Below are positions 1 through 49,792 of a DNA stretch of 49,792 nt, in pieces (the first letter of the stretch is position 1; the number at the start of each line of letters is the position of its first letter). The notes below the pieces were generated by a model, which was given only the letters and a program-made list of their open reading frames with translations, was not told the DNA's origin and made no database searches. The position numbers and the translations under genes are program-made. Origin of the DNA: Cyanophora paradoxa CCMP329. Lineage: Eukaryota > Plantae > Glaucophyta. The stretch spans positions 1 to 49,792 of the forward strand of contig QPMI01000076.1 in assembly GCA_004431415.1 (NCBI GenBank), read 5' to 3'.

Positions 1-1
1 C

Positions 2-1581
2 GCCATACCGCGCACGTACCAGAGCGCGCAGAAATCGCCGCCAATCTGCTACCGCTGCCTTCGCCTATGTACGAAGCCACGCCCGTGCGAGCGCCAAGGG
101 GCCAACACGCCAGAGAAAATCGCCGCGAGGGAGGCAGCGCAGGCGAGGAAGGATGCCGTGTACGAAGAGTACGTCGCGGTCATAGAGAAGGCAAACGCGT
201 GGGCGGCCAAGCAAAACGGCAAGGGAAAGAAAAAGGGCCAGGAGCCGTACCCCCTCATCAAGGACAAGAAGCCGGCGCAGTGCCCACGGTGTCGCCCAGA
301 AACTCGTGGCTCTGCAGAAGTGCGTCACGCTGCTCGGCAACAAGGGCCTGCTCGTGATCTTGGGCTGCAGAGGCGAAAGAGGGGCGACACGGCCACCGTC
401 TCCAAGCAGACGCGCGACCACATGGTCGAGAGCGTGCTCGGCGGCCGAAGCCAAAGACCACGAAAAGGCAAAGGATACGGCCGCTGACTTCGGATCGTCC
501 GTCATCGAGCCCAACTCTGCGCAGTCGAAAATCAGAAAGGCGAAAATCGTGGCGCCGAGCATGGAAGATTTAATGGCAACCTTCGCGGACGCGCAAGAGG
601 TAAAGCAGAACATAGAGAAGGCGAAAACGGACTGCAGGCGGCGCAGGCAAACGGGCTGGAGGCGCTCGAGAAGGTGATCACGGAAATCAGCGAGACGGGG
701 CGGTCGGTCTTCATCCTCAACAAAAAGAATCCCGACGGAAGCACGCGGTACGACATACGACAGGCGCGCCAGTCGCGCTACTGGGTGCTCTTCAACACCC
801 ACAAGCGCCTGGGAGAGGCGCGGAATTCGAGGCGGCGGCGCTGCGCGACAGCCTCGCAGAGGTGCTCTCGGATGCAGAATTCTACAAGTTCATACGCTTC
901 AATATGAAGGAAGAGAACGGCAAGTACAAGGACGACACGTACGCCAACGCAATCATCGGAATTCGCGTGCAAGGGGGCGTGGAGGTGGGGCCGACGGACG
1001 GCGCGCTGCACGCCCACGTGCTGGTGACGATCGATCACATATCGAATTTGCAGGTGCTGTGGGCGAATTACGACTGGGTGGTGCTGCTGAAGGAGAAGGA
1101 GCCGAGCACCACGACGGTGTACGAGCGGCTGCACCAAATTCTGTCCGCGAAATTCACGGCGGCGGGGCAGCGCCTCGTAGACCAGAAGAGGCAGAGGCAG
1201 GGCCTCAACCGAGCATCGATACGATGGTGGAAATCGCAGAGCTCGAGCGCATGCTGACGGAAGAGAAGATAGGCATGGGAAAGATCCGCCCACCGTCCTT
1301 GCGTCGCTGATCCAGAGGAAAATTACGCGAGCAAGCTGCAGGAGTACCTCTCAAAGACGCTGCCCGACAAGCAGAGGCGCGATTTACTGAAAGAGTGGTC
1401 GCACGCGCGAAACACGAACAACACCGACAACAACACGGACGGGTACCTCTTCACGATTTTCCAGGCGGACGCCGGCCAGGCGGACGATCCCCGCTTCGCG
1501 CCGCAGGCCGCGGAAATCGGCGACCTGAGGGCCAGGGCCGAGGGCGCGGCAAAGGCAAGGGGCGCGGAAGGGAAGGGGTAG
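2..1581 (+). CDS. HUH-superfamily rolling-circle endonuclease (Rep-like), frameshifted and 5'-truncated; the N-terminal part with a CxxC-x2-C-x5-C motif may be a separate gene
   Basis: Motif I-like YWVLFNT (779-799), motif II EVGPTDGALHAHVLV (HAH at 1009-1017), motif III NYASKLQEYLSK (two YxxK, 1321-1356), stop TAG 1579-1581. The ORF-track pieces join by single-base shifts. Confidence 0.75.
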
Positions 1582-1610
1582 CGGATAATAAATCTGACGG
1601 GCCCGCGAAA

Positions 1611-1878
1611 ATGTTCCAGGGGGAATGCACCCACTCGGACATCATCACCGTCGTCTGCGGCGCGCTCTTCCTGGTCTCGGAGCTGCTGGGCGGCACGGAG
1701 CGCGTCGGCCCCAACACAGTGCTGGGCGCCCTGAAGGCGGCGGCCCTTAGGGTCGTCCGCCGCGGACAGCCCGAGCCCGAACCCCCACCGGAGCAGCAGA
1801 GGCGCGAGAGCACGCAGAACATAGGGCCGCACCACGTCGACATTCAGATGACGCAAACCGGTACCCGTTTTTTTCTAG
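1611..1878 (+). CDS. Small viral protein with hydrophobic N-terminal segment (putative membrane protein)
   Basis: AAAATG start with promoter motif; IITVVCGALFLVSELLGG segment. The stop is either TAG 1876-1878 (needs one indel in the T-run) or 1982. Confidence 0.55.
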
Positions 1879-1890
1879 AGAACATGGGAA

Positions 1891-2240
1891 ATGGAGACTC
1901 CCGCGACACCAGCCCCCAGCGCAGAGGCTCCAGCGCCCAGCAACTCCAGCAGCAGCACCGCGGCCTACCCTTGGCTTCTTAGGACTTACGCGCGAAAGAA
2001 GCAGCAGCAGCCGAAGGCACCGGCGGAAATGGCGGCTGACCTGGATCGGTGCACCCGCCGCGCCATCGCGAGCTACGCCAAGCGCGTCGAGCAGTACCAC
2101 CCCAGATGGCAGAGGACGCCCGGGCGTACGCGAAGAACCCCGCCGCGAGCCCGCCCGTGATGGCCGCCGTCATCGACCGGCTGCAGTGGGCGCTGCACGA
2201 GGAGGGAGAGCGCGTCAGGAATTTCTTCATGCCCAAGTAA
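1891..2240 (+). CDS. Hypothetical viral protein (~116 aa, one frameshift near 2100)
   Basis: Promoter motif plus AAATG; ORFs 1891-2160 and 2049-2240 join at a C-run (YHP|QMAEDARAY). Confidence 0.6.
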
Positions 2241-2262
2241 ATTTCTGAATGGGCCCTTAACA

Positions 2263-2450
2263 ATGTCGTCCATGCTCCGAGCCTCGATGATATCACCAGC
2301 GATTCCCGCTACCTGGGCAGCCTGCTGACCCTCGGCGCGGTCGCCTACATGTCGCCCGCGCGCTACTACCTCGTGCGGATCCTCGCCGCGCAGTTCGCGG
2401 GCTACTACTTCGTGGGGCCCTACCTCCTCAACGGCCTGAGGAAGGCATAA
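2263..2450 (+). CDS. Small putative membrane protein (~62 aa), missing from the ORF track
   Basis: Promoter motif plus ACAATG; MSSML(P)SLDDITSDSRYLGSLLTLGAVAYMSPARYYLVRILAAQFAGYYFVGPYLLNGLRKA* after restoring one C near 2277. Confidence 0.6.
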
Positions 2451-2473
2451 TTTCTCAGGCCCCTTCCTAAATA

Positions 2474-2922
2474 ATGTCCTGCGTCAACCTCTACGTCCAG
2501 TCGAACGGAGAGACGCAGGATTCCGAGGGCTTCTGGCGCCTCAGGCTGAACCAGATCCCCGCCGACATCGACACGCTGCAGATCAAGGGCGTCTACCTGG
2601 AGCTGGACACGACCGCGATTCCGGACCCCACCGCCGCGAAAACCGTCAACGTTCTGCTGATGGACGTGCCCGACTTGAACGTCACGACCATCTCGAACGT
2701 CAACACGTGCATCAACAAGGTCGTGATCCCGACGTGGGGCCACGACGGCCTCGAGAACACCATCCTCTACTGGTTCGAGTGCCCATGGCCGTGCGCCCGA
2801 ACTACGTCGCGTACGACAAGTTCCAGGAGCTGCGCGTGCGCTTCACCGACATCACGGGCGCCACCAAGAAGAACAACGCCTTCATCGTCAAGAACTTCGG
2901 CCTCTGGGCCTTTGCTAAATAG
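2474..2922 (+). CDS. Putative single jelly-roll minor capsid (penton-like) protein, ~150 aa
   Basis: Alternating beta pattern; N-terminal VNLYVQS...FWRLRL and C-terminal ELRVRFTDITG...FGLW resemble penton proteins of PLV/virophage/NCLDV-type viruses; frameshift at the C-run near 2785. Pattern recognition only. Confidence 0.55.
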
Positions 2923-2942
2923 ATTTTCGCATGCCCCCTTAA

Positions 2943-3419
2943 ATGCGCCTGATCATATTCCCGCGAAAGGGCTCGGGCGTCAAGACGCGCACCTTTACGG
3001 GCGTGCCTGGCTACCCCTCGCCCCTCACTTACAGAGTCGATCTTGTAACCGCCTCTGGTCCAATTAAATACGGGCTGCTGCACAGCCTCAGTCACATCCG
3101 TCTCGGCGAGAGCGCATGGCAGGACTTGGCCTTAATCGTAGAATTCGAGTACAGGGGGGTAGACACGCTAACGGGCGATCACTTTTACAGGGTGCGGGTA
3201 GCAAGGGAGGGGTACTCGCTGCCGAACGGCACGGGCGGGGAATACTGGGAGCCGAAAATACGCGATGCCTCCGAGGCCTACCGCTGGCTGCGCGACGAGC
3301 AGATCACTATCAGGCCCGATTACCCCTACGCCGACGTTTTCTGGCAGGTGCCGGTGGGCCAGTGGACAACGGGCGAGGTGAGCGGCAAGCTGAAGTGGAC
3401 GTGGGACGCGGAGCATTAG
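2943..3419 (+). CDS. Hypothetical viral protein (158 aa, beta-rich)
   Basis: Intact ORF, TAAATG start with promoter motif, complex aromatic-rich sequence. Confidence 0.7.
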   Translation: MRLIIFPRKGSGVKTRTFTGVPGYPSPLTYRVDLVTASGPIKYGLLHSLSHIRLGESAWQDLALIVEFEYRGVDTLTGDHFYRVRVAREGYSLPNGTGGEYWEPKIRDASEAYRWLRDEQITIRPDYPYADVFWQVPVGQWTTGEVSGKLKWTWDAEH

Positions 3420-3444
3420 TTAATTTTTCTCTCTCGCGGATAAA

Positions 3445-6400
3445 ATGTCGATGCTCGACGACCCCTGGCGCATGGCCATCCCGAATCCGGACGAGGTGCT
3501 GAACGGTGCCTTCGCGATAGACGGGAGCCTGAGCGTGAGGGGAATTTACGCGGATGAGATAAGGCTGCGCAAGGGCGCGACCTACAGCGATTTCCTGACG
3601 TCCGTCGGTACCTTGGACGATTACGGTGACCTCACCGCAATTATCAAGGGGCTCTGGGGCGTCACGACCGAGACGGGCGTGGACTGGAACATTATTAAGA
3701 GGGCGGCCGACGTGAAAATCGCAAACTCCGTTACAGCGAAAGACGCCACCCTGAACCTCGTGAAACTGACTCTAAAGGGCGCAGAGGGGGACGTGAGGCC
3801 CGGGTACAACGCACTCGAGCGCATCGCGGGCCCCTGCGCCACATCTACTGGAGCCGCCAGGCGCTGCCGAGCATGGAGCCCGAGCAGTACAGGCGCGACA
3901 GGGAGGAGTTTTTCGCGTGGTTCGACCACTTCAAGGTGAACATCCGCGCCCTGAGCGCCGACAGGACGGGCGAGACGCCGGAGACGACGGGCGGGGGCCG
4001 CATCCCAACGGCACCCGACGTGCTCCCCGATCGCTCAGACTGGGCGAAGACGCAGAACTGGGCGCTGAAGGACCACTTCCACGACGAGAGGTACGCCCTC
4101 GTCAAGCACCCGCATGTGAAGGCCGACATCACGGACTGGGCGCACCGCCACCTGTACGACGACATCATCGGCGGGCCCAAGGTGCCGGGCGCGATTCCGG
4201 GTGGGGGTACGGGCGGCGGAAGCACGGGAGGTGGGGGTACAGGCACCGGGGTGGGGGTACAGGCACCGGGGTGGGGTACAGGCACGGGGGGCGGAGGGGG
4301 CTCCAGTGGCACGCCCGTGGGGGGGGCGGGGGTAGCAGCGGCTCGGGTGGCGGCGGCTCGGGCGGAGAGAGCGGCGGAGGGGGTACGCTCGTGCCGATCC
4401 TTGGTACAACAACGGGAATCTTCGGCGCGGCCCTGATTGCAGGCGGTGCAAAGTACTACAGGGATCGGAAGGCGTACGAAAGGGACATTGCAGAGCTGCA
4501 GAAAGATAACAAAACGATCGTTTACTCAGACGAGCAGGTGAGAATACTGGCAGAGGAGCTGAAGACAAGGGAGCGGCAATTTAACGAAATGAGGACAGCG
4601 GCCGAGAAAAAGATAGCGGACGATTTGAAAGAGGCGAGCGATAGAATTGAGAAATCCCTGGAGGCCGAGGAGAAAGCCGAGATCCGGAAGAGAGAGGCCG
4701 ATAGGATCGTGGAAAACGCGATAAGGGAGGCAAAGGAGCAGGCAAGGACCGAGCTGGAGAAACTGGACATGGAAATAGCAAACAAGGTCAACATAGCAAA
4801 CGAGGTCGAAGAGGGCACAAAGATGCTGGACGATGAGCGAAAGGCAGCGGAGGAGCAAGCCAGAAAAGCAAAGGAGGATTTAAGGCAGCTCGAACTGCGA
4901 GAACAGGAGAGGCAGAAGGCAGAGGGGCTCGCATCCACCATACGATTCAACCTAGAGCAGCAAGTGAAAACGCTGACGGCCGAGCTGCAGAGGATAGGGA
5001 CGGCTGTGCCAAGGGGCACAATGGAGACGCAGACGACGCCAAGGCCCGATCCAAGGCCGGCCGCCGAGAGGCTGCCCTTCGCGCGGCTGGGTAGGAGCGA
5101 CCAGGTGGAAGAGCTCATTGGCCTCACGCTCGAGGATCAGAGGGCCCTCTTCGACGCGTTAGAGCAGCGGCGCAGGGCGGACGAGGAGGCAGCTGCCAAG
5201 ACAGAAGAGGAACGACTGAAGGCAATGCAAACTGCATCAGACGAGGAATTTGCACGGCTGGAGGAGCCGAAGGTAGCGGAGCGTAAGCGACGACTGGAGA
5301 CGTTCAGGGGGGCGCAGATGGATTTTTACCGCTCGGAGCTCAAAAGACTGAAAGAAGGAAATGCATCGGGGGACAGGCTCCGCGCCATGGAAGAGAACAT
5401 GCGCGACTTTAGCTACGTTATGGATCAGCTGACGGGAAGGGGTCAGAAAGACGCCGAAGAACTGAGGAGAAAGATGGCCGATGAGAAGTGGAAAAACTTT
5501 GAGCGTCAGGCTGTTCAGAGGCCCATCAGCGATGCCATCTGGATAGCATACGGCGACGCGGAGGAGATGCACCGCGAACTGCGGACGGAAGTGAGCCTAT
5601 GGCGGGGAGCCCTCGAATGGTCACTGTACCGGATGCAAAAGGGAAAGTTTGTGGCAGAGCTGCGAGCCAATCCGAAAACGACGAGCATCGGCGCACAGGA
5701 CGCGTACGTCGGCATGATCAATTACGTGGAGAAGCTGAGCAAGTTTTGGGAAAAGCGAAGAGCCGTCATTCCAGCGGAGGGGCTTGCACAGTACGACGCC
5801 ATGGTGCGCGATCTGGAGGCCTTTAAACGTGAGCATCCACCCGCCAAATACAAGCTTTACATAGATACAACGGCGTTCATAGGCGAACTAAGGAAGAGAG
5901 GAGACGAGGCCAAGAGTCAGATCGAGGAGCGCTACAGAAAGGCCCAAGCGGACAAGGAGTACGCAAACAGGGTGATCGAAGAGCGGAAGCAGCAAGCCAA
6001 GGAGAACGCGGCGAGACGCAACGCCGAGATAGAAGAGCAGAGGCGGAAGATCGCAGAGCGCAAGGCGGCAGAGGAAGAGGCAAGAAAGACCAAGGTAGAG
6101 ACAGAGTACCAAGCATTGAAACGGGAGGCCAATCAACTGTTAAAAAGGAGGGGAAGGGCCTACGCCGACGAGGGCGCGGGCGTGGGCTCGGCCAGCCCGG
6201 ACGACATCACCCTCGCGGAAAGGGACGACGTTTCCGTAGAGGAAATGCGCCCGGGCACAGCTCGCCTGCCCTCCGAGGGCGTATTCCAGACGCTCGACAG
6301 GCGCGTGATGGGCGACTCGGACGTTATTTTGCGCAACGCCCTCATGCCCTACGGCGACTGGAACCGCGCCACCGCCGACGCCCTTGCCGATTTCGACCTC

Positions 6401-8836
6401 GAGCGATTCACCACCAAAGAGCAGCGCGACGCCTTCCTGGGGCGCCGAGGGCAAGGCGGCCCGGGGTGGCCAAGGAGGCCCTCAGCGCCGAGACGCTCTT
6501 CTCGCGGCGGGTACGGCGAACAACGACGGCATGTCTTTCGGGGCAGCCGATTTATTTCAGGGGCGGGCATCGACTTGGTGGGCGCCGGGCTGGGGGTACG
6601 GGCTCGCGGGCCATGCGGCGGGCGGGCGCGGCGGCGGCGGCCTTGGACTGGCGACGGCGGGGGGTCTGCTCTCGGCCTACCAGGCGCTCTCGCAGGGCAA
6701 GATAGGGGAGGCGGAGTTCTTCGATACGTTCCGCGATCAGATGATCATGACGGTCGGCTCCTTTGGCCTGCAGACGGGCATGTCGTCCGCCCTGAGCGCC
6801 CTCACGAAAATGAGGATCGGCACGGTGGGCGGACTTGGCCTGTCCATCCTCGCGGGCGCCATCGCGCAGGTGATCGTAGATATCATCAACGGGCGCAGCG
6901 CGGAAGAGATCGTGAAGAACTTTTTCAAGTACCCCGTCGACTGGGCGGCCGACACCATCCAGTTCATTGCGCAGCTCTCGCAGCAGATCTACGACTGGGG
7001 CGTCGAGACGTGGGGCGACGAGGCGAGCCAGCTGCGCAACCGAATTAATCGGCTGGAGGGCGAGCTGGGCTCCGGATTTTTGGGCGTGTACGACCCCTCG
7101 GAGGCGCGCGAAATGGCCTCGCTCTTGGCCCAGGAGCTGCGGTTAAACGAAATAAAGGAGCCGAAGGAGCTGCAGGCCTTCATTCGCGCGCTCGACAACA
7201 GCATCAACGATTACCGTACCCCCAAGGACCAGAAGACTCTGCTCGAAATCGATCGCGCGACCGTGCTCTTCCTCTCCCAGCTCACCGTTAAAATGCAGGA
7301 GGGATTCGGGTCGACCTCGCTCGCCCTGAGTCGGCTGATGCGCGATTTAAAGCAGATGGTGAAGGAGGAGACCAAGGGGAGGAAGCGCGTATTAATTGCC
7401 GTCTACCAGGAGGGCCTCAACAGGATCAATCACATCGAAGCCCTAAGGCGCGAATTCGGCTCGGCCATCCGCCACTCGGGCGTCTCGTCCAACGGAGGGG
7501 CGCAGGTGGCCCGCCTGGCCGACGCCAACTCGCGCCTCGAAATCCCCGGTACCTTCCGCATGCAGGATTGGTGGGAGGCCGAGGCATTCAGGAACTACGG
7601 CGCCTTCATAGACAACGGGATTAATTCGCAGAGCCCCAAGGCAAACTGGCTGGTACCCAAGGCGTACGTCGATAAATTGATGGACAGGCCCGCGGCGCCG
7701 TACAGGAAAGAGGTGGCCAAGGGCGTCGAGTACTGGGCACCCTCGGCCCTGCAGCCCGTGTTTGCGGCGCAGAACTACGAGTGGCACATGGCGCCGGGGG
7801 CGAGCCAGGCGGTAAGCACCGTGGGCGTGATCGGACCACAGCTGGCGACGGTGGCGCACACAGGTGAGTACGGAGACTTAAAAGGGAAGCCGACGATACC
7901 GACGGTGCCAACCACGTGGGCGTGGGATAGCATCACGGGGAAGCCAGCGGAAGTAAACGCAGCGCAGCTCGAGTACCCCGTGGCGCAGCCCGTCAGCACC
8001 GTGGGTGTAGTACAGCCCCGCCTTGCGACGGTTGCGTACACTGGTGCCTTTGCAGATTTGAGCGGCAGGGGGCACACGCACTCGCTCTCAGAGATAAGGG
8101 ACTGGGCGGGGGCGCCCGACCTGTCAGGGTACGCCCTCTCGACCCACAACCACGAAGGCGTGTACGCGACGGCGGGGCACAATCACGAGGGGGTATACGC
8201 CCCCTTCACCCACAGCCACAGCCAGTATGCGCTCGCAACCTCCTTAGACCCCTTCACGGCGAATCACATCAACTGTCTCACCACTTTGCGCGTTGGAGAC
8301 GGATACGCATGCACGTACGACGTTCGGACGGCCTTTGAGCCAACGGGGTGGAGAGATTACGTGCACAGTGCAACGTACGCATGGGCCGCTGACAGCACGT
8401 TGACGAACTTTGAGCAGAACGTAACGTACCCCGTCTTTGCGGAGCAGTGCAAGGGCGACGCGATCTTTAGGAACGTTTACGTGAGGAGCACAGGCGATGC
8501 TCAGAAGGTGCACCGAGTCGTTTCAGCGCAAGAGTGCAACCCGAATGCATATGTTCAACACGGGAAAAAACCACGACCCGCTACCCCGCCGTGGGATGGA
8601 ACAGCTACACGGAGACAATCATCTTCGGTACCTCATACACAAGCGAGCCCACTGTAACGTTTTCGTTTCAACACGGGACAGGGGGGACAGAGGTGAAGGG
8701 ATATTTCGATTACCTTGGCCTCTCCACCTTTAGCGTCTATTACAAAGTGTACAGCGACTACGATTACACGGATCCAGGCACCGGCGGAATAAATGTGACC
8801 CTGCACTGGCAGGCCACCGGGACAATAGCCGCTTGA
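3445..8836 (+). CDS. Giant virion protein (~1,790 aa): Gly linker, hydrophobic helices, long coiled coil (tape-measure-like), phage-tail-fibre repeats, C-terminal gp53/H-type-lectin-like tip
   Basis: ORFs 3445/3873/3917/6384/8534 chain by frameshifts near 3835, 4320, 6450-6540 and 8565 with no intervening promoter motif; LATVAHTGEYGDLKGKP, WDSITGKP, HTHSLSEI and HNHEGVYA x2 repeats; tip IIFGTSYTSEPTV...LHWQATG. Confidence 0.7.
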
Positions 8837-8857
8837 TTTTTCTCAGCCCCTGTAAAA

Positions 8858-9667
8858 ATGTCCGTCGCCGTTCCTCTATTCACCTACGCGGCAAGTGTGA
8901 ACCATGTCAAGGATCACACGATTAAAGAGACGATCCTCGGCTACCAGACCACCGAAACCCCCTACAATGCCACGGCCGTCCCCTTCTCCGAGGCCGACCT
9001 CGTCCGCGTCGGCGAGCTGCGCTGCGATAAGATGCGCACGCGGGAGGGTGGGTCGGCCGTGCCGGGGCGCGTGAAGACGCAGAGGCTCACGGTCACGAAC
9101 GGGGCCTGGGACGGGAGCGGGTACACTACGAATGCTCTGACCTTTAACGGGAGTGCTGATGGAGAGGGGAACGCGGCGATGTACGTGCAGGGAGGGGGTG
9201 CAAATGTGGTTGGGGGGTTGAGAGTGAACGGAAATGTGGTCATTCAAGGCGGATACCTGTACGGCGTCCAAAAACCCTTCTTCTGTGCCGTGCTTGGGGG
9301 TGCACTGAGCACGAGTACAGGTGTAAAACTCACAAACTGGACAAACAATGCTTCGTCGACCTCGTGGAACCCCTCCACCGGTGACTTTACGTGCCCCGTC
9401 ACCGGGTATTATCGGTATACATACACAGGAATTACCGATATCTCTTCCATTCGCACATTTGTGGATCTCGTGGTGGGTTCTGCTATTGTGGCCACAGCTA
9501 CCTCAGATGCAGATCCGGATTTACCGCAATCGTACAAACCGTTGAGCATCAATACTATCGTTTACGTTCCACAAGGACAGACAGTATCTTTGCACCTGAG
9601 AAGTGGTGGCGCCTTGCATGGCGGAAACTACAGTTGCTTCACAGGAGAGCTTGTCAATCCTGCATAA
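8858..9667 (+). CDS. Fibre/spike protein with C-terminal C1q-like domain
   Basis: Shaft-like GGANVVGGLRVNGNVVIQGG followed by PFFCA...WNPSTGDFTCPVTGYYRYT...GQTVSL...SCFTGELV, the C1q/TNF-like signature. Confidence 0.8.
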   Translation: MSVAVPLFTYAASVNHVKDHTIKETILGYQTTETPYNATAVPFSEADLVRVGELRCDKMRTREGGSAVPGRVKTQRLTVTNGAWDGSGYTTNALTFNGSADGEGNAAMYVQGGGANVVGGLRVNGNVVIQGGYLYGVQKPFFCAVLGGALSTSTGVKLTNWTNNASSTSWNPSTGDFTCPVTGYYRYTYTGITDISSIRTFVDLVVGSAIVATATSDADPDLPQSYKPLSINTIVYVPQGQTVSLHLRSGGALHGGNYSCFTGELVNPA

Positions 9668-9670
9668 CAG

Positions 9671-11602
9671 TTACGTGAATCCCCATTTGTATCGAATGTA
9701 GCTAAAGATAAGGTCACGCTCCGATGATGCGAGTGGTCGATCGTAGATGAGCAGCTCGGCCATATCACCTATGTAACGAGTATTGATATCATAGCCACGG
9801 TGCCAGAATGTCATCGAGTTTGCGGTAGGGGTGGCAGAGGCGGATCGGTAAGTGCCTTGCAAATACCAAGCACTCGTGCTGCCCACCGAGTGGAAAGAAT
9901 ACAGCCACGTGTTCAGGAATGAGGTCGATGAGATAGCCGTCATGCTGGTATCGAGCTCGAGTTTGGTATCAGAGCGGTACCACAGCATTGGAGTATCAAC
10001 GGAGGAATCGTATATGTTCCTATACGCACCCCCACTTGGGCCAGTCGGTTTTGTTACCACGATGAACGTCCCACCAGAGGCGTTAAATGGCCCAACGGCA
10101 GCTGTCGGGACCAGCAGCTGGGTACCATTGAAGGAAACAACAGAGCGCCCGTTGCGAGTAAGGGTGCGAGTAGGGGCCCCGTGACCAGCCACTTGACCGA
10201 AGTGGTTGCCATTGGGGCTCTTGTCCCGCCACTGGACGACATTGGAACTCGACAGTGTAAATGTCGTTGTATCCGAAGCGTCCAGCATCAAAACCAGCCC
10301 CGATGCCACCGGCGGGGCTGAGGCGGACGTGGGAGTGATAGCCGACGAATTCGACGCCGGGCCCTCCTCACCCACAATGTTGACGGCCTTCACATAGTAT
10401 GTGTTAACCACAAAGGACGATGCAGTGGTGTCCGTGTATGGGCTCGTAACATTATGCCCAATCTCCTCTGTCCCTCTGTACACGTTGTAGGAGGTGGCCA
10501 CGCCAACTGCAGGGGGGGTCCAGGTGATGGCAACGCTGGGAGAATCCGACGAGGGTTGTGAAGTGGAGATTGAGGCCGGTGCTGCCGGATCTGTGGTGAC
10601 GTGAATGCCCACGCTCTTCAGTCCCTCTCCTGCCGAGTTCGTCGCGGAGACCTGGTACTCGTACCCCGTACCCCAGACCGTGGTGGCATCGCTGTAGGAG
10701 TTGGTCGCGGAGTCTGCGAGGTAGGCCCCGTCCCTGTAGATCTTGTACCCCGTCGCCCCCGTGGGCGCCGTCCAGCTGAGGCTAACGGGCTGCTGCTGAT
10801 CGTCGGGTGCCGTCGCCGTCAGGCTCGTGGGGGCGTTTGGTATAGTCCAGACCGGGAGCGGATCGGACTTTTCGTATTCAAACCCGCCCACGATACCGGC
10901 CACCTGGTAGGAGTACTCCGTACCCCACGTGAGGGCAGTGCTATCGTCAATGTACGAGGTAGATAGTCCGCTGCTCGCAAATCCGATGGGGGTACCGTCC
11001 CTGTAAATTCGAATCGAGTCCGCGCCCTCCATGGCCACCCAGTTGATTGTGACAACAAAGGTGGGCTTCGGGAAGCCCGCAGACGCAGGGCCGCCCCCTG
11101 CGATAAAATCGCCGTAGGTCTGGGCCGTGGCGGTCGTGAGCGCAGTGTACGCCTCGATCGTGGGCGTGGAGCCGCCTATGCCTTGGAATTGAATGTAATT
11201 GCTCCTCGCGCCCTCGTGGGTGTAGAGCAGCGACTGTGCGTACGTGGTGGGGGGCACTTTGCCGTCCGAGCCTGTGCTGCTGCTGCCCTGCTCGCGAACC
11301 GCAGCCACCCGGTAGAGTCGGAGCTCGCCGAAATTAAAGGGCGAGTTCGTGTATGTGAGCGTGGGTGCGTTCACCGTGGCCACCAGCGTCCAGGTGCCGT
11401 TGAGGCTCGGTGCCCTATACACATTGTACTTGACGGCGTCGGTGACGGCGACCCAATTCATTTGAAATCCAAAGGTACCGCCCCCATTGTTGAGCACTGA
11501 GCCCGATCGGATCTGGGGCCTGCCCACCGTGAGCGAGATCGGCTCCACGCCATACTGCGGCGCCTGCACCACCTGCTTCTTCACGAATACGAAGCGGGGC
11601 AT
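9671..11602 (-). CDS. Fibronectin type III repeat protein with C-terminal LamG/concanavalin-like domain
   Basis: About four Fn3-like units (e.g. LSWTAPTGATGYKIYRDG...YEYQVSATNSAGEG); C-terminal SGLVLMLDASD...WRDKSPNGNH...GDMAELLIYDRPL...YIRYKWG. Confidence 0.85.
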   Translation of the reverse strand: MPRFVFVKKQVVQAPQYGVEPISLTVGRPQIRSGSVLNNGGGTFGFQMNWVAVTDAVKYNVYRAPSLNGTWTLVATVNAPTLTYTNSPFNFGELRLYRVAAVREQGSSSTGSDGKVPPTTYAQSLLYTHEGARSNYIQFQGIGGSTPTIEAYTALTTATAQTYGDFIAGGGPASAGFPKPTFVVTINWVAMEGADSIRIYRDGTPIGFASSGLSTSYIDDSTALTWGTEYSYQVAGIVGGFEYEKSDPLPVWTIPNAPTSLTATAPDDQQQPVSLSWTAPTGATGYKIYRDGAYLADSATNSYSDATTVWGTGYEYQVSATNSAGEGLKSVGIHVTTDPAAPASISTSQPSSDSPSVAITWTPPAVGVATSYNVYRGTEEIGHNVTSPYTDTTASSFVVNTYYVKAVNIVGEEGPASNSSAITPTSASAPPVASGLVLMLDASDTTTFTLSSSNVVQWRDKSPNGNHFGQVAGHGAPTRTLTRNGRSVVSFNGTQLLVPTAAVGPFNASGGTFIVVTKPTGPSGGAYRNIYDSSVDTPMLWYRSDTKLELDTSMTAISSTSFLNTWLYSFHSVGSTSAWYLQGTYRSASATPTANSMTFWHRGYDINTRYIGDMAELLIYDRPLASSERDLIFSYIRYKWGFT

Positions 11603-11641
11603 GTTCCTCTACGATCCGAAAAAATATCTGCGCCGGGGTAA
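11603..11641. promoter_or_regulatory. Bidirectional viral promoter (39 bp) with two back-to-back copies of the element-wide motif
   Basis: Plus strand AAAAAATATCT-N12-ATG (11642); minus strand TTTTTTCG-N14-ATG (11602); both use the same A/T run. Confidence 0.7.
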
Positions 11642-12322
11642 ATGACTTCCAACTGGTACCAGACCCTCAGCGGCTCACTTGACGTTGGCAACAACACCAA
11701 GGATTTCGCGCGCATCCCCTCCGGCAGTTACGTCGACGTCTTTCTGCAAAATCCCGTCGTGATTCAGGTCGTTCAGAACGCCTACGCCACGCCCAAGATT
11801 TACTCCTATCAGCTCTTCTTCGACCCTTTGAGCCTCAGCGCAGAGGTCATCGAGCTGCTGCACGAATCCGGCCTCGTGAAAAAGGTGGCGCCGGCGACAG
11901 CCACGGCCAACGTCCTGCGCTGTTTGGAAGTTAAGTTCAGGGAGACGGGGTACGGCCCCACCGTGAACCAGTACACCAGTACCGACCTGCCGGGGACGGG
12001 TGCGTATACGGCGCGGGGTACGCTCAAGGGCGACGTGCTCTTCACAAAATTCAATCCGAGTCCCGCCACCCTGGGGGCCCTCTACACGGGCGGCAACCCG
12101 CGCGCTTCCGGGTTACCCCGCTTTCCCTTCACCTTTTTCAAGTTTCAGGTCTTCCCCCTCTCCTACGCCGCCGACCAGCCCCACTTCAGCACGGGCGCGA
12201 GCCTCTGCGCGGAGCTGCGCGAGTGCTCGATTTCCTACAGGCACACCACTGGCTCCGACGCCGTGCAGCCCGCGGCCCGCATCTCGGGCATCGGCAACGA
12301 CATCGCCCTCTTCTACGGATAA
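11642..12322 (+). CDS. Hypothetical viral protein, paralog A of tandem pair
   Basis: Intact 226-aa ORF with promoter motif; several blocks align with the next gene. Confidence 0.75.
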   Translation: MTSNWYQTLSGSLDVGNNTKDFARIPSGSYVDVFLQNPVVIQVVQNAYATPKIYSYQLFFDPLSLSAEVIELLHESGLVKKVAPATATANVLRCLEVKFRETGYGPTVNQYTSTDLPGTGAYTARGTLKGDVLFTKFNPSPATLGALYTGGNPRASGLPRFPFTFFKFQVFPLSYAADQPHFSTGASLCAELRECSISYRHTTGSDAVQPAARISGIGNDIALFYG

Positions 12323-12345
12323 TCTTTCTCATTCGAGATCGCAAA

Positions 12346-13122
12346 ATGCCGACCACCTCGGCCACCATCGTGAAGACTGTGCTGCCTACCCCCGATTTCT
12401 ACGGCGACACCGCAGCGGCCAACGCTGGGACGGATTCCGTGGTCTGGGACGGCAATTACGCCTCCATGCTGACCGTGAAAATCCAGAATCCCGTCATGCT
12501 GCGCGTCACCTCCAACGATTTCGAGAATCCCGCCTCCTGCTCCGTGTACGTGTACTTTGACATCGACTCGGGCGTGAGCGCGGACGAGGCGGAGGCCCTC
12601 TGGCTCTCGGGCCTGTTAAAAAAGATAGAGCCCTCCGTGCCAGATCGGCCGCGATTCGCGTGCTCGAGCTCAAGTTCACTGCAACACCGCCCTCACCCGC
12701 ACTTCAACGGCGGCACCAAGACCCACATAGACGGCGCCCCATCAGCAGCGCACACAAGACAACCAGGCCGTCCCCTTTGAGATGTACAACCTCTGGAAGA
12801 TGACCGCAAAGGAGATGATGACGAATGCCACCACGGGCGGAGTCTCGGGTACCTCGTTTTCCTACGATTCCTCGAATCCCCGTACCCAGGTCTGGCCCCG
12901 GCTCCTCTTCACGAAATTCACTTTCAAATTGTACAACAACATTGCGGGTATGCCTACCTCTGGAATGGTCGTGGGTCTACCCTCATGGCCGAGCTGATCG
13001 AGGCGGAGGCTGACTACACGACTGCCACCACCAACCCTGCCAACGGCACCGCTACGAACTACGTGGCCTGGAGCACGATTGACCGCGAGTACGACACTAA
13101 GATCCACACCACTAGCGTCTAG
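12346..13122 (+). CDS. Hypothetical viral protein, paralog B of tandem pair (frameshifted)
   Basis: AAAATG start at 12346 with motif; VKIQNPVML, SGLLKKIEP, NPRTQVWPRLLFTKF match paralog A; stop probably TAG 13120-13122. Confidence 0.65.
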
Positions 13123-13477
13123 ACTGGCTAAGCTGCACTAGCGCCTGTGCCGCCTCCATCATCTCCCGAATCTCCTCGCTCTTCTCCTGTAAGTTGGCGT
13201 ACCCCCTCCTCTTCTTGCGAATCTCCGACATCGATGCCCAGCGCAGGTTCTCCCTCCTGTAGTCCAGCGGGTTGCCGTTGATGTGTTCCACGTAGCGTCC
13301 ACGCGGCGACTTCCCGAGGATCAGCTGGGAGAGGTAGTGCTTGCGCCCTCCGAACGTCTTGCTCACCCTGTCCCTGTCCACTCTCCAGGGAAACTCCAAG
13401 GCACTCGGGGGTACGTCCGAGTTGACCAGGACGTTGTAGGCGACGTCTTGCGAGTCGGTGCACCGGAGCAGGGCCAT
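13112..13477 (-). CDS. HNH endonuclease-like protein (HNH_3 type), possibly inactive
   Basis: YVEHINGNPLDYRRENLRWASMSEI against the family pattern VDHINGxxLDNRRENLRxxTxSEN; promoter motif upstream. Confidence 0.8.
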   Translation of the reverse strand: MALLRCTDSQDVAYNVLVNSDVPPSALEFPWRVDRDRVSKTFGGRKHYLSQLILGKSPRGRYVEHINGNPLDYRRENLRWASMSEIRKKRRGYANLQEKSEEIREMMEAAQALVQLSQSRR

Positions 13478-13498
13478 TTTGCTCTAGGTTCGGAAAAA

Positions 13499-13620
13499 CC
13501 TGGGACTTGGGACTTGGGACTTGGGACTTGGGACTTGGGACTTGGGACTTGGGACTTGGGAAGAGTTGAAACCCAGGTCCCGGCCCAGACTTTCTCCAGG
13601 ATCAGAAATTTGTCAGACAA
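13499..13620 (+). repeat. Telomere-like array 1: (TGGGACT)x8 + TGGG followed by conserved flank AAGAGTT...CCAGACTTTCTC...GGATC
   Basis: Array read directly at 13501-13560; the flank is an imperfect inverted copy of 13935-13990. Confidence 0.95.
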
Positions 13621-13934
13621 GTCAGGTGAGTTTTTCTACCGACTTTTTTACTCCTACCACCCCTCGTACTCTTTTTTACTCGTAGTCTTTTTTACTCGTA
13701 TCCCATCTCGTACCCTCCTTCTCTCGACATCTCGCACGAATACTCCTACCCCTCTTCACATCCTTTTTCGGTTGCATACTCTCGTGAGCTTTCATGTCCA
13801 GTTTCATGCTACAAGTCGTACACCAGTTCAGACTCTACCTCGCTTGAAATCTCACCTGGAATGTCACCAGAAACGTCGTATCCAGAATTCCGTACCCCTT
13901 TCTAAGTCTGCCCGGTGGTTAGGGACTTGGTGCA

Positions 13935-14027
13935 GCAAACTCTCAGATCCAGAGAAAGTCTGGCCCAGACCCTGAGTCTAACTCTTCCCAAGTCCCAAGT
14001 CCCAAGTCCCAAGTCCCAAGTCCCAGG
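13935..14027 (-). repeat. Telomere-like array 2: conserved flank + CCCA(AGTCCCA)x5, inverted relative to array 1
   Basis: Array at 13987-14025; flank GAGAAAGTCTGGCCCAGACCCTGAGTCTAACTCTT. Confidence 0.95.
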
Positions 14028-14108
14028 ATCGCGCCAAGTCGTAACTGAATAGTCGGACAATTTTTACAAGTATGTACAGTGGAATGACGCAATACTATTT
14101 ACAGCATC

Positions 14109-15215
14109 TCAAATCAGAGTCATCATCGGAAACCAAGTCAATCGGTGCATCGGGCGCGGACTTAAGGGAATGCGGGGAAGGGCCTGCGCTGCCTGCACTA
14201 AGTCCTGCCGCTCCTGCTCGCGCTGCGCCGCCAAGGCCGCTGCCGCCTCTGCCTCGCGCCGCTGCTGAGCCTCGACGCGCGCCCTAAGTTCCGCTGCCTC
14301 CTTCTTCTTGCGCTCGGCAATCTTGGCCAGCGTCATCTCGCGACGAAGAAGGCGCTCGTGACGCAACTTGCGCCGGAGTTCGGCCATTTCGCGCTTGGCG
14401 ATGATGCGCTTCTCAATGGTCTTGACGTGCTGAGTCAGGCGCTCGGTGTAGTGTGACGTCACGCGAGAACGGGCAATGCCAGCGCCGATCTTCAAGTCTT
14501 TTTCGTGTTCCTTGGCGGGATTCTTGACTCGCTCGGAGTTGTCGGTGAATGACGTGGTCTCCATGAACTTCTTCTTGACGATTGACTTGGTCTTGATAAT
14601 GCGGCGCTTGCGAGTCGGGTTTTCGTTGTCGCCTTCAGAGTCAGAAGACGACTCAGAGTCGTATGGAATCGGCACGTCAAAGTCGATGAAGTCGTTGATG
14701 TCAGACTCGGCGTCAGAGGCCTCGGACGTGGCGTCATCGGCGGGCTGAGGGGCGGGCTCGGCGACGGGCTGAGGGGCAGATGACGACGATGACGGAGGGG
14801 GTAATTCGTGAAGACTTGCGGGGGTAGGCCCAGGCGAGCGTTTCGGCGGCAGACTCGGCGAAAAGCTTGGGGTCGCCCCAGCCAGTGGGAGTCTTGACCC
14901 AGCCGGGGACGGGGGCACGTCGAGGGCTTGGAGGGGGGCCTTGGTGTTGCGCCAGTACGTGCGGTCCACTCCAGTCGGAATAAGGCAGCTGCAAAAAATG
15001 GAGAAATCAGCCAAAGTCGAGAGGGAAAATCAGAGGGCTCACCGGGGGCCATCGGCCAGGCCTTGTAGCAGGGTGAAGTTGGCGCCTTCTTCTTCTTCGA
15101 GGGGTGTACGAATCTCCCTCGACGACGGCCTCGACGGTTTCGTGAAGGGTACGAGGTAGAGCTCGCCTTCGTACGTCTCGTACTTGTACCGGAGCAGCTG
15201 AGCGCGCCGTTGCAT
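14109..15215 (-). CDS. Spliced gene in the viral terminal region: Pro/Ser-rich, acidic, NLS-like and coiled-coil segments (putative nuclear regulator)
   Basis: Exon 1 15215-15043 (MQRRAQLLRYKYETYEGELYLVPF...DGPR); 54-nt intron 15042-14989 (GTGAGC...GCTGAT...TTTTTTGCAG) containing an in-frame TGA; exon 2 continues in the frame of ORF 14109-15014. Confidence 0.65.
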
Positions 15216-15632
15216 GTCGGGGTAGGCTGTTGTCCGGACTTGTGCAGATTGCGGGCGCGACGAGGTCTATGTCGAGGGCGGGGATAAGGCTGGCATCTGC
15301 GCCAAAGGGAAAATCGTCAGGCAAAGGCAAAACGTGAGGTGACTGTGAGGGCGGACTTGCACGGATTCGGAGAGGCAGAGTTTGCTTGGGCTGAGAGAGG
15401 CGGCGAACCCGTTTCAAGAGTGAGCCAAAATGGCGGCGGACCGCGGTTTTGTGGGTGATTTTTTTCGCGGTCTAGTTCGCAACGGAAAACGTTGCCAACT
15501 GGCCTGAAAAAAGCCAAATTTAGCGTTGGGCCGAAGGCAGAAAAAGGAGCCGGCCTGACGGAAATCGCCCGAGTGCGTCCGCCGAAGGTCGAGTCTCGGA
15601 TGGGGGTACACCCTCAGGGGCCCCCTGGTCCC

Positions 15633-16103
15633 TCACCCTGGTAGTACCCTCTCAAAGGGATTTTCGAAGCCGTACAATTCTTGGTAAGTCTCGTAGTCCG
15701 GGCTGTACCCCCTCACAATCTGCGGGAGCCCCATTGAAAGCCTCCGTCTGTCCTCTCTCAATTCCCTGCGGAAAAGACTGCGGTCGCTTCGAGCTTCGCG
15801 CGTCACGCCAGCTGGGCGTGGTCTATGATTGTTAGGGTTGTCGTAGCCTGGCCCCACCAGCCTCACGAAATTTTCGCGTACGGCCTCGGGGAGACTCTGG
15901 AAACGGCTCGTCGCGTGGAACTCAATCCATTCATTGAATCGACGCGGATATTGACGGATGACTTCAAGCACGCCCTGTGTGTTGGGCTCTGGTGTTATGT
16001 CGGGAATGTCATGTCCTGTGAGGTGCCAACGCCAGAACTCGCGCAGCCTTTCGAATGCCATCTGCAACTCAAAGGGGAAATCGTAATAGAGATTGCCTGA
16101 CAT
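15633..16103 (-). CDS. Hypothetical viral protein (156 aa)
   Basis: Intact ORF with ATTTTCG-N13-ATG promoter motif directly inside array 3. Confidence 0.7.
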   Translation of the reverse strand: MSGNLYYDFPFELQMAFERLREFWRWHLTGHDIPDITPEPNTQGVLEVIRQYPRRFNEWIEFHATSRFQSLPEAVRENFVRLVGPGYDNPNNHRPRPAGVTREARSDRSLFRRELREDRRRLSMGLPQIVRGYSPDYETYQELYGFENPFERVLPG

Positions 16104-16134
16104 TTTTCTCCCCGTCCGAAAATTTCCCCGCTTT

Positions 16135-16216
16135 TGGTCCAGACTCTGATTTTAACTCTTCCCAAGTCCCAAGTCCCAAGTCCCAAGTCCCAAGTCCCAA
16201 GTCCCAAGTCCCAAGT
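16135..16216 (-). repeat. Telomere-like array 3: conserved flank + CCCA(AGTCCCA)x7; direct repeat of array 2 and inverted to array 1
   Basis: Array at 16161-16216; flank TGGTCCAGACTCTGATTTTAACTCTT matches the array 2 flank TGGCCCAGACCCTGAGTCTAACTCTT at 22/26. Confidence 0.95.
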
Positions 16217-16757
16217 TTTCGATCGATTTCACGCGTGAAAACGGCACTTTTCGGCCTTTTCCGATTTTTCCTTTCTCGAGATCGCATTAATGCCCTCGAT
16301 CTCGAAATCGCGATCGAAAATGGTCGCGATCGTGAGAAAGTCGCGATCACCAGGGTCGCGATCGGCTCGTGATCGCCGCGATCGCCAGCCTCGGAGGGGG
16401 TACCCCACAGCTGTTGCGGCGGTTATAAGAACCTCCGCAATCCAAGCGTCACTTCCGAGTCTCGAGCTCTCGGAGTTGACTTTTCGCGTTTGGCCCATTG
16501 ATGGCCCTCGTATATACATGTGCGTGTCTGTATACACGCATATATTTGTACATATGCATGTACAGGTCTTAAAGCGGTCATCGGGCTCTAGATCACGCGA
16601 TCGCCGAGTCGCCCGACACCGAACTGCAATTGCCAAGTTCAAAAATGCGCAGCCGCCGCGGCCTATAGCTACATATATATATACGTACATGCATATGTAC
16701 ATGTAAGCGTGGGGCTAAAGGCTCCCAGCCGCAGGCATATCGAAGACAAAGGCGTCG

Positions 16758-19290
16758 ATGGCAGTGGATGTCAATGGAGGTGCCGCGGAATTCGAAGATG
16801 CAGCGATCCGGGGAGCTCTTTCGTCTCGGGTTGCGCTGTGGGTCGGGACGCTCCTCTCGAAGCACAGCCATGGCCAGGAGGGCGAGGCTCGGAAGTTGAT
16901 TCTTGCCCACCCCGACCTCAAGGCCGTCGGATGCAACATGTGGCTCGAGATGGTGCACCCCGCACGGGGAACGGGATGCTTAATGATGAATCTTATATAT
17001 ATGATAATCCCTCATCGCGTGCTGCAGTATGCCAACGCTCAACAATTCCCAATCACGGACGACACTACGCTCCGTTCCGAGGCGCGCGCCCGCATTCTGT
17101 GCAATCAATCAATTTCTCTCTGCTGATGACGTCAACGAGTAGGAGCTCGAGGCATCCAAAGTCTGGCACGATGATATGATCGAGACGGTACGTATACAAG
17201 ATTGATCGATCGTTTGATCGCCCCGTGATCGACTCGACTTTGACGTACGGGGCCGCCGGGCGCGGCATGCACAGCGGGAGCGGATGAAGGAGACGTCGGC
17301 TGCAGTGGAGGCGGCTCGGGAGGGCGTCGCAGCGGCCCTGGGCGAGGGGCGGGCCGACGAGCTCATCGAGATGCTCCACAGGCGGGAGGACGCTCTGGAC
17401 CTCATTGGCGCCCGGTGCGACGTCCACCTGTGCACGCGCGGACGTCGACGCGCTCCGATGTTCACGAATCGTACCTCATGCTCTGATAATAAGGTCCACT
17501 GCGCTGGATCGCCCCTACCGCGGCTACGGCTGCTCGTCCGCAGAGGCCACTTGGATCGAATCGGGTACGCCAGCGAACTGGCTCGAAAACGAAGTAACCC
17601 CCGTGCCACCGGCGGCCTCTGCCTTCAGCCTTGAGCGTTCCCGCAGCGCGTCCCGGAGGCGATGGGAGACCTTGAGAACGTCACTCGTGAGGTGCATTTA
17701 ATTTGCTCTCAAAATTAGATCTCGACCTATGCGCCTCTCAATTCGAGCACGTCTTCGGCCGCAGGAAGTGCAGGCTCTCGATCTTTCCGTGAAATTTCGG
17801 GCCCTCGAGGCAGACTTGTCTGCGGAGGGAGCCTCGGCCGCACTCTGCTGCGGAGACGTCGACGCCGCTCTGGCCGACCGCCTCCTGTCGCACTACCGCG
17901 CCACACTCGCCTCTGCCGGCGCCGAAGTAGTCTCGGGGGATTCGGTTCGCGTCGACGCGGCCCGCTTGGCCCTCGCCCCCATCGTCTCTTCCTGCGAGGC
18001 GGCCCGGCCTGATACGGTCCGCGAACTCGAGTCCCCGGCCCTAGGCCTTCTCCCCGTGCCTCGCCTTCCCCTCTGACAAGGCGCCTGGCGAGCGCAGACC
18101 CTTTGGATCACAGAGGAGAGCAGGGAGGACGAGCCGACCGCCGTAATTGCCCCCGGGGACCTCGGTGCTGTTCGGGCGGCCCTCGAGGGCTTGGCCCGTG
18201 GCGCGTGGGCGCCGGAGCAGTGCGCTGCCCGCCTCGCACAGCTGCGCGAGGAGTTGATTATCCCACGAAATCCACCTCTGAGCGACGAGGTACACTGCGG
18301 CACGGCCACCCCGGGCAATACCCATGTGCTCATAAGTACTTTGTTTCGCGAATCCTACACGTGACAGTACGTCGACGCTGCCAAAGACGACCTTCTTGCC
18401 GCCATGGAGGAGGTGCAGAAATCAAATTCGGAACAGCTCTAGCGGTCGATCGCGACATATATATCGGAGTTAAAAGCTTAAGGCAGCCCGGGACGGTTTC
18501 CAACAGCAGTTAACGTTGTTTCGCAGCGGTCCGAAGCGCGGGGACTCTTGGAGGGCGCAGTGGCATCTCGCGCGGAGCTTGATGCTGCGACGGATGGGGC
18601 CGCTTCAAAAATCCTCGAAGCACTCGCAGAACACGACGAAGTGCTCGCGCATCTGGCCATACGGTGTGCAGTTGTTCAAAGCCCTTGCCCAGCTTGCTGG
18701 GAAATGTGACATTTGAATCATACGCTTATAAACATTTTTAATGCAGAATTGCCGTGACGGACCCCGAGGTCCTTCGCTTCGCCTGCGCCTTGTTCGAGCC
18801 TGCGGCGGTGCGCATACGCTCTGGAATCCCGATCGATATATGTTCCCGCGGCATCTTTTACCGGTCAAAATCGACACGAGCTCAAGCGGGTATGCGTTCG
18901 CAGGACCCTGCGGAGCGCGGAGCACAGTCCATTGTCGTGAGCGACGAAGTGCTCAATGTGTGCAGGCCTCCCTCCCTCCCTTCGAATTCGCCCCGCCCCC
19001 TTCATACTGCGCGATGTCGACATATTTGACGCGGGTTCTGCAGGCGCACGGTCTCCTTGCGTCTCTGGATCTGGCAGCATCGTCGAGCAACCAAGGGAAT
19101 GGAGATCTAGACTCGGAGCCAGCGCATCGACTGCCGTGCGGGTTGCTTGAGAGGACAAGCGACTTTCTATTGATGCAAAACGTCGTGGTGCGGCGCAAGT
19201 TAATTGGCCTATAGCTATTCCCTTTCGGCGGCCGCCGGGCAGCCAACGCGGGAATGACACCGATGGGGACAGGTGGAGCCCCTTGAAGCT
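16758..19290 (+). CDS. Host multi-exon gene, alpha-helical protein of unknown function (3' end uncertain)
   Basis: Chain of short exons bounded by GT/GC...AG (MAVDVNGG...MWLEM | YANAQQFP... | ELEASKVW... | RERMKETS... | EVQALDLS... | RSEARGLL... | DPAERGAQ...). Confidence 0.55.
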
Positions 19291-21968
19291 GCCCTGGAGC
19301 AGTGCCCCGAGGATTGGGCAGAAGGCGAGGACGGGATGGGAGAGGAAGAGCTCGACGACATCGAGGTATCTGTGGCTTCCTTCGCTTCGAAGAGATAGAT
19401 CTAATGCTAATCATTGAATGTCCATGTCCTGATCGTGGTTCCTTGCAGGATTCGGGCTTGGCTGCAATCTTTAGCTGCGCTTTCGGTACTGCAGATCTAG
19501 ATCTAGATTTTCTGTTGTTTGCCACGGTTTGATTTATTTTCGGTAAGCGACGCCAGAAGATCTCAGTACTAGTCGCATTTGTAGCACTAGTAATATTTAA
19601 GCATGCGTTTACTTTGTTTTAGTGCACCTAAATCTAAATCTAGGGCGATCTATAGCGAGTTCTGGATCGGTGTACATGTATCCGGGGGTACGGAAAAAAG
19701 CCACGCGCGCGAGCGAGTAATTATATATTAGCCGGTGCAGCGGGGCTCTCGGACGGCTGATCGGGGTCGGCGAGCGTCGGCGGCGCGAGTTCTGGGCTCG
19801 CGATCGGCCGCGGAAATCTTGACCGAACCCAGAACGGAAAATCCATGGACTTGACCGAAAATGGACTTGACCGAATGGACAATGGACCGCGGAAAATTTC
19901 GCCCTGCGCGCACGCTGCCGCACTAACCTGCAGAACCCGGTTAGTGTGGCAGCGTGCGCGCAGGGCGAGGGCGTGCTCCCTGGCTTGGCCGAAAGCAGGC
20001 CATCGTGAAGTGCGCGCACTTTTTGCTGAGACTCGAAATCTGCGGAGACTTGCGTGGGCCGCTGTTGCCATGCATATGGGAGGGCGTCCTATCGAGAGGG
20101 GAGCACGACCGTGACGCGAGGCCTGGCATGGCGGTGCGCGCAGGTGTGGGTCGCGATCGCGATCTCGATCTCGAAGTGCGCGACGACGAGATCGGCGGTC
20201 TCGCTCGTCCTTGCCCAGGCATGGTCGCGAAGTGTGATGCCGTGATTGCAGAGGACCTGCAGGCGACCTACACTGCGCGCGCCCCGAGGGGCACCACTGA
20301 CCTGGAAGGACGAGTTGGTCCGCGTGCAACGTTAACTCATCGCCGGGCGCCGAGATGGAGTTGAACTGAAGGCCTCCCGCGGCAGGACCGGTGCGACGGA
20401 GGTAGCGAGCTCGAGCTAGAAACTCCCGCTCCCCCCCGCGCCTCCCGGCTACTAGTACAATCCGGCCGCCCAACACCGCTCGGGTGGCGGCGGCGGCGGC
20501 AGCGGCCGGCTGCGCAAGGCGCGTGGGAACTGCGGTGGTGGCGGGGGCGGCGGCGGCGGCAGCCGCAACGGCGGCGGAGGCGGAGGCCACGCCCAGCACG
20601 GCGGCGGAGGCGGCAGCCACGGCGGCGCAGGCGGCGCCGGCGGCGGCGCCGCCGGTCAGCCGGCCCGCAGCGGTTAGCGGCTCAGCTGCACGACAGGCCC
20701 GCAAACGCGCGGCCGAGGCAACTGCAGGCCTGGACCGCGACCGCAAATTTTCGCAGCCTCCCTCCGTTCGCAGCCACCTGCCTCGCACTCCAAGCGCTCG
20801 GGATCGCGGGCCTTCTCCGGATCTCCGAGGTCACGGCTCTCCGGACCGGCGACGTCACGCCGATCATCTCTTCAGGGGACCATCGCCGGCTCGAAGACCG
20901 ACCAAGCTGGGCACGGCGAGCACATTCTCGTCTCCCCATGGCCAGCTCCCGCGGCCGGCCCGCGGCCGGCCTGCCCCGTCCGGGCCACTGCAGCCTACGT
21001 CCGCGCAGCCGCCCGCCGCTACGTATACGGCCCGCTCCCGCCGACCGCCCCCTTCTTCCTACGGGGCCCACCGAGCCGCCCCCATGGCTACGACGACGCC
21101 CTCGGGCGCGCCATCATTAAACTCTGCGTCGGCGACATCGGCCTCGACCCAGCCGATTACTCCGGCCACAGCCTCCGATCCGACGCGGCAGGGCCCGCTC
21201 GGCGGTCCGCGGCGGCGCCTCCGCCACCTGGCTCCGCCGCCACGGCCCGGCCGCTGGGCTCTCACATCTATGGTCCCCCAGCGATATGTCGACGATTACA
21301 CCGTCGCCCTGGAGGCCGAAGGCGTCGCCTTCGCTTGAGCCGGACTTTAAGTTCAAGTCCCAGCTTCCCAGTCGTACAACCGTGTTCGCACGTGTACATG
21401 TGCACGAGAATAAATAATTCTACCTAGCTGCTGCTGCTTGGGACCTGCAGCTGGCCATTGCTTGGTTTGGGCCCGGCGGGCTCCGCCCCCCGGCCCACCA
21501 ATGAACTCCTGCCTAAGTCTCAGACCGCTGCACTTACCAGCGGTCGCTGTACCCCACCTCTCCCAAGAGGCCCGCACGGCACCCTCGAGGTGCCGGGCTC
21601 GGGGTACAGCAATTCTAGACTCGCAGTAGCTCGCTAGAAAAAACGCACACGATGTGGACCCCTCGGGGAAGCATCAGCCAGTATCCTCGGCTAGAGAGTG
21701 CAAGGAAACCGTGACCACACGGGAATTGCCTCTCCGGTTCGCGCCGCGAACCGTGCTCCCCTCTTCACGATCAGCTCGAGATAGCTAGATGCTCGAGTTG
21801 AAGTGAATCAATAAAGTACAGACCCTGATCATGAGCGCTCGGCGGTGGATAAAAGCACGAGAGGCCCCGCATAAATGTGCTATAGCGCTTCTCAGCTTCC
21901 CCTTCGCCGCCCCGCCGCTCGGGTCTGCGAGCGCTGCAGCTGGCGTCGGCGAGCGCTCCATCGTACGT

Positions 21969-22322
21969 CACTAGTAAAAAGGGGGTCGCCGGAGCCTGTC
22001 TCAACCTGATTGAAATCAGGCGGAGGCAGGCTGAAAGCAGGCTGAGTCGTCAGCCTGACTGTAGCCTGCTTTCGAATCAGGCTAGCCTGATTCGAAAGCA
22101 GGCTAGCCTGATTAGGAACTCCAGCCAGCACCTAGCCTGATTCTAATATTTTTAATATCCTTTAAGCTTTAAGCCTGATTCAAGCCTGTCTCGGCCTGTT
22201 TAAAATCAGGTTTAGTCCTCCGAAATAAGGCTGAGCCTGTTTCGCCAAGCCTGACTCGGCCTGATTGAAGCCTGTTTCAGATCAGGTTGAGACAGGCCCC
22301 GGCGACCCCCTTTTTACTAGTG
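21969..22322. mobile_element. Non-autonomous CACTA (CMC/EnSpm) element, MITE-sized, 354 bp
   Basis: TIRs CACTAGTAAAAAGGGGGTCGCCGG(A/G)GCCTGTCTCAACCTGAT at both ends; 3-bp TSD CGT (21966-21968 and 22323-22325); many internal AGCCTGA/TCAGGCT subterminal repeats. Confidence 0.95.
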
Positions 22323-22394
22323 CGTGGCCGAGCCTGCCCTCCAGCTGGCCATGCATATGCACCCCGGAGATCCCCGCGCCCGCCGCCAGCGCCG

Positions 22395-22654
22395 CCACCT
22401 GCGATCGAGGACCTCCACGAGGGGGTCGTCGAGCGCCTGCGCGACGCCAGCTGCAGCCTCGCGGACGTCGAAATTCAAGACCTTGTCTACCAGATGCGCG
22501 GCGGGAGCGAACAGCGCGCCAGCCGTGCCGCTCTGCGGGCGCTCGCTGGCTGCCGCTTACCCCCAAAGTTGACTTCCGCCCCGATCCCCTCGAGAAGGCC
22601 TGGATCGACTACGTCTACGGCGAGCCCTCTGCAGACAGCACCATCATCTTTTAG
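22395..22654 (+). pseudogene. Coding-like fragment (IEDLHEGVVERLRDASCSLADVEIQDLVYQMR...DPLEKAWIDYVYG), no clear start
   Basis: Protein-like composition across two overlapping frames joined at a C-run near 22560; may be an orphan exon. Confidence 0.3.
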
Positions 22655-23820
22655 CCAGCTTTTCAGGGTTAGCGGTAGGCCGTGCGAAGAGAGTTGATGC
22701 GGAGCGTATTTTGGCTCCAGAACAATCTTTCATATAGTGTGCGCTGAGTCTGTCCTTTCATTTACTCTTTTTTATTCGATTTCATCGCAGCGTGTGCTCA
22801 TCGGGCCTTTTCTATTTTTCCAATCATAATCTGTGTTTATCTTTAACCTTCGACCTGCCGCGCGCACTGGGCCGGGGTCGTTCTGCCGCGCGCATGTGCG
22901 CGCCACTAGGACTCTTTCATTAGATCCCGGTTCCTCCCTTGCCCCCCCGGCGCGAAAATTGCGGCCGGGCCCCTAGTAACTTTCAAATTTCGACTTGGAG
23001 GACCAATGTGATTTGCGCTCTCTATTGTTTTCCCGGAAAATGCTTTTCGATGCTTCTCGACGTGCTGTTAGTGTCCTTTAGAGGCATCATATTGAAAAAC
23101 CGCCTCGGCCATCTTGCTGCCCAAGGTCGAAAATGGGTACCTACGTCCAAACATTTTGTCCTGAATCGCATTTTGAATCCACGGACAGGACAGGCACAGA
23201 CCTAAGGGCCTCTCCTTTCCCCAAGGCCGACACAGCCGCCGGGCCGGGGCGCTCGCGATCGCCCGAGGACCTTTAGCTAGATCTAGAAATCTAGAACGAT
23301 CATGACGACTCGTTGCAGTGTACGGTTAGTGGTGTTGTATTGTAGCCACATGAGCACCAGAAGCGGTCGACCTCGCGACCAGCCACTTTGTAGCTATATA
23401 TCTATATATAGTACCGCATGTACAGAAATCGACAGCGTAGAGCTTCTATGTATACTACGACGAAAATTTAAAGCTTCCACAGCTTTGCGCTTGATCATGA
23501 TCATTAAAGCTTTGCGCTTGATCTCGACTAGATCTAGATCGCCACATCTGCAAGTGCACTACTGATATCGATGTTCGTAAATCCTGCTCAGAAACGGTTA
23601 AGCTAACTATCGCATCCGCAGATTCGTTCAGCCGGTATGGTATAGTGCACACACGTACGCTAAAGAAACGATGCATATGGAACAGCGATATGGATCGATG
23701 GTTGAATTTTTAAGTAGGGCCGCGCACATGCATTCACAGTCATGCACGCCGCCGCGTTGCGTCGCGACTCGCGAGCGACTCGGCGACGGCCGCGACCACC
23801 GGCCGGGCGGCTGCTCATGA

Positions 23821-26800
23821 TCAGCGCTTGATGTGGCGGACCTGGCGATCGCGATCGCGATCGCGATCAGGCCCCGATCACAATCAGACGCCGGCGGAGT
23901 CAGATCTAGCTAGACACATGCACATTCTATGTACAGGGCCGCGACGCCGAAGCGCCAAATTCTATCTAATTGTACGGATCTATATAGCTAGCTTCCGGTG
24001 CCTCATTAATATTCCAGCTTCTGTAGCTAGCTTCCAGCGTAACTCCAAGCTTAAGCTTTTATCTTACTCGTGGCTTTCAGCTTAAGCTCACAGTATGTAT
24101 ATAAGGGATTTAATCTTAGCTTAGCTAGGCCTCTCAAAAAATTATAGCTGGCCAAATTAAATAAATCGATCTGACAGACCTTGTAGACGGCGACGGCCTC
24201 GATGAGGCGGAAGCCGACCGTGAAGGTTGCCAGAATGCCCACGTTGCGCCACTGTCAGATCAGATCAGATAAATCAGATCAGATCAGATGAAATCGTGTG
24301 GCATCCCGTCACCACATCGAATCGGATCGGATCGGATCGGATCGGATCAAATATTTTATGGGATCGGATCTAGATCTCCGGATCCACGCTGCCGCACCGG
24401 ATCCGGGGTCCCCGGCTGCGGCGCCCTGGCCGATCTAAATGTATACGATCTAGCTCTAGATCTGAGGCCTGGAGGCGGAGGCGGAGGCGGCCGCGGACGG
24501 CCTCTAGATCTCAGCTTGGTGCCGCGGACCTTCTTGCTTAATCTTAAGCATCCTTAAGACTTTCTAAGCTTAAGCCTTGTGTCGCAGACCTTGTTGATGT
24601 AATGGTAGCCGAAGAGAGCCATCACATCGTCCCCCGTCGTCACCGCGCACAGGGGCATCTCGCTGCGGACGCCATAATTAGAAGCTTAATTATATATAAG
24701 GCTCTTTGCGGGCTCTTATATATGTATATACATATCTGCCCGGCGCACCTGGGGAGGCACTGGAAGGTCTGCCCCTGCACTTCGTTCGCGACGAGGGACT
24801 CAAGGGGGTACATCATCTGGAGGGCGAAGGCCGGTGATCATGAGCGGGGAGCCGGGGCTCGGCCGGGTACAGCTGCAGGCCATCGATATCGCAGACGGCT
24901 AAGCGCACCCAGGAGAGCCAATACATCCAGCTCCAGGGCCGGGGCTGCAGAGGCGCGTGGCCGTGGAAAAGCGAGAGCTAGAGTGAGCGGTGCTCAGAAG
25001 GGAGGGAGGGCCGGGTTGGAGGCAGGCAGAGGCGCGGCGCGGACCATGTCCGGCTCTTTGATCATGAAGCCTGCCGGGTCGAGAAAGGGCAACGATCAGT
25101 TAATCCAATTGCTGACTCGGCTTGCCAGTTGATTCGATCCTAGAAATCCGGAGGGGGTCCGAGGCGCGGATTCTGATCGGCGAAGAGCGTGAAGCTAAGG
25201 CGGCGAGGAATGTGAACGTAATTTATGAACGTATAACATGAATGGAACGTGTTGCTGCTGAAATTGAGGACCGGTTCATATTATTAATTTGCGGACCCGC
25301 GAAGAGGGCGAAGGCTGCGAGGAAGGAGGGGGCCAGCACGGTCGCTACCTCCGCCGTCGGGCAGAGCTGCGCCCCGCCGCGGCCGGGCTCCGTCAGGGGG
25401 AGGATAGAAGGAGGGGGGAGGCGGAGGCGGAGGCGGGAGTAGAAAGGAGCGGAGGGGGGTAGGGGTAAAGAGGAGGCTTGGGAGCTTAGGAGGAAGCTTA
25501 AGAGGGGAAGGGGCGCGCGCGCCTGGGCCATCATGCCCATGAAGCCCTCGACGTTGTTCGCGAAGACGAACGTCACGAGCAGGAAGAAGGCGAAGCGGCC
25601 GCCTGCGAGAGAGAGAGAGAGATAAGGTTAGAGTGTGGTTGCGGGGAGAGGGGAGGGGTGGGAGGGGGGTGGGAGGGGGGGGATCGAAGTGCGGACCGGC
25701 GTCGCCGGGGGAGAGGCCGGCGAGCCTGAAAGAGAGAGAGGGGGGAGAGAGTTAGAGGGGGCTGGGGGCTGGGGGCCGGGGGAGGGGGGGGGTGGAAGGG
25801 GGGGGGGGCGAGCCAGTAGGCGATGCAGTCGAAGAGGAGGAGGCAGAGGAGCGTGATCGGGATCTGGAGGGAAGGGGAAATGAGGAGAACGGAGAGCGAA
25901 AGCAAGAGGGGCCCCCGGACCCGGCGATCGATGCGATTTCATTTTAGATACGGCTAATTTTAATGTCTAGCTAAATAGATCTCGAGAGGCGGCGAATTCG
26001 AATGCTCGCGCTCGCGCTGCGCACCTCGGCGATGATCCAGGCGAGGAGCTGCGCCGAGGGCCGGAAGGTGCCTGCCGGGGCGCCAGGCGCCGATCGCGAG
26101 GGTGAGTGAAGCACACTGTGACAGGACGGAGGGGCGGCAGCGGCCGCACCCTGGGAGTCCTCTCGGTAGAACACGTCGCGGTCTGAGGGGGGGAAAGGGT
26201 TCCGGATTGAGAAGGGCGGCAGGGAGCACTTAAATGGGAAGTTAAATTAAACTGCAGGCAAGCCCGTTGAAGCGGGATCCACAGAAGAAGCTTGAGCTTA
26301 GCCTAAGCCTAAGCCTGGGGAGGGCCGGGCCCGGCGGGGCGGCGCACCCTCGATCTTGCCGGAGATCGAGCCGAGGGAGCCCAGGGCGAAGAAGACGAGG
26401 GCAAACCTGGGCGACAGGGGCGCGGCGCGGCGCGGGCACGCGGCTTCTCAGCGGGCGGATATTGATTCTATATGTGTTTGGTCTTCTTATTATCTTCCCT
26501 TTAAATTTTTATTCCTTTTCTAGTAGGGAAGGTCGCGCGCACCAGAAGAAAGAGGTCTTGGTGCGGGCGGAGACCTGCCCCCCGTCGCGGTTGAGGTAGT
26601 AGAGGGTACCCCCGATGAGCGCCATGCTGACGGCGCTGCGCGTGACGTCACGACGGGCCTCAAGCCTCGAGCCCCCGCGGATCTTTACGCTCTAAGCTTT
26701 AAGTAAATTATCTAAAGTTCGTTTAAGCCTTCACGCGATTCTTGAAGGCGGGCGCGCCGGCGCTGGAGCGGGGGGCATGCGCACCGGAGGATGACGGCGC

Positions 26801-29800
26801 GGAAGATGGCAGGGCGGCGGTAGTTGGCCCGGAACGCCCGCTTCGTGCACTCCTTCACCTGAACATGCACACGTGAGTCGGAAGTCCGTGGGAAAGAAAG
26901 GAGGGGGCCCGGAGAGGCGGGCAGCCAGCAGCTACGAATTGATCTACGGTCACGAGGAGGGAGGGCGGGTCCGGGGAGGGGGGGCGGATGGAGAAGGACT
27001 ATAGCTAGGCCAAGAAAGAAAGGACAAGCGCTTTCGAAAATTTGGAGCGCCCGCCCACTCCCGCGCCCACCTGGGTGCCGAAGCCGGTGGCGTAACGGCC
27101 GCCGAAGGCAGGCGCCGAGCCCGTCCGCGTCGCCGCCTCCGAGGCGACCTGCGTGCGGCGAAACGAGGCGGCGGCTCAGGTCTTAGGGCGAGGGCGAGGG
27201 CGAGGGCGAGGGCAAGGGAAAGGGGGGCGAGGGGCCGGGGGGGCCAGGGGGGGGGGGGGGGGGGGGCGGTGGCGAGGGAGAGGGGGGCGGCGGTTGTTAT
27301 AAGATACTATAAGAGGGGGGGGGGGGGGGGGGGGGGTAGCTTTGGCTCAGGCTTAGGCTTAGGAGGGGGTAGATGGGGGGCCGGGGCCCGTGCGCACGAC
27401 GTCGACCTGTTGGAGGGCTTCCCGCGCGAGGGGCGACTGCTCGTAGGCCCCCGCGCTGTCGAACTCGCCCCCGTGCGCGTGCGCCGGCCGCTCCTGCCCG
27501 CCCGCCGCCCGCCGCCCGTCAGATCAGACGTGAGCACCGCACCGCGCGCAGCTGGCCACTAACTGCAACTATAGCCAGAGCGCACTTATAGCTAGAGCGC
27601 ACTTATAGCTAGAGCGCACTTATAGCTAGAGCGCACTTGCGAGCTTAAGCTTAGGAAGAACCTAAGTATACTAGATTCAGACGCGGGGGATCTCTTATGC
27701 TGAGGGAGCCGCGCAATAGATCTAGACCTAGACCTCATTATAATTGACAGGGCCGGGCTCCGGCGGCGCGGGCGGCGCGGGCGAACCTTGCCCTGGACGA
27801 CGTCGAGGATGAAGTCAGCGGGGTTCCGCTCCTCGTCGCACTTGAAGCCTGCGGGAGGGAGGGAGGGAGGGGGTGAGCGCGGGTCGGGTGCATAGAGCGG
27901 GCGCGAGCCCTAGGCCTCTGCCCTCTAGCCGCATGCCATGGCATCGAGCCCGATCGCGAGCCCTCCCCTTTCTAGCTCCAGCCCCGTGCGGGCGGGCGGG
28001 CGGGTGGGGCCCGGGCCGGGAGCGGGTCCCGTCCCGGAGGGGGGTGGCGGTGGGAGGGAGGGGGGGGGAGAGGGGGGAGGGGGGGGGAAGGGGGGGGAGA
28101 GGGTGTGGGGCTGGGGACGGGGGGTACCCTGGCCCTCGAAGTAGCCGAGGACGGAGCGGGAGTTCTCCCCCAGGGGCCCGAAGTACGCCACGCGCCCGCC
28201 TGCACGCGGGGCGGATCGATGTCAGCATCGGGTCCCTCCCCAAGTTCGGGATCGATTGAAAAAGCTCAAGGTTCGAAAGCGGCCGGGCGTGCGTGCGTGT
28301 GCAGGCGCACCGCGGCGGAGGAGGAGGAGCCAGTCGAACATGGCGAAGAGGGAGGACGAGGGCTGGTGGATCTGCGCCAGCGGGCGGGCGTGAATACACG
28401 GGCGGGCCGGGCGTACGTGCGTGCAGGTGGGCGGGCGGGCGGGCGGGCAGGCGGGGCCCCGAGGGCTGGCTTCAGCTTCGGCCTCAGCTTAAGCTTAAGC
28501 TTGAATTCTATCTTGGGCTTTAGCTTCGATTCGAGCGCACGGTGCAGATGACGGCGACGCCGGAGCGGGCGAGGCCCTTGACCGACTGCGCGGAGGCGGA
28601 CGATTGACGTAGCGTTAGCGATCGGGGAGCGCGGTTCGGGGGCCCAAGCCAGCTGCAGGATAAGATCTAGACGTGCAGCGCACCCGCATGATCATCATCG
28701 CCGCGACCGAGTCCAGCCCGCTCGTCGGCTCGTCTGCCGCGGCGGATCACATCACATCACATCGTATCGAATTTGATCCGGGCGCACCGAGGAAGAGGAG
28801 GCTTGGGTTGGAGACCATCTCGATGGCGATCGTCGTCCTCTTCCGGAGCTCGGCTGAGGACGAGGGCCCCAGCAGCGAGTTGGCGTGGGAGTGCAGGTCC
28901 AGCTGCCCCATCACGCGCTCCGCCTGTTTGTTTGACGGAAAGGCTTGTAATTAGATGTAGATAGAAGGAAGGAAAAGAGAGGGAGAGGAAGGGAAAGAAA
29001 GGAAGAGAGATTTGTGCGCACGAAGGCGACCTTCTCCTCGCGGGAGTGCGTGTCCGGGAGCCGCAGCATCGCCGAGAAGACCACCGCGTCCCGCACCGTC
29101 TGCGGGCGATCACGAGGGCGATGGCGCATCAAAGTCAGCCCACGTCGACGTCGACGTTCCTTTTTATTACGACTCTACGACTCTAGATCTGCTTTCCTAA
29201 AAAGGAACTTCGGAATCTATGGCTAACTATGATATTAATTATGAGGAGGAGGATGAGGACCTGGGTGCCGAGGAGGAGGTCGAACTGCTCGACGTAGCCG
29301 GCGATGCGGCTGAAGAACTTGTCCTTCGGTTTCCCGTTCACCAGCACGGTCCCCTGGCGAAGAAAGAAAGGAAGGCGTTGAGATCTAGACGTTCAAGGTA
29401 AGGAAAGAAAGGAACCGAAGTACCGTGATGTTGCCGCCCGTCTTGCGGTTGGCGAGCACGTCCATCAGCGTCGTCTTGCCCCCGCCGCTCGGGCCCATCA
29501 GCTGCGGCGGACCCGGGAGCCGGCGGCGCGGTTCGGGATCAGGTACTTGGCCCAACGGAGCGGAAACGAGGACGGGCTGCAGCTATAGATAGCTCGAGCG
29601 ACTCTGGGGCGCGTACCGCGATCATCATGCCGGGGTGGACGTAGCCCGTGATGTCCTTCAGGAGGACCTGGGTTGAAACGATGTCAGATCTAGAGCTCTG
29701 ATGATTCAGACTACAAGAGAAGAGGACCGACCTTGTCCACCGTCTTGCCCGAGTCGTCCTTGGCCTTCACGGAGTACCCCAGGTTCTTGAACGTGATGTA

Positions 29801-32800
29801 GCCCGGGTTCTGTTTGTTTGTTTAGTCCTTGCGCGGCGCGGCGCAGCCTCAGAAACGGTAATCTAGAGGGGATCCGCACCGTGGTGAAGCCGCCGGCGCC
29901 GCCGTTCCCGTTGCCCATCGCCTGCATCTCGCCGTTCGCCCCGAAAATTGTGACCTGGATCGCGGAGAAAAGGCGGGGGTCAAGGCTCATAAATCAAAGA
30001 CGGGCGAAGAAGGAATACTGGACGCACCTTCACGTCGCCGTCAGAGATGCCGTCCATAGAGGTGCTGCACGGAAACCCGCGTCAGCAAGGTTAAGCGCAG
30101 AGATGGGTCATAGAATACAAAGCTTAATTAATATTATAAGGCGTGCCTGTTGGGGTCGAGGTTCTCGGGCTCCCGGTCGTCCGTGACCTGCGGGACGCCA
30201 CTGTGAGAACGACAAAGGGAAAGAGACCTAGAGCTCTGATGAATTTAAAGATAGAATCGACCTGGACGTCGCCCTCGTGGTAGCTCAGGTGGAACGGGTG
30301 CAGCGTCGGGTCCTGCCACGCGCCCCACAGCCGTCAGCGCCGGCGCCGGCGCCACCGAAATCACAACGGAGAGTAACAGACCTCGAGGGCTGAGACGCGC
30401 ATGTCCTTGAAGCGCTTGTACTGCGCGGCGCGGCCGGGCGCGCGGGGGCGTCAGAACCAGCGGTCATGCACCTCATGGCGTGCATATGGTCGCGCGCGGA
30501 CAGGGAGTGGCATTCTCTCTTGCGCTTATTTAATTACGTATTATATCGTCTAGATCTCGATCTCGCGGGTCGGGTCGGGTCGGGCCGGGCCGGACCTTGA
30601 GGCAGAGGAAGGCGACGAACTCGAGAACGAAGTAGTACGCGATGCCGATGCCGAGGTCGCGCCTGCGCGGCGGCTAAGCAAAACAGGGCAGGGCAGATGC
30701 GGGGGCGGGGGCGTGGGCCGGAGCTCGAGCTGCAGCTGGCGCACCAGACCCACGCCTCGTCCGTCTCGAGCTGGAACTGCTTGAGGGTGAGCTGCCCGCT
30801 CCACGACGGCAGCGCCGCCATCGCCTGCATGACCGGCGTCATCGGCATTCCCGAGAGCGCCATCGCCGTCATGTTCACGCCCGCCATCGGGTTGTCCGCG
30901 TATGGCAGGTCGTACATCTCTGCGAACGAAGGTCGTCGATATGTACGCGCTGGACGATCTGGATCGAATCGCCAGATATATAGATCTAGATAGATTGGGC
31001 ACCGTTGATCGCGAGGGCCTCGATGGGGTACTTCATGAAATCCAGGTAGTGCATCTGTCGCCGTCGGGGACTCGGGATCAGAACCCGCGGCCGGGCAGTG
31101 AAAGGCAGAGAAAGAAGATCTAGAAGAGGGAGGACGCGCCCAGATCCAGGGGCGGGGGATGTGAACTATTTTGCATCGATATATCTCTCGTCGACGTCTT
31201 CCCTCTTAAGGATCGAAGGATAAGGATATGAAATTAAGGTTCGGTTCTTATGGGTATATATGGCAGGATTCTGATTAATTGATTAAGGAGAGGGAGGACG
31301 CGCCCAGATCCAGGGGCGGGGGATGGCGTCGCGGGGCACGAGGAAGCCGCAGAAGATGAACATGATGGAGAGGACGGCAGGCCCGAACGTGCTCCCCGAC
31401 CTGCGCCGCCGCCGCCACCACCACCACCACCGGCGTTGACGTTAGCGAGACGTACGTTTGTATGCGTCGACGTCAGCGTCGAATTCGAAGGCGGACCGGA
31501 CGTCGAGGAAGAGCGTGCAGACGATCTTGATGGCGCCGTCGCTCAGGAGGCGCGTGAGGAACATGCCGAAGAGGAAGACCCCGAAGCGGCGCGCCCCGTC
31601 CTGCGGCGCGACGCGAAGAACATGAGCTCGAGCTCGGGATCCGGGAGCCAATGTGCATCGCACCACGCGCGTGAAGCCGGCGGCGAAGTACGCGATGAGC
31701 GAGAAGAGGAGCGCCTCGAGGAAGAAGAAGTGGATCTCGTGGACGACGTGCGCTAGGAAGAACGACGAGGTCCGGTAGTAGCCGGCCCGCTCCTGCCGGT
31801 AGTACACGGCCCGCTCCTGGAAGAACTTGGCGATCGTCGCCGTCGCCTACGAATTCGGGATCGAACGAACGTTTCGGGATCGAACGCGCACGACTGGTTC
31901 GGGATCGATCGATCGAGCGCTAGCCGCTGAGCGCACCTGCCAGCTGATGCCGGCGACACCGAAGAAGATGATGCTCATCCGGTAGTTCCCACCCCTGCCC
32001 ACGAACGTACGCGAGTCGGCCGCGCCGCCACGCAGGATTGTGCGGCTGGCCATGGCCATGGGTCGGCGCGGGCGCGAGCGCACATGAGAGTTGGGGGGAG
32101 GTTGACGAAGAGGGTCCCCAGCATGAACCCCATCATCGTCGCCTGTCCAAGCCTGCGAGGGGATTTGAAGTGAGCAATTCGAAGTTGAGATCTAGAAGGC
32201 GAGCGGGGACTGCGATTTGATCGCACCGGAACAGGACGGCGATGGGGTCGCGGTAGAGCAGCCTGAGCTGGCGGACCATGCAGAGCCAGAAGGCGAGGAA
32301 GAAGCCCGCGCCGTAGCGGCTCGGCACCTGCGCACGCGCTGCTCAGCTGTATGTATTGCTCCTTCTGGCAAGCTCGCCTGCCCGAGGGTGCGCTGCTCCT
32401 TCATGGAGGCCTGGACGGCCTGCGCCTCCTGCGCCGCGATCGGCCCGTTCTTGAAGGCGTGCCCGAAGCCGGCGTAGGACAGGGGGAGCTGCGGCCCAAA
32501 AGGGTTTCGTCATTGAAGAAAACAGCGAGCCGGGTGGCCATGGATGGCTGACGCGTACGTTCGTGTTGGAGGTGAGGGGGGTCTTGGGGAAAGTGACGGT
32601 GACGGGCTGGCAGGTCTGGCACCCTTCGAAGAACTCGCGGCCCGCAATCTCGACGACCTGGAAGCGAGGAGCGTCACACTCGGCGGCGGCGGCCTGGACG
32701 CGATGCAGTGCTGGCGCCAGCTAAATATGGCGGCACCTGCTGGAGAAAGTCGACGGCGTTCATGTGGGAGGGCATGCGGTAGCCGAGGGACCGGAAGTAG

Positions 32801-34842
32801 CGGACGGGGGCGGCCCCACCGGGGCCGTTGTACGCCTGCGCACCCAAGTCGGGCTCGAGTGAGTACTGCATTGCTAGTGCGGCTGGATATGTTCATAAGG
32901 ACTCGGAAGCTTAAGGCGACTACGGCCGCGCACCACGTGCCCGCCGCCGAGGATGACGACGCGGTCGAAGAGCAGGTAGCTCTCTGGAAGGCGAGCGGCG
33001 TCAGAAGCTTAAGCAGGCTTCGACGGTCGAGATCGAGATCGGTGTCGAGGGAAGAGATCACCCATGGAGGGCTGCAGCAGGCTCATGCAGACGATGTGGC
33101 CCGAGTCGGCGAGGGCGCGGGTGCACTTGCACAGCTGCGGGTGGGCGGGAGGGCGGTGGCGTCGGTGTACGCACACGCGCGTGGCGGATACGGAGCCTGG
33201 CGCTTACATCGAGGGTGGACGAGGCATCGAGGCCGGTAGAGGGCTCGTCTGAGGGCGAAGAGCGGTTGGATGGGAGCAAGCGCGGGCACGGGGCGGGCAG
33301 GGGCGCCGGGCCGGGGCGCGAGAGGCTCAAGAACCGAACCGCACCCATGAGGAGCACCGGGGGACCGACGACGCCTTCAACGGCAATGCTGACGCGCCTT
33401 CGGTGCGGTGCAGAACGCAGATCAGGTGGAATGCAGGTACAGCGGCGGGAAGGACAGCGTGGTCGAATCGGACCTTCTTTCGCCACCGGAGACGCCCCGA
33501 ATCGACGCGGACCCGATGATGGTGTCCTTCACGTGGAAGAGGTTCATGATCTTCAGGCAGGTCTGCACATGCACGCAGGGCGATCAAGCTTAAGGGACGG
33601 ATATATACGAGGTGCAGCGGGCCGGGGGGGCGGCAGCATCTGCCCCAGCTAGCCCACCTCGACGCGCTGCTCGACTTGCTCGGCGGTGAATGTGCTCGGC
33701 AGGCGGCACCGCGCCGAGAACATGACGCTGCGATCGGGAAACCCGGAGGTCAGCTGCAGCTCGGCGTCGATGGCGCCCGGCGACCCCGAAAACGAATCAA
33801 ATTTAAAGGGCTCACGTCTCTTTGACCGTGAGCATCGCTGCGCTCGAGGGCCAAGTCGGCGTCAGCGATGGCACGGGCGAGCCAGCGAGGCCGCGCGCGC
33901 GCTGCTCTGGCGCACGGAAGTGGAGGTCGTCCTGCTCGACCAACGCGCTCTGGCGCTTCCACCGCGCCTCCTCCAGCTGGACGCCTGCGCGATGCATTTC
34001 CGAAAGCTCACGACTCGCCGCAATATGCGGATCGGAGCGCGTGTGTGCTTGCGCACCGTTGAAGAGAATGTCCCCGCTGACGCGGAGGCCGAGTGCCTTT
34101 GCATTCCCGGCGAGCGTTTGCAGGAGAGACGATTTGCCGGCACCTGCGCACGCGTTGACTTTAGCGTTTATATGCATTGCCCGCCTCAAGTTTAGGCAGC
34201 TGCAGGCTAGGCGCACCGGGAACCCCGAGTATAAGGACCAGATTCCCGCTCTGCGCATGCGTAAGCGGATCCCCGCCCTCACTGAGTCAGTCAAGCTTGA
34301 AGCGCTCAAATTGGAATCGGATAACCCTCCACACACCGTAAGGCCTGCCGTGAAGTGCCGCACGATGTGTTGACGGACCTTCTTGGTCCGGGTGAAGCAC
34401 CTGCGCGAAGAGCTCAACTTGGCAATGCACATCGCGAATTCAAAAAAGATGGCTATCTGAAGACATCGCAAATTAAACAGTGTCGCACTCTCCGATGCGA
34501 GGAAGCTTCTGCCCAGCAACGGCCGGAGCGTCAATGTTGAGGTCGCCTGCGGAAAACGAGCAACGGTCAACGGTCATGAGTCATGGCATGCGCATAATGA
34601 GCGTGCGGCTGTGCAAAGCCTGGCAATATAACATCCTAGTCGTTGTCAGTTCGAAGCGCGAGCTCACGAATGGTGAGGGCGACGTCGCCTGCTGGGGCTG
34701 TTCCGAGCTTGTGCTCGCCGAGGTACTGGATGACCAGCGAGTTGGCCCGCGCCCGCCCCGCTGCCGCCGCCGCCCCGGTTTTCGCCGGGTCCAAAAGCAC
34801 GCCCGGGGTCGACACGAGGTCGACGTGGACGTCGTTCTCCAT
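23821..34842 (-). CDS. Full-size ABCG / PDR-type ABC transporter (NBD-TMD-NBD-TMD), many exons
   Basis: NBD1: GVPG|AGKS, GVSGGE, LLMDEPSTGLD. TMD1: QERAVYYRQERAGYY, FCGFLVPRDAIPRPWIW. NBD2: MGPSGGGKTTLMDVLA, ELRKRTTIAIEM, DEPTSGLD, VICTIHQP. Last exon VRHIKR* at 23841-23821. Confidence 0.93.
27569..27636. repeat. Intronic minisatellite, 4 x 17 bp (TTATAGCTAGAGCGCAC)
   Basis: Head-to-tail copies with no spacers; the first copy has two substitutions. Confidence 0.9.
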
Positions 34843-36210
34843 GCCTCCGAAGCCCTCTAGCTGTAGGAATCACTTTCTACGAAATTCGATCGAAGCCTCA
34901 CTGATGCGTCGGCTACCAGCTAAGGTGCCACGGTGACCTGGCTGGCAGTACCCGGGTCGCAGATCTAGACGTTGGACAACAATGATATCGATTATATGTA
35001 TGATTACAACCAGTTGTGCTGCTGCTGTTCCTACCGTAGTAGTACAATGGCTTTAAGTTGCGACTGGCAGGCAGTGGCAGCAATAGTAGCTGCAATACTA
35101 GGGCGCGGCACTGCGCGCGTGCGTTAAGCTCTCAGCAGCCACCTATACCGTGCGCGCCGCTTCTTACCGTGGTGTGCGCGTATACGTATATGTCACAGTG
35201 TAGCTTTCGCTATAGCTATAGCTAGCCCGCGCGCGCACGCATGCGCAATCTGGCGGGCAAGCTACGTCTAGTAGTACGCCCAGATTGAAGTTAGGCTGGC
35301 TGCCAGCACGTGTGCTCCGCGCCAGCCTGGCAGCTGATGCTGCTGATCTAGATCTAGACCTGCTGGACTGCTCTGCGGCTTGCCTCTGGAATCCTGGACG
35401 TGCTAGTACTACGGTAGCTGGTGCACAGCTGCAGCCGACGCACTGGAGCAAGCCTTTTGAAGAGGAGCGCATGCGGGGGTGTTGGCACCGTACGGCGTAC
35501 GCGCGTGTTGCCGCAGGGCGCCGCCGCCGCCGCGTCGCCTGACGCAGTCGCCGAACGGAGCGCTTCGGCGCCTTACCGGCCCTTACGCAGCTGAATTTCG
35601 CAGTTACGCTTCGATCGGCGCCACCAACGCCGCTGGATCATTTTCCGTGGAAATTCCCGACGAAATTGCGCAGCTGACACTTGCAGCTGGGGGGGAAGAG
35701 AGAAGGGGGGATGAGACGGGAACGAATTCGAACCGGCGCGTCCGGGTACCGGTGTCTATTGCTGTTGGCGGCAGCCAGGCCTGCGCAGCGCTAGCAGCTG
35801 CAGCTGCAGCCTACAGTGCCTCAGCACTAGTACTGGCCGGCGCGCGCGTTCTCCAATTCCCTCGTCCCTGCCGCTCGTCCCGGCCGCGGGCGCCCGACCT
35901 GCAGCCACTGGCGCGCGCGCTCAGCTGCAGCTTCCCCTTCGAATTCAGGCTTCGCCGCCCCGCCGCTCGTCCCGGGCCGGCGCCGGGCGCGCGCCTGCAA
36001 TTGAGTGGGCGCCTCGCGTCGAGTCGTTCCGCGCGCGTCGTTAACGTTCCGCGCGCGTCGTTCTCGAGCCGCCGGCGCCGCGCCGGACCACGGACGGCGC
36101 GTCTGCGATCGCGAGCGCGAGCGCTCCATCGTACGTGGCCGAGCCCCACGAGGACTTGGCCGCGCGCGCCCTGGCCATGCATATGGGCCCCGCCGCCTGC
36201 CCCCGGCAGC

Positions 36211-36263
36211 AAGGTCGCTCACACGCCCTACAAACAAGGTCGCTCGCATGCCCTACAAACAAG
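36211..36263. repeat. 25-bp tandem duplication just downstream of the B-box gene stop
   Basis: AAGGTCGCTCACACGCCCTACAAAC / AAGGTCGCTCGCATGCCCTACAAAC. Confidence 0.85.
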
Positions 36264-36289
36264 CGCAGGCCGGCCCGGCGGTCCTCGCG

Positions 36290-38580
36290 CTACTTCCTGC
36301 TGACGACCTTCTCGAGCATGACGAGGCGGTTGCTGGGGATCACGAAGGTGGGACCCTGGCTGATCGCCACGAAGATGAGCCCCGTCGACGTCAGCGGGTG
36401 GTTGTACACGACGTGCGCGCTGCCCGCCGCGGCCCGACTCAGCGAGGAGGGGGCGGGGAGGGGCGGGGCCGGGGCCGGGGCACCTGTAAACGTCGGCCTT
36501 CGGGAGGCGGGCGAGGAGGCGCCGGACGGCGGCCTTGCTGGGCGGGGCGCTGCCCGGGATGTGCGGGCCCCGCGCCTCGGGCCCCGCCGAGCTCGCGTCG
36601 TCCTCGCCCTCCCCGTCGCTCTCCGCGCCGGCCCGCGCCCGCGCCACCGAGTCGCGCAGGCGCGCCCCCGTCGCCGAGGAGGAGCGGGCGAGGGCCGAGA
36701 CGGGACGCGCCCCGCCGGCCGTCTGCGGCCGTGGCGCCTGCGCGAGGAGCGGCGTCGCGTTCTTTGAGTGGAGCTCGTACGTGCCCCGCTCCAGGAAGTA
36801 GTACGAGCCTGCGCGGGGCGGGGCGGGGCCGGGCCCGGGTCAGAGCCGGGCGGCGCCCCCGTCTGCCGCCTTCGCACCATCTTCAGTGAAGCCGAGTGAG
36901 AAGTGCCGCACGCCCGTCGCGCTCCGCCAGTTCCCAGCGATGCGGTTGCCCGCGCTGTCCGCGTTGTTCCGCTGCGCAGCCGCACGCGCCAGTCAGCCGC
37001 CGGGCCCGAGCCCAGGCTCGGACCCCCCGCCCCGCCCTTCGTTCGCACCTCGATCTCGCGGCGAAGCAGCCGGTTCTCGATCTGGAGCATCCGGTTCCGC
37101 TTGAGGAGCACGCGCGGGTCGGCGTGGCCCTGCTCCTCCTCGCTCGGCTCCTCGACCCGCAGCTCGGCCAGGCGCGCCTTCAGGAGCTCGCGCTGCTGCT
37201 CGGCCGCCCCGAGGCGCCGCCGCAGCTCCTCGCCCTCCTGCTCCAGACGGATGTTCTCCGCGCTCAGCTTGTTGTACTCCTGCTGCAGCTTTGCTGAGGA
37301 GGAGGAGGTGGCGGGGGGCGGCGAGGCGGAGCGGAGGGGCCGAGGGCCGGGTCCCAGGCCCAGGGCCGGCGTGGAGGCGACGGAGGCGACGGAGCTGGGG
37401 CGCGCGAGCGGCCGCGCCGGCGTGGCGGCCGGCGCCGAGGCCGGCGAGCCCGGCGCGATGGTCGAGGGCGCCGTCGAGGGCGCCGGCGAGGGCGCCTCAA
37501 AGGCCGGCGGCGACGGGCCCGGCGAGCCGTAGCGGTGGTTGTGCGGCGCCCGCTGCGGCGAGGACGCCGCCGCCTGCGCGTGCGCGCCGGGCGCCCCCGG
37601 CGAGCGGAAGTCCGAGAGGGGGTACGCCTCCACCTCGAACGCTGCGCGGGGGTATCAGGATATGCATGCGCGGGACGGGAAACGGGACGGGACAGGGGCG
37701 CACGGGAGCGGAGCGGGGCGACGGCCTCCTGTAGGGCGGCGGCGCGGGGCGGGGCGGAGGGTCCCGTGGCGGCGGCGGCGGCGGCGGAGGCGGCGGCGGC
37801 GGCGCGGCCGGCGGCGACGGCGCGCTGGGCGGCGGCCTCGGCGGAGGCGGCGACCTGCTGCGCGGCCTCGGCCAGAGGCTCCCGGGAGCGGACGAGGCCG
37901 GCGGGCCGGCGGCCTCCAGGAGGCGGCGGAGGGCGCCCGTGGCGTCCGAGACGGCCGCGAGGCGCGCCTCGGCCTCGCCGCGGGCGCGCTGGAGCGCGGC
38001 GAGCGCCTCGAACTCGGCGCGGGTGACGTCCTCGAAGGCGCGCGCGCGCCACGCGGCGACGGCGGCGAGCGCCTGCTCGGCCGCCTGCAGGACGACGGCG
38101 CGCTGGGAGCCGAAGTGCGCGCGGCACGCCGACTCGTGGTCGGCCGCCTCGGCGACCTGCGAGCGCAGCTGACGCTCCCGCGCCTCGGCCTGCGCCAGGC
38201 TCGCCTCGGCGCCGGCCCGCGCCGCCTCGTACTCCTCCCCCAGCTCCCGCAGCGGCTCGTGGCCTCTGTGCGCCCCGACCGCCGCGCACATCGCGCACAC
38301 GACCTGCCGCTCCGCATCAGTGGGCGATCCCTCCGAAACCGCGGCGGTGCTCGCTCGCCTCGTTGCACTTGACGCAGACGAGGGTCAGGAGCTCGGACGG
38401 GTGCTTCCGGCAGCAGCTCTCCCCGACGGCGGCGCCCTTCCGGATCGTGTGGCCGGCGAATGCCCGCTTGCTGTGCCTTGCCTGCGAGCATGTCTCGCAG
38501 TAGCTCATGCGGCATTGCAGACAATGGACGCTGGCCGCCGCCCGCTCGCATTCCGCGCACTGGTGCTCAGCCGAGTCCAT
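36290..38580 (-). CDS. Double B-box zinc finger + coiled-coil protein (RING-less TRIM-like), spliced
   Basis: CAECERAAASVHCLQCRMSYCETCSQARH...H and CRKHPSELLTLVCVKCNE|VVCAMCAAVGAHRGH, then coiled coil, Pro/Ala-rich linker, second coiled coil, ending MLEKVVSRK*. Confidence 0.85.
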
Positions 38581-39134
38581 GCTACCGCCGCTCTATGGCC
38601 AACTCGACGTGAGGCCAAACGCAAGGCCTAGGCCTCGGATGCTGGATGCTGGCTGGGGCCGCGGTGCCGTTGCGACCAATTAGGCTTAGCTAGACGGCGC
38701 AGGGCAGGCGGGGGAGCCGGGCCACCGCTGCAACAACGCTGCGGCTGCTCCGCCGAGGCGTGCCGCCAGTGTGGCAGCTCCCGGAAGCGTCGCCCTCAGT
38801 CTGCCAAGATAGACCCTGACCGCAGGCCCGGGCTTGAACGAGTCTTGAAGAGCTCCCGGTCACAGTGCAATCCCGCCGGGCCGTAATTCGCCACGCTGCT
38901 GCAAAGCCTGCAACCTAAACTGCAAAACTCACGTACCCCAGTGCAAAAAAAGGAAAGTTGCTCCGCAGGCTCGCAGCCTTCGGCGCCCTCCGCTCGACAA
39001 GCGCTATGCGTCAGCGTGGCAGATGAACCCTTGAACGCAGCGAGAGCGATCGTAGCGATCTTGGAGTCTTCAGCCTAGCGGCCCTCTCGGGCCTGCTCTA
39101 CTCATCTACTATAGCTTAGCGTCATCAGTCAAGC

Positions 39135-42100
39135 ATGCCGGCCCGCATCAACAGGACGGTTCTCGACACGGGCGATGGGAGGGCCCACGTCGTCAACCGG
39201 CGGTACAGCAGGGCACAGTCGGACGGGAAAGGCTCCAGCCATGCAGCTTCGGACAAGCAGAGCGTTGCTCGGTCGGACAGCCGGAAGTCCGACGGGCAGA
39301 GCTCGTACGCGAACCCGAGGAGGTAAGCGAGTTCCCCTACGCATACGCGGCCCGGCTGGCGCGGAGCTAAGGGCCCCCGGTGCGCAGGCAATCACAGATT
39401 ATCGATATGAGCACATACCAGATCAAGCTCGCGAAGTGGGAAGAGATGGTGCGCCGCGCGGCCGGCATGCTGCCCGGCAGAGCCCGTGACGTGCACCCGC
39501 GCGCAGGTCTTCGGCGTGCTGGTGTGGCCGATCGCTCCGCGCCTCGCTCTCGCTTGCCGCTGACCTGGCAGGCGCGCAGTACACCATGACGGAGCGAGGG
39601 AAGAGCACGCAGAGCATGTTCAACAACACGCTGAGTGCGCCCCGCCCCGCCCCGCTCTGCCGCCGCCCCGACGAACGAGCGCCGCCTTCTTTCCTTCGTT
39701 CGCAGTACCGTCCTTCTTCGCCATGGTCGACTACCTCCAGCTGCTCGCTCTGCTGATGGACGAGCACTCTGGGCTCGACCAGAGCGCCGTGAACTGGCTC
39801 TTCTCCGCCATCGACATCAGCGCGCTCTTCCTCTCCGGCGTCAAGGGCGTCTACGTCGCCTTCTTCTGGGCCGTCGTCGCCATGATCTTCGCCACGCTTT
39901 TCCTCACCGCCGCCGTCGCGTACATGTTCCTCACCAACCGCTTCCGCGCCGTGCGCCTGTACCCCCCTCCCCGGGGCGGCTCCTGTACCCCCCCTTACGC
40001 CCCTGTACCCCGCAGAAACCCATCCAGCTCCTCCAACTCCTCGTGAAGTTCCTCCTGACCGCCATGTGCGCCGCCGCGCTGTACCCCCCCGCCCCGCCCG
40101 CCCCGCCCCGCTCACGCCGCCGGTCCGGGCCCGCAGATACATCCCTACCATACGAGTGCTAGTGTAAGCTCGCTCCGCGGGGCGCCCCGTCGTTCCCCAA
40201 AGCTGCCGCTCGCTCACACAGCACCGCCCGCAGGAACCAGTTCCAGACGTGCCTGGAGACGGTCGGGGGCGGGGAGTTCATCGACGCGGACGAGGCGCGG
40301 GGCGCGGCGTGCCTGGTGTGGCCCTGGCACATCTACGCGGGCGTCGCCGGCCTCTGCTTCGCCATCTTCATCCCCTTCGCCTTCGTCGTGGGCCTCCTGT
40401 GCGCCCGCCCGCCCGCTCCCGCCTCCTGCGCACCCTAACTCTAACCGGGGGCGGCGTGCAGGTACCACCCGTCGAGCCCGACGGGCTTCGAGATCGACCG
40501 GCGGCCCAACGGGCGCTACGACCTGCTCTACCTCGCCGTCCGAACGGTGCGCTTGTACCCCCCCCCCCCCCGCGCCCTCCACCCCACTCCTCACTCCTCC
40601 CCGCCCCTCAGATGGAGGTGCTGATCCGGTACCTCCCCATCAAGTCCGACATCGCGATCAACCTCCTGGAGCTGGGCTTCCTCTCCTCCCTCGCCTGGTA
40701 CGCCATCATCGTCCAGGTCAGTCACTCGGTTCAGTTCAGTTCACACGGCTCCGAGTCTGTCTGTCTATCCGTCTGCCAGCTAGCTAGCTTTGAGTGCTGA
40801 GCCCTCTTTCGCTTTCGCGCGCAGCCGTACTTCGCCCCCGTCTTCAACCGAATGGTGCGCTGCTCGGTTTCGCGCCCTCTCCGCCCCCCTCCCGCATCCC
40901 CGCCCCTTCCCCCATCTCCCCCCCTCTCCCTCGCCCCCTCCCTCCCATCCCCTCCTCGCCCCGGCTTTGCTGACGCCTCCTCCTCCTCCTCCTCCTCCAC
41001 CGCGGCCCCCGCAGAGGGGCGGCATGTTCTTCTCGGCTTCCTTCGTGGCCATCGGGTCGATCATGCTGCAGCTTACGGGCATCCAGGTCCGCCCGCCCGC
41101 CCGGCTTCCCCGCCCGCGCTGGCTGGCTAGCGCTTCGTAGGCCGCTCACTGCCCATTTGTCAGGGGACGCGCCTGCACCTGATCCTCTCGCTCGGCTGGC
41201 TCATCTTGGCGTTCCCCATGTTCGCCCTCGGCTGGTACATCACCAAGTGGCGCTACCAGGTCCGCTGTCCGCCCCCTAAGCTTGGAGTCGAGACGGACAA
41301 GGCAGCGCCTTGGCTCCGTGTCTTCCTCTAACTTTTGGTTCCAGCGCCTCATGCGCTTCGGGGCGATTCTGGAGGAGGACTCGGTGCTCAGCCCCGACGA
41401 GGAGGAGGCGGAGGCGGAGGACAAAGCGCGCCGCGAGAAGGCCGAGCGCGAGGTGGCGGCGGCCCGCGCCGCCGAGGCCGGCGGCGGCGGCGGCGACGCC
41501 GGCGCCGGTGTGGCGGAGGGCCTCGTGGTCGAGGAGCAGGGGTCGCGGCCGAGCGGCGGGTCCACGCGGCGCGTGGCGATGGACCCCATCGCGCTCCTCG
41601 GGAAGCGCCCCTTCTTCCTCAAGTCGGATGTCGAGGTGGGCCCTTTTTATCTCTTCGGATCCTAACGTTCTAACTAAATCTAACCTTCTTTTTGTTAGGT
41701 TGCGACGCGGTTCCTGAAGCAGAACGCGGAGGCGGAGCAAGTGGGCAAGGCGGAGGCCATCTACAACCTGGGGCGCCGCCAGGTCCGCTTTATGTACCCC
41801 TCGGGGGCGCCTCGGCCTCGGCCCAACCGACCCGGGGCGCCGGCCGGCAGTACCCCAAGAGCGCCTACCTCCAGCTCGGCTACGCCATCTTCGTCGCCAG
41901 CTACAAGCGCGACACCCTCGGCGTCCGTCCTTTGCTTGGCATTGCTTTTGAGGGCGCTTCGGGCGATTGATGGATCGAATTCTTTCTTTTTCGGCGCAGG
42001 CAATCGTGGAGATGAAGCGGGCGTGGGCCAAGGGCCCCTCCTTCGACGTCCGATTCCGCCTGACGGCCATTCGGCGGACCTGGGAGCAGGAGAACCAGGC

Positions 42101-45100
42101 CGCGAACATGGGCCAGGAGGGAAACTTCGTCTCCGTGATCGAGGCGCGCGAGCGAGCGAAACTTCGCGAAACTTCGCGCCCCGCTTCCACCTCGACTGAA
42201 GCACTAACTGTCCGGCGGCGCGGCGCAGTTCAAGCGGCTGTACGAGCAGGCGAAGCTGCACCACGGGAAGGCGCTCAAGCTCCTCCAGTCTTTCTGGAAG
42301 GTCCGCTGTTAGGATCCAATCCGAATAGTAGCATAACATAGCATGAATCTAACGGAATCTTATCAACAGGCCATGTCCAAGCGCGACCTGTCGCTCTCGG
42401 GGGCGCTGGACGACGTGCCGTCCCGCCTCGGCGCCATCGACGACGCGAAGCGGCTCTCCGGGATCACGTACGACACCCTCCTCCACAAGGCGAGCGGGCT
42501 TGTTATTATTATTATTATGCTGAGTCTTCTTGGTAGAAACAGCTAATTATAACCTTGTTTGCGCCCCGGCAGTTCTCCAACTCGAAAGTGCTGCTGCGCT
42601 CGTACGGCGCGTTCCTGGCCGACGTCGCCAACGACCCGGACGGCGCCGCCGTGCAGTACGCCCGCGCCGACGAAATCGAGGAGCTGGAGCTCCGTCGGCG
42701 CGGCGACGACGGGACGGACCACGGCGGCACGGACCGCGGGAGCGAGAAGGGGCCGAGCGAGAAGAGCCCGGAGGACGGGGAGCAGCAGGAGCAGCAGCAG
42801 GCGGCGCTCGAGGGCGCCGGCAAGAACAACAAGAAGCTCAAGCACATATCCCTCCGCCAGCTCCGCTTCACCGCCGACGAGGGCGCGCCCGCCCCCTCAC
42901 CTGAGCCTGAGCTAGCTCAGCTCGCCCTCGGCTCACCTGAATTGTGCGCAGAGGTGGTCGTGAAGCGCATGTGGCGGGGAACGATCCTCGCCCTCATCCT
43001 CCTGGCCGCCCTCGTGCGCCCCTCCCCGCCCCGCCCCCCCCCCCCCCCCCCCCCCCGCCCGGAACCAAGCCGAGCCGAGCCGCCCGGCGCCCCTCCTCCG
43101 ACCCGCAGGCGGCCGCCTCGTACGCGGTGACGGCGACGCTCTTCAGCGAGTTTGAAAAGTCGGTGTACCGTGCCCAGGTACTTAAATATCTAACGAGATA
43201 CCTGTTTGGAATCCTCCCCCTGCTAAGTCCGGTGTGCGTGTGTGTGTGCGCAGGCGGCCTCGGACCAGCGGCGCGTGGCTGTGATGGCGGCGCTGGACAT
43301 GCGGACGCTGCAGCAGGAGGCGATGCTGGGCAACAAGGCCGAGGTCGCGTCGATGGCGAAGGAGCTGGAGAAGCACACCGACGACTTCGAGCGGCAGCAC
43401 GCCGGGCTCTTCTTCGGGCGCGCGCGCCCGAATGGAATGATAAAAATCTAACAGGCTCTAATTGGCTCTATGTTAATTGAACGCCCCCTCCGGCCGCAGC
43501 TTCTCGTCGCCGACGGTGCCGCCGAGCTCGGACAGCGCGATCCGGCGGCTCTGGAAGGAGGAGAGCACGGGGGTGCGGACCTTCATTGCCGGGACAAGCC
43601 CCTACACCTCGATCGCCCAGATGACCCTTTTCGGTGCGTGTGCTCGTGCGGGCGGCGGCCGCCGCCGCCACCGCCCTGCTGGGCGCTCGCGGCCCGGGCC
43701 CCCGGCGACCCTTCTTCTTCTTCTCATGAGTTTAACGAGTCTACTACTAATAATAATAAGAGCCCTCTATCGGGGCCCGCGGCCCTGTCCGTGGCTGACC
43801 TGACGTGGCAGACATCGGGACGGTGTTCGTGGCGCGGATGCGGCGCGTGACGAAGACGCCGCTCGAGACGCTCGCCCGGCCTGACGCCGTCGCCGTCGAC
43901 CCCGACTTCCGGTGCCCTTATGACCATAATAACAACACATAACATCGCTGAGTCATGTAATATAGAATAAGACAATCGCGACGGCCCTTATAATAATAAT
44001 AATAATAACATTGCCGTCGCCGTTGTCTTGTTGTTATTCTTATTCTTCTCTGCAGCTTCGTGTACGACAACTCGCCCTTCACGATCCTAGACCTCCTCAA
44101 GCGCCTCTGCGGGCTCTACCAGGAGGAGGTACCCCCATCCCATCCCCCCCCCCCTGCACCTCTCCTCCGCCCCGCTGAGGCGGCCTGCTCGCCCTTCCTT
44201 GCGCCCTTCCTCCTCATCAGATCGTGAGCGCGACGACGCTGCGGAAGCTGGTGACTGCAGCGCTGCTGGCGGTGACCCTCGCCTCCCTTCTCGCCGTCGT
44301 CTTCGCCGTCTTCCGCCCCGCCCTCAACAAGGCCCGCCCGCCTTCCTCTCTTTCCCCTTCTCTTGCTCAGTTTCTCCTTTCTGTTCCCTGCGCGCAGATC
44401 CGGCACACGAACCACGGCGTCTCGGACGTGCTCAACGCCATACCCCGGGGAAGTGCGCCCTTCCCTTCCCTTCCCGCCCGCCCATCTCCTCTCCTGTCCG
44501 CGCCCCAGCTTTGCGTTGCGTTGCGTAACGACGGTTGCGCCTTCGTTCCGCAGCGATCAAACAGATCGCGAAGTGGTACGCGGCGCGCAAGAGTCTGGAC
44601 GAGCAGGGGGGCTCCTCCGAGGACGGCCGCTCGGTGCCCGCCTCCCTCCCTCCCTTCCTTCCTTCCTCCCCTCCTGCGCCGTCGCGGGCCGACGGCATGC
44701 GCCACTCATGCTCTGCACAGGACCGGGATGAGTGGGGCGAGGAAGACGAGGAGTCGCCGGGGCCGGAGGGGGACGAGGGTGAGGAGGAGTACTACGACGA
44801 CGAGGAGGAGGAGGGCGGGACGGAGTACGAGACGGACCTACCCGAGCGCGACTTCGACGTGCGTGCTCTGTGCTCTGTGCTGGAAAGGCCCGAGAAGTTA
44901 GGGATCTGGGATTCTAAGAGGATAAGTCATAGATTACGGGCTACCCATCTATCTTACTCTAAGCGGATTCGAAGGGGTTCCTTCTTCCTCGCGGGGCTCA
45001 CTCGGCTCTGACTCGGCGCGCAGCTCTCCGAGTCGGAAGAGGGGAGCGTCGCCTCGGGCCGCCGCGCGCGGCGCCGCAGGGACGGCGACGAGGACGACGA

Positions 45101-47326
45101 GGACGAGGAGGAGCAGGGCGAGGAAGAGGAGGAGGAGGAGCAGGGGGGGGAGGAGGAGGAGGATGGCCGCGCGAGCCGGCGCGCGCCGCGGCGGCGGCCG
45201 AACCCTGCGATGGCGGAGGCGGCCAAGGCGCGGGCGGCGCTGGCGTCGGGGCGCGGCCCCGTCATCCCGTCCGTCTCCACCATAGACGCCGACGGCGACG
45301 GCGCCGGCGTCGGCGCCGGGGCCGAGTCGTCGTCGCCCAAGCGGCTGCCGTCGCCGGGGCCGATGCCTGCGCCGGGGCCGGCGCCGGCGCCGGAGAAGAA
45401 GCGGCTGACGACGCGGCTGCTGCGCCAGGCCACCTTCCAGATGGAGAAGGAGCGGGCGACTCTGAAGGCGGCGCAGCGCATGCGCGCCCAGGAGCTCGCC
45501 GCCGCCTCGGCCGCCGAGGCCCGGCGCCTGTCCGGCCAGGACGGCGAGCTGCTCGCGCCTCCCGAGCCCCGCGGGGACCGCCGGCCCTCCGACTCCTCCG
45601 GCAACGCCGCCTCGGGCAACGCCGTCTCGGGCGCCGTCTCGGGGGCGGTGTCGGCGGCGCGCGAGTCGGGAGAGGGCGGGGACGCGGCGGACGAGCAGGA
45701 TGCAGCGGACGCGGCGGTGGCGGCGGCGGCGGCGGCGCTGCTGCACGGCGGGCCGGCGGCGGCGGCGGCGGCGGCCGTGCAGGCCGTGGCGCAGATGGAG
45801 GAGGCCGAGGACGACGACGAGGGCGACTACGACGCCGACGCCATCACGCGGTGCGCGCGCGCTGTTGGCGCACAGGAGAAAGAAAGAGAGAGGCTGGCGG
45901 CTGAGCATCCAGCAGGTGGATCCAGCAGGCGCGGGAGGCGCAGGAGCGGGGCGTCGCGGAGGACGCGGAGGGGCTCCTGCTGCAGCCCTCACACTTTCGC
46001 GACGAGAACGAGCGCGCCCGCTACCTCGCCGAGAACGAGCGCCGCCGCGCCGCCGCCGCCGCCTTCGCCGCCGGCGGCACGCAGCGCCGCATCCCGTCGG
46101 GGGCCCTCGGCGCGCCCTCGTTCAGGCGCAAGAAGATCCCGTCCGGAACGCTCAGCGGGAAGAAGATACCCTCGGGGGCCCTCGGGGGGTCCCACATCCC
46201 CTCCGGCTCCCTCGCCCCCCCCACCGGCGGCCGCAACAGCCGCCGCCGCGGCTCCATCGGCGTGCGTTGTCGCATACTCCGTCCCGGCGCCCCGCCGCTC
46301 CGTCGCCGACGCGGGCGCCGCGCAGAGGGAGAGTGCGGGGGCGGACCTGCCGGACGGGGGCGACCTGCTGCTCGCGCCCCCCCAGACCGGCCGCCGCCGC
46401 AAGTCCCTCGGCGACGTGCGTACCCCGCCCCCCCCCCCCCTCCCTCCGACGCGCCGCGCAGCCGGAGAAGGATGCGGCGGCGGCGGCGGCGGCGGCGGCG
46501 TCGACGGCGGCGGGCGGCTCGTCCGGCCTCGCGGAGACGCTGGCGGTCCGTCGGGGAGCACGCGCCAGCGCCGGCGCTCCATCGGCGACGTGCGCCAGTG
46601 CCGGCTCCTTTATCTAGCTGTCTATCTATCTTTCCATCTATAATCAACTGGGATCTTAAGCTCTCTTTATCTTAGCTCCCATTATCTCGGATTTGCTAGA
46701 GCCCTAGCTGCTTGGGCGGCGTGCGCCGCCTGCTCATCCTCTATCTTCGGCGGCCCCGACGCCGCCCCGCCCCGCCCCGCCCCGCCCCGCCCCCGCCGCC
46801 GACGCGCCGCCCGCGCAGAGCTCGGCCCACGCGGTGGCCGTCAACGCGCTCGGCGGCGGCCTCAACAGCGCCCGCAAGTCGGTGCGCAGGCGCCGCCTTC
46901 GAGGCTCCCCGCGCCCGCTGACGGCGCGCAGGCGAGCTCGGCGTCCGGGTCGGCGCGGGGCCCGCACGTGCGCTCCGTCGGCCTTGTGCCGAGTTCGAGC
47001 CGCTCGCCCGCCGCCCGCGATCGCCGAGGAGGGCGGCGCCCTCCTCCGCTCCCGCCCCCTCCTCGCACCGCCTCGGCACGGCGCCGCGCACGGGCGGCGA
47101 GGACAGCAGCGACCCCGCCGTGCGCGAGGCGCTCGCGGCGGCGGCGGCACAGCAGCACCCCCACCACCACCTGCACGGCGGGAAGCCGCGGCGGAGCGTG
47201 GAGGAGCGTGCCGCGGACATCGCCGCGAAGGCCGCCGCGGCGCACTACGTCCGGACGCTCGTTGGCGAGCTCCGCGTCCGCAAGCCGGCCGTCGGCAAGT
47301 CCATCCTGAAGGGCGGCGGCGCCAAC

Positions 47327-47357
<31 letters not shown>

Positions 47358-49676
47358 GCGGCGGCGGCGCGGCGGCGGCCGGCGGCGCGGGGAGGCGCAC
47401 CGGCGGAGGAGGATGCGGCAAAGGCGGCGGACGAGGCGGAGGCGGCCGAGAAGGCCAAAGAGGAGTCGAAGCAGAAGAAGACGCGCGGGGAGCTGAGCAT
47501 GCGCGACGCCTCTTCCTCCGCATGACCGCAAGCGCGCCCTCCCGCTGTCCCTCGCCCGCCCGCCCGCCCCTCCTCCTCCTCACGCCTTGCGGCAGCTACG
47601 GGATCGCGCTGGCGGTGATCGCGGCATGGCGGTGGCGGCCTTCGCCGTCGGGCTGCTGAACATGGAGAACGGGCGCTCACCAGCGCGGAGATCAATTTCG
47701 GAGGGAAGAGGCAGCACCTGGCCCTCGAGGCGGCCTCTGGCCCGCGAGCTGATCGTCGACGACGCGGCATCGCGCCGCGCGCCGCCGCCTTCGCGCGCCT
47801 CCGCGCCCTCGACGAGCTCGCCCAGGTCCGTACACGTATGTATTCTAGGAATTAGAGCCTAGATCAGACCGACGAAGGATGCTACGGAATCGGGCTCTAA
47901 TCTAGATCTAGAATCACAAGATCTTGTGGATCTAACTAACGAGCGCCCAGGTCCAGCGCGCCATCAAGTACGGCAACGACACCCTGCTCCTCCGGTGCGC
48001 GCCCCGGCTTCCTAGGCTCGGCGCTACGCTTTGGCTCACTCGCGGGCGGGCTGTGCTTTGCTACGCTTTGCTTTGCTCCGCAGGGCGCGGACGGCGGTAC
48101 GAGCGGCAGGAGGTGCTCATGTACAAGCCGGCTGCGTGCTCCTCGACGCGGCGATGTGCGACTCGGCCACTTCTCCGACACGAGGCGAGCCAGCGCCCGC
48201 CCGCCCACCGCCCGCCGCCCACCGCTCAGACCGAACGGAGCTCAAGTAGCTTCCTAAGAAGAACGGAGCTGTCTAACTCCAGTCTCTTACTTATCACTAA
48301 CTAAGAAGAAGAGGAACGCCCCCCCCCCCCCCCCCGCCCGCCCGCCCGCCCCCGCCGCCCTACTAATCTCACCATCGAATCCGCGATCCGACCGGTTCAC
48401 CGCCCGGCCCCGCCGCAGCTGTGGACACGGGCTCGACTCGCTGGTCGACGGCGTCATCGAGATCGCTCTGGAGGTGGCCCAGGAGGCGCCCCGACTCCTC
48501 GTCGGTGCGGGGTACCCGCCCCGCGCAGCGAACACGTGCGCGCGTGCCCTCTCTCCCTTCGTTCTCGTACCCGTCTTAGCCGTTCCGCTTGTTTGCCTTG
48601 CCTCCGGGCTTCGCGGCGGCGTCGGCCTCGGAGACGATGCGAGAGCTCCTGACGGCCGCCTCCCTCTACCTCGTGCGCCGCTCCCCCCCCCCCCCCCCCC
48701 GCCCCCCGCCGCGCCGCCGCCGCCACCGCCGCCGCCGGCCCTTGAGCCTCGGGCCTTCATCATACAGTATCACAAGCTTCACATATTCACATATTCACCA
48801 ACTTCATACTAGATCACAAGCTCATTAGCAACTAGCTTCTAAGTAGCCGTGGGCCTTCATCATACAATATCACAAGCTAGCTAAGCTAGGCAGCTTCTGT
48901 GGGTGTTTCTGAGGGCGCGGGCGGGGGCGCAGGACGAGGGGCTGGCGCGCTCGAACGCACTCTTCCGCGACGAAATCGTCGAGAGCTCGCCGTGCGCGCC
49001 GCCGCCGCCCTCCCTCCACTGCAGCTGACGCCCGATCGGCCGGGCAGGTGGCGCTGACGACGGAGGGCATCATCTTCGGCATCCAGATCGCCGTCCTCGT
49101 CCTCTCCTACCTCGTGTGCGCCCGGCCGCGGGCGGGCCGACGTATATAAGTCAAAAGGAAGATCTCATAGGCCTCTAACATCTAGAGTGTACCTCCTCGT
49201 GTGTGCGCCCGGGCGGGCCGGGATCCAGGGTTGTTGTGGGATCTAGATTCTAGAATCGATAGAATCCCTATTAGAGCATCTAGTGGGATCTAGACGTGAG
49301 ATATATATATCCGCCCCCCAACCCCCTTCTGAAGGCGCTTGCGTGCAGCTTCAACCCGATGGTCAAGCGGCTCCGCGAGGAGGGCAGTGCGTCCTCTACC
49401 CCCCCCCACCTCCACACACACAGCACCCTCCATCCCCCCCCCGCCCCCCCCGCCCCGCTCCGGGCGCCTCACCTCGTGCGGGGCCGCAGACCGACGACGC
49501 AGCTGCTCATGACCATCCGATCGAGATCATCCAGAGCGTCAAGGTAAAGCCCCCCCCCCCCCCCCCCCCCCCTTCTAATAATATAATATATCCAAGGGCG
49601 CCGCCGACGGTTTTTTGATGCGCGCGCCCCTGCGCAGGCCCTGCACACCTTCTTCGGCCAGCACGACAACATCTAG
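39135..49676 (+). CDS. TmcB/TmcC (tiny macrocysts)-like multi-pass membrane protein, many exons
   Basis: N-terminal TM block (MVDYLQLLALL, RRPNGRYDLLYL); TPR-like region (EVATRFL, QYPKSAYLQLGYAIF, PSFDVRF, FSNSKVLLRSYGAFLADV); later TM pairs; typical end FNPMVKRLREE...LLMTIPIEII...ALHTFFGQHDNI* (TAG 49674-49676). Confidence 0.8.
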
Positions 49677-49792
49677 TAGCGGCGCCTACCCGGCGAAAGA
49701 GCCCGGAGCATCGACGAGTCAACGATGGCGACCGACGATGGGCCCCTGCTCAGAGAGCTGAACGCGCGGCCCGGCCGACTACGCAGGCCAGG

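Follow-up and report, generated by a model that had tools for sequence, protein, structure and literature searches.

A multi-copy element with a tandem HUH gene pair, likely an endogenous mriyavirus, in the glaucophyte Cyanophora paradoxa

Introduction

Mriyaviruses have been proposed as the closest living relatives of the giant-virus ancestor, with rolling-circle replication predicted for them (PMC11253617). Within Mriyaviricetes, a duplication of the HUH gene, a short copy followed by a long one (HUH_long), has been described for Gamadviridae (PMC11253617), and in the portion of that paper's supplement used here the HUH_long column reads 0 for the Yaraviridae rows. Mriyaviruses lack integrases, and their endogenous forms are read as accidents in the available text; as far as the accessible part of a recent preprint goes (bioRxiv 10.1101/2025.04.19.649669), integrase-less Nucleocytoviricota regions in general are read as mainly accidental insertions. 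Endogenous Phaglo-G, a gamadvirus, has been reported in Phaeocystis.

Here we describe a locus in Cyanophora paradoxa CCMP329 (contig QPMI01000076.1, positions 1 to 49,792; this whole stretch of 49,792 nucleotides is the window). Starting from what was directly observed, namely a family of copies, an HUH pair and its homology, fibre-type genes, a gene-start motif and a high-copy end beside single-copy DNA, we read the block as the right arm of an element present in dozens of copies with a Gamadviridae-homologous HUH pair, and give a probability of about 60% to its being an endogenous mriyavirus of a likely separate lineage, with HUH rolling-circle replication and likely HUH-mediated insertion.

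Results

A tandem HUH pair in many sister copies

The right arm of the multi-copy virus-like element occupies bases 1 to about 16,500 of the window. Gene models matching its proteins are present on at least 43 C. paradoxa contigs, and relatives of the proteins were also found in environmental sequences. HUH_long models occur on 26 contigs and form two subfamilies (99.5–100% identical inside the first, 96–99.5% inside the second and 67–70% between them). The copies are young, near-identical, amplified in dozens and apparently intact. A further HUH gene, a short one, sits upstream of HUH_long and outside the window; it is the next gene number on 16 of these contigs and is fused upstream into one model on two more, giving the duplicated HUH that characterises Gamadviridae on 18 of 26. 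The feature expected of Mriyaviricetes, an HUH with motifs I–III homologous to the mriyavirus HUH, is also present. The second HUH gene, the many sister copies and three heptamer arrays described below were absent from the earlier note.

Profile alignment with hhalign matched Cyanophora HUH_long to gamadvirus HUH_long at a probability of 98.7, and a CxxC pair precedes the HUH domain in 15/15 long proteins examined, the first CxxC being followed by xR. A profile scan of IMG/VR gave 18 loci, ten with the full short-then-long order and six whose lengths are exactly those of Gamadviridae representatives listed in the PMC11253617 supplement; among the fetched loci an NCLDV-type capsid was matched in two of three searchable records and an A32 ATPase in the single record searched. 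Both Cyanophora HUH domains are homologous to gamadvirus HUHs yet branch outside both gamadvirus clades: GamS (support 98) and GamL (100) leave out the Cyanophora-type rows, which group apart rather than nesting among gamadviruses. Support for the short-HUH clade was 94.5/99 in one tree and 70 in another, the long clade was unsupported, and a topology in which the HUH duplication arose independently was not rejected (p-AU 0.13). The N-terminal parts of the Cyanophora and gamadvirus HUH_long proteins gave no significant profile match, and the proteins differ in size (611–724 aa in the Cyanophora group vs. 1591–2114 aa in the gamadvirus group). Scanned viral contigs, metagenome contigs, prokaryote genomes and phage records held no close relatives with genomic context; one viral-contig scan returned only a gamadvirus, and the 11 matches of a degenerate motif scan were at chance level.

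The earlier note had proposed a member of Mriyaviricetes, naming Yaraviridae and relatives, or a new HUH-using lineage. The broader placement is partly supported by the HUH homology, the gamadvirus-type tandem pair and the single-copy nuclear flank, membership of Mriyaviricetes being decided by MCP, ATPase and VLTF genes, but Yaraviridae, with a single HUH and no HUH_long, does not fit an element in which both HUHs are present; judged from sequence, the nearest family is Gamadviridae, and the Cyanophora sequences fall outside it.

In the window, HUH_long (2..1585, + strand) corresponds to residues 144–676 of a 676-aa sister protein, its 5' part lying beyond the window, and consists of a split CxxC...CxxC motif followed by a Y1 HUH domain. 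All 518 of 518 aligned residues are identical to sister P0022, and relative to the sister copy the reading frame has 0 substitutions but 15 single-base deletions that disrupt it, the intact 676-aa protein being present in sister copies. As the changes are deletions only, with no substitutions, the frameshifts are most likely assembly errors. The complete HUH motif set seen earlier holds (I, II and III at ~778–810, 975–1030 and 1343–1357), but in several frames, through the deletions, rather than in one. Both His of the HUH are retained and GY is absent before the catalytic Tyr; the Replitron pattern (single Rep, GYxxK, second His replaced) is not found. The HUH_long N-terminus is basic. Single-sequence folds of the two HUH proteins reached pLDDT 38 and 33, a structure search on one was uninformative, and PDB sequence searches with element proteins gave no match. 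In a protein atlas the short HUH lies near Rep proteins (PF23343 on 24–26% of members, scores 0.93), which we note as a lead only.

Genes and repeats of the right arm

The block is dense and intron-free, in keeping with the compact virus-like gene block first proposed, and its own gene-start motif was recovered at ten distinct sites, nine at ORF starts, with 0 in the 33.6-kb flank and a shuffle mean of 0.7, a test that is partly circular as the pattern was derived from those same starts. Downstream of HUH_long, three small + strand ORFs (1611..2450, starting at 1611, 1891 and 2263), two with hydrophobic segments, are likely virion membrane proteins; the two that were scanned had no family match. 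A 149-aa beta-rich protein (2474..2922, +), frameshifted in the window and intact in sister copies, had been labelled a penton, a label without a match in Pfam, PDB sequences or gamadvirus profiles (probability 0.5 in profile alignment with the gamadvirus minor-capsid-like family); we retain it as a candidate single jelly-roll minor capsid protein. An HUH model lies at most three gene numbers from this gene on 12 of 17 contigs, and tig00020936 carries it together with a published MCP at 8432–9370 (PMC10120064 Table S2), a co-occurrence at contig level. Its atlas neighbours are unnamed small proteins, again a lead only.

A 158-aa ORF with no family match assigned (2943..3419, +) is followed by overlapping open frames (3445..8836, +) that are probably one giant frameshifted gene with a glycine-rich stretch, a long coiled coil, a hydrophobic segment and fibre-like repeats. 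Next come a fibre-like protein with a C-terminal C1q domain (8858..9667, +; PF00386, E 4.4e-8) and a likely surface adhesin of 643 aa with FN3 repeats (9671..11602, −; fn3 E 9.6e-7, PHROG major tail E 1.7e-21). With weak tail-fibre matches in the giant ORF (PHROG, E about 1e-3), these agree with the several fibre proteins reported before. Two paralogous genes (11642..13122, +; 11642–12322 and a frameshifted 12346–about 13122; tblastn 31.5% over 92 aa, E 1.9e-9) precede an HNH endonuclease-like ORF (13112..13477, −; PF13392, E 1.9e-7) and a pair of inverted heptamer arrays that share a flank and enclose a pyrimidine-rich spacer (13498..14025), a candidate origin or iteron region. Near the end (14109..16103, −) are a frameshifted acidic/basic coiled-coil gene (14109–about 15471) and a 156-aa ORF (15633–16103), neither with family matches, and a third heptamer array, whose flank matches that of the other two (16135..16216). 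The arrays are internal in the element; telomere-mediated integration was considered, and no host telomere motif was among the matches listed.

Hallmark genes and a possible Polinton-like origin

As in the earlier reading, no integrase was found (24 ORF pieces scanned, right arm only), and MCP, packaging ATPase, VLTF2/VLTF3, RuvC, SF2/SF3 helicase and Mriya_48/50/51 went undetected in the window, which covers the right arm of the element; most Mriyaviricetes hallmark genes sit upstream of HUH in gamadvirus loci. Eleven conserved gamadvirus families, labelled by us from position and pattern, gave 0 matches to 964 six-frame window pieces, and PEV_22-type minor capsid and other Gamadviridae-specific proteins, searched with shallow profiles, gave none. 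Scans of the 16 kb of right arm showed neither DNA polymerase nor integrase, both of which Mriyaviricetes lack in genomes of 35–45 kb, and of the Maverick/Polinton marks (pPolB, RVE integrase and terminal inverted repeats) pPolB and RVE were not found in the window.

The element could instead be a Zora/VC218-type Polinton-like virus (PLV) that acquired its HUH pair and carries an RVE or tyrosine-recombinase integrase in the left arm, an origin we consider unlikely. In the available text on these groups, HUH occurs in 28% to about 50% and RVE in 57–62% of genomes, and replication and capsid modules are often exchanged (bioRxiv 10.64898/2026.06.19.733378); only HUH among the window genes matched gamadviruses, 366 MCP matches in C. 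paradoxa fall in two clusters treated as PLV-type (PMC10120064), and an efficient integrase would fit many young copies. Against this, the short-then-long duplication described for Gamadviridae is matched in order and motifs, and glaucophyte elements fall in the Mriyaviricetes MCP tree as given in the accessible part of bioRxiv 10.1101/2025.04.19.649669. The endogenous mriyavirus is our preferred reading.

The junction with host DNA

Read depth and contigs were assessed over 16225–21744. The comparison of element and flank depth suggested in the earlier note, run on short reads, places a high-copy end (55–120 times the depth of the flank in these runs) beside single-copy DNA; that much of the proposed boundary stands, while its exact base, 16,406, seems to move to ~16,490–16,520 in short-read contigs. 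The single-copy contig starts at 16490 in 3/3 DNA-type runs, and the host flank (16520..19977) is recovered in each of three runs as a 3.5-kb contig with 0 differences at depth 35–110. The high-copy terminal region (16217..16519, from depth and contig ends) comprises a GATC-rich stretch (46 GATC per kb in the region vs. 5–6 in coding arm and flank), a G5-TA-C palindrome (16396–16406) and ~110 bases common to other loci, which are either the element end or a preferred target. The spliced host genes previously placed to the right of the element were recovered (ABC2_membrane E 1.8e-11, TPR_TmcB E 5.8e-6; short introns by eye). Among the runs listed as containing the sequence none was RNA. Run X15, guessed to be RNA, had a word share of 0.19 for 13000–20000 and no depth on 16225–21744, so that by subtraction its words would fall in the element, which is not expression evidence.

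A free or episomal culture virus misassembled onto host DNA would account for indels throughout the element next to an error-free flank and for the environmental relatives, and among the contigs listed none bridged the junction with 31 bases on each side, nor was a spanning read seen. We nevertheless regard it as very improbable: all three DNA-type runs agree on the base at which the single-copy contig begins beside the high-copy end, contig ends at 16403–16406 match the order seen in the window, 14 runs contain 0.71–0.74 of the words of 13000–20000, which exceeds what the flank alone could supply, and element gene models are spread over the 43 or more contigs. Where short reads fail to polish repeats, such an indel contrast is expected. 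A capsid-less HUH transposon or dead relic with leftover structural genes, suggested by the HUH transposases of IS91, Helitrons and Replitrons, the lack of a visible capsid and the frameshifted window genes, is scarcely credible given breaks that are deletions without substitutions, intact copies, unmatched Replitron motifs, no Replitrons reported in glaucophytes in the available part of PMC10288648, and ~12 kb of structural-type genes kept with a common start motif.

Discussion

Under the preferred reading, an endogenous mriyavirus, an HUH would initiate rolling-circle replication of the element, and its nick-and-join chemistry would likely be reused for insertion into chromosomes; taken alone, this HUH-driven integration is possible though rather doubtful. 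The left arm would encode a double jelly-roll capsid, packaging ATPase and helicase, replication would be nuclear with the host polymerase (from the basic HUH_long N-terminus and the model of PMC11253617), an HUH may bind the heptamer arrays or terminal palindrome, and the element may reactivate into particles. More speculative, and in our view unlikely, is a new family-level mriyavirus lineage integrating actively in a glaucophyte without an integrase, one HUH starting rolling-circle replication and the other, with a zinc-binding, nuclear-targeting N-terminus, inserting it at a preferred site. If true, the base of the giant-virus phylum would include a dsDNA provirus that transposes by HUH.

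The link between such a virus and a eukaryotic host, offered earlier as the novelty, is not new, since Phaglo-G in Phaeocystis is in print and regions related to mriyaviruses have been described from a glaucophyte assembly in a preprint. The apparent novelty is a compact lineage with twin HUHs, young and amplified, in which no integrase was seen. That nearly identical and apparently intact copies number in the dozens argues for insertion that was both repeated and recent. Such a lineage opens HUH-driven integration to testing in a model alga kept in culture, where nicking by HUH, the formation of circles, integration and reactivation could be probed and the reason for the HUH duplication asked.

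Among described systems, Replitrons, Helitrons and IS91 share HUH copy-and-paste chemistry and terminal palindromes or short repeats, but are described in the available part of PMC10288648 as being without virion genes, and Replitron catalytic signatures are absent in the Cyanophora element. Zoravirus (VC102), VC218 and VC134, compared by description only, share HUH and a mriyavirus-related capsid module but usually have an RVE or YR integrase, and HUH duplication goes unmentioned in the accessible text (bioRxiv 10.64898/2026.06.19.733378). The embedded regions of Glaucocystophyceae (bioRxiv 10.1101/2025.04.19.649669, Fig. 5f) share host class and virus class and may well be the same element family, the main text as available mentioning neither HUH nor Cyanophora. 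Closest are the proposed Gamadviridae (Pleurochrysis endemic viruses and Phaglo-G; PMC11253617), with homologous Y1 HUHs, a short HUH followed by an HUH_long with C-terminal domain, a CxxC pair in HUH_long and an algal host; Phaglo-G is also GC-rich with short tandem repeats flanking, which we count as a likeness. In contrast to Gamadviridae, HUH_long is about one third the size, both domains fall outside the gamadvirus clades, the other window genes are unmatched, fibre genes follow the HUH pair, and the Cyanophora element has dozens of young copies in the chromosomes.

Copies of the element in Cyanophora paradoxa

Genes of the element were found on at least 43 contigs, a tally over several searches that may include redundant or unplaced contigs. 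The HUH core, used as query, gave 12 clusters made up entirely of EukProt gene models, with Cyanophora paradoxa the source in those clusters whose names were checked. Ten full-length HUH proteins form two subfamilies, sharing 99.5-100% identity inside the first, 96-99.5% inside the second and 67-70% between them. All 518 residues that align between the window's long HUH gene (HUH_long, 2-1585) and an intact 676-aa sister copy, P0022, are identical; 15 single bases are deleted in the window and none is substituted. Such a pattern is the signature of unpolished long-read error rather than of decay. Sister copies of the penton-like gene (2474-2922 in the window) are likewise unbroken at 149 aa. 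EukProt models (e.g. P0018, P0011, P0092 and P0101) merge adjacent viral ORFs and bypass indels with false introns, so that genes of the virus appear in the annotation as proteins of the alga.

Gene content and signals

Reading frames from base 1 to ~16,200 are dense and without introns, which confirms the compact virus-like gene block described in the earlier note; many are frameshifted. Pfam, at its cut-offs, matched three of the 24 ORF pieces scanned: a C1q ORF (8858-9667), an FN3-repeat ORF (9671-11602, minus strand) and an HNH ORF (13112-13477, minus strand), whilst PHROGs gave weak tail-fibre matches in the giant ORF (~3445-8836). Neither database matched an integrase, polymerase, capsid or ATPase among these 24 pieces, which agrees with the earlier observation that no integrase is visible in the window. 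The penton-like label was not borne out, the 149-aa protein being unmatched by the gamadvirus minor-capsid-like family. Bellas et al. 2023 (PMC10120064) report 366 C. paradoxa MCP matches in two clusters of 272 and 94, and tig00020936 carries one of the published representatives along with the penton-like gene g16168, a co-occurrence at contig level.

A gene-start motif, a T-rich box followed ~20 bases on by AA(A)ATG, occurs at ten distinct sites, nine of them at the ORF starts from which the pattern was derived, whereas the 33.6-kb flank has none, shuffled sequence 0.7 and gamadvirus loci 2.2 per 16 kb; the earlier note had already seen a promoter motif of the element's own. One heptamer recurs in three arrays, at ~13,500, ~14,000 and ~16,180, with a common flank at each.

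Probable junction with the host genome

Among the runs listed, 14 of 24, all under one organism label, contained a share of 0.71-0.74 of the words from 13,000-20,000. Over 16,225-30,000 in three runs, summed depth, which marks the high-copy end and is not copy number, was 4887, 2575 and 10,017 in the first bin and 40, 47 and 137 in the next. A single contig without differences spans 16,490 to ~19,970 in all three DNA-type runs; given this start and 31-letter words, shared sequence would end near 16,519. Other contigs ending at 16,403-16,406 match the window plus one extra C, giving a 12-base palindrome, one contig carries a variant ahead of 16,417, and at 16,279 and 16,296 the window's letter is found in none of the aligned contigs. 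The interval 16,407-16,519 may be either the element end or a favoured target. Continuity of the virus block with host DNA at 16.2-16.7 kb is partly upheld: a single-copy contig meets the high-copy end, but no record among the matches listed spans both sides, so support is at graph level.

Spliced host genes do lie in the window: right of 30 kb are genes for an ABC transporter and a TmcB-like protein, with short introns recognised by eye. Directly adjoining the element is a single-copy, apparently spliced gene (16757 to ~19400; no Pfam match in four pieces). Broken reading frames at ~20750-21330, without a Pfam match in the one frame scanned, carry motifs reminiscent of a tyrosine recombinase, as in a remnant of a DIRS or Crypton element; the single-copy contig lies between these frames and the virus. 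A 53-base inverted repeat pair at 21969-22322 suggests a MITE, adjoined at ~22200-23580 by a further high-copy element, whose summed depth reaches 11,500.

Tandem HUH genes and their relatives

One member of the HUH clusters is a distinct, shorter HUH protein. On the 26 contigs with a long-HUH model, a 280-285-aa short HUH has the next gene number in 16 and is fused upstream within one model on two; for eight, none was found by name. A HUH plus HUH_long pair is a gamadvirus feature according to Yutin et al. (PMC11253617). Searching 1.84 billion representatives returned 28 matches, including three environmental long proteins (611-724 aa) and many short HUHs, and a profile built from these recovered 18 IMG/VR loci. 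Ten carry the complete short-then-long order on a single strand, six have the lengths of Gamadviridae representatives, and capsid and ATPase matches turned up among the searchable records. In four gamadvirus-like loci (L017, L019, L023, L029) no HUH_long adjoins the short HUH; the pair is thus not shared by all of that group. The environmental proteins P0058 and P0098 have the same longest contig size (8181), as do P0060 and P0063 (4240), a hint that the HUH pair and the penton-like gene stay linked in free relatives.

The match between the Cyanophora-type and gamadvirus HUH_long alignments (probability 98.7) is confined to the HUH domain. All ten gamadvirus and all five Cyanophora-type long proteins bear a CxxC pair upstream of it, though profiles of these upstream regions gave no significant match to each other. 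In the HUH trees proposed earlier (53 and 43 rows, 167 columns, the second minus ten short representatives, both without verified Yaraviridae or Zora HUHs), the short and the long proteins of the Cyanophora type each make up a clade of their own together with environmental relatives, and both of these clades branch outside the two gamadvirus ones. Support for a group of all short HUHs was 94.5/99 in the larger tree and 70 in the smaller, grouping of the long HUHs was unsupported, and independent duplication was not rejected (p-AU 0.13).

Proposed mechanism and comparison with known systems

We infer a scheme, from replication and late-type signal to nick sites and insertion route, in which the element is most probably a small dsDNA virus whose genome would be copied in the nucleus by the host's polymerase, with HUH starting rolling-circle replication, the mode proposed for mriyaviruses. 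Virion parts would come from the right arm, governed by a common late-type signal. Candidate sites for HUH binding and nicking are the heptamer arrays and the terminal palindrome; short tandem repeats and hairpins have such roles in HUH transposons and in pMV158-type origins. That the copies are young and fall into two subfamilies argues for repeated insertion into the host genome. HUH strand transfer, to which we give about one chance in three, is the preferred route, because no integrase was seen and none is known in mriyaviruses according to the Bellas and Sommaruga preprint; the alternatives, capture through repair or an integrase encoded in the unseen arm, rank below it.

An endogenous gamadvirus-like element, Phaglo-G, with short tandem repeats on its flanks, is described in Phaeocystis (10.1101/2022.07.28.501842). 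Mriyavirus-related regions are reported to be embedded in a Glaucocystophyceae assembly, in a preprint whose main text makes no mention of HUH (10.1101/2025.04.19.649669), Cyanophora PLV fibres are mentioned in PMC12220804, and the available Bellas and Sommaruga text does not mention glaucophytes. Within this literature, covered incompletely and for preprints without supplements, we found no description of this twin-HUH family, or of such a virus integrating by means of its HUH. The Cyanophora element differs from Gamadviridae in that its HUHs branch apart and the window gave no match to any of 11 other conserved gamadvirus families, yet it resembles them in its short-then-long HUH pair, its homologous HUH domain and the upstream CxxC pair of its long protein.

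Follow-up and report, generated by a model that had tools for sequence, protein, structure and literature searches.

Three heptamer arrays near the right end of an HUH-encoding endogenous element of Cyanophora paradoxa as a candidate rolling-circle origin

An endogenous virus-like element of Cyanophora paradoxa carries, near its right end, three arrays of the heptamer TGGGACT in nested inverted and direct orientation. We propose, at slightly short of an even chance, that the arrays are iteron-like protein-binding sites and that the inverted pair, arrays 1 and 2, is a candidate rolling-circle or hairpin origin for the HUH proteins of the element. The window analysed here is a 49.8-kb stretch of C. 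paradoxa DNA; its features are collected in Table 1.

Three perfect arrays share an invariant flank

Exact matching across the 49.8-kb window counted 8, 5 and 7 units in arrays 1, 2 and 3, and the 11-mer TGGGAAGAGTT directly follows the heptamer run in all three. The whole window contains GGGAAGAGTT, counting its complement too, at exactly three places. TRF returned copy numbers of 8.7, 5.7 and 8.1 at 100% match, and a perfect primitive 7-mer repeated at least three times appeared in none of 300 first-order Markov simulations of bases 1-16400. The three arrays are confirmed as real and beyond chance, and the exact counts agree with the 8, 5 and 7 heptamers and invariant flank given in a preliminary description. 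Alignments also bore out the geometry claimed there, with array 1 inverted relative to arrays 2 and 3 and the latter two as direct repeats: arrays 1 and 3 match in inverted orientation over 67 nt at 99%, arrays 1 and 2 in inverted orientation over 64 nt at 88% (arms of 85 nt at 88% when gaps are allowed), and arrays 2 and 3 directly over 65 nt at 94%. The inner flank is common to arrays 1 and 2 over ~40 nt and is shared with array 3 over only ~19 nt. Twenty perfect units and an identical 11-mer, kept despite drifted flanks, point to a constrained protein-binding unit. As read from the sequence, arrays 1, 2 and 3 contain 9, 6 and 8 GGG tracts, respectively, separated by loops of 4 nt.

Within the spacer, positions 13621-13930 comprise 106 T, 98 C, 58 A and 48 G. 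The fold of 13568-13979 has a z of -1.7, and Rfam gave nothing for the spacer at E<=1. A nick-site motif was not identified, a bacterial promoter scan gave no match, and the module pattern had 0 matches in the viral contig collection.

Table 1. Features of the element and its right junction, in window coordinates
Feature	Position	Strand	Description
Long HUH endonuclease gene	1..1581	+	Zinc-finger-like CxxC pairs, then HUH motifs I, II, III; 5' end beyond window
Small ORFs, then long coiled-coil and fibre-like ORFs with His-rich repeats	1611..8657	+	From ORF list
C1q-domain protein	8858..9667	+	Pfam PF00386, E 4.4e-8
Fibronectin-III repeat protein	9671..11602	-	Pfam PF00041, E 9.6e-7
Paralog 1, 226-aa protein	11642..12322	+	Predicted OB-fold-like, low confidence
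Paralog 2, 266-270-aa protein	12346..13122	+	Frameshifted here; predicted OB-fold-like, low confidence
HNH_3-family protein	13112..13477	-	Pfam PF13392, E 1.9e-7; start codon 21 nt outside array 1
Array 1	13499..13606	+	8 heptamers at 13501-13556, invariant 11-mer, inner flank
Spacer between inverted arms	13607..13942		Non-coding, pyrimidine-rich on + strand
Array 2	13943..14027	-	5 heptamers, invariant 11-mer (module 13980-14027), inner flank; faces array 1
Cassette gene, about 350 aa	14109..15300	-	Variable N-terminus; conserved acidic and coiled-coil C-terminus
156-aa ORF	15633..16103	-	Start codon 50 nt inside array 3's 11-mer
Array 3	16135..16216	-	7 heptamers, invariant 11-mer (module 16154-16216), short inner flank
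Terminal segment beyond array 3	16217..16510		Multi-copy, rich in short palindromes, ends CTCG
Right junction	16507..16519		CTCG, then TATATA, then copy-specific host DNA

The arrays belong to a multi-copy element

The arrays are part of an endogenous virus-like element present in many copies. All its close homologs are C. paradoxa gene models, at about 56 loci. Conservation of the arrays in other copies could be followed for array 2 in a single gene model, P0039, among the 76 proteins scanned; no other copy showed arrays 1 or 3. Read back from this model, array 2 has 7 units versus 5 here, lies in the same orientation with the same outer flank, and keeps its own inner flank. The cassette gene between arrays 2 and 3 is retained within 5 gene numbers at 43 of 48 OB-gene loci, and is next in numbering at 11 of 12 HNH loci; these linkage counts rest on gene-model numbering, which cannot reveal orientation, and 3 members of unexpanded clusters could explain some of the 5 misses. 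Around arrays 1 and 2 the genes keep a stable order.

The homolog loci, an HUH profile, the P0039 copy and this gene linkage uphold the viral context, the HUH protein and the link between module and element that had been described from the outset. The description had named a host repeat or MITE scattered independently of viral genes as the outcome that would speak against it, and no such pattern was seen where it could be tested. It is scarcely credible that the module is no more than a host minisatellite or the end of a MITE, inserted into the element and without any viral role. The host part of the window contains no array, inspection by eye revealed no target duplication flanking the units formed by arrays 1-2 or 1-3, a second copy has array 2 at its usual position, and the gene lying inside is a constant component of the element. 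A separate MITE delimited by arrays 1 and 3 was discounted, given that the gene within it stays linked to viral genes.

The nested inverted and direct geometry would also allow recombination at the modules, with inversion of the 0.5-kb or 2.7-kb segment or excision of the 2.2-kb cassette, and the N-terminus of the cassette gene does vary among copies. We nevertheless assign this very little probability, since the cassette gene stays near the OB genes at the 43 of 48 loci, array 2 retains its own inner flank in the sole other informative copy, and a search of 1-16500 yielded no recombinase. Given this retention and the unchanged orientation of array 2 in the other copy, the earlier suggestion that the terminal cassette is inverted or excised has no support; frequent excision between arrays 2 and 3 is likewise unsupported.

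The right end lies beyond array 3

Contig depth is in the thousands in the terminal segment, compared to 35-41 further right (contigs over 16230-19800). High depth persists for ~300 bp beyond array 3, with the single-copy level reached from 16516-16519. Loose ends lie behind 16516, 16519 and 16526, each with different flanks, and single-copy contigs span 16490-19800. TATATA follows the element end in every flank listed, and the flanks are TA-rich and non-telomeric. The 5-mer composition is virus-like up to about 16400; the terminal segment has a fold z of -3.98 and one Rfam match, at chance level (E 0.56). The arrays, first placed at the viral end, are near it but not at it, the element continuing to about 16510-16519.

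The arrays are G-rich tandem units with a GGG core near the element end, and they might mimic host telomeres and so drive chromosome-end integration, as in HHV-6 or Marek's disease virus. This we regard as highly improbable. The telomere repeat listed for C. paradoxa is TTAGGG, a database candidate given in the supplement of PMC3622300, and TTAGGG is TRAP-confirmed in Glaucocystis; the array unit, in contrast, is a different 7-mer. At its right end the element stops 300 bp past array 3 in non-telomeric flanks, and the 33 kb of host DNA to the right holds no TTAGGG array. The telomere-mimicking integration put forward in the preliminary description thus fails on the listed host repeat and on the junctions seen.

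One single-copy locus carries 16456-16516 alone, as TATATA-CGAG ... CTCG-TATATA (inverted 10-mers), which is the expectation should the left end open with the right end in inverted form. Together with the position of array 3, 300 bp inside a sharp end that is followed by TATATA, this would suit a model that places array 3 as a subterminal repeat within a terminal inverted repeat, where the integrase of the element would bind it, and that treats arrays 1 and 2 as internal copies or remnants of such ends. Such termini are on record in glaucophytes, where 156 TIR-bounded PLVs are tabulated, 85 of them in the PF00665 integrase column as the row reads (PMC12220804 Table S6). We consider the model rather unlikely, however, as the perfection of internal arrays 1 and 2 is left unaccounted for, and the left end and any integrase lie beyond the window. 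Terminal depth, which is not equivalent to copy number, is ~30-50x single copy for about 56 loci, nearer one copy per element than two.

The element encodes a mriyavirus-type HUH endonuclease

The long HUH gene is split here over several frames, with its motifs in frames 488-907, 616-1257 and 1273-1581. A profile of 12 mriyavirus-type HUH proteins matches 616-1254 with an E of 9.6e-21, and BLAST to the short and long HUH proteins of IMG/VR loci gave an E of about 1e-7. The element has the mriyavirus-type HUH protein with motifs I-III expected of Mriyaviricetes, in a gene that is frameshifted in this copy. In gene models P0082, P0083 and P0120 an upstream second HUH motif is joined to the long HUH gene; via these models the element shows the adjacent short and long HUH of Gamadviridae, the short gene lying beyond the window. 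In a single, midpoint-rooted HUH tree, the long HUH clusters with three Logan proteins of 611-724 aa (99/97), and the 1,600-2,100-aa long HUH proteins of the IMG/VR loci, deemed gamadvirus-like from layout only, form a separate clade (100/100). By this comparison, the long HUH of the element appears to fall outside the clade of gamadvirus-like loci by which Gamadviridae would be recognized.

The long HUH alignment found no related loci in viral or metagenome contigs, and the HUH profile had no match among PDB sequences. Profiles of gene clusters common to gamadvirus-like loci L001-L013, which bear on the class markers VLTF2, VLTF3, RuvC and Mriya_48/50/51, had no match in 1-16600, a comparison in which the clusters are unannotated, the loci partial and the element incomplete in the window. 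Comparable non-coding arrays occur in 1 of 13 gamadvirus-like loci, each locus covering <=20 kb of its contig: L011 has perfect 18-, 33-, 30- and 19-bp arrays at 18614-19652, between two ORFs in divergent orientation.

Genes flanking the arrays and a possible operator role

The fibre-like ORFs of 1611..8657 are likely virion proteins, and 6531-8654 has a weak PHROG tail-fibre match (E 9.4e-4). The HNH protein is near-invariant among copies (90 invariant columns, 8 sequences). It carries a Tyr at the position that most of the family fill with a catalytic Asn, and it may therefore bind without cutting. The cassette gene contains a GT-AG intron-like segment at about 14977-15030; its homologs form 28 clusters with 55 member sequences, gene-model naming being identical in all 28 representatives. 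The 156-aa ORF had no Pfam or PHROG match, and its exact sequence is absent from the protein collection searched. A T-tract ... AAAATG start context is found at 9 of 13 element starts (hand-picked, without chance control), including those of the HNH protein and the 156-aa ORF. The location of arrays 1 and 3 at gene starts would suit a purely transcriptional role equally well.

The arrays could be transcriptional operators or enhancers that act on the terminal genes and to which a host factor or the neighbouring HNH-like protein binds. Array 1 lies 21 nt from the HNH start, the 156-aa ORF begins 50 nt after array 3, the two starts share their upstream context, and the invariance of an HNH-like protein that possibly binds without cutting is consistent with such a role. 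We judge this unlikely, although credible: array 2 is situated on the downstream side of a gene, facing array 1 over a non-coding stretch, the additional inverted similarity of ~40 nt exceeds what an enhancer needs, and the array orientation is opposite relative to the two gene starts.

Two neighbouring paralogs may be OB-fold-like

The two paralogs upstream of the HNH gene are 27-30% identical by alignment. Homologs of paralog 1 fall into 11 clusters, all from C. paradoxa, and intact homologs of paralog 2 are found in P0031 and P0034. The model of paralog 1 (pLDDT 41) has its best Z, 4.7, to SSBs, and matches T7 gp2.5 (1je5) with Z 4.4, rmsd 4.0 and 110 aligned residues. For paralog 2 (pLDDT 51), the top VIA match is the Cdc13 DNA-binding domain (Z 5.0, rmsd 4.0, 118 aligned), with T7 gp2.5 (1je5) at Z 4.2 and POT1 and CST below Cdc13. 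These models suggest, at low confidence, that both paralogs are OB-fold-like. A capsid jelly-roll fold is less favoured because OB folds were the best match of both low-confidence models.

Foldseek gave no match for the OB-like models at E<=0.001 in viral or PDB libraries, and the OB profile matched neither PDB sequences nor any of the 3 virus records searched. The 226-aa protein and the OB alignment found no related loci in viral contigs, nor did the OB alignment in metagenome contigs. Atlas gave no usable match for paralog 1 and at best 0.88 for paralog 2, with a Bbp16-like lead at a score of 0.84.

The Cdc13 match and the GGG tracts with 4-nt loops raise the idea that the G-rich strand is a telomere-like single-stranded substrate, on which two OB-like proteins would cap or protect replication intermediates. 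This is improbable. A Z of 5.0 is within the range of a common fold and within 1 of T7 gp2.5, the pLDDT values are low, the Atlas lead points elsewhere, and a generic SSB is already described for gamadviruses (T7 gp2.5-like, PEV_26). We place the same low probability on a more specific proposal, a new integrating mriyavirus-related lineage of glaucophytes with a telomere-like system, in which HUH would nick the arrays and the OB pair would bind the displaced G-strand sequence-specifically, in the manner of Cdc13/POT1.

A candidate iteron-type origin

Under the origin model that we favour, the HUH protein would bind the heptamer runs, and the 85-nt inverted arms would extrude around the pyrimidine-rich spacer, or fold when single-stranded. 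HUH would then nick within or beside the invariant 11-mer, and the two neighbouring OB-like proteins would coat the displaced strand. Array 3 would provide a third site close to the element end. Arrays 1 and 3 abut gene starts and may have a further role in regulating these genes, as iterons have in geminiviruses.

Several features are consistent with this model. The unit number of array 2 varies, while its place and orientation are kept (one other copy), and a cognate HUH initiator is present in the same replicon, as in iteron origins. Inverted arms are present at the arrays. Against it, no nick motif was identified, the HUH genes lie >11 kb from the arrays, comparable non-coding arrays appear in 1 of 13 gamadvirus-like loci, and the OB-fold assignments are weak (Z 5.0 or less).

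In the available accounts, mriyaviruses are put forward as the nearest relatives of giant viruses among small viruses, with a proposed rolling-circle replication that is based there on the HUH gene alone. The arrays would offer a candidate origin for a virus group with no described origin in the literature searched. Because the alga can be cultured and its genome holds dozens of copies that combine an HUH pair, candidate SSBs and a sharply delimited candidate cis site, binding and nicking are open to direct tests. With this element, the HUH lineage also reaches glaucophytes, in the form of integrated copies that end at a TATATA junction. The finding is less surprising in that endogenous viruses of this host had been recorded before and viral ends often have repeat arrays nearby.

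Comparison with known systems

The element shares its host with the endogenous PLVs of C. paradoxa, for which 366 capsid genes in two clusters of 272 and 94 are recorded (PMC10120064; PMC12220804), along with 156 TIR-bounded elements in glaucophytes (PMC12220804). Given this common host and these numbers, the element family may be among the known PLVs; the main texts of PMC10120064 and PMC12220804 make no mention of HUH. Zoravirus (VC102) and the VC218 mriyavirus-like PLVs (bioRxiv 10.64898/2026.06.19.733378) likewise have HUH in small, repeat-bounded eukaryotic DNA viruses, and according to the available text they often carry an integrase. In contrast, capsid, ATPase, Mriya48 and integrase are not visible here, the left part of the element being beyond the window. 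The available main text of that preprint does not mention Cyanophora, glaucophytes, telomeres or tandem repeats. Neither these arrays nor HUH elements of Cyanophora were described in the literature searched; the supplements of the preprint and file 1 of PMC3622300 may bear on this.

With 'Gamadviridae' of Mriyaviricetes, the element shares a mriyavirus-type HUH, an adjacent short HUH and long HUH with C-terminal HUH domain and, possibly, a T7-like SSB. For gamadviruses, the short-plus-long HUH layout is described and rolling-circle replication proposed (PMC11253617), and the available text of that study describes neither origin nor arrays for mriyaviruses. The element differs in that its long HUH groups with another clade and no further common gene was found. 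Copies of it are also integrated at about 56 loci and have a sharp end, in contrast to mriyaviruses, for which a lack of integration genes is reported.

HHV-6 and Marek's disease virus carry telomeric repeat arrays and integrate into host telomeres. The element resembles them in having G-rich tandem arrays near a viral end; their arrays, however, match the host telomere and integrate there, and neither holds for the element at its right end. The AAV ITR and the geminivirus intergenic region are rolling-circle origins with iterons. In the pMV158 origin, as described in the available text of PMC10288648, tandem 7- and 11-bp repeats lie beside the nick hairpin. The element has in common with all three short perfect tandem repeats, an inversion capable of forming a stem and a cognate HUH initiator, and is set apart from them by its three long arrays of 5-8 units, its 0.4-kb loop and its distant initiator gene.

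Sequence and arrangement of the arrays

Exact counting, TRF and repeat comparison bore out the three TGGGACT arrays of the preliminary description, with eight, five and seven perfect units, respectively. Array 1 is inverted relative to arrays 2 and 3, which are direct repeats. Perfect heptamers in triplicate arose in 0/300 Markov simulations. In all three arrays the heptamers are directly followed by TGGGAAGAGTT, the last ten bases of which occur, within the window, at the three arrays only. Arrays 1 and 2 constitute 85-nt inverted arms (88% identity) around a pyrimidine-rich, non-coding spacer of 0.34 kb; similarity of the array 3 inner flank to the other two is limited to ~19 nt.

Features of the element and of the host DNA to its right
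Feature	Position	Strand	Remarks
HUH coding sequence	1-1581		frameshifted; motifs I-III
OB-like paralog 1	11642-12322	+	226 aa
OB-like paralog 2	12346-13122	+	
HNH_3-like gene	13112-13477	-	
Array 1	13499-13606	+	
Array 2	13943-14027	-	
Cassette gene	14109-15300	-	~350 aa; GT-AG intron-like segment in this copy
Array 3	16135-16216	-	
Degenerate stretch	21100-21350		judged by motif and by eye, similar to a DIRS-type tyrosine recombinase at its C-terminal end
MITE-like element	21969-22322		53-nt inverted ends (91%); starts CACTAG
Intron-rich host gene(s)	25500-34400	-	ABC-G transporter-like by eye
Intron-rich host gene(s)	39200-49792	+	

Copies and right end of the element

The ORF of OB-like paralog 1 has 11 homolog clusters, and all named members inspected are Cyanophora paradoxa gene models, which makes this glaucophyte the most likely host. 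For the cassette gene, located between arrays 2 and 3, there are 55 members in 28 clusters and ~56 loci once neighbours are collapsed. Among the members listed, it lies within five gene numbers in 43 of 48 loci with OB-like genes and is the immediate neighbour by number in 11 of 12 HNH loci. These counts leave out the window's own locus and use gene numbers, some interpolated. Six of the 28 cassette clusters and six of the 11 OB clusters were expanded; the remaining OB clusters are five singletons. Three cassette members beyond those listed may account for part of the five misses among OB loci. Because the cassette gene stays nearby in these loci, the 'terminal cassette' is a stable part of the element, which contradicts its routine excision. 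From copy to copy, the N-terminal part of the cassette protein comes in several variants that look unrelated, and the C-terminal part is conserved. Compared with intact homologs, many of the viral ORFs within 1-13122 carry frameshifts, through decay or assembly indels.

In the gene model P0039, OB paralog 2 is joined by splicing to the array 2 module. Traced back to the DNA, this copy has seven units and an outer flank identical to that in the window. P0039 is the sole direct evidence that the module occurs in another copy, since it alone among 76 proteins scanned held the repeat. The arrays might also be sites at which the terminal segment inverts; P0039 is one contrary copy, as its array 2 keeps its own inner flank.

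Contigs of four DNA runs were aligned to 16230-19800. In the two runs read whole, depth was in the thousands through the bin ending at 16589 and 35-41 further right. Among the loose ends listed, those behind 16516, 16519 and 16526 have differing host flanks, each following CTCG-TATATA. Because depth falls and host flanks diverge there, the element ends at ~16510-16519, 300 bp past array 3, and the arrays are not the integration end. Terminal depth is ~30-50x the single-copy level, which fits the gene count, although depth cannot be equated with copy number. In two runs (X3 and X4), an 8-kb single-copy contig contains 16456-16516 only (the last 61 bases, with 6 differences). In X4, TATATA precedes this solo piece, giving inverted 10-mers on both sides. 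The locus may have arisen by deletion from an element with a left end that mirrors its right, or may be a footprint; if so, it would expose the left end.

HUH genes and kind of virus

A homolog-based search of 1.84 billion representatives gave 22 matches, among them three proteins of 611-724 aa and a group of short HUH proteins; one long and one short match both lie on contigs of 4,240 bases. A profile of the short proteins led to 13 IMG/VR loci. In most of these, the gene after a short HUH encodes a 1,600-2,100-aa protein with an HUH domain at its end, as in gamadviruses (PMC11253617). In Cyanophora copies, a further HUH lies upstream, as seen in the gene models P0082, P0083 and P0120. In a midpoint-rooted tree of 40 HUH domains (matches <90 residues excluded), the Cyanophora protein and the three 611-724-aa proteins fall into one group (99/97), whereas the IMG/VR loci form long (100/100) and short (99/97) clades, both apart from it. 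Besides HUH, no gene of these loci matched the element. Genes for fibre-like, C1q and Fn3 proteins point to virion functions; 'virus' is used by inference, because no capsid gene lies within the window.

The element apparently represents an undescribed HUH-pair lineage. Records exist of endogenous PLV-type viruses in C. paradoxa (366 capsid genes; PMC10120064), of 156 TIR-bounded elements in glaucophytes (PMC12220804), of HUH together with integrase in Zoraviruses and VC218 (bioRxiv 10.64898/2026.06.19.733378) and of small repeat arrays on polisuvirus genome maps (bioRxiv 10.64898/2026.10.13.758929). The main text of the C. paradoxa genome paper (PMC6704402) never uses 'virus', 'viral' or 'telomer'. 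In the open papers and preprint main texts searched, neither these arrays nor any Cyanophora element with HUH is described.

Predicted function of the arrays

The arrays are a real, element-linked cis feature with a putative function. Telomere mimicry, suggested earlier, does not hold, as TTAGGG is the repeat given for C. paradoxa (PMC3622300) and the observed junctions are interstitial.

The structure models of the two paralogs next to array 1 (pLDDT 41 and 51) are weakly OB-fold-like. Their best Z scores (paralog 1, 4.7 to SSBs; paralog 2, 5.0 to Cdc13; T7 gp2.5, 4.4 and 4.2) are too low to distinguish relatedness from a commonly shared fold. The HNH_3-like protein presumably lacks the catalytic Asn of the family consensus and may be a DNA-binding protein. 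Its near invariance among copies, and the position of arrays 1 and 3 beside gene starts, would suit operators, a role we consider unlikely. Array 3 lies near the terminus, as would a subterminal repeat bound by integrase, which seems more doubtful still. Between 2263 and 16103, 9 of 13 hand-picked ORFs (no chance control) have a TTTC tract ~13-20 nt ahead of an A-rich ATG, likely a common viral promoter.

Our tentative preference is for binding sites of the rolling-circle-origin type, a role that can coexist with the other two. The heptamer runs would be a constrained binding unit, variable in number, whose polar end is fixed. Two of them face each other in non-coding DNA, a third lies near the terminus, and HUH initiators belong to the same replicon. 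AAV and geminivirus have rolling-circle origins with a layout of this type. We favour an origin because the array layout matches such origins, including that of pMV158 (PMC10288648), and because telomere mimicry and routine excision fail. Among the gamadvirus-like loci, one of 13 (L011) is comparable, with perfect non-coding tandem arrays (units of 18, 33, 30 and 19 bp) at 18614-19652, flanked by divergent ORFs, a candidate origin region.
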